A stretch of DNA of 64,000 nucleotides from an uncultured Pseudovibrio sp. (lineage in GTDB: Bacteria > Pseudomonadota > Alphaproteobacteria > Rhizobiales > Stappiaceae), in contig CANLTN010000013.1 in assembly GCA_947494035.1 (NCBI GenBank), positions 24,423 through 88,422 on the forward strand, in the 5' to 3' direction. The position numbers and the translations under genes were made by a program. Of this stretch, positions 1 through 64,000 are shown in pieces. The notes under the pieces were generated by a model. The model had not been told where the DNA came from and did no database searches. It was given only the letters and a program-made list of their open reading frames with translations. Every line of letters begins with the position of its first letter. Positions within the stretch are counted from its first letter, which is position 1.

Positions 1-13
1 TGCTTGCTTCGCT

Positions 14-985
14 CTAGAATGTGCGCATGACCTGTATGACTGCAGGGCCGATAATGACGATAAAGAGCACCGGCAGGAAAAACAGCATCATGGGTACGGT
101 TAGTTTGGGCGGCAAGGCGGCGGCTTTTCGCTCTGCTTCCTGCATACGCATCTGCCGGTTTTCATCCGCCAGAACTCGCAGGGCATGCCCGATTGGTGTG
201 CCGTATCTTTCGGCCTGATTGAGCGCGGTCACCACATTCTTGACGCCATCCAGTCCGGTTCTTTCCGCCAAATTTTCGTAGGCTTTCCGACGCTCGTCCA
301 GATAAGACAGCTCAGCATTGGCAAGCACAAGCTCCTCCGCCAGTGCAGACGACTGTGCTCCAATTTCTTCTGCAACCTTGCGAAAGGCTGCTTCAATCGA
401 CATGCCGGATTCAACACAGATCAGCAGCAAGTCCATAGCGTCCGGCCATGCGAGGCGAATGCTCTCCTGACGTTTGGTAATCTGGTTCTGCACATAGATG
501 CTGGGTGCGTAAAACCCAACAGCAGCCCCAAGCAAGCTGATGAAAAGCACACCCAGAAATGCCATCTCTACCTGCATGATAAGTGTCAGGTAGGCAAAGA
601 TCAGAACTAAGAACGCGACAGGCATGACGATTTGCGAAAACAGATAGGTATATAAGGGAGATGAGCCTCTATACCCGGCCATTTTAAGCTTTTTAACGGT
701 GCCTTCGTTCGACAGAAGGTTCTTCAGATTATACTTGTCGACAAACTCGCGCACGCTTTCTTTCGGGCTGCTGCGAAGCGACACGCGTTCCATTTCTTTG
801 CTTTGCGAAAGGCGAAGGCGTTCGCGTGCCCTGATTTTTTCGCGCTCCAGAGCGACCGACTTCATGCGGCTTTTCAGTTCATCGCGCTCAAAAAGAGGCA
901 TCAAAACCGCATAGACTGTGCCAGACACCGCAAGCAGCGTGAGAACAACAACAAACAGATTGCTGTCAATATCTGCAATGTTCAT
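14..985 (-). CDS. tadC: Tad pilus inner-membrane platform protein TadC (T2SS F family)
   Basis: T2SSF motifs PDAMDLLLICVESGMSIEAA, QAERYGTP and AERKAAALPPKLTVPM; last gene of the cpa locus. Confidence 0.93.
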   Translation of the reverse strand: MNIADIDSNLFVVVLTLLAVSGTVYAVLMPLFERDELKSRMKSVALEREKIRARERLRLSQSKEMERVSLRSSPKESVREFVDKYNLKNLLSNEGTVKKLKMAGYRGSSPLYTYLFSQIVMPVAFLVLIFAYLTLIMQVEMAFLGVLFISLLGAAVGFYAPSIYVQNQITKRQESIRLAWPDAMDLLLICVESGMSIEAAFRKVAEEIGAQSSALAEELVLANAELSYLDERRKAYENLAERTGLDGVKNVVTALNQAERYGTPIGHALRVLADENRQMRMQEAERKAAALPPKLTVPMMLFFLPVLFIVIIGPAVIQVMRTF

Positions 986-995
986 CTCAGCGCTC

Positions 996-2015
996 CTATA
1001 TCTTAAAGTCGATCATTTTGCGCATAACCAGAACGCCGAGTGTCATCCAGAACAATCCAATCGCGATGAGGATTAGGCCGATGTCGGTCTCAAACAACAA
1101 CACAATGTAGTCTGGAGCGACGAAGTACAGCATGAGTGTCACCAAGAATGGAAGCGATCCAATAATCGCCGCCGACGATTTAGCCTCCTGACTCACAGCC
1201 CGAATTTTGCCCTTCATGGCCTTTCGCTGGCGCAAGGTTTTTGACAGGTTGTTCAGTGCCTCAGCGAGACTTCCGCCAGATTGCGATTGAATAGTGATCA
1301 CGATTGCGAGGAAGTTGGTTTCCTGCAGAGGAACACGTTTAGGCATATTATGAATGGCCTCAGCCATAGGAACGCCCATTTGCATCTTTTCGAGCACCAG
1401 AGAAAACTCCAGACCGACCGGATCTTTCGCCTCCGTGGATGCAATGTGAATGCAATCACCCAGTGGCATGCCTGATTTGATGCCGCGAACAATGATATCT
1501 ACGGCGTTTGGAAACTCATCCAGAAATCGATTGAACCGTTTTTTGCGCCGTCTGGAGACGTAAAACCGTGGCAGGCCAAAGGTGCCGACAAAAAGCAACG
1601 CAATTGAAACCCAGAGGGGTTGGCCCCACAGAAAACTAATTGCGAAGATGATAACGCCGCAAGCTATTGAGATTGTAAAGTACTTCAGTTTTGACCAGGA
1701 CAGACCCGCCTGCCCGATCCAATCTGCAAAAGCCGGCTTATCGCTCTTTTTCTTTCTGGCTGCCTGAGCAGCTTCCATCGCATTGAGCTGATCTTGAACC
1801 GACTTCCTGCGAGCGGTGACATCCACCCTTTGGGAGCGTCCGGTTTGATGGACGCCGCTACTTTGGATGAGACTTTCTTTTCGTGCCCCCAACTTGTCTT
1901 TTGACAGCAATGGGGACAAAAGTGAGTATGTCACGCCGACAACGCAGACCATGATCAAGGCGGTGATGAGGTAGTCTGCCAACGGCGAGGCAAGGAAGTT
2001 TTCCAGATCAGCCAT
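996..2015 (-). CDS. tadB: Tad pilus platform protein TadB
   Basis: FPNAVDIIVRGIKSGMPL and QSQSGGSLAEALNNLS motifs; start moved to the ATG at 2015 (GGAGGG RBS). Confidence 0.93.
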   Translation of the reverse strand: MADLENFLASPLADYLITALIMVCVVGVTYSLLSPLLSKDKLGARKESLIQSSGVHQTGRSQRVDVTARRKSVQDQLNAMEAAQAARKKKSDKPAFADWIGQAGLSWSKLKYFTISIACGVIIFAISFLWGQPLWVSIALLFVGTFGLPRFYVSRRRKKRFNRFLDEFPNAVDIIVRGIKSGMPLGDCIHIASTEAKDPVGLEFSLVLEKMQMGVPMAEAIHNMPKRVPLQETNFLAIVITIQSQSGGSLAEALNNLSKTLRQRKAMKGKIRAVSQEAKSSAAIIGSLPFLVTLMLYFVAPDYIVLLFETDIGLILIAIGLFWMTLGVLVMRKMIDFKI

Positions 2016-3486
2016 GCAGCCCTCCAGACACATCTGAAGCGTCCAGTGCCCGCGCTAGTCTTTCCTCTTCGTTGAAGTATCTTGCCCTTTCCCAGAACAG
2101 TGGGTGACCGATGCCCGTGGAGCGGTGCTGGCCGACAACTTTGCCATTAGCATCCTCACCGGTGATATCGTAGACAAACAAATCCTGTGTTGTGATGACA
2201 TCCCCTTCCATCCCAACAACTTCGGTGATGTGTGTGATCCGCCGCGAACCATCTCTGAGGCGGGCTGCCTGAATAATGATATCGATGGACCCCACAACAA
2301 TCTCACGCACTGTCTTAGAGGGGAGTGAGAATCCACCAAGGGCGATCATGGATTCAATACGCTTCAGACATTCACGGGGGGAATTGGAGTGAATGGTGCC
2401 CATGGAGCCATCGTGGCCGGTATTCATGGCCTGAAGCAGGTCAAACACTTCGGCACCACGGACCTCACCCACGATTATGCGTTCTGGACGCATGCGCAGG
2501 CAGTTCTTGACGAGGTCACGCATGGTGATCTCGCCCTCGCCTTCAAGGTTGGGTGGTCTTGTTTCCAGTCTGACAACATGGGGCTGCTGAAGCTGGAGTT
2601 CTGCACTGTCTTCACAGGTGATGATGCGCTCGTTGCTGTCAATGTAGCGCGTCAGGCAGTTCAGCAACGTGGTTTTGCCCGACCCTGTACCACCTGAGAT
2701 CACAGTGTTACAGCGCACACGGCCAATAATTTCAAGGATCTCGGCGCCTTCCGGCGAAATCGTACCGAAGTCCACCATTTGATCGAGAGTCAGCTTATCT
2801 CTCTTGAACTTACGGATTGTGAGCGCGGGCCCATCCAGTGCAAGCGGCGGGGCAATAACATTCACACGCGACCCATCGGGAAGACGGGCGTCACAGATCG
2901 GACTGGCTTCATCCACACGACGGCCAACCTGTGAAACGATGCGCTGACAGATGTTCATGAGCTGGCGATTGTCGCGGAAGCGGATATTGGTCTGCTCAAC
3001 CAAGCCAGCTGTTTCGATATAAACGGTGTGTGCACCATTGACCATGATGTCGGCGATATCATCACGGGCCAGCAAAGGCTCCAACGGTCCGTATCCCAAG
3101 ACATCGTTACAGATATCTTCCAGCAGGTCTTCCTGCTCGGAGATCGACATGACGAGGTTTTTCAGGACGATAATGTCGTTTACGACATCGCGGATCTCGT
3201 CGCGGGCATCTTCCGGTTCCAGCCGACTTAACTGGGAAAGATCGATTGCTTCAACCAACGCATTGAAGATGGAGGCCTTCGTTGCGTAATACTCCTGAGT
3301 TCTTTGAGGCTTCGGAGCGCTTTCTTTTGGTTTTTCCTGTTGCGGTTCAACAAGATGCGGTTTCGCGTTGGCTGTGTTTGGTGCCGGGGCAGCAGGCTTT
3401 GTTGTTTGCGCCTGTATCGCTGGGTTTACAGGAGCAGACTTTGGTTTTTTATTCCCAAATTCACCATTGCCACGTCTACCAAACAT
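2008..3486 (-). CDS. cpaF: Tad pilus assembly ATPase CpaF/TadA
   Basis: Walker A GGTGSGKT, LRMRPERIIVGEVRG, MNTGHDGSMGTIH. Confidence 0.96.
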   Translation of the reverse strand: MFGRRGNGEFGNKKPKSAPVNPAIQAQTTKPAAPAPNTANAKPHLVEPQQEKPKESAPKPQRTQEYYATKASIFNALVEAIDLSQLSRLEPEDARDEIRDVVNDIIVLKNLVMSISEQEDLLEDICNDVLGYGPLEPLLARDDIADIMVNGAHTVYIETAGLVEQTNIRFRDNRQLMNICQRIVSQVGRRVDEASPICDARLPDGSRVNVIAPPLALDGPALTIRKFKRDKLTLDQMVDFGTISPEGAEILEIIGRVRCNTVISGGTGSGKTTLLNCLTRYIDSNERIITCEDSAELQLQQPHVVRLETRPPNLEGEGEITMRDLVKNCLRMRPERIIVGEVRGAEVFDLLQAMNTGHDGSMGTIHSNSPRECLKRIESMIALGGFSLPSKTVREIVVGSIDIIIQAARLRDGSRRITHITEVVGMEGDVITTQDLFVYDITGEDANGKVVGQHRSTGIGHPLFWERARYFNEEERLARALDASDVSGGLHG

Positions 3487-3527
3487 ATTCTTCCGCCTTT
3501 GAAATCAACACATAATCAGCCAAAGGG

Positions 3528-4808
3528 CTATTTGCGGACTTTTTTAATCAGTGATGCTATGAGCGACTTGCTCTTTTTTCGTGTCTCGGCCTTGCCTGTC
3601 ACCTTCGCTGCGATTTCTTCAAACAACGCAGTAACAGCATGTTTGCTATCAAATTCTGCGATCATCTGACCGTTGTTCGAGGCTGTCCCGAATAACGCGG
3701 GCTCAAATGGCAGCGCAGCCAGCGAGACGACCTCCAATGCCCGACTGAACTCATCCACCTTGATTTCGGGGCGTTTAGACATGCCAACTTTGTTCAGAAC
3801 CAGAAATGGCTTTGCATCGTTAGGGCGAAGCTGGGCGATGCTGTCGACAAGGTTTTTTGCGTTTCGAAGGTTGGCCAGATCCGGCTCAGCCACGATCAGG
3901 ACTTCATCTGCATTTGCAAGGATATGACGCACCCACCCATTCCAGGTATGGGGCACATCAAGAACAACAGTCGGTGTTCCCTTTCGCATGACCTCAATCA
4001 GCTGATCGAACTTGTCGTTTTCAAAGTCATAGGTCTGATCAAGTGTGGCCGGTGCTGCTAACAAGCTCAGCCGGTCACTGCATTTGGCAAGCAAGCGATC
4101 TAGCAACGTGTCATCAAGCCGATCCGGTGAGGCGATGGCTTCGAGAACTCCTTGCAACGGGTCCTGATTGAAGTCCAGACCGGCGGTCCCGAATGGGAGA
4201 TCCAGATCGGCAATTGCAACGTCACTTTCCAGTGTTTTTGCTATGGACCATGACAGATTGTGGGCGACAGATGACGCTCCGCTTCCGCCCTTTGCGCCTA
4301 TGACAGCAATGGTGCGTCCAAACGGTTCGGCATCCGTGTCCGAATAAAACTGCCCTATCGTATTGATAAGCTGCGCGGTATTGATTGGACCGACTATATA
4401 TTCGCCAACACCGCGGTTGATGAGCGTCCGATACAGGTTCACATCATTGACACGCCCGATGACAAGGACATTGGTGCCTGCATCACAAACTTCGGCAAGT
4501 TGATCGAGTTCTTCGATCATCTCTTGTGCGCTGGACAAAGACTCCACGATTAATAGATTTGGTGTGGCAGCGCTTTGAAATGTCTCGATGGCAGCGGCAA
4601 CGCCACCTTGATGCACCATGGTGTGGGTTCGTGCCATGCGACGGTCCAGACTGGCATTCTGGATCGTGTCAGAGGTTCTTGCCTCCAAGCAATACGCCTG
4701 TACCGAAATACGTGGAATGTTCACGAACTGAAATTCAGAGGTCGACAGCTGACCGGAGTTGCTGATTTGTGTGGCCTGATCTGAACCAGAGTATGCAAAA
4801 TCGCTCAT
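3528..4808 (-). CDS. cpaE: Pilus assembly protein CpaE/TadZ (receiver-like domain plus MinD-like ATPase)
   Basis: Deviant Walker A GAKGGSGASS, DLDLPFGTAGLDF; position between cpaD and cpaF. Confidence 0.92.
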   Translation of the reverse strand: MSDFAYSGSDQATQISNSGQLSTSEFQFVNIPRISVQAYCLEARTSDTIQNASLDRRMARTHTMVHQGGVAAAIETFQSAATPNLLIVESLSSAQEMIEELDQLAEVCDAGTNVLVIGRVNDVNLYRTLINRGVGEYIVGPINTAQLINTIGQFYSDTDAEPFGRTIAVIGAKGGSGASSVAHNLSWSIAKTLESDVAIADLDLPFGTAGLDFNQDPLQGVLEAIASPDRLDDTLLDRLLAKCSDRLSLLAAPATLDQTYDFENDKFDQLIEVMRKGTPTVVLDVPHTWNGWVRHILANADEVLIVAEPDLANLRNAKNLVDSIAQLRPNDAKPFLVLNKVGMSKRPEIKVDEFSRALEVVSLAALPFEPALFGTASNNGQMIAEFDSKHAVTALFEEIAAKVTGKAETRKKSKSLIASLIKKVRK

Positions 4809-4819
4809 TTATTATCCCA

Positions 4820-5569
4820 CTAGTTCTGAGCAACCGAAGACACGTTTGCGCCAACGCCGGTTTCGTATTGACCCGCAGTTGTTTCACCTGCCCTGTTCCG
4901 CACCATGATCTCGTTGGTCCGTGCAGGATCGCCGGGTCCCATTGGACGCGGACGTAGCAGATCCGTCGGGTTAGCTACCATCGCTGCCAAGTTGGCCTGA
5001 GTGGCACAGCCGAAATTATAATAATCACGGTTCCGCTCATCGCCCCTCATAGCATCCGGCCAGTTGCCGCAATCACGGACAACGCCTTTGACGCGCATGA
5101 ATGATAAGCGAACAGGTGCGGATGCACTTAAGTTCGAAACGGGGTAGGTGCGCATAATAATCCGATCATGGCCGACCCCACCGCTTCTCAACGCTGTGCG
5201 GATGTGAGGAGAGATGGCTCTTACAGCAGCCTCATTGGCTGAACCGGATGGGACAAGGACCTCGACAAACCCGTTGCCGTCGGTTTTTGCCTCCTGACCA
5301 AACGCAGAGATAGCTGTTTTCAAGGAGCCATTGAGATTTCTCATATCGCCAGCAACGGGGATATCGAAGTTGTCAGGAACTTCAGAAATCACAATTGGAT
5401 GGCGCTTGCGATAATCAAAGTCCGCCATTGAGTGATCTTCAACATAGGAAGGCTGAGATTTACAAGCCGATAGCAGGAGGACTGTCCCTGCCAAAACGAC
5501 GAGGTTCTTTAGTGGGATTTTGTTTTTCATCGCAGGTGAGAATGGTCTTTGCATTTCACTTATCCTCAC
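4820..5569 (-). CDS. cpaD: Pilus assembly lipoprotein CpaD
   Basis: Lipobox LLLSAC, DYRKRHPIVI, NFGCATQANLAAMVANPTDL. Confidence 0.9.
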   Translation of the reverse strand: MRISEMQRPFSPAMKNKIPLKNLVVLAGTVLLLSACKSQPSYVEDHSMADFDYRKRHPIVISEVPDNFDIPVAGDMRNLNGSLKTAISAFGQEAKTDGNGFVEVLVPSGSANEAAVRAISPHIRTALRSGGVGHDRIIMRTYPVSNLSASAPVRLSFMRVKGVVRDCGNWPDAMRGDERNRDYYNFGCATQANLAAMVANPTDLLRPRPMGPGDPARTNEIMVRNRAGETTAGQYETGVGANVSSVAQN

Positions 5570-7017
5570 TCATAGATGTAGCCAACTTTGCCGTGATAAG
5601 TTCCCTTAACAGGCGCATCGGTTGATCTGTAGATCCGGCTCAGCTGATTGAGAAAGATTGTTGACTGATCACTTGGCGGGGCGAAATTATCGTCGGGGCG
5701 AGTAATCTGGGAACGGGCAATGGGCTTTACAACATACGGCGTTACAAAGATGACCAGTTCAGTCTGACGGTTGATGTAATCGCGGCTCTTGAACATGGTT
5801 CCCAGAATGGGGACGTTCTTCAGCCCAGGAATACCATCAACCTCCTGTGCGTAATTTTGCTTCAGCAGGCCTGCCATGACCAAAGTGCCGCCGGAGGGAA
5901 GCTCCAACACGGATTCTGCACGCCGGACCTTAAGAGCGGAGACAGCAACAGAGCCTGCAATGCTTACAGCTCCTTCAGAACTCAGTTCACTGACTTCGGT
6001 TTTTACTCTGAGTTTGATACGGCCCTCTGACAACACAACTGGTGTGAAGTCCAGTCCGACACCGAACGGTTTGAACTCAAGACTTACTTTATTGTCTTCA
6101 TAGGCAACCGGGATCGGGAATTCACCGCCTGCGAGGAAGCTTGCGTTTTCACCGGATACAGCAACGAGGGTTGGCTCGGCCAGTGTGCGCATGACGCCTT
6201 CGCGTTCCAGCGCTTTGAGCGTAGGAGCGATCGACCCGCCACCAAAAACCAAATCGCCTGCTAATCTTCCCGCATTCACAACGGACGGATTTGTATTAAA
6301 TGCTGGAGCGGTATTGAAGCTGGCATCAAGGGCACCGATCTTGATGGACCCTTGCAGGTTCACCCCGAGCTGCTTGATTGTCGTGCGCTCAACTTCGGCA
6401 ACCGTTACCTTCAGCTGGACCTGATCCTTCTCAGCCACACCAATCGTGTTGACGATCTTCTTCTCATCATTGCCGACAAATTTCAGCGCGATGTCATAGG
6501 CTTGCTGAGCTTCCAACGCTGAAACGGCTGTTCCGGACAGCACCACGCTCTCATTTACAATGTCTGTATTGATTGCGGAGTTGGGGAGCAGGCGCGCCAG
6601 AATCTTAACGAGGCCCGACGGGTCTGGCTGCACACTCAAGTTAAACGAGGCCAGTTGGCGGCCACCGTTGCCGAACAGGACAAGGGAGGCCTGACCGATT
6701 TCGTTGCCGAACACAAACACACGGTTTCGGGTGCGAACAACAGCATCAGCAATGCCCGGATTTGAAACCAGCACATCACGGACTTCTTCGTTGGTATTCA
6801 GAACAATCGAGCGCCCTTTCCCAACATTGAGCTGGCGAACCTGATTACTGTGCTGAGCGGTCACTTCAACGGTAGCTTCAAAGTTGGATTGCGCTTGTCC
6901 CGTGCCCGGCGCACCCAATGCCAAACCCAAGAGCAGCCCTAAGCTTAGGAGATTTTTGCCAAAGCGTGTACCCTTCGGTAAACCTCTCATCAGACCAAAT
7001 TGTCGAAGAAAAATCAT
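5566..7017 (-). CDS. cpaC: Secretin CpaC/RcpA
   Basis: LAEPTLVAVSGENASFLAGGEFPIP, KPFGVGLDFTP, GLKNVPILGTMFKS, TELVIFVTP. Confidence 0.95.
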   Translation of the reverse strand: MIFLRQFGLMRGLPKGTRFGKNLLSLGLLLGLALGAPGTGQAQSNFEATVEVTAQHSNQVRQLNVGKGRSIVLNTNEEVRDVLVSNPGIADAVVRTRNRVFVFGNEIGQASLVLFGNGGRQLASFNLSVQPDPSGLVKILARLLPNSAINTDIVNESVVLSGTAVSALEAQQAYDIALKFVGNDEKKIVNTIGVAEKDQVQLKVTVAEVERTTIKQLGVNLQGSIKIGALDASFNTAPAFNTNPSVVNAGRLAGDLVFGGGSIAPTLKALEREGVMRTLAEPTLVAVSGENASFLAGGEFPIPVAYEDNKVSLEFKPFGVGLDFTPVVLSEGRIKLRVKTEVSELSSEGAVSIAGSVAVSALKVRRAESVLELPSGGTLVMAGLLKQNYAQEVDGIPGLKNVPILGTMFKSRDYINRQTELVIFVTPYVVKPIARSQITRPDDNFAPPSDQSTIFLNQLSRIYRSTDAPVKGTYHGKVGYIYE

Positions 7018-7027
7018 AGTTTACCTA

Positions 7028-7807
7028 CTAATTCCCGTTGATGGACTGGGATGAGATCCCGTATTTCACAAATTTCACGCCGCCTTTGACACGCGGGGGC
7101 TGTTTTACCCCGTCCTCAGAATCGGCAGCACTGCGCAAGGAGAGTGAAAGCGTCCCCATCTGGGTTGCTCGGGCGATCGTCTCCGTCTCATGGGGCAATA
7201 ATTCCAGTGTCGCTGTGTGATCCGGTGACATGGCCTTCTCGCTGTTCTCAGAAGCTGTTGTGGTGTCAATCGCGAGCACCCTGATGTTTTCAAGGAGCGT
7301 CTCGCTGATTATCCCGTCATCGCGCTTCTTACCCTGCATGCTGACCAGTACGTCAACTTTATCACCGGGAAGAATGAACCCACCGGCTGTGGTTACTGCG
7401 TCTACCGGTACAGCAATGGCACGCTTCCCTTTCGGGAGGATCGCAGCCAGAAACCCTTTATCTGTGTCGATCAGACGTTCTGCCCGGATCGGTTCGCCGC
7501 CGAACATTTGTGCTTTCACAATCTGCCCAAGGAATTCCTGATCTGCCTGTGGGTTGGAGCCGCGCAGGATGACACCTTCGGATACGGAGTCCTCAGGCCA
7601 CTTTGCCCAGGCCAAATCACCGTCTATGAGTACTGTGCCAACCTTGAGGGCCTTTGCTGCTACAAGAATCTCGAGGGATGGGATCTCCTGTTCCTGCACG
7701 ACTATGGTTGGTGTCTGTTCACGGGACCCTGAAGACAGGTTCAACCAAGCGGCCAGCCCACCGGCACCTAAAGCGATAATTAAAACTAATAATCTGGAGG
7801 CCTTCAT
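7028..7807 (-). CDS. cpaB: Flp pilus assembly protein CpaB/RcpC (SAF domain)
   Basis: GKRAIAVPV, AGGFILPGDKVDV, LLENIRVLAID, TATLEL, GTLSLSLRS. Confidence 0.92.
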   Translation of the reverse strand: MKASRLLVLIIALGAGGLAAWLNLSSGSREQTPTIVVQEQEIPSLEILVAAKALKVGTVLIDGDLAWAKWPEDSVSEGVILRGSNPQADQEFLGQIVKAQMFGGEPIRAERLIDTDKGFLAAILPKGKRAIAVPVDAVTTAGGFILPGDKVDVLVSMQGKKRDDGIISETLLENIRVLAIDTTTASENSEKAMSPDHTATLELLPHETETIARATQMGTLSLSLRSAADSEDGVKQPPRVKGGVKFVKYGISSQSINGN

Positions 7808-8034
7808 GTGGCACCCACCCTCTGAGAGATTTGGCTATGCAGTATTTATTAACTCTAATTTGAACATAATTCGTCAAGACATAGTTAATATTCCATAGCG
7901 TCTATTAGTTTGTGATTTTTACTTGTACGCACAGAGACAATTGAGGAATGGGCATGAAGAGCAGCAGGTTCTAGCCAGTGAAACTGTACTAGTTTAAAAC
8001 ATTAATACTTTACTAAGATCTATTGTCTGCCCGC

Positions 8035-8547
8035 TCACAGTGCTGGAAGCTGGGCGAACCAGAGGGTGTTTGGGTAGACTTGGATTCCCGCAATTGCGAT
8101 TGCAATTCCATAGGGTACACCGGCTTCTTTATCGTGTAATTTCAAGAGCCAATGCTGTCCATGCATAAACTGCGGGAAGTATGGGACCTTGCGCAGGCCT
8201 AAGATGAGCAGCGTTAAAAGCCCTCCGTAGATGCTCGTAAGTAAAATGAAGTCCAGCATGTTGACGGAGAGGCCAAACCAGAGGGAGATTACGGCTAGAA
8301 ACTTCACATCCCCACCACCCATGACACCCAGCGCAAACAGACCGAAGCCGATGGCCATAACGCCAAACCCAAGGGCGAAGCTGAGGCCAACCTGCTCTAT
8401 CGGTAGTTGTAGCAGGACAGCGAGACCGACAAATGCAGCAGCAATAGCCAAGTTTATTTTGTTGGGAATTCTCATCGTGAAGAGATCAAAAAAGGCAGCG
8501 ATCGTAAGCAGTAATGGAAATATGATCAATAGCCCATTTGCAATCAT
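8035..8547 (-). CDS. cpaA: Prepilin peptidase CpaA/TadV (A24 family)
   Basis: FFDLFTMRIPN, MGGGDVKF and VPYGIAIA motifs; multiple TM segments. Confidence 0.93.
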   Translation of the reverse strand: MIANGLLIIFPLLLTIAAFFDLFTMRIPNKINLAIAAAFVGLAVLLQLPIEQVGLSFALGFGVMAIGFGLFALGVMGGGDVKFLAVISLWFGLSVNMLDFILLTSIYGGLLTLLILGLRKVPYFPQFMHGQHWLLKLHDKEAGVPYGIAIAIAGIQVYPNTLWFAQLPAL

Positions 8548-8654
8548 GTGGTGACCTCCGCTGCTCGTACCGTCCTATGGTTTTGCAGTGGCATTTGCAA
8601 AGAAGCTCTTAACACTTGAGGCTTTTATCTCCCAAGATCCCATTATTTACAATT

Positions 8655-8870
8655 TTAATTGGTCGGTTTCACCAATTCCCACAATTGCAGGTCCGGCTTC
8701 GTTTCAGATGCTTGCACGGTGTCATTGACTGGCAGAAAGTCTGAATTGGTGAGCCTTGGAGCGGATACCATCGCAAGAATAGTCAAGGCGACGAGCCCGG
8801 AGATGAAAGCGAACTCAACGCTTGCGTTGCCCACGTCTCGCTGGAGGAGACCTTTAAGTAAAGAGAGCAT
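8655..8870 (-). CDS. Flp/TadE-like pilin (atypical)
   Basis: Short leader, then G/NASVEFA with Glu at +5 and a hydrophobic stretch; sits directly upstream of cpaA, where pilA/flp normally lies. Confidence 0.65.
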   Translation of the reverse strand: MLSLLKGLLQRDVGNASVEFAFISGLVALTILAMVSAPRLTNSDFLPVNDTVQASETKPDLQLWELVKPTN

Positions 8871-9000
8871 CTAAACACAACTTGTTGTTATAGTTGCATC
8901 TGATGCTACTCTTCGCGGCTAAATCTTAGATTGAGTTGTGCACTCAACTTATTCGCGTATTTGGTGCTGCACTCTAAGGTTTCATCAAGAAACGGGCAGC

Positions 9001-9945
9001 CTAGTAACCGACTTCCAGATTAACCAGGTTTTCAAGCGCCTCGCCCTGTTCAAACCTCTTGATTTGCCGGGCGACATACTCAGAGAGCGCTTGCGGGTCG
9101 CTCGGTGCAGCGGAATGCGGGGTTATAATGCAGTTTTTGTGCTTCCAGAGTGGGCTGGTTTGCGGCAGGGGCTCAATTTCAAACACATCAAGGCTTGCTC
9201 CTTTAAGCCCACCGGATGTCAATGCGGCATCTATTGCAGCTTCATCCTGCGTCGCGCCGCGTCCGGCGTTGATATAAACCGGACCGCCCAACGCGCCGGT
9301 TTGTGGCAGCATGGCTAGTCGTTCTGCGTTTACCAACTTGTGCGTTGCTGCCGTGGAGGGCAGGAGGTTGATCAGAATATCTGTGCGCTTGAGGAAGTCA
9401 TCAAGATGGTTTTCTCCATAAAAACTTTGAATGCCTTCAACGTTTTTGGGGGTGCGCGACCAGCCTGCAACATCAAAGCCCAGAGATTTGAGTGCTTTTG
9501 CGGAACTCAGCCCCAGCTCGCCTAGTCCAAGAACGCCGACACGCACCTCTTTGGCAGCGGGCTGTTTATGGTCTTTCCAGATACCGGCTTCCTGCTGGGC
9601 GGCGTATGTAAGATGGTCGCGGTGATGAAAGAGTGTCTGGAAGACGACCCACTCAGTCATGCGGCTGGTGAGATCAGCGTCCACAATGCGCACCAGAGGA
9701 AGGTGGGGCAGCTGTGCTAGTGATGTCAGGTGGTCAACGCCTGCGCCCAGCGAGAAGATCACCTTCAGGTTTGGTAGAGCTTCAAAGACGGCGGGGTCGG
9801 GCTTCCAGGCGAAGAGGTAATCTACCTTTTCCGGGTCAGACACGCTGCTCTTCCAGCTCTCGATCTTTCGCTTGGGAAGGAGTGCTTGCAGCCGGTCAAT
9901 CCACTCTGCTTCGTTGACGTTTGTTAGAGACAAGACCAAATTCAT
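9001..9945 (-). CDS. ghrA: Glyoxylate/hydroxypyruvate reductase A (D-2-hydroxyacid dehydrogenase)
   Basis: SLGAGVDH, GVLGLGELG, INAGRG, LDVFEIEPLP, ITPHSAA; likely start MNLVL at 9945. Confidence 0.88.
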   Translation of the reverse strand: MNLVLSLTNVNEAEWIDRLQALLPKRKIESWKSSVSDPEKVDYLFAWKPDPAVFEALPNLKVIFSLGAGVDHLTSLAQLPHLPLVRIVDADLTSRMTEWVVFQTLFHHRDHLTYAAQQEAGIWKDHKQPAAKEVRVGVLGLGELGLSSAKALKSLGFDVAGWSRTPKNVEGIQSFYGENHLDDFLKRTDILINLLPSTAATHKLVNAERLAMLPQTGALGGPVYINAGRGATQDEAAIDAALTSGGLKGASLDVFEIEPLPQTSPLWKHKNCIITPHSAAPSDPQALSEYVARQIKRFEQGEALENLVNLEVGY

Positions 9946-10030
9946 ACGGCACCCCATTTTTGAGTGTGGTCCGGAAAGTTGCACCCACTGTTCGGACCAC
10001 TCTGTATTCTATCAATTTTCGTGTTTCGTT

Positions 10031-11032
10031 TTATTCAGTGTCGACAAAATCAGCAAGCTGTTGGCGCTTCCGATTGACGACAAGACGGGTTACATCCGGA
10101 CGGCTGTAATGGCCGGTTGGGTCGAAGTTCTGACGCTCACCGCGCACCACGGCGTGGTCCAGCTCGGCAGTGATCAAGATTTCTTTGCCCACCTGTGGCT
10201 CAACCACCCAAGATCCGTCCGGAGAGGAGATGCAAGAGCCGCCATTTGCGAGGAAGTCTCCGCTGTTCTCGAGGATCTCGGCACGTTCCAGCGTATCCTG
10301 CGGCAAGTCAGTCGGGCGCATGAGGCCGGACACTGAAATCACATAGCTTCTGCTTTCCTTGGCGACAAAGCGTGTTGTATCTTCGGTGTTGTGCAAACCA
10401 CCCGGCCAAACGGCGACGTGAAGATCTTCTCCTTGCGCGTACAGAGCGGCACGGGACAGGGGCATCCAGTTCTCGAAGCAGTTGAGGCCACCAACCTTGA
10501 AGCGGCCCAGCGGGTGGACACGAAAGCCGTTGCCATCGCCCGGAGCCCATGCGAGACGCTCTTCGTAGGTTGGTTGCAGCTTGCGGTGAGTTGAACCGAT
10601 CTCGCCGTTCTGGTCGATGTAAACCAGTGTGCAGTAAAGGCTGTGCCCGCTTCTGTTTGCGGCCCGCTCCATCACGCCGAGATAGACCGCGATGCTGTGT
10701 TTCTTTGCGAGGGCGCAGATGTCGTCAAGGTGGCCTTCTTCGATGACCACGCCTTGTTCGAGGTATTCAGCATAAAATGCTTTTTGCTTTGGGTCGTTGA
10801 AGCGTGCACCATCTGTGCGCTCAATCCAGAACGGATAACCCGGCACCAGTGCCTCGCCGAAGGTGACAAGCTGACAGCCTTGTTTGCCAGCCAGTTCGAC
10901 GGCGTCCGCCACCTTTTTCAGCGTGGCGTCACGCTTCATCCAGACCGGAGCGATCTGTGCCAGTGCAACTTTGATCCGGTCAGATGCAGCGGTGTTCTGT
11001 GTTGTGTGGTTAGCTTCTAAAATTTCCATCAC
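10031..11032 (-). CDS. Nitrilase (carbon-nitrogen hydrolase branch 1)
   Basis: E-K-C triad: FGEALVPGYP, HRKLQPTYEER, GGLNCFENWMPL; FDPTGHYSRPDV. Confidence 0.9.
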   Translation of the reverse strand: MMEILEANHTTQNTAASDRIKVALAQIAPVWMKRDATLKKVADAVELAGKQGCQLVTFGEALVPGYPFWIERTDGARFNDPKQKAFYAEYLEQGVVIEEGHLDDICALAKKHSIAVYLGVMERAANRSGHSLYCTLVYIDQNGEIGSTHRKLQPTYEERLAWAPGDGNGFRVHPLGRFKVGGLNCFENWMPLSRAALYAQGEDLHVAVWPGGLHNTEDTTRFVAKESRSYVISVSGLMRPTDLPQDTLERAEILENSGDFLANGGSCISSPDGSWVVEPQVGKEILITAELDHAVVRGERQNFDPTGHYSRPDVTRLVVNRKRQQLADFVDTE

Positions 11033-11039
11033 GCTCTAC

Positions 11040-11465
11040 TCAGGTGGCAAAGATATCAGCATCACTGGCAAAGGCTTTGAATTCAAGAGCGTTGCCCGAA
11101 GGATCTTTAATAAAGAATGTCCCCTGCTCTCCCGGCTGCCCTTCAAACCTGATCTTTGGCTCCAGCAGCCACTCAATGCCTTCCTGTGCTTTGAGGCGGT
11201 TTGCCAAAGACTTCCAGTCCTCCATTGGCAACACAACGCCAAAGTGAGGAATTGGAACGGCATCACCATCCACAACACCTGTGTCATCAAGTTGGGCCTG
11301 TGACTTTTTGCGAAAGTGCGCGGACATCTGGTGTCCAAACAGGTCAAAATCGACCCACTTGCCTTCAAGCTCGCGGCCCTGCTTGCACCCAAGCACGCCC
11401 ATATAGAACGCTTTTGTCTTTTCCAGATCATCAATCGGAAATGCCAGATGGAATGGATGCACCAT
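11040..11465 (-). CDS. VOC/glyoxalase superfamily protein (extradiol-dioxygenase-like)
   Basis: PFHLAFPIDDL, WVDFDLFGHQMSAH, VPIPHFGVVL, DPSGNALEFK; start at 11465 with GAGG RBS. Confidence 0.85.
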   Translation of the reverse strand: MVHPFHLAFPIDDLEKTKAFYMGVLGCKQGRELEGKWVDFDLFGHQMSAHFRKKSQAQLDDTGVVDGDAVPIPHFGVVLPMEDWKSLANRLKAQEGIEWLLEPKIRFEGQPGEQGTFFIKDPSGNALEFKAFASDADIFAT

Positions 11466-11561
11466 TTTCAGCCTCGCCTTGTAGTTATTCGCAGAACTCA
11501 TGTTGGAGTTGTTTTAAACTGCCTAAAATCTCATAGATAGGCCAATGACAGTCACATAGAC

Positions 11562-11576
11562 ATGAGTTAAACTCAT
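11562..11576. promoter_or_regulatory. LysR recognition box (T-N11-A)
   Basis: Perfect palindrome ATGAGT-TAA-ACTCAT, with T11563 and A11575 eleven bases apart, between the divergent lysR and VOC genes. Confidence 0.7.
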
Positions 11577-11579
11577 AGT

Positions 11580-12497
11580 ATGAGTCGTCACAGTCTATCG
11601 ATCACCTCACAAATCCTTGCAGTGCTACCTGTTTTTGATGCAGCTGCCCGCCATGGCAGTTTTACCCGTGCAGCCAGAGAGCTGGGCATTACGCAAGGGG
11701 CCGTTTCGCGGCGCATCCAAAATTTAGAGGAGCAGCTGGGGCTTGTGTTGTTTTCCCGGCAGGGCAAGACACTGGCACTCACGCAGGACGGGTTGCTGCT
11801 GAGCCAGAAGGCAAAGAGCGCCTTGAAGCTGGTTGAGGATCTGGAGCACGAGCTAAAGGGCTCAGTCTCTGGTCAACTGCGCATCGGTACCCTGCCCTCC
11901 CTGGCTAATCTTTGGCTCATGCGGCGGATCAAAGGGTTCACGCAGGACTTTCCCGCGATCAGCATTGATCTTGTTACTATCCCCGCTGATTTTTCTGCAG
12001 GGCACAAGGATCCGGTCAACTGGGACCCGTCCAGTGTGGATGTGGCGTTGACTGTTGGGCGGGGCAGCTGGCCTGCATTGGAGAGTTACCGGATTTGCGA
12101 TGAGGAGATGGTACTTGTTTGTCATCGCAGCCTTCTTGGTGATGCTCAGCCAGAAAACCTGAAAGACTTATTGGAGTTTCCACGCCTTGTTCATTCCACG
12201 CGGCTTGGTAGCTGGGATTATTGGGCGCAGGCACACAAACTTTCCAGTTACCTCCCCGGAGATGCCCCTCTTTCCTTTGAGCATTTCTTCATGGTGCTGG
12301 AGGCGGCCCGGCAAGGGCTTGGTCTTGCGTTGCTTCCCTCAGTCCTGATCGAGAACGATCTGGAGGACAGGACATTGATTGAGCCGATCCCGGCGCGACA
12401 TATGACGGGTAACGCCTATTATCTAGTAGCAAGCTCAACAGCGTGGAGGCGTCCGGCGGTCGCAGCACTCAGGGATCACCTCACACAGCGCGCCTAG
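11580..12497 (+). CDS. LysR-family regulator (GcvA-like)
   Basis: N-terminal HTH FDAAARHGSFTRAARELGITQGAVSRRIQNLEEQLG; FEHFFMVLEAARQGLGLAL. Confidence 0.93.
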   Translation: MSRHSLSITSQILAVLPVFDAAARHGSFTRAARELGITQGAVSRRIQNLEEQLGLVLFSRQGKTLALTQDGLLLSQKAKSALKLVEDLEHELKGSVSGQLRIGTLPSLANLWLMRRIKGFTQDFPAISIDLVTIPADFSAGHKDPVNWDPSSVDVALTVGRGSWPALESYRICDEEMVLVCHRSLLGDAQPENLKDLLEFPRLVHSTRLGSWDYWAQAHKLSSYLPGDAPLSFEHFFMVLEAARQGLGLALLPSVLIENDLEDRTLIEPIPARHMTGNAYYLVASSTAWRRPAVAALRDHLTQRA

Positions 12498-12500
12498 GTT

Positions 12501-13724
12501 CTATCTGCGATCAAACTGGAACGGCGATGGCAGTTCATCATCGGCCAGATGCGTTGTTTGCCGGGCGTGTGAGGCTGCTGAAGAAACCTGATCATTCGCC
12601 TTACTGCCCAACTGCATTTCGTCAATCTTACGGGCACGATTGCTGATTTTGTCGCCGGAAATCATGATCTGGTCCAGATCCTTATTGGTCTGGGCAAAGT
12701 GGGTTTGCAGCTTGGAGACACGCTCGGTCAGCCTGCCAACATCCAGCAGCAGGTTGCCAACTTCGGCCTGAATGAGATGGGCCTGTTCGCGCATCCGGGC
12801 GTCTCTCAGGACAGACTGGATCACCTGCACTGCGAGAACAAGTAGGGATGGTGAAACGATGACGACGCGCAGGCGATGGGCCTTTTGGGTCAGGTCGGGA
12901 AAGCCTTCGTGGATTTCTGCAAAGAGGCTTTCGGAAGGAACAAACATAAGCGCTGTGTCCTGCGTTTCCCCCGGCAGCAAGTATTTGCCTGCGATGTCTT
13001 CCAAGTGTTTGGAGATGTCTTTTCGGAAACGATTGGAGGCCTCTTTCTGCTCCTGCTTGGTCTCTGCATCCTTAATTGCAGCAAAGGCTTCTAACGGGAA
13101 CTTGGCATCAACCACCAATGGGGGTGCGCCTGTTGGCATATGGATCAGGCAATCAGGGCGGGAACGGTTGGAGAGTGTGCCCTGCAGCGTGAAGCTTGTT
13201 GGCGGCAGCGCATCATCAATGATTGCCTCCATGCGCCCTTGCCCGAAGGCACCACGGGACTGTTTGTCATTCAGCACCATCTGAAGGTCCGTCACCTGCC
13301 CTGCCAGCTCGCCCATGGTTTTGTTGGCCTTGTCGAGCAGCGCCATACGCTCTTGCAGCCCCGTCAGGCTTGCATGGGTCTGGCGATGGGTTTCCAGAAC
13401 AGATGCGCCCAGTGTTTTGCCGAGGCCATCGAGACGATCATTGACCACACGCAACAGGTCCGACTGCCGGGAGCCGAAGACTTCTGCCATGGTTTGCATA
13501 CGGCCTGTCATCTCACTGTTTGAGCGAGCCAATTCAGTCAGTGCAGCTTCCGTGTCCTCTGCCCGCTTTTGCTCCAGTATCGATACACCGCGCACTTTGT
13601 TCAGCTTAGCGCGCAGGCTCATGATCCAGATGATCAGCAGCAGGAAAAAAAGCCCGCCACCCACTGTGGCTGCTTGAATAAACGAGAGGGTGAATGCACC
13701 GTATGTGAAGACTGTCTGTTCCAT
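12501..13724 (-). CDS. rmuC: DNA recombination protein RmuC
   Basis: RGAFGQGRME, RPDCLIHMP, VVDAKFPLE, ALMFVPSE, VVIVSPS; N-terminal TM segment; start may be 13742. Confidence 0.9.
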   Translation of the reverse strand: MEQTVFTYGAFTLSFIQAATVGGGLFFLLLIIWIMSLRAKLNKVRGVSILEQKRAEDTEAALTELARSNSEMTGRMQTMAEVFGSRQSDLLRVVNDRLDGLGKTLGASVLETHRQTHASLTGLQERMALLDKANKTMGELAGQVTDLQMVLNDKQSRGAFGQGRMEAIIDDALPPTSFTLQGTLSNRSRPDCLIHMPTGAPPLVVDAKFPLEAFAAIKDAETKQEQKEASNRFRKDISKHLEDIAGKYLLPGETQDTALMFVPSESLFAEIHEGFPDLTQKAHRLRVVIVSPSLLVLAVQVIQSVLRDARMREQAHLIQAEVGNLLLDVGRLTERVSKLQTHFAQTNKDLDQIMISGDKISNRARKIDEMQLGSKANDQVSSAASHARQTTHLADDELPSPFQFDRR

Positions 13725-13955
13725 GAAACAAACATAGAACACTTTGCAAGGCCGCGAAACCTCTCAGCTTTCTTGGATACACCGCAACCCACACCCTTCA
13801 ATTGATGGGGAGTACCCTTAAAAAACTCTGGCGAAAAGCATATGGTCTACGCCTTGGCAAATTTCCTAGAAAAGGATATGAAGCCTGAACAACCACGTCG
13901 GCCGACCTCACGTTGAGCGGGCAGCTTTGCAACGAGAACAACTTCAAAAGTAATT

Positions 13956-14483
13956 ATGACGATTCGCGAGATTAAATTTGTCCCGGAAACCTGCCTTCGC
14001 GAGAAGTGCGCTCCGATAGAAGACATCAACGACGAAATCCGAAAACTTGCCGACGACATGCTGGAAACCATGTATGACGCGCCAGGCATCGGCCTTGCAG
14101 CAAGTCAGATTGGCGTCTTAAAACGCATGTTCGTGCTGGATGTTGCAGAGCGTGAGAGCGAAGAAGACCAACACGTCGAAAAAGAGCCGATGGTTTTCAT
14201 CAATCCGGAGATCACATGGTCTTCTGAAGAGAAGAACACCTATCAGGAAGGGTGCCTGTCTATTCCCGGTGTCTACGAAGATGTTGAGCGCCCAGCAAAG
14301 ATTCGCGTCTCCTTTCTCAACATTGAAGGCGAGAAGCAGGAGCTTGAAGCCAGTGGGATTCTGGCTACCTGCATTCAGCATGAGCTAGACCATTTGAACG
14401 GCGTGCTGTTTATCGACTACCTGTCTCGCCTAAAGCGTGAGCGGATCGTGAAGAAAATGGTCAAGCAGGCAAAACAAGCCTGA
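13956..14483 (+). CDS. def: Peptide deformylase
   Basis: GIGLAASQIG, EGCLS, QHELDHLNG. Confidence 0.97.
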   Translation: MTIREIKFVPETCLREKCAPIEDINDEIRKLADDMLETMYDAPGIGLAASQIGVLKRMFVLDVAERESEEDQHVEKEPMVFINPEITWSSEEKNTYQEGCLSIPGVYEDVERPAKIRVSFLNIEGEKQELEASGILATCIQHELDHLNGVLFIDYLSRLKRERIVKKMVKQAKQA

Positions 14484-14507
14484 TTGTTCCTGCATTGCGA
14501 GTGGATT

Positions 14508-14538
14508 AAGCGGCCTTCTTTGGAGAGCCGCTTTTTTT
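14508..14538 (+). terminator. Intrinsic terminator after def
   Basis: AAGCGGC...GCCGCTT stem followed by TTTTTGTTGTTTTT. Confidence 0.7.
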
Positions 14539-14616
14539 GTTGTTTTTCCCTTGTTCTCACCCAATAGCTGACGCATTAAAGCAGCAACACAAGAATTACA
14601 GCCAAGCAGGTCAGCT

Positions 14617-15561
14617 ATGTCATTGCGCGTTATCTTTATAGGTACTCCTGATTTCTCCGTTCCAACACTCTTCGAGATTGTCGGGCAAGGTTGGGATGTG
14701 GTCGCTTGTTACTCACAGCCACCACGCAAAGCCGGACGCGGCATGGAGCTGAAGAAGACGCCGGTTCACGAAGCTGCAGAGAGTCTCGGCATTCCTGTCT
14801 TCACGCCAACATCCCTGAAAAGCGAAGAGGAACAGGAACGGTTCCGCTCGTTTGAAGCTGATGTTGCGGTGGTTGTGGCATATGGCCTGTTGCTGCCAAA
14901 AGCCATTTTGGAAGGCACAGAGCACGGCTGTCTGAATGGCCATGCCTCCCTGCTGCCACGCTGGCGCGGTGCTGCACCGATTAACCGGGCCATTATGGCT
15001 GGCGACAAGGCCTCCGGCATTCAGGTGATGCAGATGGAAGAAGGGTTGGATACTGGCCCTGTGTGCATGTCTGAAACCGTTGCAATTACCGAAGACATGA
15101 CGGCTGGTGAGCTGCATGATCGACTTTCCGCATTAGGCGGCGATCTGATGGTACGGGCGCTTTCTGCCCTGTCCCGTGGTGCTCTTGGCGCTACGCCTCA
15201 GACTGATGAGGGTGTGACTTACGCCAAGAAGATCCAGAAGAGCGAAACGCGCATTGACTGGTCACTGCCAGCAGAGCAAGTGCACAACCACATTCGCGGT
15301 CTTTCTCCGTTTCCCGGTGCATGGTGCGAGATGGAGTTGGGCGGCAAGAAGCGTGAGCGTGTGAAGATCCTGCGCAGTCATCTGAGCGAGGGGAATGGTG
15401 CTGCTGGCGAGGTGCTGGTAGCAGAAGGAAACACTTTGAGCATCGCGTGCGGTTCTGGCGCTATCAAGCTGGTTCTGGTTCAACGGGCGGGCAAGAAAGC
15501 GATGTCTGTTGAGGAATTTTTACGCGGCTCTAAGCTTAGCGTCGGAGAAACAGTTTCCTGA
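14617..15561 (+). CDS. fmt: Methionyl-tRNA formyltransferase
   Basis: [42 protein letters not shown]. Confidence 0.97.
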
Positions 15562-15616
15562 GCCAGCTTAATCAGATAGGCTTTCCTTAAGTAACAGTAG
15601 GCAGCGCGGAGGCGTC

Positions 15617-16156
15617 ATGGTTGAGTTCCACCAGATTGGAGAGGGTCAGATTGGTCTGCGTGCGCCTGAAAAGAAAGACGAGCCTGCCATTTTATCGCTG
15701 CTGGCTCGTGCTTTTGGGCAAAGCAACGAAGCGCGCCTTACCGAACGGCTGCGCGCTTGTGGAGCCCTGATTCTGGAGCGGATTGCCACGGATGATGACG
15801 GTAATCTGCTTGGCCACCTCGCCTTATCCCGCGTGACGAGTGTCGATGAGCGACAGCGCCTCAAAATCAGCTGTCTTGCTCCTGTTTGTGTTGACCCTGC
15901 CGTGCAGAACAAAGGGGTCGGGACCAAGCTTATTCAAGCAGCGCTGGATGATTTGCAAGGGATGGGCGAAGATCTGGTTCTGGTGTTGGGGTCTCCTGAG
16001 TACTACTCCCGCTTTGGATTTGACAGCGAACTGGCAAAAAAGGTGCAAGGGCCGTATTCCGGGCCTATCTTCATGGCCTTGTCGTTTACTCAGGCCGGGC
16101 ATAAAGACCTGCCCGTTGAAGTTACCTATGCCACGCCTTTTCAGGAGTTTGAGTAG
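15617..16156 (+). CDS. GNAT N-acetyltransferase (YhbS-like)
   Basis: LAPVCVDPAVQNKGVGTKLI, VLVLGSPEYYSRFGF. Confidence 0.85.
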   Translation: MVEFHQIGEGQIGLRAPEKKDEPAILSLLARAFGQSNEARLTERLRACGALILERIATDDDGNLLGHLALSRVTSVDERQRLKISCLAPVCVDPAVQNKGVGTKLIQAALDDLQGMGEDLVLVLGSPEYYSRFGFDSELAKKVQGPYSGPIFMALSFTQAGHKDLPVEVTYATPFQEFE

Positions 16157-16311
16157 GTTCATTTGTGGCCATCGGGTGATGGTCTGGCCTTGCTCTTTCA
16201 AATCTGGTAGTACAGCGCGAAATTTCCGATACACCCTCGCGGGCAAACGCCTATCTCACTCCGGGCACACCGGCTCGCTGTGTGCTCACCTAACCTTTGC
16301 AAAGAACAAAA

Positions 16312-17142
16312 ATGCCGCGTTACAAGATTACCATTGATTATGACGGTCGCCCTTTTGTGGGCTGGCAGCGTCAGGACAACGGACCTACAGTTCAGGGTGT
16401 TATTGAGCGGGCAATCAAATCTTTCACAGGTGAGACCGTCACCATCGGGGGGGCAGGACGCACCGATTCTGGTGTGCATGCAACCGGACAGGTGGCACAT
16501 CTGGATCTTGAAAAGGATTGGCCTGCAGAAACGGTCAAGAACGCGCTGAACTTCCATGCGCAACCAGATCCTGTTGCCATTCTGGCCTGCGAGAAGGCCG
16601 GACTTGGTTTTGACGCCCGCTTTTCTGCGATCCGCCGTCACTACCGCTACAAGATCGCCAACCGACTTGAGCCGCTGACCCATGATCGCGGACTGGCGTG
16701 GTATGTGAAGCCGGAGCTGGATGCGGAGGCCATGAACGAAGCGGCTCAAGTGCTGCTTGGCCACCATGATTTCACGACGTTCCGGCATACACGCTGTCAG
16801 GCAAAGAGCCCCTGGAAGACCATGGAGCGCATCTGCGTTTATCGTCAGGGCTATCATGTGTTCTTAGAATGCAGCTCCCGCTCCTTCCTGCACAATCAGG
16901 TTCGGTCTATGGTGGGCAGTCTGCGTCTTGTGGGCGAAGGGCGCTGGACCAAAGATGATCTGAAGGCCGCACTTGAGGCGTGTGACAGGCAGGCTTGTGG
17001 GCCTGTTGCTGTGCCTGAGGGGCTATACCTTACTCAGGTGGACTATCGCACTCCCGAAGAGGATGAAGCGTCGTTCCTCGCCTATCAGGATAGCCTGAAG
17101 AACGTTGCGCCGGATGAAGCCCCAGCGGATGAGGAAGATTAA
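16312..17142 (+). CDS. truA: tRNA pseudouridine(38-40) synthase TruA
   Basis: YDGRPFVGWQRQ, GAGRTDSGVHATGQ, FDARFSA, SFLHNQVRSMVG; acidic C-terminal tail. Confidence 0.96.
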   Translation: MPRYKITIDYDGRPFVGWQRQDNGPTVQGVIERAIKSFTGETVTIGGAGRTDSGVHATGQVAHLDLEKDWPAETVKNALNFHAQPDPVAILACEKAGLGFDARFSAIRRHYRYKIANRLEPLTHDRGLAWYVKPELDAEAMNEAAQVLLGHHDFTTFRHTRCQAKSPWKTMERICVYRQGYHVFLECSSRSFLHNQVRSMVGSLRLVGEGRWTKDDLKAALEACDRQACGPVAVPEGLYLTQVDYRTPEEDEASFLAYQDSLKNVAPDEAPADEED

Positions 17143-17168
17143 GCCCTCTTCTATAAGCACCTGAAGAA

Positions 17169-17199
17169 GCAAACCGGAGGCCGTCCACCTCCGGTTTGC
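17169..17199. terminator. Bidirectional hairpin between convergent truA and DUF2189
   Basis: 12-bp inverted repeat GCAAACCGGAGG/CCTCCGGTTTGC. Confidence 0.6.
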
Positions 17200-17206
17200 C
17201 AAAGCT

Positions 17207-18025
17207 TTATGTTGCCTCGAAGGTGACAACCCGTTTGTACAGGTGCCACGTGGTGTGCCCGAGCACTGGCAATGTGACCAGCAGGCCGACAAATGCGGGG
17301 ATCATCGATGCCATCAGGATTGCGGTGATGAGCAGGCCCCAGCCCACCATGACCACCGGACTTCCCGTAACCACTTTGAAGCTGGTGATCATTGCGGTCA
17401 CGAAGTCCAGCTCCGTATCTAGCAGCATCGGAAAAGACACCACGCTTACTGCGAAGAGCAGCATCGCGAAGAACGCGCCGACTATGTGGCCTGCGAACAG
17501 GAAGAGCAGTCCATCTGGCGTTTCAAAGACTGTCTGCGCGAATTGCATAAACGTACCGTAGCCCTTCATTCCCAGAAAGAGAGCCAGCAGCAGGTGGACT
17601 TTGAACATCCATAGGAACTGGATGAAGATAACCACGAAGGCCATCCAGGCGATTTCGCCCCGACGTTGCTCCCACATCAGGGTAAACAGCCCGCTCATAC
17701 GTGGTGTTTTTCCGGCCTGCAGCTGTCTGGATGCTTCGTAAAGCCCGAGCGCTGCAAATGGGCCAAGCAGCAGGAAGCCGCAGGCCAGCGGGTAACTGAT
17801 GTAGCTCATATCCACCCAGAACGAGAGCAGCGTGACCAGTATGCCGCCGATCATAAAGAACGCGCCAAAGGTCAAACCAATCACCGGCGTTTTCACAAAG
17901 TCAAGAATTCCAAGCTTCAGGGAGCTTGTTACATCCTCCAGAGTGACCTGACGAACAATAGGCTTCGCCGGTTTATGTGGCGAGTTTTGCGCACCCACAG
18001 GCGCAGTCAGATGATTGTCTGACAT
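17207..18025 (-). CDS. DUF2189 family integral membrane protein
   Basis: GFLLLGPFAALGLYEASR, SVVSFPMLLD, VTLPVLGHTTWHLY. Confidence 0.85.
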   Translation of the reverse strand: MSDNHLTAPVGAQNSPHKPAKPIVRQVTLEDVTSSLKLGILDFVKTPVIGLTFGAFFMIGGILVTLLSFWVDMSYISYPLACGFLLLGPFAALGLYEASRQLQAGKTPRMSGLFTLMWEQRRGEIAWMAFVVIFIQFLWMFKVHLLLALFLGMKGYGTFMQFAQTVFETPDGLLFLFAGHIVGAFFAMLLFAVSVVSFPMLLDTELDFVTAMITSFKVVTGSPVVMVGWGLLITAILMASMIPAFVGLLVTLPVLGHTTWHLYKRVVTFEAT

Positions 18026-18121
18026 TTCCGTCCCTCCCAATTTTCCTCCACGTCAAGTGTGCGCGGAAACTGCGAGGAGCGCTACCGAAAATTTAAAGGG
18101 GATGGAGAAAAACCGGTTTGA

Positions 18122-18733
18122 TCAAGCAAATAGACGGTCAAACGATGTGCTGATCAGGATGGACAGGACCAGATCCAGAACCACAAGGCCGATGGCCGTT
18201 GAGAAACTGCACTCACCTGCGACACGCGCAATCTGGAATCGGAACCACAGCACCCATCCGATAATGGGGAAAGTCAGCATGACCAGCAAAGCAGACGGGA
18301 TGATACCTGCCAGATAGAGCAGGTTCAAAAGCGTCTGCGGCAGCAGGATGATCAGTGTGCTCCAGTTCCGGACGATGATGTAGGGGCCATACGTGCGCTT
18401 GAGCCCTATGGAACCTGCCAGAACAGCAAGGACAATCGGGAAGGTAACCCAGTCTACAAACAGAGACAGGGTTTTGCCGATGTATAGCAGCGCGCCGCCA
18501 GTGGCGATCTCGGCTGCTTCCTGCCCTTGCTCCAGATTAATCTCGAGCATCAGGGACTGCTCTGAGATGAGGCTCAGAAAATAGAAGGGAAGCAGCAGGA
18601 AGATGACCAGAAAGGAGCGCCAGAATCCATCTGCAGACAGATCAAACTGCTGCAACGCCTCTGTTTCCCCCTTCATCACCCGCCAGGATGCTATGCAGGA
18701 CTGCCCGATTTCCTGAATGCCAAGAGCCATCAC
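18122..18733 (-). CDS. Conserved hypothetical multi-TM protein (paralog A)
   Basis: FDLSADGFWRSF and YIIVRNW motifs; about 5 hydrophobic segments. Confidence 0.8.
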   Translation of the reverse strand: MMALGIQEIGQSCIASWRVMKGETEALQQFDLSADGFWRSFLVIFLLLPFYFLSLISEQSLMLEINLEQGQEAAEIATGGALLYIGKTLSLFVDWVTFPIVLAVLAGSIGLKRTYGPYIIVRNWSTLIILLPQTLLNLLYLAGIIPSALLVMLTFPIIGWVLWFRFQIARVAGECSFSTAIGLVVLDLVLSILISTSFDRLFA

Positions 18734-18757
18734 AAAACACTTTCAGAACACATCAAT

Positions 18758-19399
18758 TTACAACACAAAGGCTGCGATTATTCCAATTAGGAGAGTTGGC
18801 ATAATCGCCAGAGAAAAGCTAAGCGCATACTCCAGAGCAACCAATCCAAAGGAAATCGGAAGTGATGCTAATGCTACCTGTCTTGCAACTCTAAAATAAA
18901 CCCAGGATCCAACAAACATAGCAATATAAGAGAGTACAATCCCTAGCTGCTGCGCACCAGTCAAGCGAGTCAACATCTCAACCAGTAATCCCAAACATGC
19001 CAAAAGAACTGCGGACCAATTTCGGACGATTATATAGCTACTGTATGTTTCTCTAATTCCAAGATTATTTGAAAATCGACCCGTGATGTAAGCAAATGCC
19101 GCCCAATGCAGTACAGGAAAAATCACAACCAATCCAAGGGCGAACAAAAGGAAAATCGCTTCAGTGGTTCCCCAAATAGAAAACTCACCTGTATTCAGAA
19201 AACTGATCACTGCTGAAAATAGCGAAATAACAAGATAGCTGGCTACGCCCAGAGCCATTGAAATGGGAAGCGCATAGAATGATCGCCAAAATCCATTAGC
19301 AGACAGGTCAAACTGCTGCAACGCCTCCGTTCTACCCATAACTATGTCCCAAGACGCGGTTGTATTACTCCGAATTTCTTGAATGCCAGGAAAAGTCAA
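18758..19399 (-). CDS. Hypothetical multi-TM protein (paralog B, AT-richer)
   Basis: FDLSANGFWRSF and YIIVRNW shared with 18122-18733; TTG start. Confidence 0.72.
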   Translation of the reverse strand: MTFPGIQEIRSNTTASWDIVMGRTEALQQFDLSANGFWRSFYALPISMALGVASYLVISLFSAVISFLNTGEFSIWGTTEAIFLLFALGLVVIFPVLHWAAFAYITGRFSNNLGIRETYSSYIIVRNWSAVLLACLGLLVEMLTRLTGAQQLGIVLSYIAMFVGSWVYFRVARQVALASLPISFGLVALEYALSFSLAIMPTLLIGIIAAFVL

Positions 19400-19419
19400 A
19401 ACGCAATTCTCTCAGAATT

Positions 19420-20589
19420 TTATGCTTGAAAGTAATCTTTCAGGAAGCGGAGGTAGATGTCAGCGAGTTGTTCGATGTCAGCCACAGCAACGTGTTCATC
19501 GACCTTGTGCATAGTCTGACCAACCAGCCCAAACTCCACAACGGCACAGTAGTTTTTGATGAAGCGTGCATCGGAGGTTCCGCCGCCTGTTGAAAGCTCT
19601 GGTGTGCGGCCTGTAACTGTCTGGATGGAGTTGGACAAGGTCTGAATCAGAGCTTCGTCATGGGTCAGGAAGCTGTCGGTTGCTTCTCTGGCAAACTCAA
19701 TGCTCCAGTCGAGGCCTTCTGGCGCTGCATCACTCAGCAGCTTCTCGATGTGCTGGCTCAGAGAGCTGACAGACCATTGATCATTAAAGCGAATGTTGAA
19801 CTTCGCAATGAGGTGCGCTGGAATAACGTTGGTTGCGGTGTTGCCCACATCAACAGTTGTGATTTCCAGATTGGAAGGCTGGAATCGCTCGTTTCCTTTG
19901 TCCAGCTCCACTTCAGCAACAGCGCCCAGAAGCTTGAGCATGCCCGGTACCGGATTATCTGCAAGATGCTGATAAGCGACGTGGCCTTGCGTGCCGTTGA
20001 CCCTGATCGTGCCGGTCAAAGAGCCCCGGCGGCCTACCTTGATTGCATCGCCCAGAGCGTCCGGGTTGGTTGGTTCGCCCACGATGCAGGCATCAAACAC
20101 GTGCCCCTGCTCTTTGGCCCATTCCAGCAGTTTCACTGTGCCGTTGATGGCCGGGCCTTCTTCGTCACCTGTGATCAGGAAGGAGATCTGGCCGGGGATT
20201 CCGTTTGGATGGGCCTTGACGTAGTCGATTGCAGCAGCGGCAAATGCCGCGACGCCGCCTTTCATGTCTGCGGTTCCGCGACCATGAAGCTTGCCGTCTG
20301 CAATGGTTCCATCGAACGGACCGTGGGTCCATGCTGCTTCGTCGCCAACTGGCACAACATCGGTGTGACCGGCGAACACGAAGTGCGGTTTGCCTGTGCC
20401 GATGGTGGCAAACAGGTTATCCACGTCCGGCGTATTCTCGTCAGAGAACGTCACGCGGGAGACGTTGAAACCGGCGTCTGCGAGCAGTTTTTCGAGTGTG
20501 GAAAGTGCACCGCCTTCAGCTGGGGTGACACTTGGGCAGCGGATAAGGTCGCGGCAGATTTGTACCGCAGGAGCAAGCATATCAGTCAT
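19420..20589 (-). CDS. dapE: Succinyl-diaminopimelate desuccinylase
   Basis: FAGHTDVVP, GRGTADMKG, ITGDEEG, GRRGSL, QGHVAY, TGGGTSDARF; alternative TTG start at 20625. Confidence 0.96.
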   Translation of the reverse strand: MTDMLAPAVQICRDLIRCPSVTPAEGGALSTLEKLLADAGFNVSRVTFSDENTPDVDNLFATIGTGKPHFVFAGHTDVVPVGDEAAWTHGPFDGTIADGKLHGRGTADMKGGVAAFAAAAIDYVKAHPNGIPGQISFLITGDEEGPAINGTVKLLEWAKEQGHVFDACIVGEPTNPDALGDAIKVGRRGSLTGTIRVNGTQGHVAYQHLADNPVPGMLKLLGAVAEVELDKGNERFQPSNLEITTVDVGNTATNVIPAHLIAKFNIRFNDQWSVSSLSQHIEKLLSDAAPEGLDWSIEFAREATDSFLTHDEALIQTLSNSIQTVTGRTPELSTGGGTSDARFIKNYCAVVEFGLVGQTMHKVDEHVAVADIEQLADIYLRFLKDYFQA

Positions 20590-20691
20590 GCCCCGAGATG
20601 TAGCTGCGCCGCGCCGGATGGTCAATCACGAGTTGCTAGAACTTCGTGATTTTCATCGGCCTATTGCGCAGCAAATTCTCAATAGAGCAGC

Positions 20692-21234
20692 TTACTTTTT
20701 GGGGCGAATCGGACGGCTGTTTGGCGTAGGGCCGTACTTGTTCGGTCCTTCCTGGGTCTTCAGGAAGCCAACTACAATTGGCACAATCAGATTGAGGAAA
20801 GGCAGGAAGAGTGTCAGTGCCACAAAGCCCGTGATGCCGCGATCCTGCAAGCGTTTCATCACCAACATGAATACGATGAAGTTTGTAAAGAGCAGGAGCG
20901 GATATAGTAACGGATTGGTGGACAGCATGTCGTTGTAGATCTCTGCCAGTGGCAGTTCCGTGGTGCCAGAGGTGATGTAGGTTTCCTGCATGGAACCGAC
21001 TGTGATGTTCAGGGCAATGAACAAAATGCACCAGATCAGGCCAAACGCCAGCCAATATGGCTCACGGGAGATGCGTCCAAATGGGCTGAAAAACAACCAA
21101 AACAGGCTTGTTGGCGGACTTTTTTGTTCTGGCATTATTTGATCGCTTGAAGCAGCAGCCCTGTCATAAAACAGGCGAGACCACTTCAATCCCTCATATT
21201 CTTTTGTGTCATTATCCGAAAACCGTCCCCCCAC
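20692..21234 (-). CDS. DUF805 family membrane protein
   Basis: FFSPFGRISREPYW, MKRLQDRG, GPNKYGP; true start may be 21135. Confidence 0.8.
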   Translation of the reverse strand: MGGRFSDNDTKEYEGLKWSRLFYDRAAASSDQIMPEQKSPPTSLFWLFFSPFGRISREPYWLAFGLIWCILFIALNITVGSMQETYITSGTTELPLAEIYNDMLSTNPLLYPLLLFTNFIVFMLVMKRLQDRGITGFVALTLFLPFLNLIVPIVVGFLKTQEGPNKYGPTPNSRPIRPKK

Positions 21235-21325
21235 CTTAGGGAATACGCTTTAAGAAATCTCAGTTCGCAAGGATGTACGCACATTGCGAGCCGCTTTCAA
21301 GAGGGGTGATGCAGCAAGACACATA

Positions 21326-21350
21326 TGGCGGGAAGATATCTTTCCCGCCA
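21326..21350. terminator. Hairpin downstream of the HDAC gene
   Basis: TGGCGGGAA/TTCCCGCCA inverted repeat; weak U-tract. Confidence 0.45.
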
Positions 21351-21385
21351 CTACGCAAAATATTGATTTCAGCCAGTCCTGCTGA

Positions 21386-22435
21386 TCAAGCTCCGACCTT
21401 TGCGGTATCCAGATATCCGCTCAGCGCATTGGTGCAGTTGATGCCCAGATCACCGACGGCGTACCCCCCTTCCATAACAAACAAGGTGGGTTTACCCAGC
21501 TTGGCGATGCGGCTGCCAATCTTGGTGAAGTCATCGGTTTTCAATTTGAACTGGGAGATCGGATCGTTTTCATAAGGGTCCATCCCCAAAGAGATCACGA
21601 TGACGTCAGGAGCAAACTTCTCGATAGTCTGGCAAGCGTCTTCCAAGGCAACTTCCCACATGTCCCATGTAGAGCCATGCGGAAGAGGATAGTTGTGATT
21701 GTACCCTGCCCCCTCTTTCAGGCCGCGTTCGTTGGCGTGGCCGAGGTAATAGGGGAACTCGACTTTCGGGTCCGCATGAATGGAGAGGAACTGCACGTCT
21801 GCACGGTCATAGAAGATGGCCTGCGTGCCGTTACCGTGATGATAGTCCACGTCGAAGACTGTAACCTTGCTCACCCCTTGATCGCGCAGGTGCTGGGCTG
21901 CTATGGCCGCGTTGTTGAGGAAGCAGTAGCCGCCATATAAGCGGCGGTGGGCGTGGTGCCCCGGAGGACGGCAGAGTGCGAAGGCGGAGTTGTCACCGGA
22001 AAGGAGCAGATCAGCGCCCGTTAACGCCGTTTCAGCGCTCTTGCGTGCTGCCACCCAAGTATGTTCGCCCATGGGCGAGCCAGCATCGAACGAGTAGAAC
22101 CCGAGTTTCCCGTCAATCTGGTCGGGAACAATATCGTGTCTGAGGCCGTGGACCGGCCAGACGAATGGGAAGGCCTCTTGTTCCGTGCGCCCTTCCGCCT
22201 GCCAAAGCTCCCAAAAATCCTGCAGGAACCTGATGTAATCGGCATCATGTACCTTTAGGATTGGGTCCAGAGAAAACTCTTTTGGCACAAGTACCTCACC
22301 GAACCGGGCTTTCTTGAGGTGCTCAAGAACGATTTCGGCACGAGAGGGTGTCTCGTTGGCGGGAACCAGTTTCCCGTCCGAGATTTCGTTGGCTGGAGCG
22401 TGCAGCAGCTGATCAGGCGAAAAGATGGTCTTCAC
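21386..22435 (-). CDS. Histone deacetylase family protein (acetylpolyamine amidohydrolase-like)
   Basis: CRPPGHHA, GGYCFLNN, DVDYHHGNGTQ, LGMD, MEGGY. Confidence 0.9.
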   Translation of the reverse strand: MKTIFSPDQLLHAPANEISDGKLVPANETPSRAEIVLEHLKKARFGEVLVPKEFSLDPILKVHDADYIRFLQDFWELWQAEGRTEQEAFPFVWPVHGLRHDIVPDQIDGKLGFYSFDAGSPMGEHTWVAARKSAETALTGADLLLSGDNSAFALCRPPGHHAHRRLYGGYCFLNNAAIAAQHLRDQGVSKVTVFDVDYHHGNGTQAIFYDRADVQFLSIHADPKVEFPYYLGHANERGLKEGAGYNHNYPLPHGSTWDMWEVALEDACQTIEKFAPDVIVISLGMDPYENDPISQFKLKTDDFTKIGSRIAKLGKPTLFVMEGGYAVGDLGINCTNALSGYLDTAKVGA

Positions 22436-22481
22436 TATTAACGTCCTTTACAGGGCCTGATGCACGTCTTGCCTTAGTACA

Positions 22482-23474
22482 TCAGATGAAACGGTATTCT
22501 GTTGTTTGTTGATAACGCTCAGTTGGCTGAAGCGTGGAACATGCAAATTCTTCGTGGTTTGGACTGTCGGGCCAGCATTGCGGCTCCAGACAAAGGCCTG
22601 CCCGGGGGCCATACATTTTGCCGCCGAACCCGGATACCGGCGTGTTGAGCGAGCTGCCATCGTAGAACTGGATACCCGGCTCGGTTGACCAGACTTCCAT
22701 CTTGAGCTCGGTGTCTGGCTCAAACACAACGGCAGACAACTCTGGCTTTTTCAGACGGAACTGTCTGAGGCAGAAGTTAGTGTCGAAACGGGTGTCCTGC
22801 TCATCCTGTATCTGGCGTAGCTCGCGGAAATCATAGGGCGTACCAGCCACATCAACGATTTCCCCCGTGGGGATCAGGTCTTCGGAGACAGGAAGGTAAG
22901 AGCGCGCCGGGATCATGACCTGGTGTTTTGTGATATCCGTATGATCACCCAGATTGAAGTAGCTGTGATGGGCCAGATTCAGCAGTGTCGGCTTGTCAGA
23001 GGTCCCGGAAAACTCGATGCGGAGCGTGTCGTCTTTGGTCAGGGTGTAGCGGCAGGTGACATTCACCGTGCCAGGGTAACCTTCCTCTCCATCAGGAGAG
23101 ACAAGCGACAGCAGGACGCTGTCACTGCTAGCTTCTTCAATGTTCCAGACCCGATGCGCAAAGCCTTTATGGCCGCCGTGCAGATGGTGTCGTCCACCTT
23201 CGTTGACCGTGAGCTGGACCTTGTCGGAGCCGATTGAGAAGCAACCATTTGCGATGCGGTTGGCACATCGCCCCGCAGTGGCTCCAAAATGTGGTGAGTG
23301 AAGCTCATAATCGCGCAGGTTATCGAAGCCAAGCGTGAGAATGCGATCCCCTAAGCATAGTTTTTGGACTGTTGCTCCGTAAGTGAGGATACTTGCGCTG
23401 AGGTTTCCACCACGCAGTGTCACTTCTTTGACAACTTGCCGGTTCTCCAGTTCACCAAAATCACGAATGGCCAC
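22482..23474 (-). CDS. galM: Aldose 1-epimerase
   Basis: GRCANRIANG, HHLHGG, EEGYPG, NLAHHSYFNL, EPGIQFYDG, GLCLEPQ. Confidence 0.92.
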   Translation of the reverse strand: MAIRDFGELENRQVVKEVTLRGGNLSASILTYGATVQKLCLGDRILTLGFDNLRDYELHSPHFGATAGRCANRIANGCFSIGSDKVQLTVNEGGRHHLHGGHKGFAHRVWNIEEASSDSVLLSLVSPDGEEGYPGTVNVTCRYTLTKDDTLRIEFSGTSDKPTLLNLAHHSYFNLGDHTDITKHQVMIPARSYLPVSEDLIPTGEIVDVAGTPYDFRELRQIQDEQDTRFDTNFCLRQFRLKKPELSAVVFEPDTELKMEVWSTEPGIQFYDGSSLNTPVSGFGGKMYGPRAGLCLEPQCWPDSPNHEEFACSTLQPTERYQQTTEYRFI

Positions 23475-23617
23475 CGCATTTCCTTTCTATTACTGACCTG
23501 CCTCCCTTCAGGTCATTCATTGCGTACCAACCTCCTATGAAACGAGGATTAGTACAAGCAAGACAAAAGGATACCGTCCATTCAAGGGCCGTTGGAAGCA
23601 GAGTTCATTTTTATTGC

Positions 23618-24127
23618 TTATCTTGGTGTGATCACGAGTTCTTTGTTTCCAAGCGTGATCTTGCCAAGTCTGTTCAACGCAGACATTCCCAGAAGTACCT
23701 GCGAGAGTGCTTCATCTTTAAGGATAAGACTTTTAACGTTACGTATATGAATTGAGCCCAAATAGAGGTTTGATATAAAGGCTGTTGCCCCCGAGGTGAT
23801 GCCATTTGCCGTGCGCACTTCGACTGTGAAGTCCTCATTGCCAACTCTTATGCCTGCTTTGCGGGCAACACTCTGCGGAATTGCGAGGAGACTGGCACCT
23901 GTATCAATCAGCGCTTTGGTCTTGTGACCATTGATTTTGATTGTAGCTATGAAGTGGCCATTGGAAGACTTGCGAATTCTGGTGAGGCGCTTTGAAGGGG
24001 GTTCGGTCCCGCTCTCAGGCTGGGTCTCATAAACTTCCACAACGCCTAGCAAGCGGTCTTCTAGCACCTGAGGGATGATAAGAGCGGCGCACATAACAAT
24101 AGCCGCCAACCAGATATAACGTTGCAC
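23618..24127 (-). CDS. TIGR02281-like clan AA aspartic protease
   Basis: GHFIATIKING, catalytic IDTGAS, VRTANG, LLGMSAL; N-terminal TM segment. Confidence 0.88.
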   Translation of the reverse strand: MQRYIWLAAIVMCAALIIPQVLEDRLLGVVEVYETQPESGTEPPSKRLTRIRKSSNGHFIATIKINGHKTKALIDTGASLLAIPQSVARKAGIRVGNEDFTVEVRTANGITSGATAFISNLYLGSIHIRNVKSLILKDEALSQVLLGMSALNRLGKITLGNKELVITPR

Positions 24128-24291
24128 GTGCGCCCCCGTTCCTTGCAGGCAGTGTCACACCTCAACTTTACAAGTGCATCAAGATATCGCCCGGAATTTT
24201 GCCCATTACTTTTTACAGGTATACCGTCGGGCCGAAGAAAAAGGCAAGTATTCTCATTCAAGCGCAAGGCTATCGGAGACCACTCCGGAAA

Positions 24292-24954
24292 TCAGGTGCA
24301 GGCAAGTGCGGCAGCAAACTCTGCCATGCGCCCTGCATCGAGGCGACCATCAACCCGAACACCACTGCAAACATCGACACCGTAAGGCTTTACTGTCTCA
24401 ATGGCCTCGATGATGTTCTTGGGTGTCAGGCCACCTGCCAGAAATACCGGAATATCAAGTTTCTCAACAAAATGGCGGCTCAAGTCCCAGTCGTGGGCTC
24501 GGCCTGTTCCGCCAAGTACGTCATTCGCAGGGGAACCGGAATCGAGCAGGATCGCATCTGCGACACGGCTGTATTCCTGAGCGATTTCAAAGGAATAGTC
24601 GTCCTCGACATGAACGACCTGTACAATGCGCGTACAGGCCGGCAAGTCCAGACGCAGTTCTGCATATTCGCTTAGGTCAATCGGACTAACGATCTGAACC
24701 GTGTTGGTTCCACATGTCAGAACATGTTCGACAATATCTTTTGCAGATGTGCGTGAGGTCAGAAGCCAGGTCGCAACGGGAGGTGGCACCTGCCGTGCGA
24801 TATGATGAATGAGGTCATCTTCAATCACACCGGGGCCGGAAGGCATGTGGGCAACAAGGCCGATAGCATCGGCACCGCAAGCAACAGCGGTGGCTGCTTC
24901 GTCCGCTGTTGAGATACAACACACTTTCATACGGGTACGAGCTTTGATCGACAT
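24292..24954 (-). CDS. Phosphoribosylanthranilate isomerase-like (TrpF fold), outside a trp operon
   Basis: KVCCI, LLDSG, GGTG..HDW, FLAGGL, GVDVCSGV. Confidence 0.75.
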   Translation of the reverse strand: MSIKARTRMKVCCISTADEAATAVACGADAIGLVAHMPSGPGVIEDDLIHHIARQVPPPVATWLLTSRTSAKDIVEHVLTCGTNTVQIVSPIDLSEYAELRLDLPACTRIVQVVHVEDDYSFEIAQEYSRVADAILLDSGSPANDVLGGTGRAHDWDLSRHFVEKLDIPVFLAGGLTPKNIIEAIETVKPYGVDVCSGVRVDGRLDAGRMAEFAAALACT

Positions 24955-25078
24955 TCCATCAACCCCTTATGCGCCTGACCTTACAAAACAGGCTAAACCT
25001 CATAAAGGACGAATACACAGTTTCGAGGTGCGCATCGTCTCTGATATTTCTGTCTATCTTTCTTATGGGTGCACTGCA

Positions 25079-25113
25079 AGAAAAAGGCGCCAGACTTGAT
25101 GCCTGACGCCTTT
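25079..25113 (-). terminator. Intrinsic terminator after upp
   Basis: Minus-strand AAAGGCGUCAG...CUGGCGCCUUU (G.U allowed) followed by a U-tract. Confidence 0.65.
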
Positions 25114-25130
25114 CATTAAACCAATGCAGT

Positions 25131-25760
25131 TTATTTTGTACCGTACATCCGGTCACCGGCATCACCCAGACCCGGGATGATGTAGCCCTTCTCGTTGAGC
25201 TTTTGATCGATAGCGGCGGTGTAGATCGGCACATCAGGGTGTGCTTCGTTGAAGCGAGCAACGCCTTCAGGAGCTGCCAGCAAGCATACGAACACCATGT
25301 TCTTCGCGCCGCGCTTTTTCAGGCGCTCAACAGCAGAAATCGCGGAGTTTGCAGTTGCCAGCATTGGGTCAACAACAATCACCAGACGCTCTTCCAGCTC
25401 CTGAGGGGCCTTGAAATAGTATTCAACGGCTTCCAGAGTTTTTGGGTCGCGGTACAGACCAATGTGCGCAACGCGAGCAGACGGGATCAGCTCTAGCATG
25501 CCTTCGAGCAGGCCATTACCGGCGCGCAGGATGGAAGCAAAGCAGAGCTTTTTACCAGCCAAAACAGGTGCTTCCATCTCAGCAACCGGAGTGTCGATGG
25601 TCTGGGTGGTCATCTTCAGGTCGCGTGTTACTTCGTAGCACAGCAACAAAGAGATCTCGCGCAGCAAACGGCGGAAGTCCTGCGTCGGAGTTGATTTTCT
25701 CCGCATGTGGGTCAGCTTGTGCTGGACTAGCGGGTGTGCGATTACAGTTGCGCCGGACAT
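25131..25760 (-). CDS. upp: Uracil phosphoribosyltransferase
   Basis: [38 protein letters not shown]. Confidence 0.97.
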
Positions 25761-25888
25761 CGTGTTCCTCTTTTTCAACCCCGTCGGGTTTTGTATGTGC
25801 AGCCGCCTTTTGTCAGCATGTACATGGCAGTGCGTGTATTAAATTAGGCACCTGATTTTCTCGGGTGCAATTGATTGCAGGTTCCGGA

Positions 25889-27124
25889 TCAGAAAACCGT
25901 CCCATCACTGATGACCATCAGGGGTGGAGATCCATCACCTCGTTTCTCCAGGGCAATCTGTCGTCCCGCAGCCCAAGTTCCGCCTTCCAGCACACATGCC
26001 AATGGCAGCTGATCCCGCGATACGGACAAATCCGCCCGAATCCAGTCTGCAAGCTTATCGAGGAGAGCAATTGTGAGCGCTCTCCATTCAACAATCAGCT
26101 CGCTACTTACTTCATGTCTGTTCAGTGATTGTATCGGATCTTTCAGGCGGAGCACGCCTGTGTCCATGAACAATCCACCATTGCGATATTCCGCAAGGCC
26201 AGTCAGACCATCAATGTTTGCCATCTCAATACCAGCCCACGAGAGAGGTTCAACTAAAGAATAAGCAATCCATTGAGAAAGTTTGTGAAGAGGCACCAAA
26301 TTGTCGGTTTTATCCTGAGCTGTAACTTTGGAATGACGCCATGTGTCGCCAAGGATCACCCCATCAATCTGCTCACGATTGGGCCAGACCGGCCCTAAGC
26401 CATCCAGAACCACTTCCAGAATGCGCTCTGCATCGAGCGGACCTTTCTGGCCTTCCTCATAAAGAACATCAAAAAGCCCGCCCGGACGTGGCTCTTCTTC
26501 TTTGCCGAACAGGTCCGGACGCAGGGATACAGCCTCACCCAGACGGTTCAGCAATGTGAGGCGGCCATCCAAGCCGATGAGCTGGTTCGTGTCGGTTACC
26601 TGCAGGCCTTCGATAAGTTCATCCTTGTCCAGCCGGAACAAGGTTATGGCATCTGCCCGAAGCGGGTCTAACGGTTCATCGGAGAAGAAGCCTGCGGAGA
26701 ACATGGCGAGGGAGCCAACTGCCAGACCTTCCGAGCATGTGAAGGTCTCGCCGGTGATAGCCTCATGATACTTCCATTTGTCGCCAGCGGCAGCGTCGAG
26801 CAATGCGGAGACGATTGCTAAATCAAACGCAGTCCGGCCCATACCCCGCACATCGGAGAAGCGACGCGCTCCAGCCAGCATGGCCCAACGGTCAACGCCG
26901 CCGGTCTCGAAATGACGCCAGCGGGCATGAAACGGGATCTGCCTGTCGGGATAGGTGTTATCAGTCGCTGCGAGTGTTCTGCGAGCAGCTTCTGCCAGGT
27001 GCGATAGATCGACGGCAAAGTGCTCAAGTTCGCCCTGTAGCCCCAGCTCCAACAGCATATGTGAGCGTTCGCGTACCGCTCTTGCATTGAGCAAGGACAA
27101 AGCTTGCGATGCCTGCATCTCCAT
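25889..27124 (-). CDS. URC4/urg3 family protein (DUF1688)
   Basis: IPFHARWRHF, HKLSQWIAYSL, GLAEYRNGGL, VEWRALT, LEGGTWAAGR, C-terminal SDGTVF. Confidence 0.88.
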   Translation of the reverse strand: MEMQASQALSLLNARAVRERSHMLLELGLQGELEHFAVDLSHLAEAARRTLAATDNTYPDRQIPFHARWRHFETGGVDRWAMLAGARRFSDVRGMGRTAFDLAIVSALLDAAAGDKWKYHEAITGETFTCSEGLAVGSLAMFSAGFFSDEPLDPLRADAITLFRLDKDELIEGLQVTDTNQLIGLDGRLTLLNRLGEAVSLRPDLFGKEEEPRPGGLFDVLYEEGQKGPLDAERILEVVLDGLGPVWPNREQIDGVILGDTWRHSKVTAQDKTDNLVPLHKLSQWIAYSLVEPLSWAGIEMANIDGLTGLAEYRNGGLFMDTGVLRLKDPIQSLNRHEVSSELIVEWRALTIALLDKLADWIRADLSVSRDQLPLACVLEGGTWAAGRQIALEKRGDGSPPLMVISDGTVF

Positions 27125-27310
27125 CTTCGTCGGTTCCTGTCGTTTTGCCTGATGAGGCCTGTAAAGCGCTCAAATTTTAGTTTCACCGGGTTCAGCGAAG
27201 TCTGGTTGCCCAGCTTATACATGAGAGCTGGAGGTGATCAAACAGATCCTCTGTTCCTCAGAGATTTTCCTGCTAAGAACCATTCTCCGCTTCTGATCAC
27301 TACACACTAA

Positions 27311-27340
27311 AGCCCGCGCCTTTTTATGGAGGCACGGGCT
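27311..27340 (-). terminator. Hairpin/terminator after add
   Basis: AGCCCGUGCC/GGCGCGGGCU pairs fully only on the minus strand (G.U); tail UUUAGUGU. Confidence 0.55.
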
Positions 27341-27431
27341 ATTTTTAGCTACACTCTCAAGTTTGGAGCACAAGCAAGCCAGCTTCGCCAGTCTTGCCGC
27401 TTATTATGCCCACCTCAACTCAGGAAGAAAC

Positions 27432-28433
27432 TCATGCGTCGGCTGTGAGAGTTTCTAACCGCTTGAGAAGAATGCTACGGGTTTCCTCATCAACGAAGGC
27501 TGCTTCCAGTGCATTCTTGGTGATGGACTTCTGGACGTCGTAAGTCCAACCAAACACACGAGAAGTTTCAACGTACTCATGACCAAGTGTGGTGCGGAAG
27601 AATGGCGGATCATCGGAGTTCAGGGTGATGCGAACGCCAGCCTGACGGAGCAGGTTCACCGGATGGAAGCGCAGGTTTGAGTAGACGCCGAGCGCAATGT
27701 TGGAATGTGGGCACACTTCGAGAGTGATTTCCTCATCCACCAGCCGCTGGACCAGTGCTTCATCTTCAACGGCGCGGACACCATGACCAATACGTGTGAT
27801 CTTCAGGTAGTCGAGTGCATCACGCACACTTTCAGCGCCGCCGAACTCACCGGCATGTGCTGTCAGGCCGAGACCTGCTTCACCCGCCATGGCGAACGCT
27901 TTAACGAAGTCCTTTGCCGGACCGATACGCTCGTCACCTGCCAGACCGAAACCAGTGACCAGTGGGTGCGGGTTGTCGATCACGGCCTTGACCGCAGCTT
28001 CAACGGATTCAGCGCCTTCGTGACGGACACCGAGCGGCACCAGGCGACCTTCGATACCAGTGTCTGCCTTTGCACGCTCCAGACCAGCCACAATACCTTC
28101 CAGATAGGATTTGTAGCTCAGGCCTGCTTTGACGGCGTGGTCAGGGGAGATGAAAACTTCCGCGTAGATCACACCTTCAGCTGCGAGCATCTTGTAGTAG
28201 GTTTCCGCCAGCTCAGCGTAATCGCCTGGGCGACGGAATAAGGATGCAGCTTCATCATACTGTTGAATGAAGGTTGTAAAATCATGCCAGCTGTAGGCTC
28301 CGTTGGCGTCAAACAGATCACCAAGGTCTACATCATAGCGTTGAGCCAGCTTTCTTACGAGCGTTGGGGGTGCTGCGCCTTCGATATGGCAGTGCAATTC
28401 AGCACGCGGCACCACATTTTGCATTGGTCTCAT
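27432..28433 (-). CDS. add: Adenosine/adenine deaminase (ADA family)
   Basis: AELHCHIEG, FGLAGDE, TAHAGE, RIGHGVR, LEVCPHSN, LNSDDP. Confidence 0.9.
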   Translation of the reverse strand: MRPMQNVVPRAELHCHIEGAAPPTLVRKLAQRYDVDLGDLFDANGAYSWHDFTTFIQQYDEAASLFRRPGDYAELAETYYKMLAAEGVIYAEVFISPDHAVKAGLSYKSYLEGIVAGLERAKADTGIEGRLVPLGVRHEGAESVEAAVKAVIDNPHPLVTGFGLAGDERIGPAKDFVKAFAMAGEAGLGLTAHAGEFGGAESVRDALDYLKITRIGHGVRAVEDEALVQRLVDEEITLEVCPHSNIALGVYSNLRFHPVNLLRQAGVRITLNSDDPPFFRTTLGHEYVETSRVFGWTYDVQKSITKNALEAAFVDEETRSILLKRLETLTADA

Positions 28434-28436
28434 TTC

Positions 28437-29312
28437 TTAAAATCCGTGCATTGGCTTGTCTTTAGCCCGAACAATCCAGTTGTCATCCGACCATTTCGCC
28501 GTACCGTCTACCATATGCAAGGCATAAGCGTGACGGGATTTATCGGACCGGTTGGGTGCAGATTTGTGTGGCACCAGACCGTGGAGGATAACAAGGGTCC
28601 CTTTGGGGGCGACAAGTGGAGCTGCATCATCTGCAGATTTCTCGAGTGGGGTTTCGTCCAGAGACTCCATCACCAAGCCTTCACCGTTGTAATGAAAGCG
28701 TTTGCGCAGTGGTCCTTTGTGACCACCCGGCACGCCATACAGCCCGCCATTGGTTTCATCCGCATCTTCCAGAGCGAACCAGAAACCGGTGCAGGTCAAC
28801 GGTGTTGTGTGAAGGAATGTGGAGTCCTGATGATTGTTTACTTCACCGCCAATGTGAGGCGGTTTGAAGATGTACATGGACTGGGCAAGCAGAGGCTCTG
28901 CCAGCCCAATATCTTTTGCAACACGCTGCATTTTCGCAGAGCGTGAAAACTGCTCAAACACCGGGTCATAGTCATGCAGAGCATGGCCAACTTTGTTGAG
29001 TGCCTGATGTTTGTCCTTGGTCAGAGCACCGTTGTCATCAAATGCCTCAGCCTCGAAGAAGAAACGGATCTTATCGCCGCTTTCGCGGAAATAGGCATCC
29101 TTCGCATGGGCCTGCGCATTTGTTTCAAACACTGACGCGACGGTTGACGGGTCGAACTCGTCAATCAGCCGGGTCATCCGTGCTTTGAGTTGGTCGCATT
29201 CTTCCGGAGAAGCAAATCCTTCAAGGATCAGGAAGCCATCTTCTTCAAACGCCTGCTTCATCTCAGGCGTTAAACTTCCATCTTGTTGTGCAGTAAACTT
29301 ACGTGCCTGCAT
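28437..29312 (-). CDS. PhyH family Fe(II)/2-oxoglutarate dioxygenase, PHYHD1-like
   Basis: IRFFFE, NKVGHALH, QSMYIFKPPHIGGEV, HQD...H triad (HQD 163-165; VPHKS), RHAYALH. Confidence 0.85.
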   Translation of the reverse strand: MQARKFTAQQDGSLTPEMKQAFEEDGFLILEGFASPEECDQLKARMTRLIDEFDPSTVASVFETNAQAHAKDAYFRESGDKIRFFFEAEAFDDNGALTKDKHQALNKVGHALHDYDPVFEQFSRSAKMQRVAKDIGLAEPLLAQSMYIFKPPHIGGEVNNHQDSTFLHTTPLTCTGFWFALEDADETNGGLYGVPGGHKGPLRKRFHYNGEGLVMESLDETPLEKSADDAAPLVAPKGTLVILHGLVPHKSAPNRSDKSRHAYALHMVDGTAKWSDDNWIVRAKDKPMHGF

Positions 29313-29408
29313 GTTGCATTCCCCTCTTATGTAACACGACGGATGCCTCTCCTTGCACCCCTTAACGATTGCAATTTCTAAGCAATTCGGAAATATATCG
29401 CGCTACAC

Positions 29409-29448
29409 TAAACTGGGCAAACACCGTTTGCCCAGTTTATTTTTTTTT
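29409..29448. terminator. Strong hairpin after deoB
   Basis: Perfect 14-bp inverted repeat TAAACTGGGCAAAC/GTTTGCCCAGTTTA; T9 on the plus side. Confidence 0.7.
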
Positions 29449-29464
29449 AAATCCCTCAGTGGAT

Positions 29465-30685
29465 TTAAAGAAAGCTATTTCCGTTCTCGCCCGCTGCAAT
29501 GCCAAGGTGCTTGGCTACGGTTTCACCGATATCAGCAAAAGTCGGGCGTTTTCCGATGTTGGACCCCTGCTCGCCTTTTACCAATGCCAGAACAGGCACG
29601 TGCTCACGGGTGTGGTCTGTGCCTTTCCAGGTTGGGTCACAACCGTGGTCAGCAGTCAGAATGAGCAGATCGCCATCGTTCATCTTTTCGATCATCTCTG
29701 GCAAACGCTTGTCAAAGTGCTCCAGAGCTGCAGCATAGCCCGGTACGTCACGGCGGTGACCGTAAAGCATATCGAAGTCGACGAAGTTGGAAAATACGAG
29801 GTCTCCGTCTTTCGCCAGATCCATTGCTTCCAGAGTCCGGTCAAAGAGCTGATCGTTGCCAGCACCCTTCAGCAGTTTGGTAATACCCTGTGCTGCGTAA
29901 ATGTCCGAGATCTTGCCGACTGCAATCACCTGACGGCCAGCATCTTCCAGACGGTCCAGAACAGTTGGAGCCGGAGGAAGAACAGAGTAGTCACGACGGT
30001 TTGGTGTCCGCTCGAAGCCAGCTTCAACTGAGCCAACAAACGGACGGGCAATCACACGACCGATGTTGTATTCGTCAACCAGCTTGCGGCACTTCACACA
30101 AAGATCGAGCAGACGCTCAAGGCCGAACGTCTCTTCGTGAGCAGCGATCTGAAGAACACTATCTGCGGAGGTGTAGAGGATCGGCTTGCCGGTTTTGACA
30201 TGCTCTTCACCGAATTCCTCGATGACAACCGTCCCGGACCCATGTGTCAGGCACAGAACGCCCGGCAGTTCGCCAACTTCGATGATTTTTTCGATCAGTT
30301 CCGCAGGGAAGGATGGGTTTTCATTCGGGAAGTAGCCCCAGTCAAATGTGACTGGCACGCCAGCGATTTCCCAATGGCCCGATGGTGTGTCTTTGCCGTT
30401 GGAGACTTCAGCAGCGAAGCCCCAATTGGCTTCCGGAGTGCCCGAAAAATCCAGACCTTTGATAGCTTTGCCAGTGGATGCACGAGCGGCAGCGCCCAGT
30501 CCAAGACGATCCATGTTTGGCACGGAAAGAAGACCGCTACGCAGACCTTCTTTATCGCCTTTGCCTTCTGCACATGCATCAGCAATGTGACCGAGGGTGT
30601 CGGAGCCGACATCGCCAAACTTGTCAGCGTCGTCGGCAGCGCCGATACCGAAGCTGTCGAGTACACACATAATTGCGCGTGGCAT
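29465..30685 (-). CDS. deoB: Phosphopentomutase
   Basis: [58 protein letters not shown]. Confidence 0.96.
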
Positions 30686-30783
30686 TCGCGTTTCCTTCGT
30701 TTTGGAGGACAGCTCTCAATCAGATAATGTCTGCTCTAATAGAGGTGAGAGGCTGTCCTGCCAGTTAATTATTGCTGCGCGGA

Positions 30784-32100
30784 TTAAGGCGCAATACGGT
30801 CACGAACTGTGGCGAACTCTTTGACGTCCGCTGCAGAACCGAAGGAGTATGCGTCACGCAGAACTTTTTCTGCGCGCTCAACCTGATCTTCGGTGTGTGC
30901 GTGGATCACAGCGATTGGAGTTTCGCTGTCGACAGTTGTGCCAACACCAGCGATATCTGTCAGACCAACAGCAGGATCAATTTCATCCGCTGCGGCACGA
31001 CGACCACCACCAAGTTCAACAACTGCAAGACCAACGGCGCGTGCATTCACACCAGTGACCAGAGATGCTTCCGGAACATGAACCGCGCGCTGGATCGGAG
31101 CCTTGGCAAGGTATGCTTCCGGCTTTTCCATGAAGTCGTTTGGACCGCCGAGTTCACCGACCATTTTGCCGAAGATTTCAGCTGCCTTACCGGAGGTGAA
31201 GGCTTCTTCCATCTTCTTCTTACCGTCATCAACGGAGTCAGCAAGACCAGATGTAGCAAGACCTTCTGCACCGATTGCAACGGTCACATCCCACAGACGG
31301 TTGTCAACGTGAGTGCCTTTGAGGAAGTCAACAGCGTTCTGAACTTCGATCGCGTTACCAGCAGCAGATGCCAGAGACTCGTTCATGTCGGTCAGCAACG
31401 CAGTGGTTTTGAGACCCGCACCGTTTGCAACAAGCACGAGGCTTTCTGCCAAAGCTTTCGCATCTTCATAGTTTGCCATGAATGCGCCGGTGCCCCACTT
31501 AACGTCGAGAACCAAAGTTTCAAGGCCAGCAGCGAGCTTCTTGGACAGGATGGATGCAGTAATGAGATCAATGCTCTCAACAGTCGCGGTCACATCACGG
31601 ATACCGTAGAAGCGCTTGTCAGCAGGTGCCAGGTCACCGGTCTGGCCGATGATTGCACAGCCAACGTCACGAACAACCTTGCGGAACAGTTCGTTGGATG
31701 GTTTTGCGGTGTAGCCTGGAATGGTTTCCAGTTTGTCCAGCGTACCGCCGGTGTGACCGAGGCCACGACCAGAGATCATTGGAACAGCAGCACCGTTTGC
31801 AGCCAAAGCAGGAGCGAGCATCAGAGAAACGTTGTCGCCAACACCACCGGTGGAGTGCTTGTCAACGATTGGCGCGTCGATGTCGGACCAGTCGAGAACG
31901 TCGCCACTGTCGCGCATGCCAAGTGTCAGAGCAACACGCTCGTTCACAGTGAGACCATTAAAAAACACAGCCATTGCCAGAGCAGCAATTTGCCCCTCGG
32001 TTACGCTATTGTCGGTGATGCCCTTTACGAAGAACTGGATTTCTTCTTTGCTAAGGACTTCGCCTTGACGTTTCTTACGAACGATTTCTTGAGGAAGCAT
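30784..32100 (-). CDS. deoA: Thymidine/pyrimidine-nucleoside phosphorylase
   Basis: [46 protein letters not shown]; start MLPQE at 32100. Confidence 0.96.
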
Positions 32101-32101
32101 A

Positions 32102-32881
32102 TCAGTAGGTCTCTTTAGTGGTGGTGTCACGGTCTTCGATGCCTGCAAGCACTGCATCAAGCAGGCCACTTGCGCCAAAACGGAACGTTGCTGCAGATAC
32201 CCAGTTGCTGCCCATCAGTTCGTCAGCCAGTTTGAGGTATTCAGCTGCGTCTTCTACGCTGCGCACACCACCAGCTGGCTTGAAGCCAACAGTGCGATGA
32301 TCTTCCTTGGAAGTTTCACGCAGAACATTGAGCATGATTTCGGCTGATTCCAGAGTTGCGTTGACCTTCACCTTACCTGTCGAGGTTTTGATGAAGTCTG
32401 CGCCCTGCGCAATTGCAACTTCAGATGCGACGTGGATCAGACGAGGATCCTTCAGCTCACCAGTTTCAAGGATAACCTTAAGCAATGCTGGAGCAGGAAT
32501 TGCTTTACGCACCTGTTTGATCTGATCTTCAGCGAAACCACGACGGCCTTCAGCGAATGCGCGATATGGCATGACGAGGTCAATTTCGTCCGCGCCGTCT
32601 GCGAGAGCCTGCTTGGTTTCTTCGATCACTGCAGCTGTGTCTTCACCGCCAGCAGGGAAGTTCACAACAGTCGCGATGCGGACCGGTGAGTTCTTCAGCA
32701 GTTCAGCAGCCTGCTTTACAAAGCGAGGCCAGATGCAGATAGCTGCAGTGTAACCATAAGGTGTAGTGGAGCGCTCAATAAGTGCTGCTACATCTTCTGC
32801 AGTACAATCATCATTCAGGTTGGTTAGATCGATTAGTCCTAGAGCACGCTTTGCTGTTTCTTTTATCGATGCTTCGGTCAT
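32102..32881 (-). CDS. deoC: Deoxyribose-phosphate aldolase
   Basis: [51 protein letters not shown]. Confidence 0.96.
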
Positions 32882-32895
32882 TTTGCCAGTTTCCT

Positions 32896-33702
32896 TCAAG
32901 CCATGTTTTTGAGGAAGGCACGCAAAATCTTTTTGATCTTGGCCGCTCCAAGCGGGGCCATTTCCTTAGTTTCATCATGAGAGAGGCCGTGGGCTTGTAG
33001 GCCAGCTCCCATATTGGTGATGGTGGAGATTGCTGCGACGCGCATGCCAAGGAAGCGAGACATGATCACTTCCGGAACGGTGGACATGCCAACGGCATCA
33101 GCACCGAGCACCTGAGACATGCGAATTTCTGCCGGGGTCTCGAAAGACGGTCCGGAGAACCACATGTAGACGCCCTCTTCGAGATCTTCACCAACTTGAG
33201 CAGCTGCTTTTTTGAGCTGCTCACGAAGCTCTGGATCATATGCGGCGGAAAGATCGAGGAAACGGCTCTCGTCTTCTTCGCCGATGAGTGGGTTCAGACC
33301 AGACCAGTTGATGTGGTCGTTGATCAGCATTGGAGAACCCGGTTTGATATTTTCACGCAGGGAGCCTGCAGCATTGGTTGCAACGATTGTTTCACAACCA
33401 AGTGCCTGAAGTGTTTCAAGCGGAGTGCGCATCACGGATGGATTGCCGCTCTCATAGTAGTGTGCACGGCCGGACAGAATAACAACCGGAACACCTTCCA
33501 AAGTGCCTGCAACAAGCTCGCTTGCGTGCGCAGTAACGGATGAGACTGGGAAACCTGTGAGGCGGTTATATGGCACGCGAACCGCGTCTTCGACTTCTTC
33601 AGCAAGAGAACCCAGACCAGAACCGAGGATCATTCCAACTTTATAATCACCTGGGCGAGCAGCGCGTACAATATCCGCTGACTCTTTACCAAATCCGCTC
33701 AT
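32896..33702 (-). CDS. punA: Purine-nucleoside phosphorylase (trimeric PNP/XapA type)
   Basis: ILGSGLG, GRAHYYE, TNAAGS, GPSFETPAE, DAVGMSTVPE, ITNMGAG. Confidence 0.92.
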   Translation of the reverse strand: MSGFGKESADIVRAARPGDYKVGMILGSGLGSLAEEVEDAVRVPYNRLTGFPVSSVTAHASELVAGTLEGVPVVILSGRAHYYESGNPSVMRTPLETLQALGCETIVATNAAGSLRENIKPGSPMLINDHINWSGLNPLIGEEDESRFLDLSAAYDPELREQLKKAAAQVGEDLEEGVYMWFSGPSFETPAEIRMSQVLGADAVGMSTVPEVIMSRFLGMRVAAISTITNMGAGLQAHGLSHDETKEMAPLGAAKIKKILRAFLKNMA

Positions 33703-33704
33703 AA

Positions 33705-34109
33705 TCAATCCTCAATCTGTTCATTCAATTCAAAGCCAGCAGGCAGCAGTTCTTCCATGGTGAAGGTTCTGCGCAGACCTTCCAAATTGGCAACATGGAT
33801 CTTGATCTGCCGATTGCTTGCAAATTCTGAAAGTTTTTGACGGCAACCACCACATGGTGTGCACAGCGCGGCGTCCGCGATCACTACAACCTCGTCAATC
33901 TTGGTGGAGCCAGCACGGACCATTGCCGCGATTGCTCCGCCTTCAGCACAGGTGCCTTCCGGGAAAGCGCCGTTTTCGACGTTGCACCCGGAGACTAATT
34001 TGCCATCAGTGGTGAGCAATGCAGCGCCCACCTTGAAGTTGGAGTATGGCGCGTAGGCGGTTTCTCGGGCCGCCTTCGCTTCTTCAAAAAGCTTATCAAA
34101 CGCACTCAT
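33705..34109 (-). CDS. cdd: Cytidine deaminase
   Basis: AYAPYSNFKVGAA, GCNVEN, CAE, PCGGCRQ. Confidence 0.95.
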   Translation of the reverse strand: MSAFDKLFEEAKAARETAYAPYSNFKVGAALLTTDGKLVSGCNVENGAFPEGTCAEGGAIAAMVRAGSTKIDEVVVIADAALCTPCGGCRQKLSEFASNRQIKIHVANLEGLRRTFTMEELLPAGFELNEQIED

Positions 34110-34120
34110 TATTATTTTCC

Positions 34121-35089
34121 TTATGTACGCTCTTTAACGTATGGGATACCAGATGCTTTCGGTGGGATTGCGCGACCGATAAAGCCTGCAAGAAGAACCA
34201 CAGTCAGCACGTAAGGCAGAGCCTGGAAGACCTGAACAGGAACCTCACCAATTCCAGGAATTTCCTGACCCTGAAGACGAATTGCCAATGCATCCAGGAA
34301 TCCGAAGAGAAGGCATGTGAACATGGCGTTCACTGGCTTCCACTTTGCAAAGATTAGAGCTGCCAGAGCAATAAAGCCCTTACCCGCGCTCATATCCTTG
34401 ATAAAACCAGCGCCCTGCGCAACAGACAGGTAAGCACCGGAGAATCCGCAGAGAATACCACAGATGATCGTTGCCCTGTAACGTAGCAGTGTTACTGACA
34501 GACCGGCTGTATCAGCTGCAGAAGGGTTCTCGCCAACAGCACGCAGACGCAGACCAAAGCGGGTTCTGAACACAATCCACCAGACCAGCGGCACGGCAGC
34601 GAAAGATGCATATACCAGGATGTTGTGACCGGAGATCAGGTTTGCGTAGATTGGGCCGAACACCGGGAAGTCCGCCAAAGCATCAGCAAATGGAAGCTCA
34701 ATGTTGTTGAACCGGCTTGCACTATCCAATGCAGGCGTACGACCACCTTGTGAGAACCACGCCTGACCAAGCAATACTGTCAAACCAGCTGCAAGGAAGT
34801 TGATCGCAACACCGGAAACCACCTGGTTGCCGCGCTGGGTAATAGATGCGTAACCGTGTATCAATGCCAACAGGACAGAAACGAAGATACCAGCCAGCAA
34901 ACCGATCCATGGGCTCTGGAATACGTAGGCGGCGGCGGCGGCAGCAAATGCCGAGCCGAGGATCTTCCCTTCCAGACCGATATCTACGATACCGGAGCGC
35001 TCTGAGAATAGGCCTGCAAGGCACGCAAACAGAAGAGGAGTTGACAGCCGGAACGTACTGTCGAGAACAAGAATAATTGTGTCTAACAT
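34121..35089 (-). CDS. Nucleoside ABC transporter permease (NupC-like)
   Basis: SERSGIVDIGLEG, FGLRLRAVGENP, AGKGFIALAALIF. Confidence 0.9.
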   Translation of the reverse strand: MLDTIILVLDSTFRLSTPLLFACLAGLFSERSGIVDIGLEGKILGSAFAAAAAAYVFQSPWIGLLAGIFVSVLLALIHGYASITQRGNQVVSGVAINFLAAGLTVLLGQAWFSQGGRTPALDSASRFNNIELPFADALADFPVFGPIYANLISGHNILVYASFAAVPLVWWIVFRTRFGLRLRAVGENPSAADTAGLSVTLLRYRATIICGILCGFSGAYLSVAQGAGFIKDMSAGKGFIALAALIFAKWKPVNAMFTCLLFGFLDALAIRLQGQEIPGIGEVPVQVFQALPYVLTVVLLAGFIGRAIPPKASGIPYVKERT

Positions 35090-35099
35090 GTCCGTCTCC

Positions 35100-36203
35100 T
35101 TAAGCTTCTGCTGTGTCTGAAGAGAAGCGATCGAAGAACGCTACGACTGCTGGTCGGAACATATGCTCCAGAGCACCAGCGAAGAGAATGACCAGTGCCT
35201 GAATGACTACGATCATATCGCGAGAGATTGTCGGGATTTCGAAGGCCAGTTCTGCCCCGCCCTGATAAAGCAAACCGAAGAGCATGGCTGCGAGAATAAT
35301 TCCGATCGGGTGCCCTCGTCCCATCAGCGCTACCGCAATACCTACGAAGCCAGCACCACCTGCAAAGTCGAGCAGCAGACGGGTTTGCTCACCCATCACA
35401 ACGTTGATGCCCATGAGGCCTGCAAGCGCACCGGAGATCAACATGGTGATAATCGTGATGCGTACCGGAGAAATACCGGCATAGGCTGCTGCGTCCGGGT
35501 TCTTACCAAAGCTGCGGATTTCATAGCCGAGTTTGGTGTGCCAGATGAGAAGCCAAACCACCACACAAACTGCAAGAGCGAGGAAGAACGCCAGGTTCAC
35601 CGGAGACTGACCGAAGTCGAAGCTGGTGAAGACGTTTCTGAGAAGCGGAAGCTGACCGCCTGCCTCGAAGTTGCGAGAGGATGGAGACATGGTCCCCTGA
35701 GGGATCAGGATGTTTGACAACAGGTACACCATCAACGCAGATGCGATGAAGTTGAACATGATTGTCGTGATCACGATGTGAGATCCGCGCTTCGCTTGCA
35801 AGTAAGCCGGGATGAACGCCCAAGCTGCCCCGAAGAGCGCGCCGCCTGCAATGGCAAACGGGAATGTGACCCACCATGGAATGAAGCGGTCGAGCGCAAG
35901 ACAAGCCAGCGCGATACCCAGACCGCCTACGTAGGCCTGACCTTCTCCACCAATGTTAAACAGACCGGCATGGAAGGCGACTGCCACGGCCAAACCGGTA
36001 AAGATAAAGTTGGTTGCGTAGTAGAGGGTATAGCCAATGCCCTCACCATAACCCAAGGCGCCCCAAACGAGCCATTTAACAGCTTCGAATGGATCTTCGC
36101 CGATGATTACAACTACCAAGCCAGAAACGATGAATGCCGCGATCAGGTTGAGGGCCGGTAGCAGACCGAAATCAACCCAACGAGGAAGTTGCCCCTTACT
36201 CAT
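35100..36203 (-). CDS. Nucleoside ABC transporter permease (NupB-like)
   Basis: AGLFNIGGEGQ, HIVITTIMFN, GYEIRSFGKNP, GFVGIAVALMGR. Confidence 0.9.
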   Translation of the reverse strand: MSKGQLPRWVDFGLLPALNLIAAFIVSGLVVVIIGEDPFEAVKWLVWGALGYGEGIGYTLYYATNFIFTGLAVAVAFHAGLFNIGGEGQAYVGGLGIALACLALDRFIPWWVTFPFAIAGGALFGAAWAFIPAYLQAKRGSHIVITTIMFNFIASALMVYLLSNILIPQGTMSPSSRNFEAGGQLPLLRNVFTSFDFGQSPVNLAFFLALAVCVVVWLLIWHTKLGYEIRSFGKNPDAAAYAGISPVRITIITMLISGALAGLMGINVVMGEQTRLLLDFAGGAGFVGIAVALMGRGHPIGIILAAMLFGLLYQGGAELAFEIPTISRDMIVVIQALVILFAGALEHMFRPAVVAFFDRFSSDTAEA

Positions 36204-36264
36204 TTCTGTGTTCCCCCAAATGTCAGGTCAAAGCAAATATTATTATAAAGCAGGGTGTTCATGA

Positions 36265-37875
36265 TCATTCTGCTGCCTCTTGATTGACACCAGCCATGAG
36301 AAGGCCAAGATCCTGCTCTGTTGCTTCTGGCCCACGCTCACCGACCACGTTGCCATCAAACATGACAATGATGCGGTCTGAGAGAGAGCGAATTTCGTCT
36401 AGTTCCACGGATACGAGAAGGACTGCTTTGCCCTGCGCCCGCATATCCATGATCCGGTTGTGGATGTACTCAATCGCACCGATGTCCACGCCGCGGGTTG
36501 GCTGACCGATCAGAAGAACGTCCGGGTCACACTCAATCTCACGTGCCAGAACGATTTTCTGCTGGTTGCCGCCAGAGAACTTCGCAGCTGTCATTTCGGT
36601 GGTTGGTGGGCGAATGTCGTATTTCTCGATACGTTCTTTGGCTTCCTTGCGGATTGCGTCCCTATCGAGGAACATGCCCTTGGAGTATTTCGGTTCGCGG
36701 TGGTAGCCCAGAATGGAGTTTTCATACTCTGAGAACTGGTTGACCAAGCCCATGCGATGGCGATCTTCCGGAACGTGGCTCATGCCTTTGTGACGCATTT
36801 CTGCGGCATTATGAACGCCTGCAAGATCCAGCTTCTCACCTGACAACTCCATCGTGCCACTTTCAGCACGTGTGATACCGGAGAGAGCGGCAAGCAGCTC
36901 GGATTGACCGTTACCGGAAACGCCCGCGATGCCAAGAACTTCGCCCGCACGCACTTCGAAGGACACATCCTTCACACGCAGCACGCCGCGGTCATCACGT
37001 ACGTTGAGGCCTTCTACTTTGAGAAGAGGCTTGCCAACTTCCACTTCAGGCTTGTCCACCTCAAGAAGAACACTGCGGCCAACCATAAGTTCGGCCAGTT
37101 CTTCCATGGAGGTTTCAGCCGTTTTGCGTGATGCAACCATTTCACCACGACGCATCACGGACACCGTATCGGTCACATCCATAATCTCACGCAGTTTGTG
37201 GGTGATCAGCAGAACCGTCTTGCCCTGATCGCGTAGAACGCGAAGAATACGGAAGAGATGATCAGCTTCGGACGGTGTCAAAACACCTGTCGGCTCATCA
37301 AGAATAAGAATGTCTGCGCCGCGGTACAGAGCCTTTAGGATCTCTACACGCTGCTGCAAACCCACTGGCAATTCACCCACGGCTGCGTCCGGGTCAATTG
37401 TCATGTCATATTCATCTGCCAAACGCTGAAGTTCACGTCGCGCGTTCGCAACACCGTCTTTCAACAGTGCGCCGCCCTCTGCGCCAAGAATGACGTTTTC
37501 TAGAACTGTGAATGGATCGACGAGCATGAAATGCTGGTGCACCATACCGATGCCCTGCGAAATCGCGCTCTTCGAATCAGGAATAGTGGTTGCCTTACCA
37601 TCGATCTTAATTGTTCCACTATCGGCGTTGTAAAAGCCGTAGAGGATCGACATCAAGGTGGACTTCCCCGCTCCGTTCTCACCAATGATCCCGTGAATGG
37701 ATCCCTTTCCAACAACAAGGTTGATGTCCTTGTTGGCATGAACTGGCCCGAAACTCTTATTTACGCCAATTAACTCGATGGCAGGTACATTGCTTTCAGC
37801 CACTGTTGCCCGGCCTTTCTGGTCTATCAAATCAATAACTTGCACGTCGATCTCATTCTTGCTTTCGAAGTACAC
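36265..37875 (-). CDS. Nucleoside ABC transporter ATP-binding protein (two ABC domains)
   Basis: GENGAGKSTL, LILDEPT, FSGGNQQK, QPTRGVD; true start may be the GTG at 37803. Confidence 0.93.
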   Translation of the reverse strand: MYFESKNEIDVQVIDLIDQKGRATVAESNVPAIELIGVNKSFGPVHANKDINLVVGKGSIHGIIGENGAGKSTLMSILYGFYNADSGTIKIDGKATTIPDSKSAISQGIGMVHQHFMLVDPFTVLENVILGAEGGALLKDGVANARRELQRLADEYDMTIDPDAAVGELPVGLQQRVEILKALYRGADILILDEPTGVLTPSEADHLFRILRVLRDQGKTVLLITHKLREIMDVTDTVSVMRRGEMVASRKTAETSMEELAELMVGRSVLLEVDKPEVEVGKPLLKVEGLNVRDDRGVLRVKDVSFEVRAGEVLGIAGVSGNGQSELLAALSGITRAESGTMELSGEKLDLAGVHNAAEMRHKGMSHVPEDRHRMGLVNQFSEYENSILGYHREPKYSKGMFLDRDAIRKEAKERIEKYDIRPPTTEMTAAKFSGGNQQKIVLAREIECDPDVLLIGQPTRGVDIGAIEYIHNRIMDMRAQGKAVLLVSVELDEIRSLSDRIIVMFDGNVVGERGPEATEQDLGLLMAGVNQEAAE

Positions 37876-38067
37876 CTTTTCGAAAACATCGCCCCGCCCC
37901 CAGCGGAAGCAGCGAACAGATCCCGATGTAGTTCCCTCGTTTCCTCTTCAGCCTTCGCTCCCAAAGACTGAAAATTCTACTCGGGCTACAGGGGCACAAG
38001 TCCCTCAAATTTTCCTTCGCGGCGTCATGCCTTGAAGAAGTGGTCGCTCTGAAGAACAACCCTTAGC

Positions 38068-38099
38068 GAAATGCCCACACCAGATAGTGTGGGCATTTC
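38068..38099. terminator. Hairpin after the BMP gene (terminator or mRNA stabiliser)
   Basis: Perfect 13-bp inverted repeat GAAATGCCCACAC/GTGTGGGCATTTC. Confidence 0.65.
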
Positions 38100-38106
38100 T
38101 ATTAGA

Positions 38107-39105
38107 TTAGAACGGGCAGGAAGAATCCACCATGTAATCGTGAACTTCTACTTTGCCAGAAATAATATCCATTTTTGCCTGCTCAACTGCAGACTTCATT
38201 TCTTCAGTGATGAGAGGCGCGTTATACTGATCGTACGCCCAGGAAACACCGTCTTCAGCAAGACCAAGAACTTGAACACCAGAAGTCCAGTTGCCTTCCT
38301 GTGCGTCTACAAGCGTTTTATCGACAGCAACATCAACACCTTTGATCATTGAGGTGAGAACAGAGCCCGGATGCAGGTAGTTCTGGTTGGAATCAACGCC
38401 GATACCGAACTTGCCTTCATCAGCAGCTGCCTGCAGAACGCCGGTACCTGTGAGGCCAGCTGCGTGGAACACAACGTCTGCGCCACGTGCGAACTGTGAG
38501 CGCGCAAGCTCACCGCCCTTGAGTGGGTCAGTCCATGCAGCGCCGGTGGTTCCGGTCATGTTTTCAATGATTTCAATGTCAGGATTGACGTATTTCGCGC
38601 CCTGCTTGTAACCACATGCAAACTTACGGATCAGCGGAATGTCCATGCCGCCAACAAAACCGATGGTGTCAGTTTCGGTCGCTTGTGCAGCAAGAAGACC
38701 AACGAGGAACGAGCCTTCGCCTTCCTTGAAGACGATAGAACGTACGTTTGGCAGGTCTACAACAGCATCAACGATTGCAAAGTTAGTCTCAGGGAATTCC
38801 TTTGCAACTTTTTCCAGAGCTGCTGCCTGAGCGAAACCAATCGTGATGATTGGGTCAAGTCCACGGCGGGCGAAGTTACGCAGGGCCTGTTCGCGCTGAG
38901 ATGGATTCTGGATCTCGAAATCGCGGAAATTGACGCCTGTGCGCTCCTTAAACTTCAATGCGCCTTTGTATGCAGCTTCATTGAAAGACCGGTCATTCCG
39001 ACCACCGAAGTCATAAACGACTGCGGGCTTGAAGGCTTCTGCCATAGCACCAGTTGTCATTACTGCTGTCAGAGCAATCGCACCGAGGATTGTTGTGGTT
39101 TTCAC
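38107..39105 (-). CDS. BMP family nucleoside-binding ABC protein
   Basis: Signal peptide; DRSFNEAAY, GFVGGMDIPLI, GADVVFHAAG, IGVDSNQ. Confidence 0.92.
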   Translation of the reverse strand: MKTTTILGAIALTAVMTTGAMAEAFKPAVVYDFGGRNDRSFNEAAYKGALKFKERTGVNFRDFEIQNPSQREQALRNFARRGLDPIITIGFAQAAALEKVAKEFPETNFAIVDAVVDLPNVRSIVFKEGEGSFLVGLLAAQATETDTIGFVGGMDIPLIRKFACGYKQGAKYVNPDIEIIENMTGTTGAAWTDPLKGGELARSQFARGADVVFHAAGLTGTGVLQAAADEGKFGIGVDSNQNYLHPGSVLTSMIKGVDVAVDKTLVDAQEGNWTSGVQVLGLAEDGVSWAYDQYNAPLITEEMKSAVEQAKMDIISGKVEVHDYMVDSSCPF

Positions 39106-39176
39106 GGTTTTCTTCCTTATTATGTCTTCCCGTAGAGCGGAAAGGGCTCTCCCTTAAGATGAACTGGCCCCGAAAC

Positions 39177-40157
39177 TTATTTTATTGTTTCCAGTTCATT
39201 CTCTTTTAGTAGGCCAACGAGTTCCTTGGCCAAAACCTCATCAATGATCAAATCCTTAATGATGCCAGTCGCCAATGCCGCCAGCGTTGCTTTCGCTTTG
39301 CGGTAACCGCCAACGATCGCGACGACATGCGCCTTGCGGACATCATCAAAATGCAGTCCGACTGCTTTTTCAGTCAAAGAACAGGCTACTTCCTTGCCGT
39401 TGATGTCGACAAAGCGGCCCATCACGTCAGAACACGCGCCGCTTGCAAGCAGCTCTTCGCGTTCTTCCGGGGTAATCAGCTTGCGTTTGACAAGGTGACC
39501 TTCCTTCTCGACCGATCCGATACCGATTATGAACAACTCGGCGGCCTTTGCTCTGGAGAGCAGCTCCTGAACTGCGCCCTGAGACAGGAAGGTTTCTCTT
39601 TCTGCTTTGGTTTCAGCAATATATGGAACAGGGAGGTAGAACCCCTCGCCGCCTGTCTTTGCACAAAGCTGCTGCACAACATCATAGGGGTTGGCAGAGA
39701 GGCGGCGGGTGAGCGAGCCGGATACGGACAGCAGCTCAAGCTCTGGAACGTGGACACGAGGCATCGCCTCGATTGTGGACTGAAGCGTGCGACCCATGCC
39801 AACGCCGATGCGTTTAGGCGGGTTTGTTGTGAAAAGTGAATGAAGATATTGGCTAGCGAAGGATGACACCGCAGTAAATGAGTCTGTTTCTTCACCGCTG
39901 CCAAGGTCCGGAGCAATAAAGCAATTTTCCAAATTCATTCGTTTGCAGAGAAATTGTTCTAATTCAACGCACTCGGAAGGTCGGGCTTCGATATGAAATT
40001 TTATCAAGCCTTCTTTTTGAGCATGTGCTATTAGGCGATGAACCTTTGCAGGAGAAACCCCAAGACGACCCGCAATCTCCCCTTGCGTGCTTCGGCCGAT
40101 GAAAGACATCCAAGCGGCTCTAATGGCCAAGGATGTGGTCCATTCGTCTGCCTTCAT
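39177..40157 (-). CDS. SorC/DeoR family sugar-binding transcription regulator
   Basis: AIRAAWM..TQGEIAGRLGVS HTH; IGVGMGRT, IIGIGS, GGYRKAKA, IIDE. Confidence 0.9.
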   Translation of the reverse strand: MKADEWTTSLAIRAAWMSFIGRSTQGEIAGRLGVSPAKVHRLIAHAQKEGLIKFHIEARPSECVELEQFLCKRMNLENCFIAPDLGSGEETDSFTAVSSFASQYLHSLFTTNPPKRIGVGMGRTLQSTIEAMPRVHVPELELLSVSGSLTRRLSANPYDVVQQLCAKTGGEGFYLPVPYIAETKAERETFLSQGAVQELLSRAKAAELFIIGIGSVEKEGHLVKRKLITPEEREELLASGACSDVMGRFVDINGKEVACSLTEKAVGLHFDDVRKAHVVAIVGGYRKAKATLAALATGIIKDLIIDEVLAKELVGLLKENELETIK

Positions 40158-40275
40158 GGTCTAGCCTCTTTTATTCCTAAATGGCTTCACTGAGATGCCT
40201 CCAGAAGCCATTCCCAAATTTCTATCTGAATGCCCAGTTTCAGAGCTTCCGGGCACCCCTCCCAAATCAGATTGG

Positions 40276-40303
40276 AATATTTCTTCACCCTGTGAGAAAT
40301 ATT
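40276..40303. promoter_or_regulatory. Candidate operator upstream of the SorC/DeoR regulator
   Basis: Exact 9-bp inverted repeat AATATTTCT-N10-AGAAATATT. Confidence 0.35.
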
Positions 40304-40834
40304 TCAAGGACACATTTGCATTAGGAGAAACCGAAGGTCAAGGAAATAAACGGGGCGATTTGCAAATTCTTATTGCGCCCGAACTAAGCCACTGTTTTTA
40401 CCATACTAATAGAATAAAAGAGTTTTGGCTTAAGTACTTGCGGAAATTACTTAGGTAGCGACTCAGTTGAATCACCCGCTTTACGACGGGATCCTTAACA
40501 AAATTATCAACTTTATGTAACATTGCATCAAGTTTTAACATTTTTCAAATAAACAAAATATTTTCAACGCACTAACTGGCGCAATATTTATGCCCTCAAA
40601 ATTTTCAGAAAGCATTTACTGGCAAATCAAACAATTAGTTTTGATGGAGCGGGATTAATACAACCCTATATATATCAATGCTAGTGAATAGTCTTCCACA
40701 TCCATGGATGACCTAAGGAATACTATGGATGTATCATGTTTACGCTAGCTGAGTGCCGATTACAGCAAAATAAAAAAATTGAGGTGGGAGGTCGTGACCG
40801 GGACATCCTGAACCTTGTAAAAAGGAGGCTGACA

Positions 40835-41659
40835 ATGCGGCCCATGTGCACAAGACCCCTCATCGCGATTGCGGGCGCAGTCGCACTTGGTGGTATTTTG
40901 CTTTCTTCCCCCATCCTGGCGAAATCCAACACTCATGCATCTTTGAACTTCGATATGTCCAATGAGGTCGATCTGGAACTGGTTCTGGCCGTTGACATTT
41001 CGCAGAGCATGGACCCGGAAGAACAGCGCGTTCAGAGAGAAGGATATATTGCGGCTCTGACTTCTGAAGCAGTGCTTGATGCGATCAAGTACGGCCCCAC
41101 CGGCCGCATTGCTGTCGCCTACATGGAATGGGGCGGCAAAGATGAGCACTTTGTCGTTGCGGACTGGACTATTATCTCAGATGTGGAATCTGCCGGAGAG
41201 TTTGCCGGCAAGATTGCCGAGGCCCCTTTGCGCCGGGTGCAACGCACATCCATATCATCGGCTCTAACGCAGGCGGTTAATCTTGTAACCGCCAACCAGT
41301 ATAACGGCATGCGCCGTGTTATCGATATCTCAGGTGACGGCCCGAACAATCAGGGCAGCGCGGTCACCGAAGCGCGCGATGCTGCAATCGCGCAAGGTGT
41401 TACAGTCAATGGTTTGCCTTTGATGCTGAAGGAAGAGAGCATTTCATGGCAGTCCATGCTGCATCTGGATCATTATTACGAGGACTGTGTGATCGGTGGA
41501 CCGGGCGCATTTTCGATTCCTGTGCGCTCCAAAGAAGGCTTCAGCGATGCGATCCGCATGAAACTTGTACTGGAGATTGCAGGCCTTGTAGATGACCAGC
41601 CCAAACTGATCCGCGCCAAGTCGCGCAGAGATATGGTCATGTGCTCCTTGTTCGACTGA
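40835..41659 (+). CDS. DUF1194 family (vWA-like) secreted protein
   Basis: DLELVLAVDISQSMD, VIDISGDGPNNQG, TVNGLP, CVIGGPGAF; AGGAGG RBS before the ATG at 40835. Confidence 0.88.
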   Translation: MRPMCTRPLIAIAGAVALGGILLSSPILAKSNTHASLNFDMSNEVDLELVLAVDISQSMDPEEQRVQREGYIAALTSEAVLDAIKYGPTGRIAVAYMEWGGKDEHFVVADWTIISDVESAGEFAGKIAEAPLRRVQRTSISSALTQAVNLVTANQYNGMRRVIDISGDGPNNQGSAVTEARDAAIAQGVTVNGLPLMLKEESISWQSMLHLDHYYEDCVIGGPGAFSIPVRSKEGFSDAIRMKLVLEIAGLVDDQPKLIRAKSRRDMVMCSLFD

Positions 41660-41917
41660 CGCGGAGCGCACCAAAAAGTTTCTAAAACCTGTGTATGACC
41701 TGCTGCCGTTTGTCACCGCTTAAATATCAGGCACAAACGGCAGCAAGTTGGCTCTTTCAAAGCCTATCAAGACGCGCTAAAGGGTAGGTTATCTCAAGAA
41801 GCTTGAGCATGCTGCGGGTACTTTCAGGCAAGCTCCAAGTTTTTGCTGGTCGCATCTCTTGGGAAAACGGAACCACCGTTTGGGGATGCGTACCAGTGAC
41901 GTGTTGACGGAGCCAAA

Positions 41918-42346
41918 ATGACAGAGCGCAGAACTCTCGCCCTTATCGCCCACGATGCCAAAAAAGACGAAATGGTTGCATTTGCCAAATTGCACGAGAG
42001 CAAACTGGCTAACTACAAGCTCTTTGCAACGGGGACAACGGGTAGTCGTATTCATGATGCATGCCCATCTTTGGATATCGTTCGCATGAAAAGTGGCCCG
42101 CTTGGTGGTGACCAGCAGATCGGCGCGTTGATTGCCGAACGCGCTTTGAATGGCCTGTTCTTTTTTGTCGACCCACTTTCTCCAATGCCACATGATGTGG
42201 ACGTGAAGGCGCTGATGCGTCTGGCGCTTGTCTATGATATTCCGATGGCCTTGAACCGCAGTACGGCAGACATTATTTTGCGGTCTGCCCGTCTTGCAGG
42301 GTTGTCCACTTCGTCACAGACCCCAGAAATCTCCAGCCAACAATAA
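41918..42346 (+). CDS. mgsA: Methylglyoxal synthase
   Basis: [35 protein letters not shown]. Confidence 0.95.
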
Positions 42347-42360
42347 AGTCAAACTCATAA

Positions 42361-43392
42361 ATGCTGCACTCTGCTCCGCTTACTGAAAATCTGCCCTACC
42401 CGGTGCTTGTCGCTGACATTGGCGGCACAAATGCGCGCTTTGCACTGATTGAAGGACCCAATGCGCCAAGCAAGTTCTGCGGTCAGGAAGGGACAAAAGC
42501 ACACGCAACCATTCAGGATGCGATCCGTGCCGGTGTTCTGGAACAAGGCTATACTGCCCCACGCTCTGCAGTTCTGGCGGTTGCCGCCCCCGTTTCCAGC
42601 GACCGGATTGCGCTGACCAATGCGCGCTGGGTGATCGAGCCGCCGGCTCTCATCCGTGAGCTTGGTCTGGAACAGGTGGTTATGCTCAATGACTTTGAAG
42701 CGCAGGGCCTTGCGCTGCCTTCTCTGTCCTCAACCGATCTGGAGCAGATTGGTGGCGGCACAGCCGTGCACAACGCCACCAAGTTTGTTGTTGGTCCGGG
42801 CACCGGCCTCGGCGCTGGCGCGATGGTCCGCTCTTGCGGCAAGTGGATTCCTGTGCCCGGTGAAGGTGGCCATGTCGAGTTGGGACCACTTAGCGAGGAA
42901 GAGTACCGGATCTGGCCGCATCTGGAACGCATCGGAGGCCGCATCGGCGCTGAGCAGGTGGTTTGCGGTGCAGGGCTTATTCGCCTTGCCAGTGCTGTCC
43001 TGAAGGCCGATGGCGCGCATCGTACCTATGAGAAGCCTTCGGACGTGCCGATGGCGGCGGATGATGGTGATGAGGTTGCCCAGAAGGTGCTGCGCTTGTT
43101 CTGCGCGGCGCTTGGCCGTGTGGCCGGTGACTTTGCGCTTACTACGCTTGCACGCGGCGGCGTTTATCTGGCGGGCGGTATTCCCCCGAAGATCTCGCAG
43201 TGGCTGCATACAGGTGAGTTCCGGGCTGCTTTTGAGGCCAAAGCACCGCATGACAGTATCATGAAGTCTATTCCGACCTACATCATCACACATAAGAGCC
43301 CTGCCCTTGAGGGACTTGCTGCCTACACCCGAGCACCGGAAGATTATCTGGTGGACCTGACTGGCCGCAGCTGGCATCGCAGGGACATCTAG
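42361..43392 (+). CDS. glk: Glucokinase
   Basis: ADIGGTNARFA, NDFEAQG, GPGTGLG, GEGGH, GGVYLAGGI. Confidence 0.93.
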   Translation: MLHSAPLTENLPYPVLVADIGGTNARFALIEGPNAPSKFCGQEGTKAHATIQDAIRAGVLEQGYTAPRSAVLAVAAPVSSDRIALTNARWVIEPPALIRELGLEQVVMLNDFEAQGLALPSLSSTDLEQIGGGTAVHNATKFVVGPGTGLGAGAMVRSCGKWIPVPGEGGHVELGPLSEEEYRIWPHLERIGGRIGAEQVVCGAGLIRLASAVLKADGAHRTYEKPSDVPMAADDGDEVAQKVLRLFCAALGRVAGDFALTTLARGGVYLAGGIPPKISQWLHTGEFRAAFEAKAPHDSIMKSIPTYIITHKSPALEGLAAYTRAPEDYLVDLTGRSWHRRDI

Positions 43393-43525
43393 GGTCCGGA
43401 ATAGATCCAAGCGCGACTTCTGATCTAACTGGAAGCAGCATTGCATTGATTAGAGTGTGGCAGGTTCATTTTTATTCACGCCTGCCGCACTTCTATAATT
43501 GACGCCTACATTTTGCGCGGAGCCC

Positions 43526-45979
43526 ATGACGCCTTCTTCCTTGCCCATTGATGCAATTCTGCCGGACCTGCTCTTAACGCTTGAGCAAAACACCAATGCA
43601 GTTCTGGTTGCTGAGCCGGGCGCGGGTAAAACAACCCGTGTGCCACTGGCCCTGCTGGATGCACCGTGGCGTGAAGATGGCAAGATCATCGTGCTTGAAC
43701 CGCGCCGCCTTGCTGCTCGCGCTGCCGCACGGCGCATGGCACATACACTTGGTGAGCAGGTTGGGGAGACGGTTGGCTACCGCGTGCGGATGGACAGCAA
43801 GGTTTCAGCCAAAACACGTATCGAAGTGGTGACCGAAGGCGTTTTCACCCGCATGATCCTGAATGATCCAGAACTTTCCGGCGTGGCTGCGGTTTTGTTT
43901 GATGAATACCATGAGCGCTCCATGGATGGGGATCTGGGTCTGGCATTGGCGCTGGACGTTCAGGGAGCCTTGCGGGAGGATCTGCGGATCGTGCCCATGT
44001 CCGCAACGCTGGATGCTGCCGAGGTTTCCAAGCTACTGGATGATGCGCCAATCCTGAAGAGTGAAGGTCGCCAGTATCCAGTCGAGACACGCTACATTGG
44101 CCGTGACCCGCGCCGCAGACTGGAAGATCAGGTGGCAAATGCTGTTCGTGCAGCACTGGCCAAAGACGCGGGCTCGGTGCTGGTCTTCTTGCCGGGGCAA
44201 GGTGAGATAAAGCGCACGCAATCCTTGTTGGAAGGGCGCGTGGCTGCGGATGTGGACCTTGCACCGCTTTATGGCGCACTGGATAGCAAGGCTCAGGATC
44301 TGGCGGTTCGTCCTCCTGCATCTGGCCGCCGAAAAGTGGTGCTAACCACGGCAATCGCGCAGACCTCCCTGACTATTGAAGGCGTGCGGATCGTGATTGA
44401 TTCCGGACTTTCCCGCGTGCCGCGTTATGACCCGCAGACTGGATTGACCCGTCTTGAGACAGTGAAGGTATCGCGCGCAACTGCGGAACAGCGCAGAGGC
44501 CGTGCGGGGCGTGTGGAACCGGGTATCTGTTATCGGCTTTGGGAGGAGGCGCAGACCAAAGCTCTGCCTGCTGCCGAGAAGCCCGAGATACTGGAGAGCG
44601 ACCTCTCCGGGCTGGTGCTTGATGTGGCGAACTGGGGTGTTGCGGACCCTGCGCAGTTGAAGTTCATGACCCCTCCTCCGGCAGCGGCTTGGTCTGAGGC
44701 TAAAGAGCTGCTTGAAGAGCTGGATGCACTGGATGCAGATGGTGGCCTGACAAAAGCTGGCAGCGAGCTTGCCGGATTGCCGTTGCACCCTCGCCTTGGG
44801 CACATGCTGATGCAGGCAGCACATGAGGGGCAGGCGGAGCTGGCCTCGCTGATTGCAGTGACTATTGGAGAGCATGGGCTGGGTGGCCGCTCTACAGATC
44901 TACGCGATCGTCTACGTCGGCTGATGCAGGATCAAAGCCCACGTGCGAAAGAAGCGCGGGCACAGGCCAAGCGCTGGGTGAGGCTGGTTGGCGGGCGTTC
45001 CTCACAGCGGGCTAATTTCGAAGATGCAGGCGATATTTTAAGCCTTGCCTATCCGGACCGTATTGCCCAGCAGCGTGGCGCACGGGGCAGTTTTCGCCTT
45101 GCTAATGGCCGCGGAGCACAGCTGGAAGAGAGCGAAGCGCTCTATGCCGAGAAGTTTTTGAGCATTGCCGAGGTGACAGGCACTGCGGCACGCGCCCGCA
45201 TCCTGTTAGCAGCACCACTTTCCTTTAGTGAGCTGGAGGCACGCTTTGCCTCACACATCCGCGAGAAGGAACAGGTGCAGTTGATGCCGGACGGGGCCAT
45301 CAAGGCCGTTCGGCAGCGGGTGCTTGGAAAGTTGGTGCTGGACGAGAAGAAAATTTCTGATCCTGATCCGGAGGCCATTACCGATGCCTTGATGGAGCAA
45401 ATTGCTCGGAAAGGCGCAGCGCGTCTGCCGTGGAGCAAAGACCAGCTACGCTATCGCGGGCGGCTGAACTATCTGAGAGAGACTGCCGGGAGAGATTGGC
45501 CAGATCTGAGCGACAAGGCATTGGATGCAGGCTTCGATTGGCTGCGCCCGTTCCTTGCAGGGAAAACCGCCCTCTCCCAGATAGATGCGGGCACACTGGG
45601 AGATGCGCTGGCCACGCTGGTTCCGTGGGAGTTGAGCACACAGCTGGACACTTGGGCACCCTCCCACTTTGTGGTCCCGACAGGATCGCGTATTCCGATT
45701 GATTATGGTGGCGAACAAGGCCCGATGCTTTCTGTTCGCGTGCAGGAGCTGTTTGGGCTCTCCGAGCACCCGTGTATCTGCGGTGGAAAGGTCAAACTGG
45801 TCTTGCAGCTGCTCTCCCCTGCTCAGCGGCCTATTCAGATCACCAAGGATCTGCCGGGGTTCTGGCAAGGGTCATGGGCGGACGTCAAGGCGGATATGAA
45901 GGGGCAGTACCCTAAACATCCATGGCCGGATAATCCGCTAGACGCAGAGGCCACGCGGCGGGCGAAGCCGCGCAAATAA
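43526..45979 (+). CDS. hrpB: ATP-dependent RNA helicase HrpB
   Basis: AEPGAGKTT, DEYHER, MSATL, FLPGQGEI, TAIAQTSLTI, QRRGRAGR, HrpB C-terminal LLSPAQRPIQIT. Confidence 0.95.
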   Translation: MTPSSLPIDAILPDLLLTLEQNTNAVLVAEPGAGKTTRVPLALLDAPWREDGKIIVLEPRRLAARAAARRMAHTLGEQVGETVGYRVRMDSKVSAKTRIEVVTEGVFTRMILNDPELSGVAAVLFDEYHERSMDGDLGLALALDVQGALREDLRIVPMSATLDAAEVSKLLDDAPILKSEGRQYPVETRYIGRDPRRRLEDQVANAVRAALAKDAGSVLVFLPGQGEIKRTQSLLEGRVAADVDLAPLYGALDSKAQDLAVRPPASGRRKVVLTTAIAQTSLTIEGVRIVIDSGLSRVPRYDPQTGLTRLETVKVSRATAEQRRGRAGRVEPGICYRLWEEAQTKALPAAEKPEILESDLSGLVLDVANWGVADPAQLKFMTPPPAAAWSEAKELLEELDALDADGGLTKAGSELAGLPLHPRLGHMLMQAAHEGQAELASLIAVTIGEHGLGGRSTDLRDRLRRLMQDQSPRAKEARAQAKRWVRLVGGRSSQRANFEDAGDILSLAYPDRIAQQRGARGSFRLANGRGAQLEESEALYAEKFLSIAEVTGTAARARILLAAPLSFSELEARFASHIREKEQVQLMPDGAIKAVRQRVLGKLVLDEKKISDPDPEAITDALMEQIARKGAARLPWSKDQLRYRGRLNYLRETAGRDWPDLSDKALDAGFDWLRPFLAGKTALSQIDAGTLGDALATLVPWELSTQLDTWAPSHFVVPTGSRIPIDYGGEQGPMLSVRVQELFGLSEHPCICGGKVKLVLQLLSPAQRPIQITKDLPGFWQGSWADVKADMKGQYPKHPWPDNPLDAEATRRAKPRK

Positions 45980-46033
45980 AAAGCCGAAGAGTGCAACCAC
46001 TCTCCGGCCTTACGTAATTCGATTGCGGAAAGG

Positions 46034-46519
46034 TTATTCGCTTTCGTTTGCAGGGGCTGCCTGCAGCAGACCGTAGCGCTCGACGCCGATCTTTTCCAGA
46101 AGCTCCAGTTGGGTTTCGAGGAAGTCGATGTGACCTTCTTCGTCTGCCATCAGATCTTCGAAAAGCTTCATGGTGACGTAATCGCCTTCGTCGCGGCAAA
46201 CTTCGCGTGCTTCCTTGTAAAGAGCACGTGCGGAGTATTCACCAGCCAGATCGCACTCAAGGCATTCCTTGAGGTCCTGACCGATGCGCAGCGGATCGAG
46301 GGTTTGCAGATTCGGGTGTCCTTCGAGGAAGATAATACGCTCGATCAGCTTATCGGCGTGTTCCATTTCCTCAATGGATTCCTCGCGTTCTTTTTTCGCG
46401 AGCTTTGTGAAGCCCCAATCTTCAAGGAGACGGTAATGCAGCCAATATTGATTAACCGCAGTCAGCTCGTGACGAAGCGCTTTATTGAGATATTCCAGTA
46501 CTTTAGGTTCACCCTTCAT
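46034..46519 (-). CDS. bfr: Bacterioferritin
   Basis: [35 protein letters not shown]. Confidence 0.96.
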
Positions 46520-46556
46520 GTCACTCTCTCCTTGACAAATTGAGGTATTGTCCTTT

Positions 46557-46573
46557 TTTAGAATAATTCCAAG
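46557..46573. promoter_or_regulatory. Irr iron control element (ICE) upstream of bfr
   Basis: TTTAGAA-TAA-TTCCAAG, one mismatch to TTTRGAA-N3-TTCYAAA. Confidence 0.65.
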
Positions 46574-46783
46574 CTACTGTCCAGAGTCATCTTTTACTTG
46601 TTCAGCTTCCGCGTATACAACCTCGATGATGCTCTTGAAGCAACCACCGCATTTAGGTCGGTACCCTAGATGACGGAAAATTGCGCCAGGAGTGGGGACA
46701 CCGCCCTCCGGATTCTCGCAGAGTTCGCGTGCAGCTTGTTTAATTTGTTTGTCAGTAATGACGTTGCAGTGACAAATGATCAT
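46574..46783 (-). CDS. bfd: Bacterioferritin-associated [2Fe-2S] ferredoxin
   Basis: MIICHCN...CGGC; adjacent to bfr. Confidence 0.9.
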   Translation of the reverse strand: MIICHCNVITDKQIKQAARELCENPEGGVPTPGAIFRHLGYRPKCGGCFKSIIEVVYAEAEQVKDDSGQ

Positions 46784-46900
46784 TGTTGGTTGCTTTCGGG
46801 CTCCCAATTTCTCTTGCAAAGCATTATATAATCTGTACAGCTTCTAAAACTAGAGAGAAATACTCCAGTTTCCTGCAGTCCTATCACGAGCAAAGCCCCT

Positions 46901-47662
46901 ATGAACACAAACCAAACGACGAAGGATCTCCGCAAAACAATCGTTTTGACAGGCGCGAGCCGCGGAATCGGCCACGCGACGGTTAAAAAGTTTTCTTCAG
47001 CGGGTTACCGGGTTATCAGCTGTTCCAGACAACCGTTTTCTGACAAGTGCCCATGGCCATCGGGTCCTGAGGACCACATTGAAGTGGACCTTGGTGATTC
47101 TGATAGTCTGGAAAATGCAGTTTTGCAAATTAAAGAGCGTTTGCAAGACAATGGTTCCATGCTGCACGCACTGGTGAACAATGCGGGCATCAGTCCCAAG
47201 GATGAAGACGGGCAACGCCTCGATTCTCTGACAACACCAACGCAAACCTGGCGAGATGTGTTTCAGGTCAACTTCTTCGCCCCAATCATGCTGGCCCGTG
47301 GTTTGTTTGAGGAGCTGAAAGCGGCAAAGGGGTCTGTTGTCAACGTCACCTCTATTGCCGGGGGCCGTGTGCACCCGTTTGCAGGCACTGCTTACGCAAC
47401 CTCCAAAGCAGCTCTTGCAGCACTGACTCGCGAGATGGCGGCTGATTTCGGGCCTCATGGCGTGCGCGTAAACGCGATTGCTCCGGGTGAGATCGACACC
47501 TCGATCCTGTCTCCAGGTACCGAGAAGATCGTTGAGACCATTCCTATGCGCCGTCTTGGAAGCACCGCAGAGGTGGCAGACACCATCTACTATCTGTGTT
47601 CTGCGCCGTCCTCCTATGTGACAGGAGCCGAGATCCACATCAACGGTGGTCAGCACGTTTAA
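46901..47662 (+). CDS. Classical SDR oxidoreductase (FixR-like)
   Basis: TGASRGIG, LVNNAGI, YATSK, VNAIAPG. Confidence 0.88.
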   Translation: MNTNQTTKDLRKTIVLTGASRGIGHATVKKFSSAGYRVISCSRQPFSDKCPWPSGPEDHIEVDLGDSDSLENAVLQIKERLQDNGSMLHALVNNAGISPKDEDGQRLDSLTTPTQTWRDVFQVNFFAPIMLARGLFEELKAAKGSVVNVTSIAGGRVHPFAGTAYATSKAALAALTREMAADFGPHGVRVNAIAPGEIDTSILSPGTEKIVETIPMRRLGSTAEVADTIYYLCSAPSSYVTGAEIHINGGQHV

Positions 47663-47684
47663 CGAAATCTTCCGGTTCGGTTTG

Positions 47685-47710
47685 AAGGGGCGCATCATGC
47701 GCCCTTTTTT
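47685..47710 (+). terminator. Intrinsic terminator after the SDR gene
   Basis: AAGGGGCGCA-TCA-TGCGCCCTTT plus T-tract. Confidence 0.7.
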
Positions 47711-47826
47711 ACGAGTGAGGGAAATCCGCAGACCAGCCCAATATGCAATTTTATTAGTTATTTTTTTAGTGATCTTCTGATCTACTAAGATAATTACTTA
47801 TTATATTTCCTTGGGGGATCAGACCG

Positions 47827-48552
47827 TTGGCTGCATTCAATTTAAATAGGGTACCCATCATTTTATACGCTGCGGTCTTTCTGATCGTACTGCTTGGCAT
47901 CGTTCAGCAGGTCTTCGTTACCTACGTTGGCGTTGAGACGCCTTTGAAAGACCTTCGTCACTTCTCACTGGATCACGAAACCAATCTGGGCGCATGGTTC
48001 TCGTCCATGGTGATGCTCTGTATTGCCGGGCTGGCTGGTTTGATTGGCGTTATGGAGCGGCACTCCAAGCAGCCACAAAACTGGCTTTACTGGATGGGCT
48101 TGTCTGTTGGCTTTCTCTACATGTCGGTTGATGAAAATATCGGCATCCACGAAATCACCATCAACCCACTGCGCACAGCATTTGACCTGAGCGGTCCGCT
48201 TTATTTTGCCTGGGTGATACCGGGAATGATTCTGGTTGCAATGCTCGGGCTTGTTTACCTGCGCTTTCTTGTAAGGCTGCCGAGACGGTTTGCGGTTCTG
48301 TTTGTGATCTCGGGAACCATATATCTTTCCGGCGCGCTCGGGTTTGAGATGTTGGGCGCCATGTTTGCAGGCAGCGTTGGGTATGACGCGCTTGGCTACA
48401 AGATCTTTTATACGCTGGAAGAAACCTGCGAGCTGGTTGGTCTAACGACTTTCCTCTCAGCTCTGCTGGCTTATCTGGGTGAGATTCATGGCTATGCGAC
48501 CATCACCTTCCAGCGCACAGCGAAGGCTGGATATTTGAAAACCGGCAAGTGA
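47827..48552 (+). CDS. Hypothetical multi-pass membrane protein
   Basis: About 7 TM segments; SVDENIGIHE and LEETCELVG motifs; TTG start. Confidence 0.7.
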   Translation: MAAFNLNRVPIILYAAVFLIVLLGIVQQVFVTYVGVETPLKDLRHFSLDHETNLGAWFSSMVMLCIAGLAGLIGVMERHSKQPQNWLYWMGLSVGFLYMSVDENIGIHEITINPLRTAFDLSGPLYFAWVIPGMILVAMLGLVYLRFLVRLPRRFAVLFVISGTIYLSGALGFEMLGAMFAGSVGYDALGYKIFYTLEETCELVGLTTFLSALLAYLGEIHGYATITFQRTAKAGYLKTGK

Positions 48553-48586
48553 GGGAAAGGGGCAAACGCCCCTTCACCCAGTTTGG

Positions 48587-49387
48587 CTAAGCAGATGCTG
48601 CAACGGCGCGTTTGGCCATGACTGTCACCAAATTAGCGCGGTAGGCGGCTGTGCCGTGCATATCGGAGAGCATATCGTCAGTAGACGGGGCGATGTTGGC
48701 GACGGCGTCAGCAGACCAGTTGCCATCCAGAGCCTTTTCCATGTCAGGCATTCGGAAGACACCGCCCTGCCCTGCTCCAGTCACAGCCACGCGAGCACCG
48801 GCCCCCGTTTTTGCCACAAACACGCCTGCCATGGCATAGCGGGATGCGGGGTTCGGGAACTTGGCGTACGCGGTGTGTGATGCTGCCGGGAAGACAATGG
48901 CAGTCACAATTTCATCCTCATCCAGCGCTGTTTCGAACATGCCGGTGAAGAAATCTTTCGCGGTAAACTCCCGCTTGTTGGTCTCGATGGTTGCACCAAG
49001 AGCCAGCAATGCTGCCGGGTAGTCCGCTGCCGGGTCGTTGTTGGCGATGGACCCGCCAATCGTGCCCATGTGGCGAACATGCGGATCACCGATGTGTCCA
49101 GCCAGATCAGCCAGTCCCGGAAGAGCGGCTCTGACATCAGCATTGCCAGCCACATCCGCATGGCAGGTTGCTGCGCCAATACGAATTGAGCCGTCAGCCT
49201 GTTTGGTGATGCCGGAGATCTCGTCGATGTGGCGCAGGTCGATCAGGTCGCTTGGTGCGGCAAGGCGCTGCTTCATGGTCGGGATCAGGGTTTGACCACC
49301 AGAAAGCAGTTTGCCGTCATCAGCGTTCTTCAGCATTGCTGCTGCATCTGACACTGTCGATGCGCGATGATATTTGGTCTCGTACAT
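48587..49387 (-). CDS. coxM: Molybdo-hydroxylase FAD subunit (CoxM-like)
   Basis: LSGGQTLIP, RHMGTIGGSIANNDPAADY, DMHGTAAYRA. Confidence 0.88.
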   Translation of the reverse strand: MYETKYHRASTVSDAAAMLKNADDGKLLSGGQTLIPTMKQRLAAPSDLIDLRHIDEISGITKQADGSIRIGAATCHADVAGNADVRAALPGLADLAGHIGDPHVRHMGTIGGSIANNDPAADYPAALLALGATIETNKREFTAKDFFTGMFETALDEDEIVTAIVFPAASHTAYAKFPNPASRYAMAGVFVAKTGAGARVAVTGAGQGGVFRMPDMEKALDGNWSADAVANIAPSTDDMLSDMHGTAAYRANLVTVMAKRAVAASA

Positions 49388-49427
49388 TTTTAGCCTCCCA
49401 TCCCCATAGGGGTCTTTGGCAGAGTTG

Positions 49428-49925
49428 CTATGAGTTTAGTTCAGATAATTCAGCTTTCGGGTACGGAATAGCCTCCAGATCAGAAAAGAAAATCTTGCGA
49501 TTTTGCTCGCCGTCAATCAGCTGACCAAGCCGCGCTGCTCTTTGGAACAGAATTGCGGCTTCGCTGTCCTCACCTGCCAACAACTTGGCGCGTGCCATGA
49601 GCTCGGAAGCATAGGCGTGATCGAAATCTGCCATATCCTCCTGATGCGCTTTGGTCAGCTCCATGGTCTGCAGCGCATAACGCATGGCTGCTTCGATGTT
49701 GCCGAGCAAAACATGGACGCGGCCCACGAGCCACAATCCACGTTGCTGATTGACTTTCGTTCCAACCTGAAGCCAGTGCCAGAGGCTGGCGTGCGCGACA
49801 TGGAGTATCTCGTCATTTTCCTCCGCAGACCGGCTCTCCTTATCCAGAAGAGCCCATGTGCGTTGGTTGAGTTCTATGGCGATGAACTTGTGATCCAATA
49901 TCGGTTTTGCGCCAGCCTGTGCCAC
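49428..49925 (-). CDS. Hypothetical all-helical protein inserted between coxL and coxM
   Basis: GTG start 4 nt after the coxL stop with a GGAG RBS; LNQRTWALL, HASLWHW, DFDHAYASE. Confidence 0.7.
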   Translation of the reverse strand: MAQAGAKPILDHKFIAIELNQRTWALLDKESRSAEENDEILHVAHASLWHWLQVGTKVNQQRGLWLVGRVHVLLGNIEAAMRYALQTMELTKAHQEDMADFDHAYASELMARAKLLAGEDSEAAILFQRAARLGQLIDGEQNRKIFFSDLEAIPYPKAELSELNS

Positions 49926-49929
49926 CCTG

Positions 49930-52293
49930 TTACTCCGCTGCCTGTTTCATGCCGTTGTCCTGAATGAGCTGCCAGACGCGGTTGGGCGAGGCAGGCATAT
50001 GCATATCGCGAATGCCGAGGGCGTCCGTGATGGCGTTGATGACGGCAGGCGGTGAACCGATCGCTCCGGCTTCCCCGCAGCCTTTCATGCCAAGCGGGTT
50101 GCCCGGACATTCTGTAACTGTGGTTTCCAGCTTGAAGGATGGCACATTGTCTGCACGCGGCATGGCGTAGTCCATATAGGATGCTGTGAGCAGCTGGCCG
50201 TCTTCGTCATACTGGGTGTGCTCCAGCATGGCCTGACCAATGCCCTGAACCAGACCACCGTGGACCTGACCTTCCACAATCATCGGGTTGATGATGGTGC
50301 CAAAGTCATCGGCTGCCACGAAGTTCTCGATGGAGACAACACCGGTATCAGGATCAACTTCCACCTCGCAGATGTAACAGCCCGCAGGGAACGTGAAGTT
50401 GGTTGGATCGTAGAACGCGCCCTCCTTCAGACCCGGCTCCATGCCTTCCGGCAGGTTGTGGGCGGTGTAAGCTGCGAGTGAGACTTCTGTGAAGGAGAGC
50501 TTTTTGTCGGTTCCGGCAACTTTCAACTCGCCGTTCTCGATGGTGATGTCGCCTTCAGAGGCTTCCATCAAGTGGGCTGCGATCTTCTTCGCCTTGGCTT
50601 CAACTTTGTCGAGTGCTTTGGAAATCGCGGACATGCCAACCGCACCTGAACGAGAGCCGTATGTGCCCATGCCCATTTGCACCTTGTCAGTATCGCCATG
50701 GACAATGGAGATGCTATCGGTTGGCAGGCCTAAGCGGTCTGACACCAGCTGGGCGAAGGTGGTTTCGTGGCCCTGACCATGGCTGTGAGAACCGGTCAGC
50801 ACCTCGATGGTGCCAACAGCGTTGACACGAACCTCGGCAGATTCCCAAAGCCCAACGCCAGCGCCCAGTGAGCCCACCGCCTGAGACGGTGCAATTCCGC
50901 ATGCCTCGATGTAGCAGGACATGCCAATGCCGCGGAGCTTACCGCCCGCTTCGGACTGAGCGCGACGTTGTGCGAAGCCGTTGTAGTCGATGGCGTTCAT
51001 AGCCAGATCGAGCGACGCTTCGTAGTCACCGGCATCATAGGCCATAATCACAGGCGTCTGGTGCGGGAACTCACGGACGAAGTTGAGGCGGCGGAATTCT
51101 GCTGGCGCCATGCCAACTTCTTTTGCTGCCGTTTCCATCATGCGCTCAACAACAAAGGTCGCTTCCGGGCGCCCTGCCCCGCGATATGCATCCACAGGCG
51201 CGGTGTTGGTGTAGACCGCTTTCACATTCGCATAGATATTCGGAATGTTGTACTGGCCGGACAGCAAGGTCGCGTACAGATAGGTTGGCACGGAGGATGA
51301 GAACAAGGACATGTAAGCGCCAAGGTTGGCGACTGTTTTCACGCGGAAACCGGTGATTTTGTTGTTCGCATCCAGAGCCAGCTCGGCTGTGGTGTGGTGG
51401 TCACGACCATGTGCGTCTGTCAGGAACGCTTCGGTTCGATCAGAAGTCCATTTAACCGGACGGCCAACACGTTTTGTGGCCCACAGACAGGCTATTTCTT
51501 CCGGATAGATGAAGATCTTGGAACCAAAGCCGCCGCCCACATCCGGTGCAATCACGCGCAGTTTGTTCTCTGGAGCCACGTTGTAGAACGCGGAGAGAAC
51601 CAAGCGCGCCACATGCGGGTTTTGAGAGGTGGTGTAGAGCGTGTAGTGCTCTTCCGACGGATCAAAGTGCGCCAGAGCGGAGCGTGGCTCCATGGGATTT
51701 GGAACAAGACGGTTGTTGTCCAAGTCCATCTGGGTGATGTGCGCGGCATTGGCAAACGCTTCACTGGTTGCCGCTTCCTCGCCGATCTCCCAGTCGTAAA
51801 TGAGGTTACCGGCAGCTTCCGGATGGAGTTGCGGGGCGCCGTCCTTGAGCGCATCAAGGCTATCGACGACGGTTGGCAGCTCTTCGTAGTCCACGATGAC
51901 CGCTTCGGCTGCGTCGCGGGCCTGTTGCAGGGTATCTGCCACAACAACTGCTATGGCTTGGCCAACAAAGCGCACGGTTTCCGACTCAAGAGCACGGTAA
52001 GCGCCCATGTTCATTGGCGACCCGTCTTTGGAATGGATCATCCACCCGCAGATGATATTGCCAATGCCGTCAGCTACCAGCTGATGACCATTGAGAACCG
52101 CATCAACACCCGGCATTTTCATCGCTTCATCGGTGTTGATGGACTTGATGCGCGCATGCGCGTGTGTTGAACGAACAAAGGCTGCGTAGCCCATGCGTGG
52201 CATGGTCACATCATCGGTGTAGCGACCATTGCCTGTAATAAATCTTTTGTCTTCCTTGCGCAGCACCCGTGCGCCAATTCCTTCTGCTGCCAT
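49930..52293 (-). CDS. coxL: Molybdo-hydroxylase large subunit (form II CoxL-like/xanthine dehydrogenase family)
   Basis: [11 protein letters not shown], active-site loop AYRGAGR, GQGHETT, GTYGSRS, KGCGEAG; start MAAEG at 52293. Confidence 0.88.
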
Positions 52294-52401
52294 TTCCATC
52301 CCCTCCCGGAAGGTTGACTTCAGCAACTGTTCATAGACGCCAGCACCGCCCCTCCGCGTAAAACGGGGTGCATCCAGCCTCAAAGCCAGTTGAACTCTGA
52401 A

Positions 52402-52890
52402 TTACTCTGCGGCTTCGAGAATCTCCGCCATCTCGTCTGCAGCAGCTTTGATCGCCTTGACGATGTTGTGGTAGCCGGTGCAGCGACAAATATTGCCTTC
52501 CAGCTCATGGCGGATTGTCTTTTCGTCCAGATCAGTCCCGAGGCGATTAATCATGTCGATTGCAGACATAATCATGCCGGGGGTACAGAAGCCGCACTGA
52601 AGGCCGTGGTTTTCCTTGAACGCCTTCTGCATGATGTGCAGCTGGCCATTTTGGGAAATGCCTTCAATGGTGGTAACGGCAGAACCGGAAGCCTGAACAG
52701 CCAGCATACTGCAGGACTTAACTGCCCTGCCGTCCAGATGTACAAGACATGCACCACACTGCGAGGTATCGCAGCCAATGTGCGTTCCGGTCAGTCCCTG
52801 ATTTTCACGCAGAAATGTAGATAATAGGGTGCGGTCTGCAACCTCACCAGAAATCTGCTTTCCATTCACCGTCAAAGAGACAGTCGTCAT
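52402..52890 (-). CDS. coxS: Molybdo-hydroxylase 2x[2Fe-2S] subunit (CoxS-like)
   Basis: [27 protein letters not shown]. Confidence 0.92.
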
Positions 52891-53077
52891 GGTTTTCCTC
52901 CCTCACTAAAGCCTGCATTTTCGCGTCCGCAGGCTATGAAGCCAACAACATTGATCAGGATCACCGCTCCTATCAACGTAGTTGGTTGTAAATTAGGCCG
53001 CTGGCCCAATTATTCTCAGGGGTGGTTTTGCGGCAAAGTACGCTCTCCGCACTCTGCCGTTTGCAATCACCCAAATT

Positions 53078-53785
53078 TTAGGTGCCAAGCAGCCAATAAA
53101 GAGCGATGAGAACAAGCAGAGTTAGAATTCCCCAGCCCAACGGACCACCCAGGAACCCTTTAGCTGCGGCGACCTCTACCTTTTCTTCAACGTCCTTAAC
53201 CGCTTCTTCCAAGGCATGCTCAGCATCGGCAATCACTTCCGTCGGAGCATCGACCATGTGCTGATTGGCAATGGTCTTGGCTTCTTCGATGATCGCTGTA
53301 TCCGGCTCGTCGTCCGCAAGAGGCTCGTCTTCTTCAGCCACAGGCGTGCCGCCAAGTTCTCTGTTCAGGTTCGAGAAGAACTCCTCAGCCATCTTTTTGG
53401 CCGTCGAGTCGATCAGCCGGTTGCCGAGCTGGGCAAGTTTGCCGCCGACCTTGGCAGTCACCTCATAACTTAAGAGCGTGCCACCTACACTTGGTGCCAG
53501 AGCTACATCTGCCGAGCCCTTGGCAAACCCAGCCACACCGCCTTTGCCTTCACCGGAAATCTTGTAGGAGTTTGGCGGGTTAAGATCAGAGAGCGTTACT
53601 GCGCCTTTGAACTTGGCCTTAACCGGTCCCACTTTTGCGGTGACTGTTGCCGTCATTTCAGTGTCGGAGGTTTTTTCCAGACTATCGCAACCCGGAATAC
53701 ACTTTTTCAGCAATTCAGGATCATTGAGAGCTTCCCAAACTTTTTCCTGACTCGCAGGTATTTGCTGCTCTCCAGACATTTCCAT
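53078..53785 (-). CDS. coxG: CoxG (SRPBCC) protein with C-terminal TM anchor
   Basis: VWEALNDP..LKKCIPGC, KVGPVKAKF, GGKLAQLG.RLID; hydrophobic C-terminus. Confidence 0.88.
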   Translation of the reverse strand: MEMSGEQQIPASQEKVWEALNDPELLKKCIPGCDSLEKTSDTEMTATVTAKVGPVKAKFKGAVTLSDLNPPNSYKISGEGKGGVAGFAKGSADVALAPSVGGTLLSYEVTAKVGGKLAQLGNRLIDSTAKKMAEEFFSNLNRELGGTPVAEEDEPLADDEPDTAIIEEAKTIANQHMVDAPTEVIADAEHALEEAVKDVEEKVEVAAAKGFLGGPLGWGILTLLVLIALYWLLGT

Positions 53786-54140
53786 AGAGTGGCCCCTCGT
53801 TATTCTCAGTGCTTCCTTTAGGTAGGCTTTGCGCCTTAAGGTCACTTTTGCATTCAACGTCATGTAGATTGGACTTAAACCGAGGGAAAAGACAAGTACC
53901 TCTCGTGTTAAAATTGTCGTGGATGCTCAAAACTTCTTTTCAGAAGACAGTGACGTTTTACAGGTCCTGCTCCAAGCTGGCGCTTGCACGCTGTGGATAC
54001 TCACTTAACGGTAAAGGCTTTGTTTTGCGCTAAAGCGTTGACCGCAGGCTCGCATCGCCTTAATGCCTTTTCATTAAACAGATGAAATCAGCGTGAGGCT
54101 TTGCCTCGCGTTTGTGCGCAGAAAATCAAAGGCAACATCC

Positions 54141-55346
54141 TTGAGCAAATCACCAAAAGGCGGCGCTCCACGCGCCCGCAATGCGCAATCCAAAAAAGGC
54201 GGAGCACGGCGGGACACCGGTCCGAAGCGTGGTTTTTCTGCCAAACGGGATAGTCGTGACGGGCGTGACCAACGAGAGGCGCGTAATCCCCGCGACACTC
54301 GTGGTGGCAAAAAAGACAGCCCGACTGCTGCTCGCCCAAACCGGCGCGAGCAAACGCGCAGCGCTCCGGCCACAGCTGTCGTTGAACCGATTATGCGGGA
54401 GCACAAGCCAACATCCGCTCGCTTTGCCACGCCTGCCAGCGTTTTGCCAGTGATGGTGGAGATGAACGGCTGGGACGACTATGCCCTGTTGGACATGGGA
54501 CACGGACAGAAGCTGGAGCGGTATGGCCGCTACAAGCTGATCCGTCCTGAAGCACAGGCCATGGGTGCCCCTCGCCTGCCGGAGAGCGAATGGAAGAGCG
54601 CGGATGCGATCTTTACCGGTGATGTTGAGGAAGAAGGCCCGGGCCGCTGGAAGTTTGCCAAACAGGTAGATGAAATCTGGCAGATGAAATACGGGCCTGC
54701 CACGTTCAACGGCCAGTTCATGTCTTTCCGCCATGTGGGCGTGTTTCCTGAACAGGCTGCCCACTGGGATTGGGTTGGCGAGCAGATCAAAAAAGCGGAC
54801 CGTCCGCTCAAGATTCTCAACCTGTTTGGATACACCGGTCTGGCCTCGCTGCTGCCTGCTGCCCTTGGCGCGCATGTCACGCACGTTGATGCGTCCAAAA
54901 AGGCGATTGTCTGGGCGCGCGAAAATCAGGAGCTTTCCGGCCTTGAAGATAAGCCGATCCGGTGGATCTGCGAGGATGCCATGAAGTTTGTGGAGCGGGA
55001 AGTACGCCGCGGAAATACTTATGACGGCATTATTCTCGATCCACCAAAGTTTGGCCGTGGGCCCAATGGCGAAGTCTGGGATTTCTTTGAAAATGTGCCA
55101 CATATGCTGGCCTGCGTGCGCAAGCTGCTGTCGCCAAATGCGCAGTTCCTGCTGATGTCCAGCTATGCAATTCGCGCCAGCTTCCTTGCCTCTCACGAAC
55201 TGATGCGTGAATGCCTTGATGGCCTGCCGGGTACGATCGAATCCGGCGAGCTGGCTATTCGCGAACTTAATGGACCACGATTGCTCTCAACCTCCCTTTT
55301 CAGCCGGTGGAGCGCACCAGATAACACTAAGGCTGAGGGAGCATAA
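54141..55346 (+). CDS. Class I SAM-dependent RNA methyltransferase (RlmI/RlmK-like)
   Basis: LNLFGYTG, HVDAS, ILDPPKFGRG; R/G/K-rich N-terminal extension; TTG start inferred. Confidence 0.85.
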   Translation: MSKSPKGGAPRARNAQSKKGGARRDTGPKRGFSAKRDSRDGRDQREARNPRDTRGGKKDSPTAARPNRREQTRSAPATAVVEPIMREHKPTSARFATPASVLPVMVEMNGWDDYALLDMGHGQKLERYGRYKLIRPEAQAMGAPRLPESEWKSADAIFTGDVEEEGPGRWKFAKQVDEIWQMKYGPATFNGQFMSFRHVGVFPEQAAHWDWVGEQIKKADRPLKILNLFGYTGLASLLPAALGAHVTHVDASKKAIVWARENQELSGLEDKPIRWICEDAMKFVEREVRRGNTYDGIILDPPKFGRGPNGEVWDFFENVPHMLACVRKLLSPNAQFLLMSSYAIRASFLASHELMRECLDGLPGTIESGELAIRELNGPRLLSTSLFSRWSAPDNTKAEGA

Positions 55347-55350
55347 CCCG

Positions 55351-56187
55351 ATGGAATTCAGAGAAACCCACCGCGCTGGCGCTGTGAAGCAGATCACCTC
55401 TCACTCCAACCCGATTGTGAAAGAGATCAAAGGCCTTGTTGCCCAGCGCAAAAATCGCAAGCAGAGCGGGCTGTTTGTTGCTGAAGGCCTGAAGCTGGCG
55501 ACGGATGCACTCGAAGCAGGCTGGGGCGTGCGTTATCTGGCGCTTGGACCGGAGGCGCGCGAGAACAAGATTGCGCTGGAAGCTGCTGCTAAAGCAAAAG
55601 CACGCGGTGCGCTCATTCTTGAGGTGAACAACGCTGTGCTTGGCGCGATTACCCGCCGCGACAATCCGCAGATGGTGGTTGGTGTTTATGAGCAGCAGAC
55701 CCTGAAGCTGAGCGACATTGATCCAAAAAGCGCGAGTACATGGATTGCGCTGGACCGTGTGCGCGATCCGGGCAATCTGGGCACGATTATCCGCACCGGA
55801 GATGCTGTTGGGGCATCCGGCGTTATTCTGATTGACGACACAACCGACCCGTTTGCCGTTGAGACCGTGCGGGCAACGATGGGCTCTTTGTTCCATATGC
55901 CGCTTGTGCGCTGCACTGCTGATGAGTTTGTTGAGTTCCGCAAGAGTTGGTCCGGCCCTGTGGTCGGCACCCATCTGCGGGGTGAAAAGGACTATCGTGC
56001 TGTAGATTATAAAGAACCTGTGATTTTGATGATGGGCAATGAGCAGGCAGGCTTGAGTGATAAACTGGCTGATACTTGCTCTGATCTGGTGAAAATTCCT
56101 CAGGCAGGGCAAGCTGATTCAATGAATTTGGCTGTTGCAACGGCTGTGATGCTTTATGAAGTGCGTAGGAACTATCTGAAGCTGTAG
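55351..56187 (+). CDS. TrmH/SpoU family RNA 2'-O-methyltransferase
   Basis: FVAEG, RDPGNLGTIIRT, MGNEQAGL, SMNLAVA. Confidence 0.9.
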   Translation: MEFRETHRAGAVKQITSHSNPIVKEIKGLVAQRKNRKQSGLFVAEGLKLATDALEAGWGVRYLALGPEARENKIALEAAAKAKARGALILEVNNAVLGAITRRDNPQMVVGVYEQQTLKLSDIDPKSASTWIALDRVRDPGNLGTIIRTGDAVGASGVILIDDTTDPFAVETVRATMGSLFHMPLVRCTADEFVEFRKSWSGPVVGTHLRGEKDYRAVDYKEPVILMMGNEQAGLSDKLADTCSDLVKIPQAGQADSMNLAVATAVMLYEVRRNYLKL

Positions 56188-56208
56188 ACATATGCCGGGG
56201 AGCATGGA

Positions 56209-57072
56209 ATGCGCTTGTTGATTTTGGGGGCTGGATATTCGGCTCGCCACTTTGTGAAACTATTTGGTACCGAGTTCTCATGGATCGGCGGAACCACTCG
56301 CTCGCCAGAGAAGATGGAGGAGCTGCGGTCCATTGGACTAGAGCCGATCCTGTTTGACGGTGAAACAGCAAGTGAAGAGCTTCTGGAGGCGATTGCTTCT
56401 GCGACCCATATTCTGGTATCCGCTGCGCCGACGGGCCAAGGCGATCCTTTGCTGAATGCTGCCAGAGATGCGCTGGCTGAGGCAAAGCCAACGGCCATCT
56501 GCTACCTGTCGACCATCGGCGTTTACGGCGACCATCAAGGTCGCTGGATCACTGAAACAGCAGAGTGTAACCCAACCTCCAAACGCTCTATACAGCGCCT
56601 GAAAGCAGAGAAAGATTGGCTCGCGTTTTCCGAAAAGACCGGTATTCCTGTCAGCATTTTGCGCCTTGCGGGCATTTATGGGCGTGGTCAAAATGCCCTT
56701 TGTAATCTGGAAAAAGGCAAAGCGCGCCGGATTATCAAAGAGGGGCAGGTCTTCAACCGCATTCACGTGGCGGATATTGCCGGGGCTGTGCAGCGCGCGT
56801 TTGAGAACAACGCCTCGGGTATTTTCAACGTGTGCGATGATGCGCCGTGCCCACCGGAAGATGTGGTGGAATATGCTGCTGGCCTGATGGGTGTTGAGCC
56901 GCCGCCAGCCATTGCCTTTGAAGATGCGGATCTTTCGCCGATGGCAATCACGTTTTATGGCGAAGTCAAGCGGGCAAGCAATGCCAAGCTGAAGGGCGCG
57001 CTGGGGTATAAGTTCAAGTTTCCGACCTATCGGGACGCACTGGACTATATGTGGAAGAACGGCTGGAACTAG
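56209..57072 (+). CDS. NAD-dependent epimerase/atypical SDR (YeeZ-like)
   Basis: LGAGYS, YLSTIGVYGD, RLAGIYG, FNRIHVADIA. Confidence 0.85.
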   Translation: MRLLILGAGYSARHFVKLFGTEFSWIGGTTRSPEKMEELRSIGLEPILFDGETASEELLEAIASATHILVSAAPTGQGDPLLNAARDALAEAKPTAICYLSTIGVYGDHQGRWITETAECNPTSKRSIQRLKAEKDWLAFSEKTGIPVSILRLAGIYGRGQNALCNLEKGKARRIIKEGQVFNRIHVADIAGAVQRAFENNASGIFNVCDDAPCPPEDVVEYAAGLMGVEPPPAIAFEDADLSPMAITFYGEVKRASNAKLKGALGYKFKFPTYRDALDYMWKNGWN

Positions 57073-57122
57073 AGCCTGTAAAAAACGTGCTCTGATCCAA
57101 CCGCGCTCTATTTGCACCGATA

Positions 57123-57539
57123 TTATTCGACTGTTTCGTGTTGAGGCAGGTCTCCTTCTATTTCGTAGTAATCGCCCTTGCTGGCGCAGAAGATGTGACC
57201 TGCCAGCTTTAAGCCTGTCGGCTCTTCCAGCAATCCAGCGCTGAAGTAAACTTTGTCAGAAATCTCGGGAATTTTATCTCCGTGATAATACAGGCTGCTG
57301 CCGCAATTGTTGCAGAACGCACGCTTGGAATATTCGGAGGAGCGATAGTAGGAGATGTTCTCCTCACCGCTCTCAACCTTCAATGCGTCTAGTGGGATTC
57401 CCACCGCATGGTACGGGCCACTGTTCCAGCGGCGGCACATTGAGCAGTGGCACAAGCCAACCTCCTTGAGAGGCGCTTCTGCTTTGAATGAGACTTCACC
57501 ACACAGGCATTTTGCTTTGAAACTTTGCGAATCCGACAT
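57123..57539 (-). CDS. GFA/CENP-V family Zn protein (copy 1)
   Basis: CLCG, CHCSMCRR, FCNNCGS. Confidence 0.87.
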   Translation of the reverse strand: MSDSQSFKAKCLCGEVSFKAEAPLKEVGLCHCSMCRRWNSGPYHAVGIPLDALKVESGEENISYYRSSEYSKRAFCNNCGSSLYYHGDKIPEISDKVYFSAGLLEEPTGLKLAGHIFCASKGDYYEIEGDLPQHETVE

Positions 57540-57554
57540 GTTTTCCTCCCTCAA

Positions 57555-57971
57555 TCAGTCTTCGTCAGCATGTTGAGGTCGGCTGTCCTCAATCTCGTAG
57601 TAGTCGCCCTTGCTGGCACAGAAGATATGCGGTCCAGCGGTGAGGCCTATTGGCTGTTCCAGCGCTCCAACTGCAATTGCGATGCGGTCTTTCCAGTCCG
57701 GGTGGCGATCGGCATGCCAAAACAGGCTTGATCCGCAGTTTGCGCAAAAGCCGCGGCGGGCAAACTCTGAGGATTCGTAGAATTTGACGGCATCTTCGCC
57801 TGAGATGAACTTCAGATTCGCCAGTGGCACGCTGTAAGCATCAAACGGACCACTGCCCCATTGGCGACATTGCTTGCAATGGCAGCTGCTGACCGGTTCG
57901 TCCGGCGCGGCACCTTCAAACGCGACCGCACCACATAGACAGCGCCCCTTAAACTCAATGGTTTTCGTCAT
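57555..57971 (-). CDS. GFA/CENP-V family Zn protein (copy 2)
   Basis: CLCG, CHCKQCRQW, FCANCGS; start MTKTIE at 57971. Confidence 0.87.
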   Translation of the reverse strand: MTKTIEFKGRCLCGAVAFEGAAPDEPVSSCHCKQCRQWGSGPFDAYSVPLANLKFISGEDAVKFYESSEFARRGFCANCGSSLFWHADRHPDWKDRIAIAVGALEQPIGLTAGPHIFCASKGDYYEIEDSRPQHADED

Positions 57972-58143
57972 CGGACTATCCAATATCAATAAAAAATGAT
58001 CTCCCGAATCGAGAGAAACCCGATTCCTTAAAAAGAACATATAGTGAACAGTTGTATTCAGCAAGTGTTCAGGCTATGCATCCTATTTAGGTTTTCATAG
58101 TTTCAATTTTTATTCATTCAGATTTGCGGGATCGCGGTTTCGA

Positions 58144-58803
58144 ATGGACTATTACGAAGGTTTTTTGGGGATGCGACTAGGATTTATTGTTGCTGCGATT
58201 GGATTGACGCTAAGCGGATGTGCCTCACTTTCCGAGGACGATTGCAAGACCGGCGATTGGCAGGGCATTGGGGTTGTTGACGGGCGTGCCGGTTTCACCT
58301 CCGACAAGCTCAATGAACATACAAAAGCTTGCAGCAAGTATGGCGTTACGCCGGATGTAAATGCCTATATGGCGGGGCGAACACTTGGCCTGCAAAGTTA
58401 CTGCACCCCGATCTCCGGCTTTGAGCAGGGCCGTCAGGACAAGAGCTATCGCGGTGTTTGCCCAGTTGCGAGCGAGGAAGGCTTCAAGGTCGGCTATTCA
58501 CTTGGCAACCAACTTTATGTGGCCAATGAGGCCGCAGAGAGCGCGCATGAGGATATGCGGCAGATTCAGTACCGTATTGATGATCTGGAAGAAGAAGCGC
58601 GCGGTAAGAACTGCAAGTCGAGCGAGGACAAAAAGGCTTGCCGCCAAAAAGCAGAGGCTGCCCGGATGGATGCTTATCTGGCCCGCGCAGAGCTTCTGCT
58701 TGCTCAAAACCGCCTCTCCACTATGGAACGTCGGCGTGATCGTGTCATGAGAAGCGTCACTAATCAGCTGATGGACCTTGAACCTGGCTACAACCCCTCC
58801 TAA
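58144..58803 (+). CDS. DUF2799 family lipoprotein
   Basis: Lipobox LSGC, C..GDW..IG..DG, GL.SYCTP; coiled-coil C-terminus. Confidence 0.8.
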   Translation: MDYYEGFLGMRLGFIVAAIGLTLSGCASLSEDDCKTGDWQGIGVVDGRAGFTSDKLNEHTKACSKYGVTPDVNAYMAGRTLGLQSYCTPISGFEQGRQDKSYRGVCPVASEEGFKVGYSLGNQLYVANEAAESAHEDMRQIQYRIDDLEEEARGKNCKSSEDKKACRQKAEAARMDAYLARAELLLAQNRLSTMERRRDRVMRSVTNQLMDLEPGYNPS

Positions 58804-58844
58804 AATTTGAGGGTGAATGCAGATTCTTTTGGGAAGGCGAGCCG

Positions 58845-59297
58845 ATGAAAACGTGGCGTGTTTATCTTTCAGGTGAGATCCACAGTGATTGGAGAGAGCG
58901 GATTGAGCATGGTACGGCTGAGGCAGGCCTGCCTGTCCACTTCGACAGCCCTGTGCTGGATCACGAAGCCAGCGATGATTGCGGTGCAGAGATTCTGGGC
59001 GCGGAAGAAAGCAACTTCTGGAGAGACCACAAGGGGGCGAAGGTCAACGCTATTCGCACCCGCACGCTGCTCTCTGAAGCCGATGTTGTCGTGGTGCGCT
59101 TTGGTGACAAATGGCGGCAGTGGAATGCGGCGTTTGATGCAGGCTATGCGTCCGCTTTGGGTAAGAGCATCATCGTGCTGCACGATCCGGCATTGACCCA
59201 CCCGTTGAAGGAAGTTGATGCGGCGGCGATGGCCGTTGCAGAAGAGCCTGATCAGGTGGTGGATATACTTCGCTACGTGATCCGCGGCGAGTTATAG
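58845..59297 (+). CDS. YtoQ family protein (nucleoside deoxyribosyltransferase-like fold)
   Basis: VYLSGEIHSDWR, NAIRTR, FGDKWRQWNAAFDAG, HPLKEVDAAA. Confidence 0.87.
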   Translation: MKTWRVYLSGEIHSDWRERIEHGTAEAGLPVHFDSPVLDHEASDDCGAEILGAEESNFWRDHKGAKVNAIRTRTLLSEADVVVVRFGDKWRQWNAAFDAGYASALGKSIIVLHDPALTHPLKEVDAAAMAVAEEPDQVVDILRYVIRGEL

Positions 59298-59331
59298 GTC
59301 CTTCCCGTTTTTGGGAAGGCACTGGTGTTTT

Positions 59332-59360
59332 AAGGTGGGCTGGGATCAGCCCGCCTTTTT
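59332..59360 (+). terminator. Intrinsic terminator after the YtoQ gene
   Basis: AAGGUGGGCUG-GGAU-CAGCCCGCCUU plus UUU. Confidence 0.65.
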
Positions 59361-59364
59361 CAGA

Positions 59365-60840
59365 TCAAGCGTTAAACGCAATGAGGGTATTGCCCCAGTG
59401 GCGGCCTTTGACCCAGATTGGTGCCGAGACCAACTTGATCATCACCACCTTTCCGCCCCCCATATCACGACGATAGGTTTGCAGGCTGTAGTCCTTGGTG
59501 TTCTTGCTTGCATTCAACCCTGTGCGATCATCAAACATTCTACGATTGCGGCAGTTTGCTGCGTTCCAGACCGGGTCATTGCCCTGTGGTTTGGAGTATT
59601 CCTTGCTGTGGGTTGGAAGGTAGGCATTCAGGTCCAGTGCTGCGCAGAAGATGATATGGTCATCCTGATCTTTGACGGGCTCCTGGATTGTCGGGAGCAC
59701 CCGGTCTGCCATTTGCGTGAACGGCGCCATGAACTGGGCGGGGTCGGTTCCTTCAATCGGCGTGTAGGTGAAATCGAAGAGGTCGTTGACTAAGATCCGG
59801 CCTGCGTCGACTTCCGCTTCAAACGCTGCAATCGTCTTGCCTGCGGTCTCTTTTGCAATTTCAATCATTTTCTGATTGAGATTGTCGCCATGTTCGACAG
59901 CGACTTCTGCCAGGAACGCATCAGCGGTCTGTGACGTTTCCAGCATCTGGCCCGTGACCGTTTCAATGCTCTGGGTATTTGCGGAGACAACGCCCATCAT
60001 TTCATCGCGGTTGCGCAGCAGCTCTTCTGTGTCGGCATCATTGTTGGCGCAAGCTGTGCGGATGCAATCCGTGTTGGCGGAGATGTTCTCGACCGTCGCT
60101 TCCAGCTCGTGGAAGAGCTCGTTGATGGATTGGGTTCCGGATTCAGCAGTCGCCACCGTATCCAGAGCGCCCTTCCCCAGATCCACCAGAGTGTCGGCTT
60201 CCTTGCCAAGCTGGAGAATGGTCTGGTCGATCTGCTCAGTTGCAACCGAGGTCTGGTTTGCAAGCGCTTTGACTTCGCTGGCGACAACCGCAAAGCCTTT
60301 GCCAGCGTCACCAGCGCGTGCGGCTTCAATGGTTGCGTTTAGAGCCAGCAGGTTGGTTTGGCGGGCGATGGCATCAATGGAGCTGGAGAACTGGCGTACG
60401 TTGGCAAACGAGGCCTGAAGGCCTTCCAGCTGGTTATTGATGTTACTGATGGTATTCGACAGGCTGTTGATGTTGGCAAGCGCCTCGCTCACCGCCTGCT
60501 GGGATTTGGACATGGTATCCTTTGCGCTGGAGGTTTGCTCAGCGGTCTGCTCAACAGCTTCGCTCACTTCCCTATTGCTTTCAACAACGCGCCCTGAGGC
60601 CTCCTGCAGGCTCTCCATGGCGGTTTGCAGGGCACCAGCGGTGTTGTTAACGGCATCCAGCTCTCCCGCAGCTGCTGCCATGTCCAGCGCGAGCGCGTCC
60701 AGTTCATCGAACAAGCGGGCACTCGCAATGGAGTTGTCCGGCTCTTCTCTTTCCGTCACTGCCAGCTGACCAAGCGCTCCCTCTCGGTCATTTGCGGCGA
60801 TTTCATCAAGCATTTGTGCGTTGCGCTTAAAAAAAGCCAT
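59365..60840 (-). CDS. Soluble methyl-accepting chemotaxis protein with C-terminal sensor domain
   Basis: [37 protein letters not shown]; no TM segment; C-terminal domain [20 protein letters not shown]. Confidence 0.9.
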
Positions 60841-60993
60841 GTCAAAACCTCTCAGTTACGGAGAGACTTACATAGTTTTACTTAAAGACTATTAACCTTG
60901 TTATTATTACGCTTCTCAAACCCAACTTACTGGATTACATAGAATAATCGCAAAATCTCCGGTGATAAGACCTCCGTTTTCTACTTACGATGT

Positions 60994-61419
60994 GTGGTGC
61001 ATATGTTTTGTCGTGAAATGCGTCTGTCAGATCAAGACGCTGTTATTGCTCTTTGGAAAGCTGCCGGGGTCTACCGGGAGTGGAATGATCCGGAGCGGGA
61101 TATCGAAAAGGCGCTGGAAGGCGCGCATTCTACGATTCTGGTGGGTGAGTTGGACGGTGCGATTGTAGCCAGCATCATGTGCGGCGAGGACGGGCATCGT
61201 GGCTGGTTTTATTATGTGAGCACCCACCCCGATTATCAGGGCAAAGGACTGGGCAAGGCGATTACAAACGCGGCAGAGGATTGGCTTCGGGCACGGGGCA
61301 TCTGGAAGGTGCAGTTGCTGGTTCGTGGAGACAACGCTCAGGCAGCAGGCTTTTATGAATCTCAGGGCTACAAGGACACCCAGTCCGTGTGCCTGCAAAA
61401 GGTGATTGGACCAGTGTGA
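60994..61419 (+). CDS. GNAT acetyltransferase (YpeA-like)
   Basis: WNDPERDI, DGHRGWFYYV, QGKGLG, KVQLLVR. Confidence 0.87.
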   Translation: MVHMFCREMRLSDQDAVIALWKAAGVYREWNDPERDIEKALEGAHSTILVGELDGAIVASIMCGEDGHRGWFYYVSTHPDYQGKGLGKAITNAAEDWLRARGIWKVQLLVRGDNAQAAGFYESQGYKDTQSVCLQKVIGPV

Positions 61420-61490
61420 GATTACAGTTTTTTGGAGCTAATTTCACAGAGAAAGAATGCGTCCTTCTTATAGATCAAGAGAACAAACAC

Positions 61491-61525
61491 AAAAAAAGCA
61501 GGCTCCTTGCGGAACCTGCCTTTTT
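61491..61525. terminator. Bidirectional terminator between GNAT and rplT
   Basis: A7-GCAGG..TCC-TTGC-GGA..CCTGC-CTTTTT. Confidence 0.65.
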
Positions 61526-61554
61526 CAAAAAGCTTCTGCTTTCTACTGTAGCAC

Positions 61555-61911
61555 TTAAGCTACAGCAGCCTGCGCCTTTTCAACCAGTGCTTTGAATGCG
61601 TCTGGCTGATTGATCGCGAGGTCAGAAAGAACCTTACGGTCAACTTCGATGCCAGCTTTGTTCAAGCCATCGATGAAGCGGCCGTAGGTCATGCCGTGTT
61701 CACGGGTCGCTGCGTTAATACGCTGGATCCAGAGAGCACGGAAGTTGCGCTTGCGAGCTTTACGGTCGCGGTAAGCGTACTGTGCCGCTTTTTCGACTGC
61801 CTGCTTAGCAACGCGAATGGTGTTCTTACGACGGCCGTAGTAACCTTTGGCTGCCTTAATAACTTTTTTGTGACGAGCGTGGGCGGTGACGCCTCTTTTT
61901 ACACGTGACAT
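61555..61911 (-). CDS. rplT: 50S ribosomal protein L20
   Basis: [22 protein letters not shown]. Confidence 0.98.
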
Positions 61912-61940
61912 GGTAGTCTCCTAGTGTCAGGTTTTAAGGC

Positions 61941-62138
61941 TTAGCCGTAAGGCAGATATTTTTTCACGATACGAGCATCTGCATCGCACAGAGTGGTGGT
62001 ACCACGTGCGTTACGGATGAACTTGTTCGTGCGTTTAATCATGCCGTGGCGCTTGCCAGCCTGAGCACACTTAACTTTGCCAGTCGCGGTGAGTTTGAAG
62101 CGCTTTTTAGCTCCAGACTTCGTCTTCAACTTGGGCAT
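61941..62138 (-). CDS. rpmI: 50S ribosomal protein L35
   Basis: [15 protein letters not shown]...GKRH. Confidence 0.97.
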
Positions 62139-62285
62139 TTTGCGTCCTTTCTTGTGATGATCGGTAAACCGATCAAAAATTTGCAATGGATGCATCAGAA
62201 GCCGCCACGGCATGCCCTATAATTCCTGCTTGATTCTTGTATTAGGACAAGACACAGAAAACCGCCGGGCGACTTTGAACGCGGC

Positions 62286-62314
62286 CTTATAAAACTGCCA
62301 GCGAGGGAATGCAA
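62286..62314 (-). promoter_or_regulatory. Sigma70-type promoter of rpmI-rplT
   Basis: Minus strand TTGCAT-N17-TATAAG. Confidence 0.6.
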
Positions 62315-62419
62315 GAGGATTCCCTCCCGATATGCTGGGATTGGTCCCAGTTCGCGCAGTTTATCCGCTCAGCCTCATCAGAGTGTGCAAGAAAGCACCG
62401 CTGGAGGCCAAAAAATCCG

Positions 62420-62932
62420 TCAGATCACGATGCCGAGCCGCTTATGGGCGGCAGCACATTTTGTGAAGAGATGCTGGCAAGCTTCCCGTTCTACCCCCTC
62501 GTAAATCTTTATCTTTGGCCGCTCGACCATATGCTCTGCGATTTCGCGTGCACGCAGGTCCATCTCCTGAGGCCAGAAGTGGGTGGCGTCTTCGTTTGTG
62601 TAAGCTCCGAAGACCAGCGTACCGAAGCCAGCCCACACGGTAGCGGCCATACACATGGCGCAGGGTTCGCAGGTGCTGTACAGGATGCCTCCGGCAAAAC
62701 TCCGGGACTTGTGGGTCTTGCTGGCCTGTCGGATAGCGTTGATCTCGCCGTGGCAGGTTGGATCACAATCCCTGATCACGCTATCATAGGCCTGTGCCAG
62801 CAATTCCCCTTCAGCGGAGTAGACTGCCCCGCCAAACGGTGATGGATGGGGTGTTTCCATTGATGTGGCCGTATAAGCAATAAGGCTTTTCATGCGCTGG
62901 TGATGCACTTCCAGTTGGGTGTTAGACATCAC
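62420..62932 (-). CDS. Zn-dependent nucleoside/guanine deaminase (CDA-like superfamily)
   Basis: PFGG, DPTCHGEINAIR, LYSTCEPCAMC. Confidence 0.85.
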   Translation of the reverse strand: MMSNTQLEVHHQRMKSLIAYTATSMETPHPSPFGGAVYSAEGELLAQAYDSVIRDCDPTCHGEINAIRQASKTHKSRSFAGGILYSTCEPCAMCMAATVWAGFGTLVFGAYTNEDATHFWPQEMDLRAREIAEHMVERPKIKIYEGVEREACQHLFTKCAAAHKRLGIVI

Positions 62933-63181
62933 TTCCCTCCCCTTACAGACAAAAGGTCTGCTCCATCAAACCCTGATGCCGAGCTTGACCGTGGTGCCGA
63001 CGCAATCAGCTGACGGCTGGCGTCTCATTGTGCACCTTCGATAGTCTTTCAATTGGGGCGCAAGATGGCATGGACCGCGATATCGTGCGAGCATACACCC
63101 ATTTCCTGCGGGCAGGCAGAAGCTGGTCAAGCTTCCTTTTGTGAAGGCACCCTCTTCTGCCCTCGTTTTGCAGCCGCCAAA

Positions 63182-63216
63182 TGAAAATACCCGACACGAT
63201 GTGCCGGGTATTTTCA
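63182..63216. terminator. Terminator after infC
   Basis: TGAAAATACCCG...CGGGTATTTTCA inverted repeat. Confidence 0.65.
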
Positions 63217-63283
63217 AAAATCTCTGGGACTTCGGTTGAGTAGCTACACAGAAACCATGCTGGAGCGCTTCAACCTGAGCCTG

Positions 63284-63826
63284 TTAACGAGAAATAGGTG
63301 CAAGCACCATCATCATCTGGCGGCCTTCAAGCTTTGGATGGGATTCGACTTTAGCGATCTCCGCAGTCTCAGCTTTAACCTTCAGAAGTAATTTCATTCC
63401 GAGATCCTGGTGGGCCATTTCACGGCCACGGAAGCGAAGTGTCACCTTCACTTTATCACCATCTTCAAAGAAGCGCAGCATGTTCCGCATCTTCACTTCA
63501 TAGTCATGAGTGTCGATGTTCGGGCGCATCTTGATCTCTTTGATCTCAACGATCTTTTGTTTTTTGCGCGCTTCTGCAGCTTTTTTCTGGGCTTGGTACT
63601 TGTAGCGACCATAATCCAGAATTTTACAAACAGGTGGCTGACTGTTCGGGGAAATCTCGACCAGATCCAAACCTTGATCCACCGCCATAGCGAGGGCTTC
63701 TTCGATTGGAGTTGGACCGAGGTTGTCACCTTCGGTGTTAATCAGCTGCACTTCGCGAACGCGAATCTCTTTATTGGTGCGCGGCCCTTCCTTGGTGGGT
63801 GGCGGTGCGCGAAACGGACGGCGAAT
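63284..63826 (-). CDS. infC: Translation initiation factor IF-3 (AUU start)
   Basis: [33 protein letters not shown]; frame is open 25 codons upstream of the track's start, to an ATT 8 nt after GAGGAG. Confidence 0.95.
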
Positions 63827-64000
63827 GTGAGTATCTCCTCTTTAGACTGCCGAACTTACGAATATTTGACTACAGCTCAATGACTCGTTCCGGCAGTTTC
63901 GTCAAGTCGAGAAACATATTGCAGGGGCATCATTATTGCTGCTTTGCTAAAATCAGGAAAAATGTCACGTAAGTCAACACTAGTTTTGCTGGTTCTTGCG

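What the first reader, a model, noticed from the sequence alone, without database searches (positions are those of the whole stretch)
28437..29312. PHYHD1-type dioxygenase inside a complete nucleoside uptake/catabolism cluster: candidate modified-nucleoside salvage system
Seen: the gene lies between deoB and add, with only 3 bp to add. Motifs IRFFFE, NKVGHALH, QSMYIFK.P..GGEV..HQD and H.S..N.SD.SR.AY match, from memory, eukaryotic PHYHD1 rather than generic PhyH. The cluster also has a BMP-type importer, two phosphorylases, two deaminases, deoB/deoC and upp. Known: 2'-O-methyl nucleosides from rRNA/tRNA turnover resist phosphorylases. As I recall (please verify), PHYHD1-type enzymes were recently shown to demethylate 2'-O-methylated nucleosides. 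Inference: a full import, demethylate, deaminate, phosphorolyse pathway for scavenging modified nucleosides, which I do not know to have been described as an operon-level system.
Basis: partly seen in the sequence, partly recalled or inferred. Interest (0 to 1): 0.75.

Follow-up and report, generated by a model that had tools for sequence, protein, structure and literature searches.

The report
Nucleoside demethylase gene in salvage cluster
A marine Pseudovibrio bacterium carries a true counterpart of human PHYHD1, an enzyme recently shown to strip the 2'-O-methyl group from free RNA-derived nucleosides, inside its nucleoside uptake and breakdown gene cluster, which suggests the cluster can also recycle these otherwise resistant modified nucleosides.

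Summary
A 291-aa gene lies at 28437-29312 on the minus strand, between deoB and add, 3 bp from add. It sits in a same-strand cluster: SorC-type regulator, Bmp/PnrA ABC importer, cdd, punA, deoC, deoA, deoB, add, then DUF1688 and upp.

The protein is a PHYHD1 orthologue, not a generic PhyH. It matches human PHYHD1 at E 6e-66 against 4e-10 for human PHYH. It is 40-46% identical to all seven tested active eukaryotic and viral enzymes. The iron triad and predicted ribose-contact residues are invariant, and the predicted fold best matches 2OPW/3OBZ (TM 0.85-0.87).

A December 2025 NAR paper shows that PHYHD1 enzymes demethylate free 2'-O-methyl nucleosides. That paper has no gene-context analysis and tested no bacterial member of this clade.

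Of 70 homologue loci with adequate flanks, 51 have nucleoside genes nearby, in five different arrangements across Alphaproteobacteria, Woeseiaceae and Acidimicrobiia. Background in the own genome is about 4.5%. Linkage is not universal: 7 of 9 hits in an even draw stand alone. In Stappiaceae the gene is accessory in one fixed slot.

Activity and co-transcription are untested, and terminator-like hairpins flank the PHYHD1-add pair. Verdict: new variant of a known kind, moderate interest.

The parts
39177..40157 (-). SorC-family transcriptional regulator (HTH plus sugar-binding domain), the same family as B. subtilis DeoR; candidate regulator of the cluster
   Evidence: Pfam PF04198 at 9e-58 plus HTH_24; first gene of the same-strand series
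38107..39105 (-). Bmp/PnrA-like nucleoside-binding lipoprotein of the ABC importer
   Evidence: Pfam PF02608 at 2e-65
36265..37875 (-). ABC transporter ATPase (two ABC domains)
   Evidence: Pfam PF00005, two stretches, 1e-50
35100..36203 (-). ABC permease 1
   Evidence: Pfam PF02653 at 3e-35
34121..35089 (-). ABC permease 2
   Evidence: Pfam PF02653 at 1e-37
33705..34109 (-). cdd, cytidine deaminase
   Evidence: TIGR01354 at 139 bits, above the 113.65 cut-off
32896..33708 (-). punA, purine nucleoside phosphorylase
   Evidence: NF006054 at 340.6 bits (cut-off 218) and TIGR01698 at 323.8 bits (cut-off 302.6); overlaps cdd by 4 bp
32102..32899 (-). deoC, deoxyribose-phosphate aldolase
   Evidence: TIGR00126 at 215.8 bits (cut-off 117.3)
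30784..32178 (-). deoA, thymidine phosphorylase. The real start is probably Met27 at 32100, one base after the deoC stop.
   Evidence: TIGR02643 at 667.7 bits (cut-off 570.7), aligned from residue 27; translation
29465..30685 (-). deoB, phosphopentomutase
   Evidence: NF003766 at 548 bits (cut-off 256)
29409..29439 (-). 14-bp-stem hairpin in the deoB-PHYHD1 spacer, preceded by A9 and followed by UUUAGUGU. Terminator-like or attenuator-like. A weak sigma70-like site (29420-29392) overlaps its 3' arm.
   Evidence: spacer folding z = -7.2; conserved with compensatory changes in core Pseudovibrio species; the same hairpin-plus-TTTAGTGT signature occurs at 7 of 51 genome-wide TTTAGTGT sites against 1-3% for control 8-mers
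28437..29312 (-). PHYHD1 orthologue: Fe(II)/2-oxoglutarate dioxygenase and predicted 2'-O-methyl nucleoside demethylase. Fe ligands are H161, D163 and H249; predicted ribose contacts are K107, H110, Q144 and W279; the base-stacking residue is F166.
27432..28433 (-). add, adenosine deaminase; starts 3 bp after the PHYHD1 stop (probable translational coupling)
   Evidence: NF006848 at 436 bits (cut-off 426) and TIGR01430 at 332 bits (cut-off 216.55); sequence
27311..27340 (-). Hairpin after add, followed by the same TTTAGTGT tail; probable terminator of the PHYHD1-add unit
25889..27124 (-). DUF1688 (URC4-like) gene; context, conserved after add in Pseudovibrio, Roseibium and Breoghania
   Evidence: Pfam PF07958 at 7e-140
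25131..25778 (-). upp, uracil phosphoribosyltransferase (base salvage end of the cluster)
   Evidence: NF001097 at 290.6 bits (cut-off 114)

Best explanation
The gene encodes a cytoplasmic Fe(II)/2-oxoglutarate dioxygenase orthologous to eukaryotic PHYHD1. Its most likely reaction is hydroxylation of the methyl carbon of a free 2'-O-methyl nucleoside (Am, Gm, Cm, Um, Im). The resulting hemiacetal collapses to the plain ribonucleoside plus formaldehyde, while 2OG and O2 give succinate and CO2. The product is then an ordinary substrate for the neighbouring enzymes: add (translationally coupled, Am to A to I) and cdd deaminate, punA and deoA phosphorolyse, deoB converts ribose-1-P to ribose-5-P, and upp salvages uracil. 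In effect the gene is an accessory 'adapter' that widens the substrate range of a conventional Bmp-ABC/deo nucleoside cluster to ribose-methylated nucleosides from RNA turnover. Shown here: orthology, active-site conservation, fold, and recurrent gene linkage. Shown in the literature for relatives: the chemistry. Inferred: activity of this particular protein, import of the methylated nucleosides by the Bmp transporter, order of steps, and regulation.
For: (1) Orthology. Human PHYHD1 matches at E 6e-66 end to end. The protein is 40-46% identical over its full length to all seven tested ACTIVE PHYHD1-clade enzymes (human, zebrafish, fly, fungus, Arabidopsis, tobacco, Fadolivirus), but only 22-26% identical to the FJS clade and to inactive human PHYH. 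In the ML tree it falls in one clade with the active eukaryotic enzymes (92/87, long stem). (2) Active site. The Fe triad and the four docking-predicted ribose ligands (PMC12709175) are invariant in the window protein and in 69/69 bacterial homologues; the stacking residue is F or Y. (3) Fold. The AlphaFold model has pLDDT 90; the top PDB matches are 2OPW/3OBZ at TM 0.85-0.87 and E 7e-31, and the next hit is at 5e-14. (4) Chemistry of the family. PMC12709175 shows demethylation of free 2'-O-methyl nucleosides only, and states that the E. coli strain used cannot metabolise Cm, so a canonical deo/cdd set is not enough. (5) Linkage. 51 of 70 informative loci have nucleoside genes nearby, against a background of about 4.5%. 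There are five architectures using two unrelated transporter types (Bmp-ABC and NupC/CNT), and some include a nucleoside hydrolase, AMP nucleosidase or a PsuG-like gene. PHYHD1-add adjacency recurs in Actinomycetota, where add is only about 29% identical to the window's add. (6) Accessory behaviour. 44 of 81 Stappiaceae genomes have the gene. In 12 of 12 genomes lacking it, add directly follows deoB, and one keeps a 47-aa remnant in that slot. (7) In other genera the deoB-PHYHD1 gap is only 18-50 bp.
Against: No bacterial member of the PHYHD1 clade proper has been assayed; the bacterial enzymes tested in the paper belong to the distant FJS clade. In an even draw of 401 Pseudomonadota genomes, 7 of the 9 hits outside the family are stand-alone genes in unrelated contexts, and Geminicoccaceae copies sit among housekeeping genes, so linkage is lineage-specific. 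In Pseudovibrio a strong hairpin with a terminator-like tail lies between deoB and PHYHD1, so co-transcription with the upstream genes is doubtful here. The segment equivalent to the human alpha4 'lid' is four residues shorter and modelled with low confidence. Nothing shows that the Bmp system binds methylated nucleosides.
Confidence: 0.72

Rival explanations
1. The chemistry is the same but the role is different. The enzyme mainly clears 2'-O-methyl nucleosides released by the cell's own rRNA and tRNA turnover (housekeeping or detoxification, as proposed for animal PHYHD1), and does not serve an import-and-scavenge pathway. Clustering with add and deo genes would then only reflect a shared cytoplasmic nucleoside pool.
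For: Many homologues are stand-alone genes with no transporter nearby. The zebrafish knockout accumulates endogenous free Nm nucleosides (abstract). In Pseudovibrio the PHYHD1-add pair is bracketed by terminator-like hairpins and may be transcribed apart from the importer genes.
Against: In four of the five architectures the gene lies within or directly beside importer genes (Bmp-ABC or NupC). The gene is dispensable and patchy within a single family (44/81), which suits a niche-dependent scavenging trait better than universal housekeeping.
Confidence: 0.2
2. The enzyme oxidises a different nucleoside position or a different modified nucleoside. Candidates are 2'-hydroxylation of deoxynucleosides (as in the fungal pyrimidine deoxynucleoside 2'-hydroxylase), or demethylation of base-methylated or base-methoxylated nucleosides.
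For: The clusters contain deoC and deoA (deoxynucleoside genes). The paper did not report tests with 2'-deoxynucleosides. The purine-contact residue S154 of the human enzyme varies in bacteria (N159 here).
Against: All predicted ribose-contact and iron-binding residues are invariant with enzymes shown to act on the 2'-O-methyl group irrespective of the base. All seven tested members of this clade have the demethylase activity.
Confidence: 0.06
3. It is a generic PhyH-family hydroxylase of a non-nucleoside substrate (as the public name 'phytanoyl-CoA dioxygenase/hydroxylase' implies), and its position in the cluster is accidental.
For: The public annotation. Pfam only resolves it to PhyH, and no NCBIfam model reaches its cut-off.
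Against: Similarity to human PHYH is 22% identity at E 4e-10, against 6e-66 for PHYHD1. Human PHYHD1 and FJS essentially do not act on phytanoyl-CoA, and human PHYH lacks the demethylase activity. Linkage to nucleoside genes recurs in five independent arrangements, and no rival conserved context was found.
Confidence: 0.02

Closest known systems
Eukaryotic PHYHD1 (human isoform A, PDB 2OPW/3OBZ; zebrafish, mouse, fly, fungal, plant PHYH-like and Fadolivirus enzymes), the 2'-O-methyl nucleoside demethylases of PMC12709175
   Same: Same length and 40-46% identity end to end. Same HxD...H triad and predicted ribose-binding K/H/Q/W residues, same fold (TM 0.85-0.87) and same clade in the tree.
   Different: Bacterial, and embedded in a nucleoside uptake and catabolism cluster with translational coupling to add. 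There is a four-residue deletion in the segment equivalent to the alpha4 lid. Activity has not been tested for any bacterial member of this clade.
FJS and its bacterial relatives (Acidisoma, Sphingomonas colocasiae, Poribacteria) from the same paper
   Same: Bacterial 2OG dioxygenases of Pfam PhyH with demonstrated activity on 2'-O-methyl nucleosides.
   Different: Only 22-26% identical, partly alignable, and a separate distant clade with a WHQDSGY-type motif. No gene context was reported, because the clone was a 1.2-kb metagenomic insert.
Classical nucleoside catabolic operons and importers: E. coli deoCABD, B. subtilis dra-nupC-pdp with SorC-type DeoR, and Bmp/PnrA-type nucleoside ABC importers (own knowledge of these systems)
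   Same: The same enzyme set (deoA, deoB, deoC, PNP, cdd, add), a Bmp/PnrA binding protein and a SorC-family regulator.
   Different: Those operons contain no oxygenase. Here a demethylase occupies a fixed slot between deoB and add, and the slot is empty in PHYHD1-minus relatives.
RK9NH / LbNH / AgNH nucleoside hydrolases acting on 2'-O-methyl nucleosides; RK9NH lies next to a DERA-like aldolase (cited in PMC12709175)
   Same: A proposed bacterial gene-cluster route for catabolism of 2'-O-methyl nucleosides.
   Different: That route cleaves the glycosidic bond and leaves 2-O-methylribose. The route proposed here removes the methyl group first and then uses the standard phosphorolytic pathway.
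Human PHYH (phytanoyl-CoA 2-hydroxylase, PDB 2A1X)
   Same: Same Pfam family and the DSBH fold.
   Different: 22% identity at E 4e-10, a far branch in the tree, and inactive on Nm nucleosides. The public name of the window protein derives from this enzyme and is misleading.

Membership tests
PHYHD1-type 2'-O-methyl nucleoside demethylases | Full-length sequence similarity to PHYHD1 far stronger than to PHYH or other PhyH-family enzymes | tested here: met
   Human PHYHD1 at E 6e-66, residues 14-287 against 4-285; next PDB hit at 1e-12; PHYH at 4e-10. Identity to seven active members is 40-46%.
PHYHD1-type 2'-O-methyl nucleoside demethylases | Placement inside the clade that holds the experimentally active PHYHD1 enzymes | tested here: met
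   ML tree: bacterial PHYHD1-likes plus eukaryotic PHYHD1 form one clade (92/87, stem 2.13), with the FJS clade and human PHYH outside.
PHYHD1-type 2'-O-methyl nucleoside demethylases | Fe(II) facial triad HxD...H and the 2OG-binding arginine | tested here: met
   H161, D163 and H249 are invariant in 69/69 homologues. R260 in the SRHAY motif is invariant in alignment A1.
PHYHD1-type 2'-O-methyl nucleoside demethylases | Ribose-contact residues predicted by docking (human K102, H105, Q139, W277) and the stacking aromatic (F161) | tested here: met
   K107, H110, Q144 and W279 are invariant; F166 (F in 53, Y in 16) (residues). These residues come from docking, not from a substrate complex.
PHYHD1-type 2'-O-methyl nucleoside demethylases | DSBH fold closest to the PHYHD1 crystal structure | tested here: met
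   Model pLDDT 90 and pTM 0.90; 2OPW/3OBZ at TM 0.85-0.87 and E 7e-31; next hit at 5e-14.
PHYHD1-type 2'-O-methyl nucleoside demethylases | Extra alpha-helix (human Q56-L71) at the cavity opening | tested here: inconclusive
   The equivalent segment is four residues shorter. In the model residues 63-68 have pLDDT below 50, followed by helix 72-80.
PHYHD1-type 2'-O-methyl nucleoside demethylases | 2OG-dependent conversion of free 2'-O-methyl nucleosides to nucleoside plus formaldehyde | not testable with these tools
   Needs an enzyme assay. No bacterial member of this clade was assayed in PMC12709175.
FJS-type bacterial demethylases | Close sequence relationship to FJS (the WHQDSGY-type clade) | tested here: not met
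   26% identity over 143 residues only, E 1e-6; a separate clade.
Phytanoyl-CoA 2-hydroxylase (PHYH), the public annotation | Orthology to PHYH | tested here: not met
   22% identity at E 1e-8 (blastp) and 4e-10; terminal branch of 6.6 substitutions per site in the tree.
deo/nup-type nucleoside uptake and catabolism operon | Presence of deoA, deoB, deoC, PNP, cdd and add at equivalog level, plus a nucleoside importer and a regulator | tested here: met
   All are above curated cut-offs. Bmp/PnrA, ABC components and a SorC-type regulator are present.
deo/nup-type nucleoside uptake and catabolism operon | Co-transcription or co-regulation of PHYHD1 with the other genes | not testable with these tools
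Indirect evidence: a 3-bp gap to add; 18-50 bp gaps to deoB in other genera; but a terminator-like hairpin after deoB in Pseudovibrio.

The most novel reading that the evidence does not exclude
The cluster is a complete route of import, demethylation, deamination and phosphorolysis. It would let certain marine and sludge heterotrophs (sponge-associated Pseudovibrio, other Stappiaceae, Woeseiaceae, Microthrix and Acidimicrobiia) grow on 2'-O-methyl nucleosides shed from eukaryotic and other RNA. PHYHD1-add would act as a self-contained, gain-and-loss 'adapter cassette', and eukaryotic PHYHD1 would descend from such a bacterial salvage gene.
Probability: 0.35. Interest if true: 0.65.

Novelty: new variant of a known kind. 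Interest (0 to 1): 0.55.

Why it matters
2'-O-methylation is among the most abundant RNA modifications, and the fate of the released nucleosides was unknown until the PHYHD1 activity was reported in late 2025. That work gave no physiological context in bacteria and tested no bacterial member of the PHYHD1 clade proper.

Four things follow from the analysis here:
- Bacterial PHYHD1 orthologues are repeatedly wired into nucleoside uptake and catabolism clusters. This is independent genomic support for the proposed substrate class.
- It suggests a concrete bacterial salvage pathway that can be tested.
- It provides a ready natural experiment: sister Pseudovibrio and Stappiaceae strains with the deoB|add slot either filled or empty.
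- It shows that hundreds of database entries named 'phytanoyl-CoA dioxygenase/hydroxylase' are probably misnamed.

The result is useful rather than startling, because it is what the published biochemistry would lead one to expect.

Tried and rejected
- Possible Rosetta-stone fusions: long in-frame ORFs extend the PHYHD1 match in Geminicoccaceae, Dongiaceae and Myxococcales loci. The extensions have no Pfam domain, or the long ORFs lie in other frames. These are GC-rich ORF artefacts, not fusions.
- Shared operator search among the cluster's intergenic regions: only two 10-mers (TGTTACATAA and AAACTGGGCA) are shared between the deoB-PHYHD1 spacer and the region upstream of the regulator. Each has a chance expectation of about 0.17, too weak to claim co-regulation.
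- A rival conserved context for stand-alone homologues: the neighbours (KAS III, LysR, CysS/pirin, Ccm ABC, BirA, LanM, FKBP, GroEL/RecA) have nothing in common.
- Foreign composition of the gene in the window: GC 0.516 and GC3 0.531 lie within the cluster's range, so there is no horizontal-transfer signal.
- Literature on the operon context or on follow-up work: nothing beyond the NAR paper.
- NCBIfam: no model reaches its cut-off for this protein, with only weak partial hits to ectoine hydroxylase and similar enzymes.
Full report
OBSERVATION. All four quoted motifs are in the translation. Pfam gives PhyH over the whole profile at E 2e-44.

Every gene from 40157 down to 25131 is on the minus strand. 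In order they are:
- a SorC-family regulator;
- a Bmp/PnrA-like binding protein, an ABC ATPase and two permeases;
- cdd, punA, deoC, deoA and deoB;
- the PhyH gene, then add;
- DUF1688 and upp.

Gaps inside the series are small or negative. The exceptions are 231 bp (bmp-ABC), 98 bp (deoA-deoB), 152 bp (deoB-PhyH), 307 bp (add-DUF1688) and 110 bp (DUF1688-upp). The PhyH stop and the add start are 3 bp apart.

WHAT THE PROTEIN IS. Against all PDB sequences the best match is human PHYHD1 (2OPW/3OBZ), at E 6e-66 and aligned end to end. The next hit is at 1e-12 and human PHYH at 4e-10.

Stonkus et al., NAR Dec 2025 (PMC12709175), show that a metagenomic dioxygenase, FJS, and PHYHD1-type enzymes from animals, a fungus, plants and a giant virus remove the 2'-O-methyl group of free nucleosides. 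The reaction depends on 2OG and Fe(II) and releases formaldehyde. There is no activity on NMPs, NTPs, 3'-O-methyl nucleosides or RNA, and human PHYH is inactive.

I took the tested sequences from the paper's Table S2 (machine-read, so slightly noisy). The window protein is 40-46% identical over its full length to all seven active PHYHD1-clade enzymes. It is only 22-26% identical to FJS, Acidisoma, Poribacteria and human PHYH.

A maximum-likelihood tree puts all bacterial PHYHD1-like proteins together with the eukaryotic PHYHD1 enzymes in one clade (92/87, long stem). The eukaryotic clade is nested among the bacterial ones, and FJS and PHYH lie far outside.

The iron ligands are human H156, D158 and H246. 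The residues the paper's docking places on the ribose are K102, H105, Q139 and W277. Here these are H161, D163, H249, K107, H110, Q144 and W279, and all are invariant in 69 of 69 bacterial homologues. The stacking F161 is F166 (F or Y in the others), while the purine-contact S154 is variable.

An AlphaFold model (pLDDT 90, pTM 0.90) has 2OPW/3OBZ as its best PDB matches, at TM 0.85-0.87 and E 7e-31. The next hit is at 5e-14. The one soft spot is the segment equivalent to the human alpha4 'lid'. It is four residues shorter and poorly modelled.

Public databases call this protein 'phytanoyl-CoA dioxygenase family protein' or 'phytanoyl-CoA hydroxylase'. It is the only PHYHD1-type gene among the four PhyH-family genes in the genome. 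The bacterial enzymes assayed in the paper all belong to the FJS clade, so no bacterial member of the PHYHD1 clade proper has been tested.

NEIGHBOURHOOD TEST. The window comes from a Pseudovibrio (98% protein identity to P. japonicus). I fetched 72 loci with relatives at 47-98% identity, plus nine from an even draw of 401 Pseudomonadota genomes. I then searched them with the window's cluster proteins and four extra nucleoside-gene queries.

Of 70 loci with at least 8 kb of flank, 51 carry nucleoside genes in the flank and 47 have one immediately adjacent. By the same criteria, only 4.5% of the window's own genome lies within 10 kb of such a gene.

The linkage occurs in five different gene orders:
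1. ...deoA-deoB-PHYHD1-add, in Stappiaceae, Curvivirga and another alphaproteobacterial family; Propylenella has it without add.
2. ...punA-deoA-PHYHD1-add, in a further alphaproteobacterial family.
3. PHYHD1-deoA-NupC/CNT transporter-IU nucleoside hydrolase, with deoB upstream, in Woeseiaceae (Gammaproteobacteria).
4. bmp-ABC-(cdd)-PHYHD1-add in Acidimicrobiia, followed in Microthrix by a HAD hydrolase and a PsuG-like pseudouridine-5'-phosphate glycosidase gene.
5. AMP nucleosidase-PHYHD1-bmp-ABC-cdd-punA-deoC in one MAG.

Two unrelated importer families are involved. The add next to PHYHD1 in Actinomycetota is only about 29% identical to the window's add. Both points argue for functional coupling rather than shared ancestry of a single block.

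The linkage is not universal. In the even draw, 11 of 401 genomes have the gene. Of the nine outside Stappiaceae, only two are in a nucleoside cluster. The other seven, and the Geminicoccaceae copies, are stand-alone genes in mutually unrelated surroundings. No alternative conserved partner emerged.

ACCESSORY BEHAVIOUR. Within Stappiaceae, 44 of 81 genomes have the gene, always in single copy. I examined twelve relatives that lack it, four of them Pseudovibrio. In all twelve the cluster is intact, and add follows deoB directly after 56-214 bp. One of them retains a 47-residue C-terminal remnant of PHYHD1 in that slot, at 53% identity and E 6e-10. The gene is therefore a dispensable insert in a fixed slot of a conserved cluster, and it has been lost at least once by decay.

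TRANSCRIPTION UNITS. In Roseibium, Curvivirga, Propylenella and several MAGs the deoB-PHYHD1 gap is 18-50 bp, typical of an operon. In core Pseudovibrio the gap is 139-250 bp. It contains a conserved hairpin with compensatory changes between species: in the window a 14-bp stem at 29409-29439, preceded by A9 and followed by UUUAGUGU.

A second hairpin with the same tail follows add, at 27311-27340. Genome-wide, 7 of 51 TTTAGTGT sites follow a hairpin of at least 8 bp. The figure is 1-3% for control 8-mers and 19% for T8, so these look like genuine intrinsic terminators.

A weak sigma70-like site at 29420-29392, whose -10 element is conserved among Pseudovibrio species, lies just after the first hairpin. 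In this organism PHYHD1-add may therefore be its own bicistronic unit, or be expressed by read-through.

MECHANISM. The most likely sequence is this. Free 2'-O-methyl nucleosides, either imported or released from the cell's own RNA, are hydroxylated on the methyl carbon by the Fe(II)/2OG enzyme and lose formaldehyde. The plain nucleoside is then deaminated (add, cdd), phosphorolysed (punA, deoA), and its ribose-1-phosphate is isomerised (deoB). Uracil is salvaged by upp.

The need for such a step is backed by the paper's statement that its E. coli strain, which has the classical deo and cdd enzymes (my own knowledge of E. coli), cannot use 2'-O-methylcytidine. The tight coupling to add in two phyla hints at a purine branch, Am to A to I or Am to Im to I; both FJS and human PHYHD1 accept Am and Im. 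The reaction needs O2.

The basis of each step differs:
- Shown here: orthology, active-site and fold conservation, recurrent linkage, and accessory behaviour.
- Shown in the literature for relatives: the chemistry.
- Inferred: this protein's activity, transporter specificity, order of steps, and regulation.

RIVALS.
- Same chemistry, but clearing of endogenous nucleosides rather than scavenging. This is plausible and not exclusive (0.2).
- A different nucleoside oxidation, such as deoxynucleoside 2'-hydroxylation. The paper did not test it, but invariant active-site residues and seven out of seven active clade members make it unlikely (0.06).
- A non-nucleoside PhyH function with accidental placement (0.02).

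COMPARISON AND NOVELTY. As an enzyme this is a new, untested bacterial member of the known PHYHD1 demethylase family. As a system it is a variant of the classical deo/nup nucleoside cluster that has acquired a demethylase adapter.

The NAR paper contains no neighbourhood analysis, and I found no other paper on the subject. Notes from other windows of this scan describe the same kind of linkage in other genomes. That agrees with my census but is not independent proof.

I rate the finding as a new variant of a known kind, with interest about 0.55. It gives solid, testable physiological context for a newly discovered activity, but it is the context a specialist would have predicted.

Noticed in passing
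window 25131-27124 (-); also L001-L014, L017, L020, L022: A DUF1688 (URC4-like) gene sits directly upstream of upp and downstream of add. The pair is conserved in Pseudovibrio, Roseibium and Breoghania, but DUF1688 is absent from the Stappia and Hongsoonwoonella clusters. Another first-stage note (e1-5245838) covers the same pair.
   Followed up: partly
window 24292-24954 (-): A PRAI (TrpF-like) gene downstream of upp scores far below every NCBIfam TrpF equivalog cut-off (best 124 bits against a cut-off of 215). It is conserved at this position in Pseudovibrio. The genome has a second PRAI-like hit on another contig, so this copy may be a paralogue with a non-tryptophan role.
   Followed up: no
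window 29409-29439 and 27311-27340; genome-wide: Hairpins followed by the tail TTTAGTGT recur in the genome: 7 of 51 TTTAGTGT sites follow a hairpin of at least 8 bp, against 1-3% for control 8-mers. This may be a lineage-typical terminator form with a short U tract.
   Followed up: partly
L002, L006, L009: deoB-PHYHD1 spacer (about 9750-10000): Some Pseudovibrio species carry an insertion of about 100 bp in the spacer that folds into two extra strong hairpins. The flanking spacer sequence is conserved, so this may be a small repeat or mobile element.
   Followed up: no
L082 2786-2926 (genome G028): A 47-residue remnant of the PHYHD1 C-terminus (residues 245-291, 53% identity) lies between deoB and add in a genome that otherwise lacks the gene. 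This is direct evidence of gene decay in that slot.
   Followed up: yes
tree: The eukaryotic and Fadolivirus PHYHD1 clade is nested within bacterial PHYHD1-like sequences. It is sister to the Woeseiaceae sequences, with weak support (83/83). This hints at a bacterial origin of eukaryotic PHYHD1.
   Followed up: no
L062, L064, L065 (Candidatus Microthrix / Acidimicrobiaceae), e.g. L064 11930-13603: After PHYHD1-add these clusters carry a HAD hydrolase and an Indigoidine_A/PsuG-like gene (pseudouridine-5'-phosphate glycosidase family). One locus therefore combines genes for the two most abundant RNA modifications.
   Followed up: partly
L015 8933-9940 (Stappia albiluteola); similarly placed gaps in L018 and L019: A proline-racemase-family gene (PF05544, E 1e-106) is inserted between deoB and PHYHD1 in the Stappia cluster.
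   Followed up: no
own genome, contig C18 about 15995-20042: There is a second Bmp-type binding protein, 69% identical to the window's, about 2.3 kb from an IU-type nucleoside hydrolase. The genome therefore has a second, hydrolase-based nucleoside uptake locus, as well as NupC, Amn and PsuG homologues elsewhere.
   Followed up: no
window 29326-29335 and about 40513-40522: The 10-mer TGTTACATAA occurs both just upstream of the PHYHD1 ribosome-binding site (conserved in Pseudovibrio spacers) and in the region upstream of the SorC regulator gene. Chance expectation is about 0.17, so this is at most a hint of a shared operator.
   Followed up: partly
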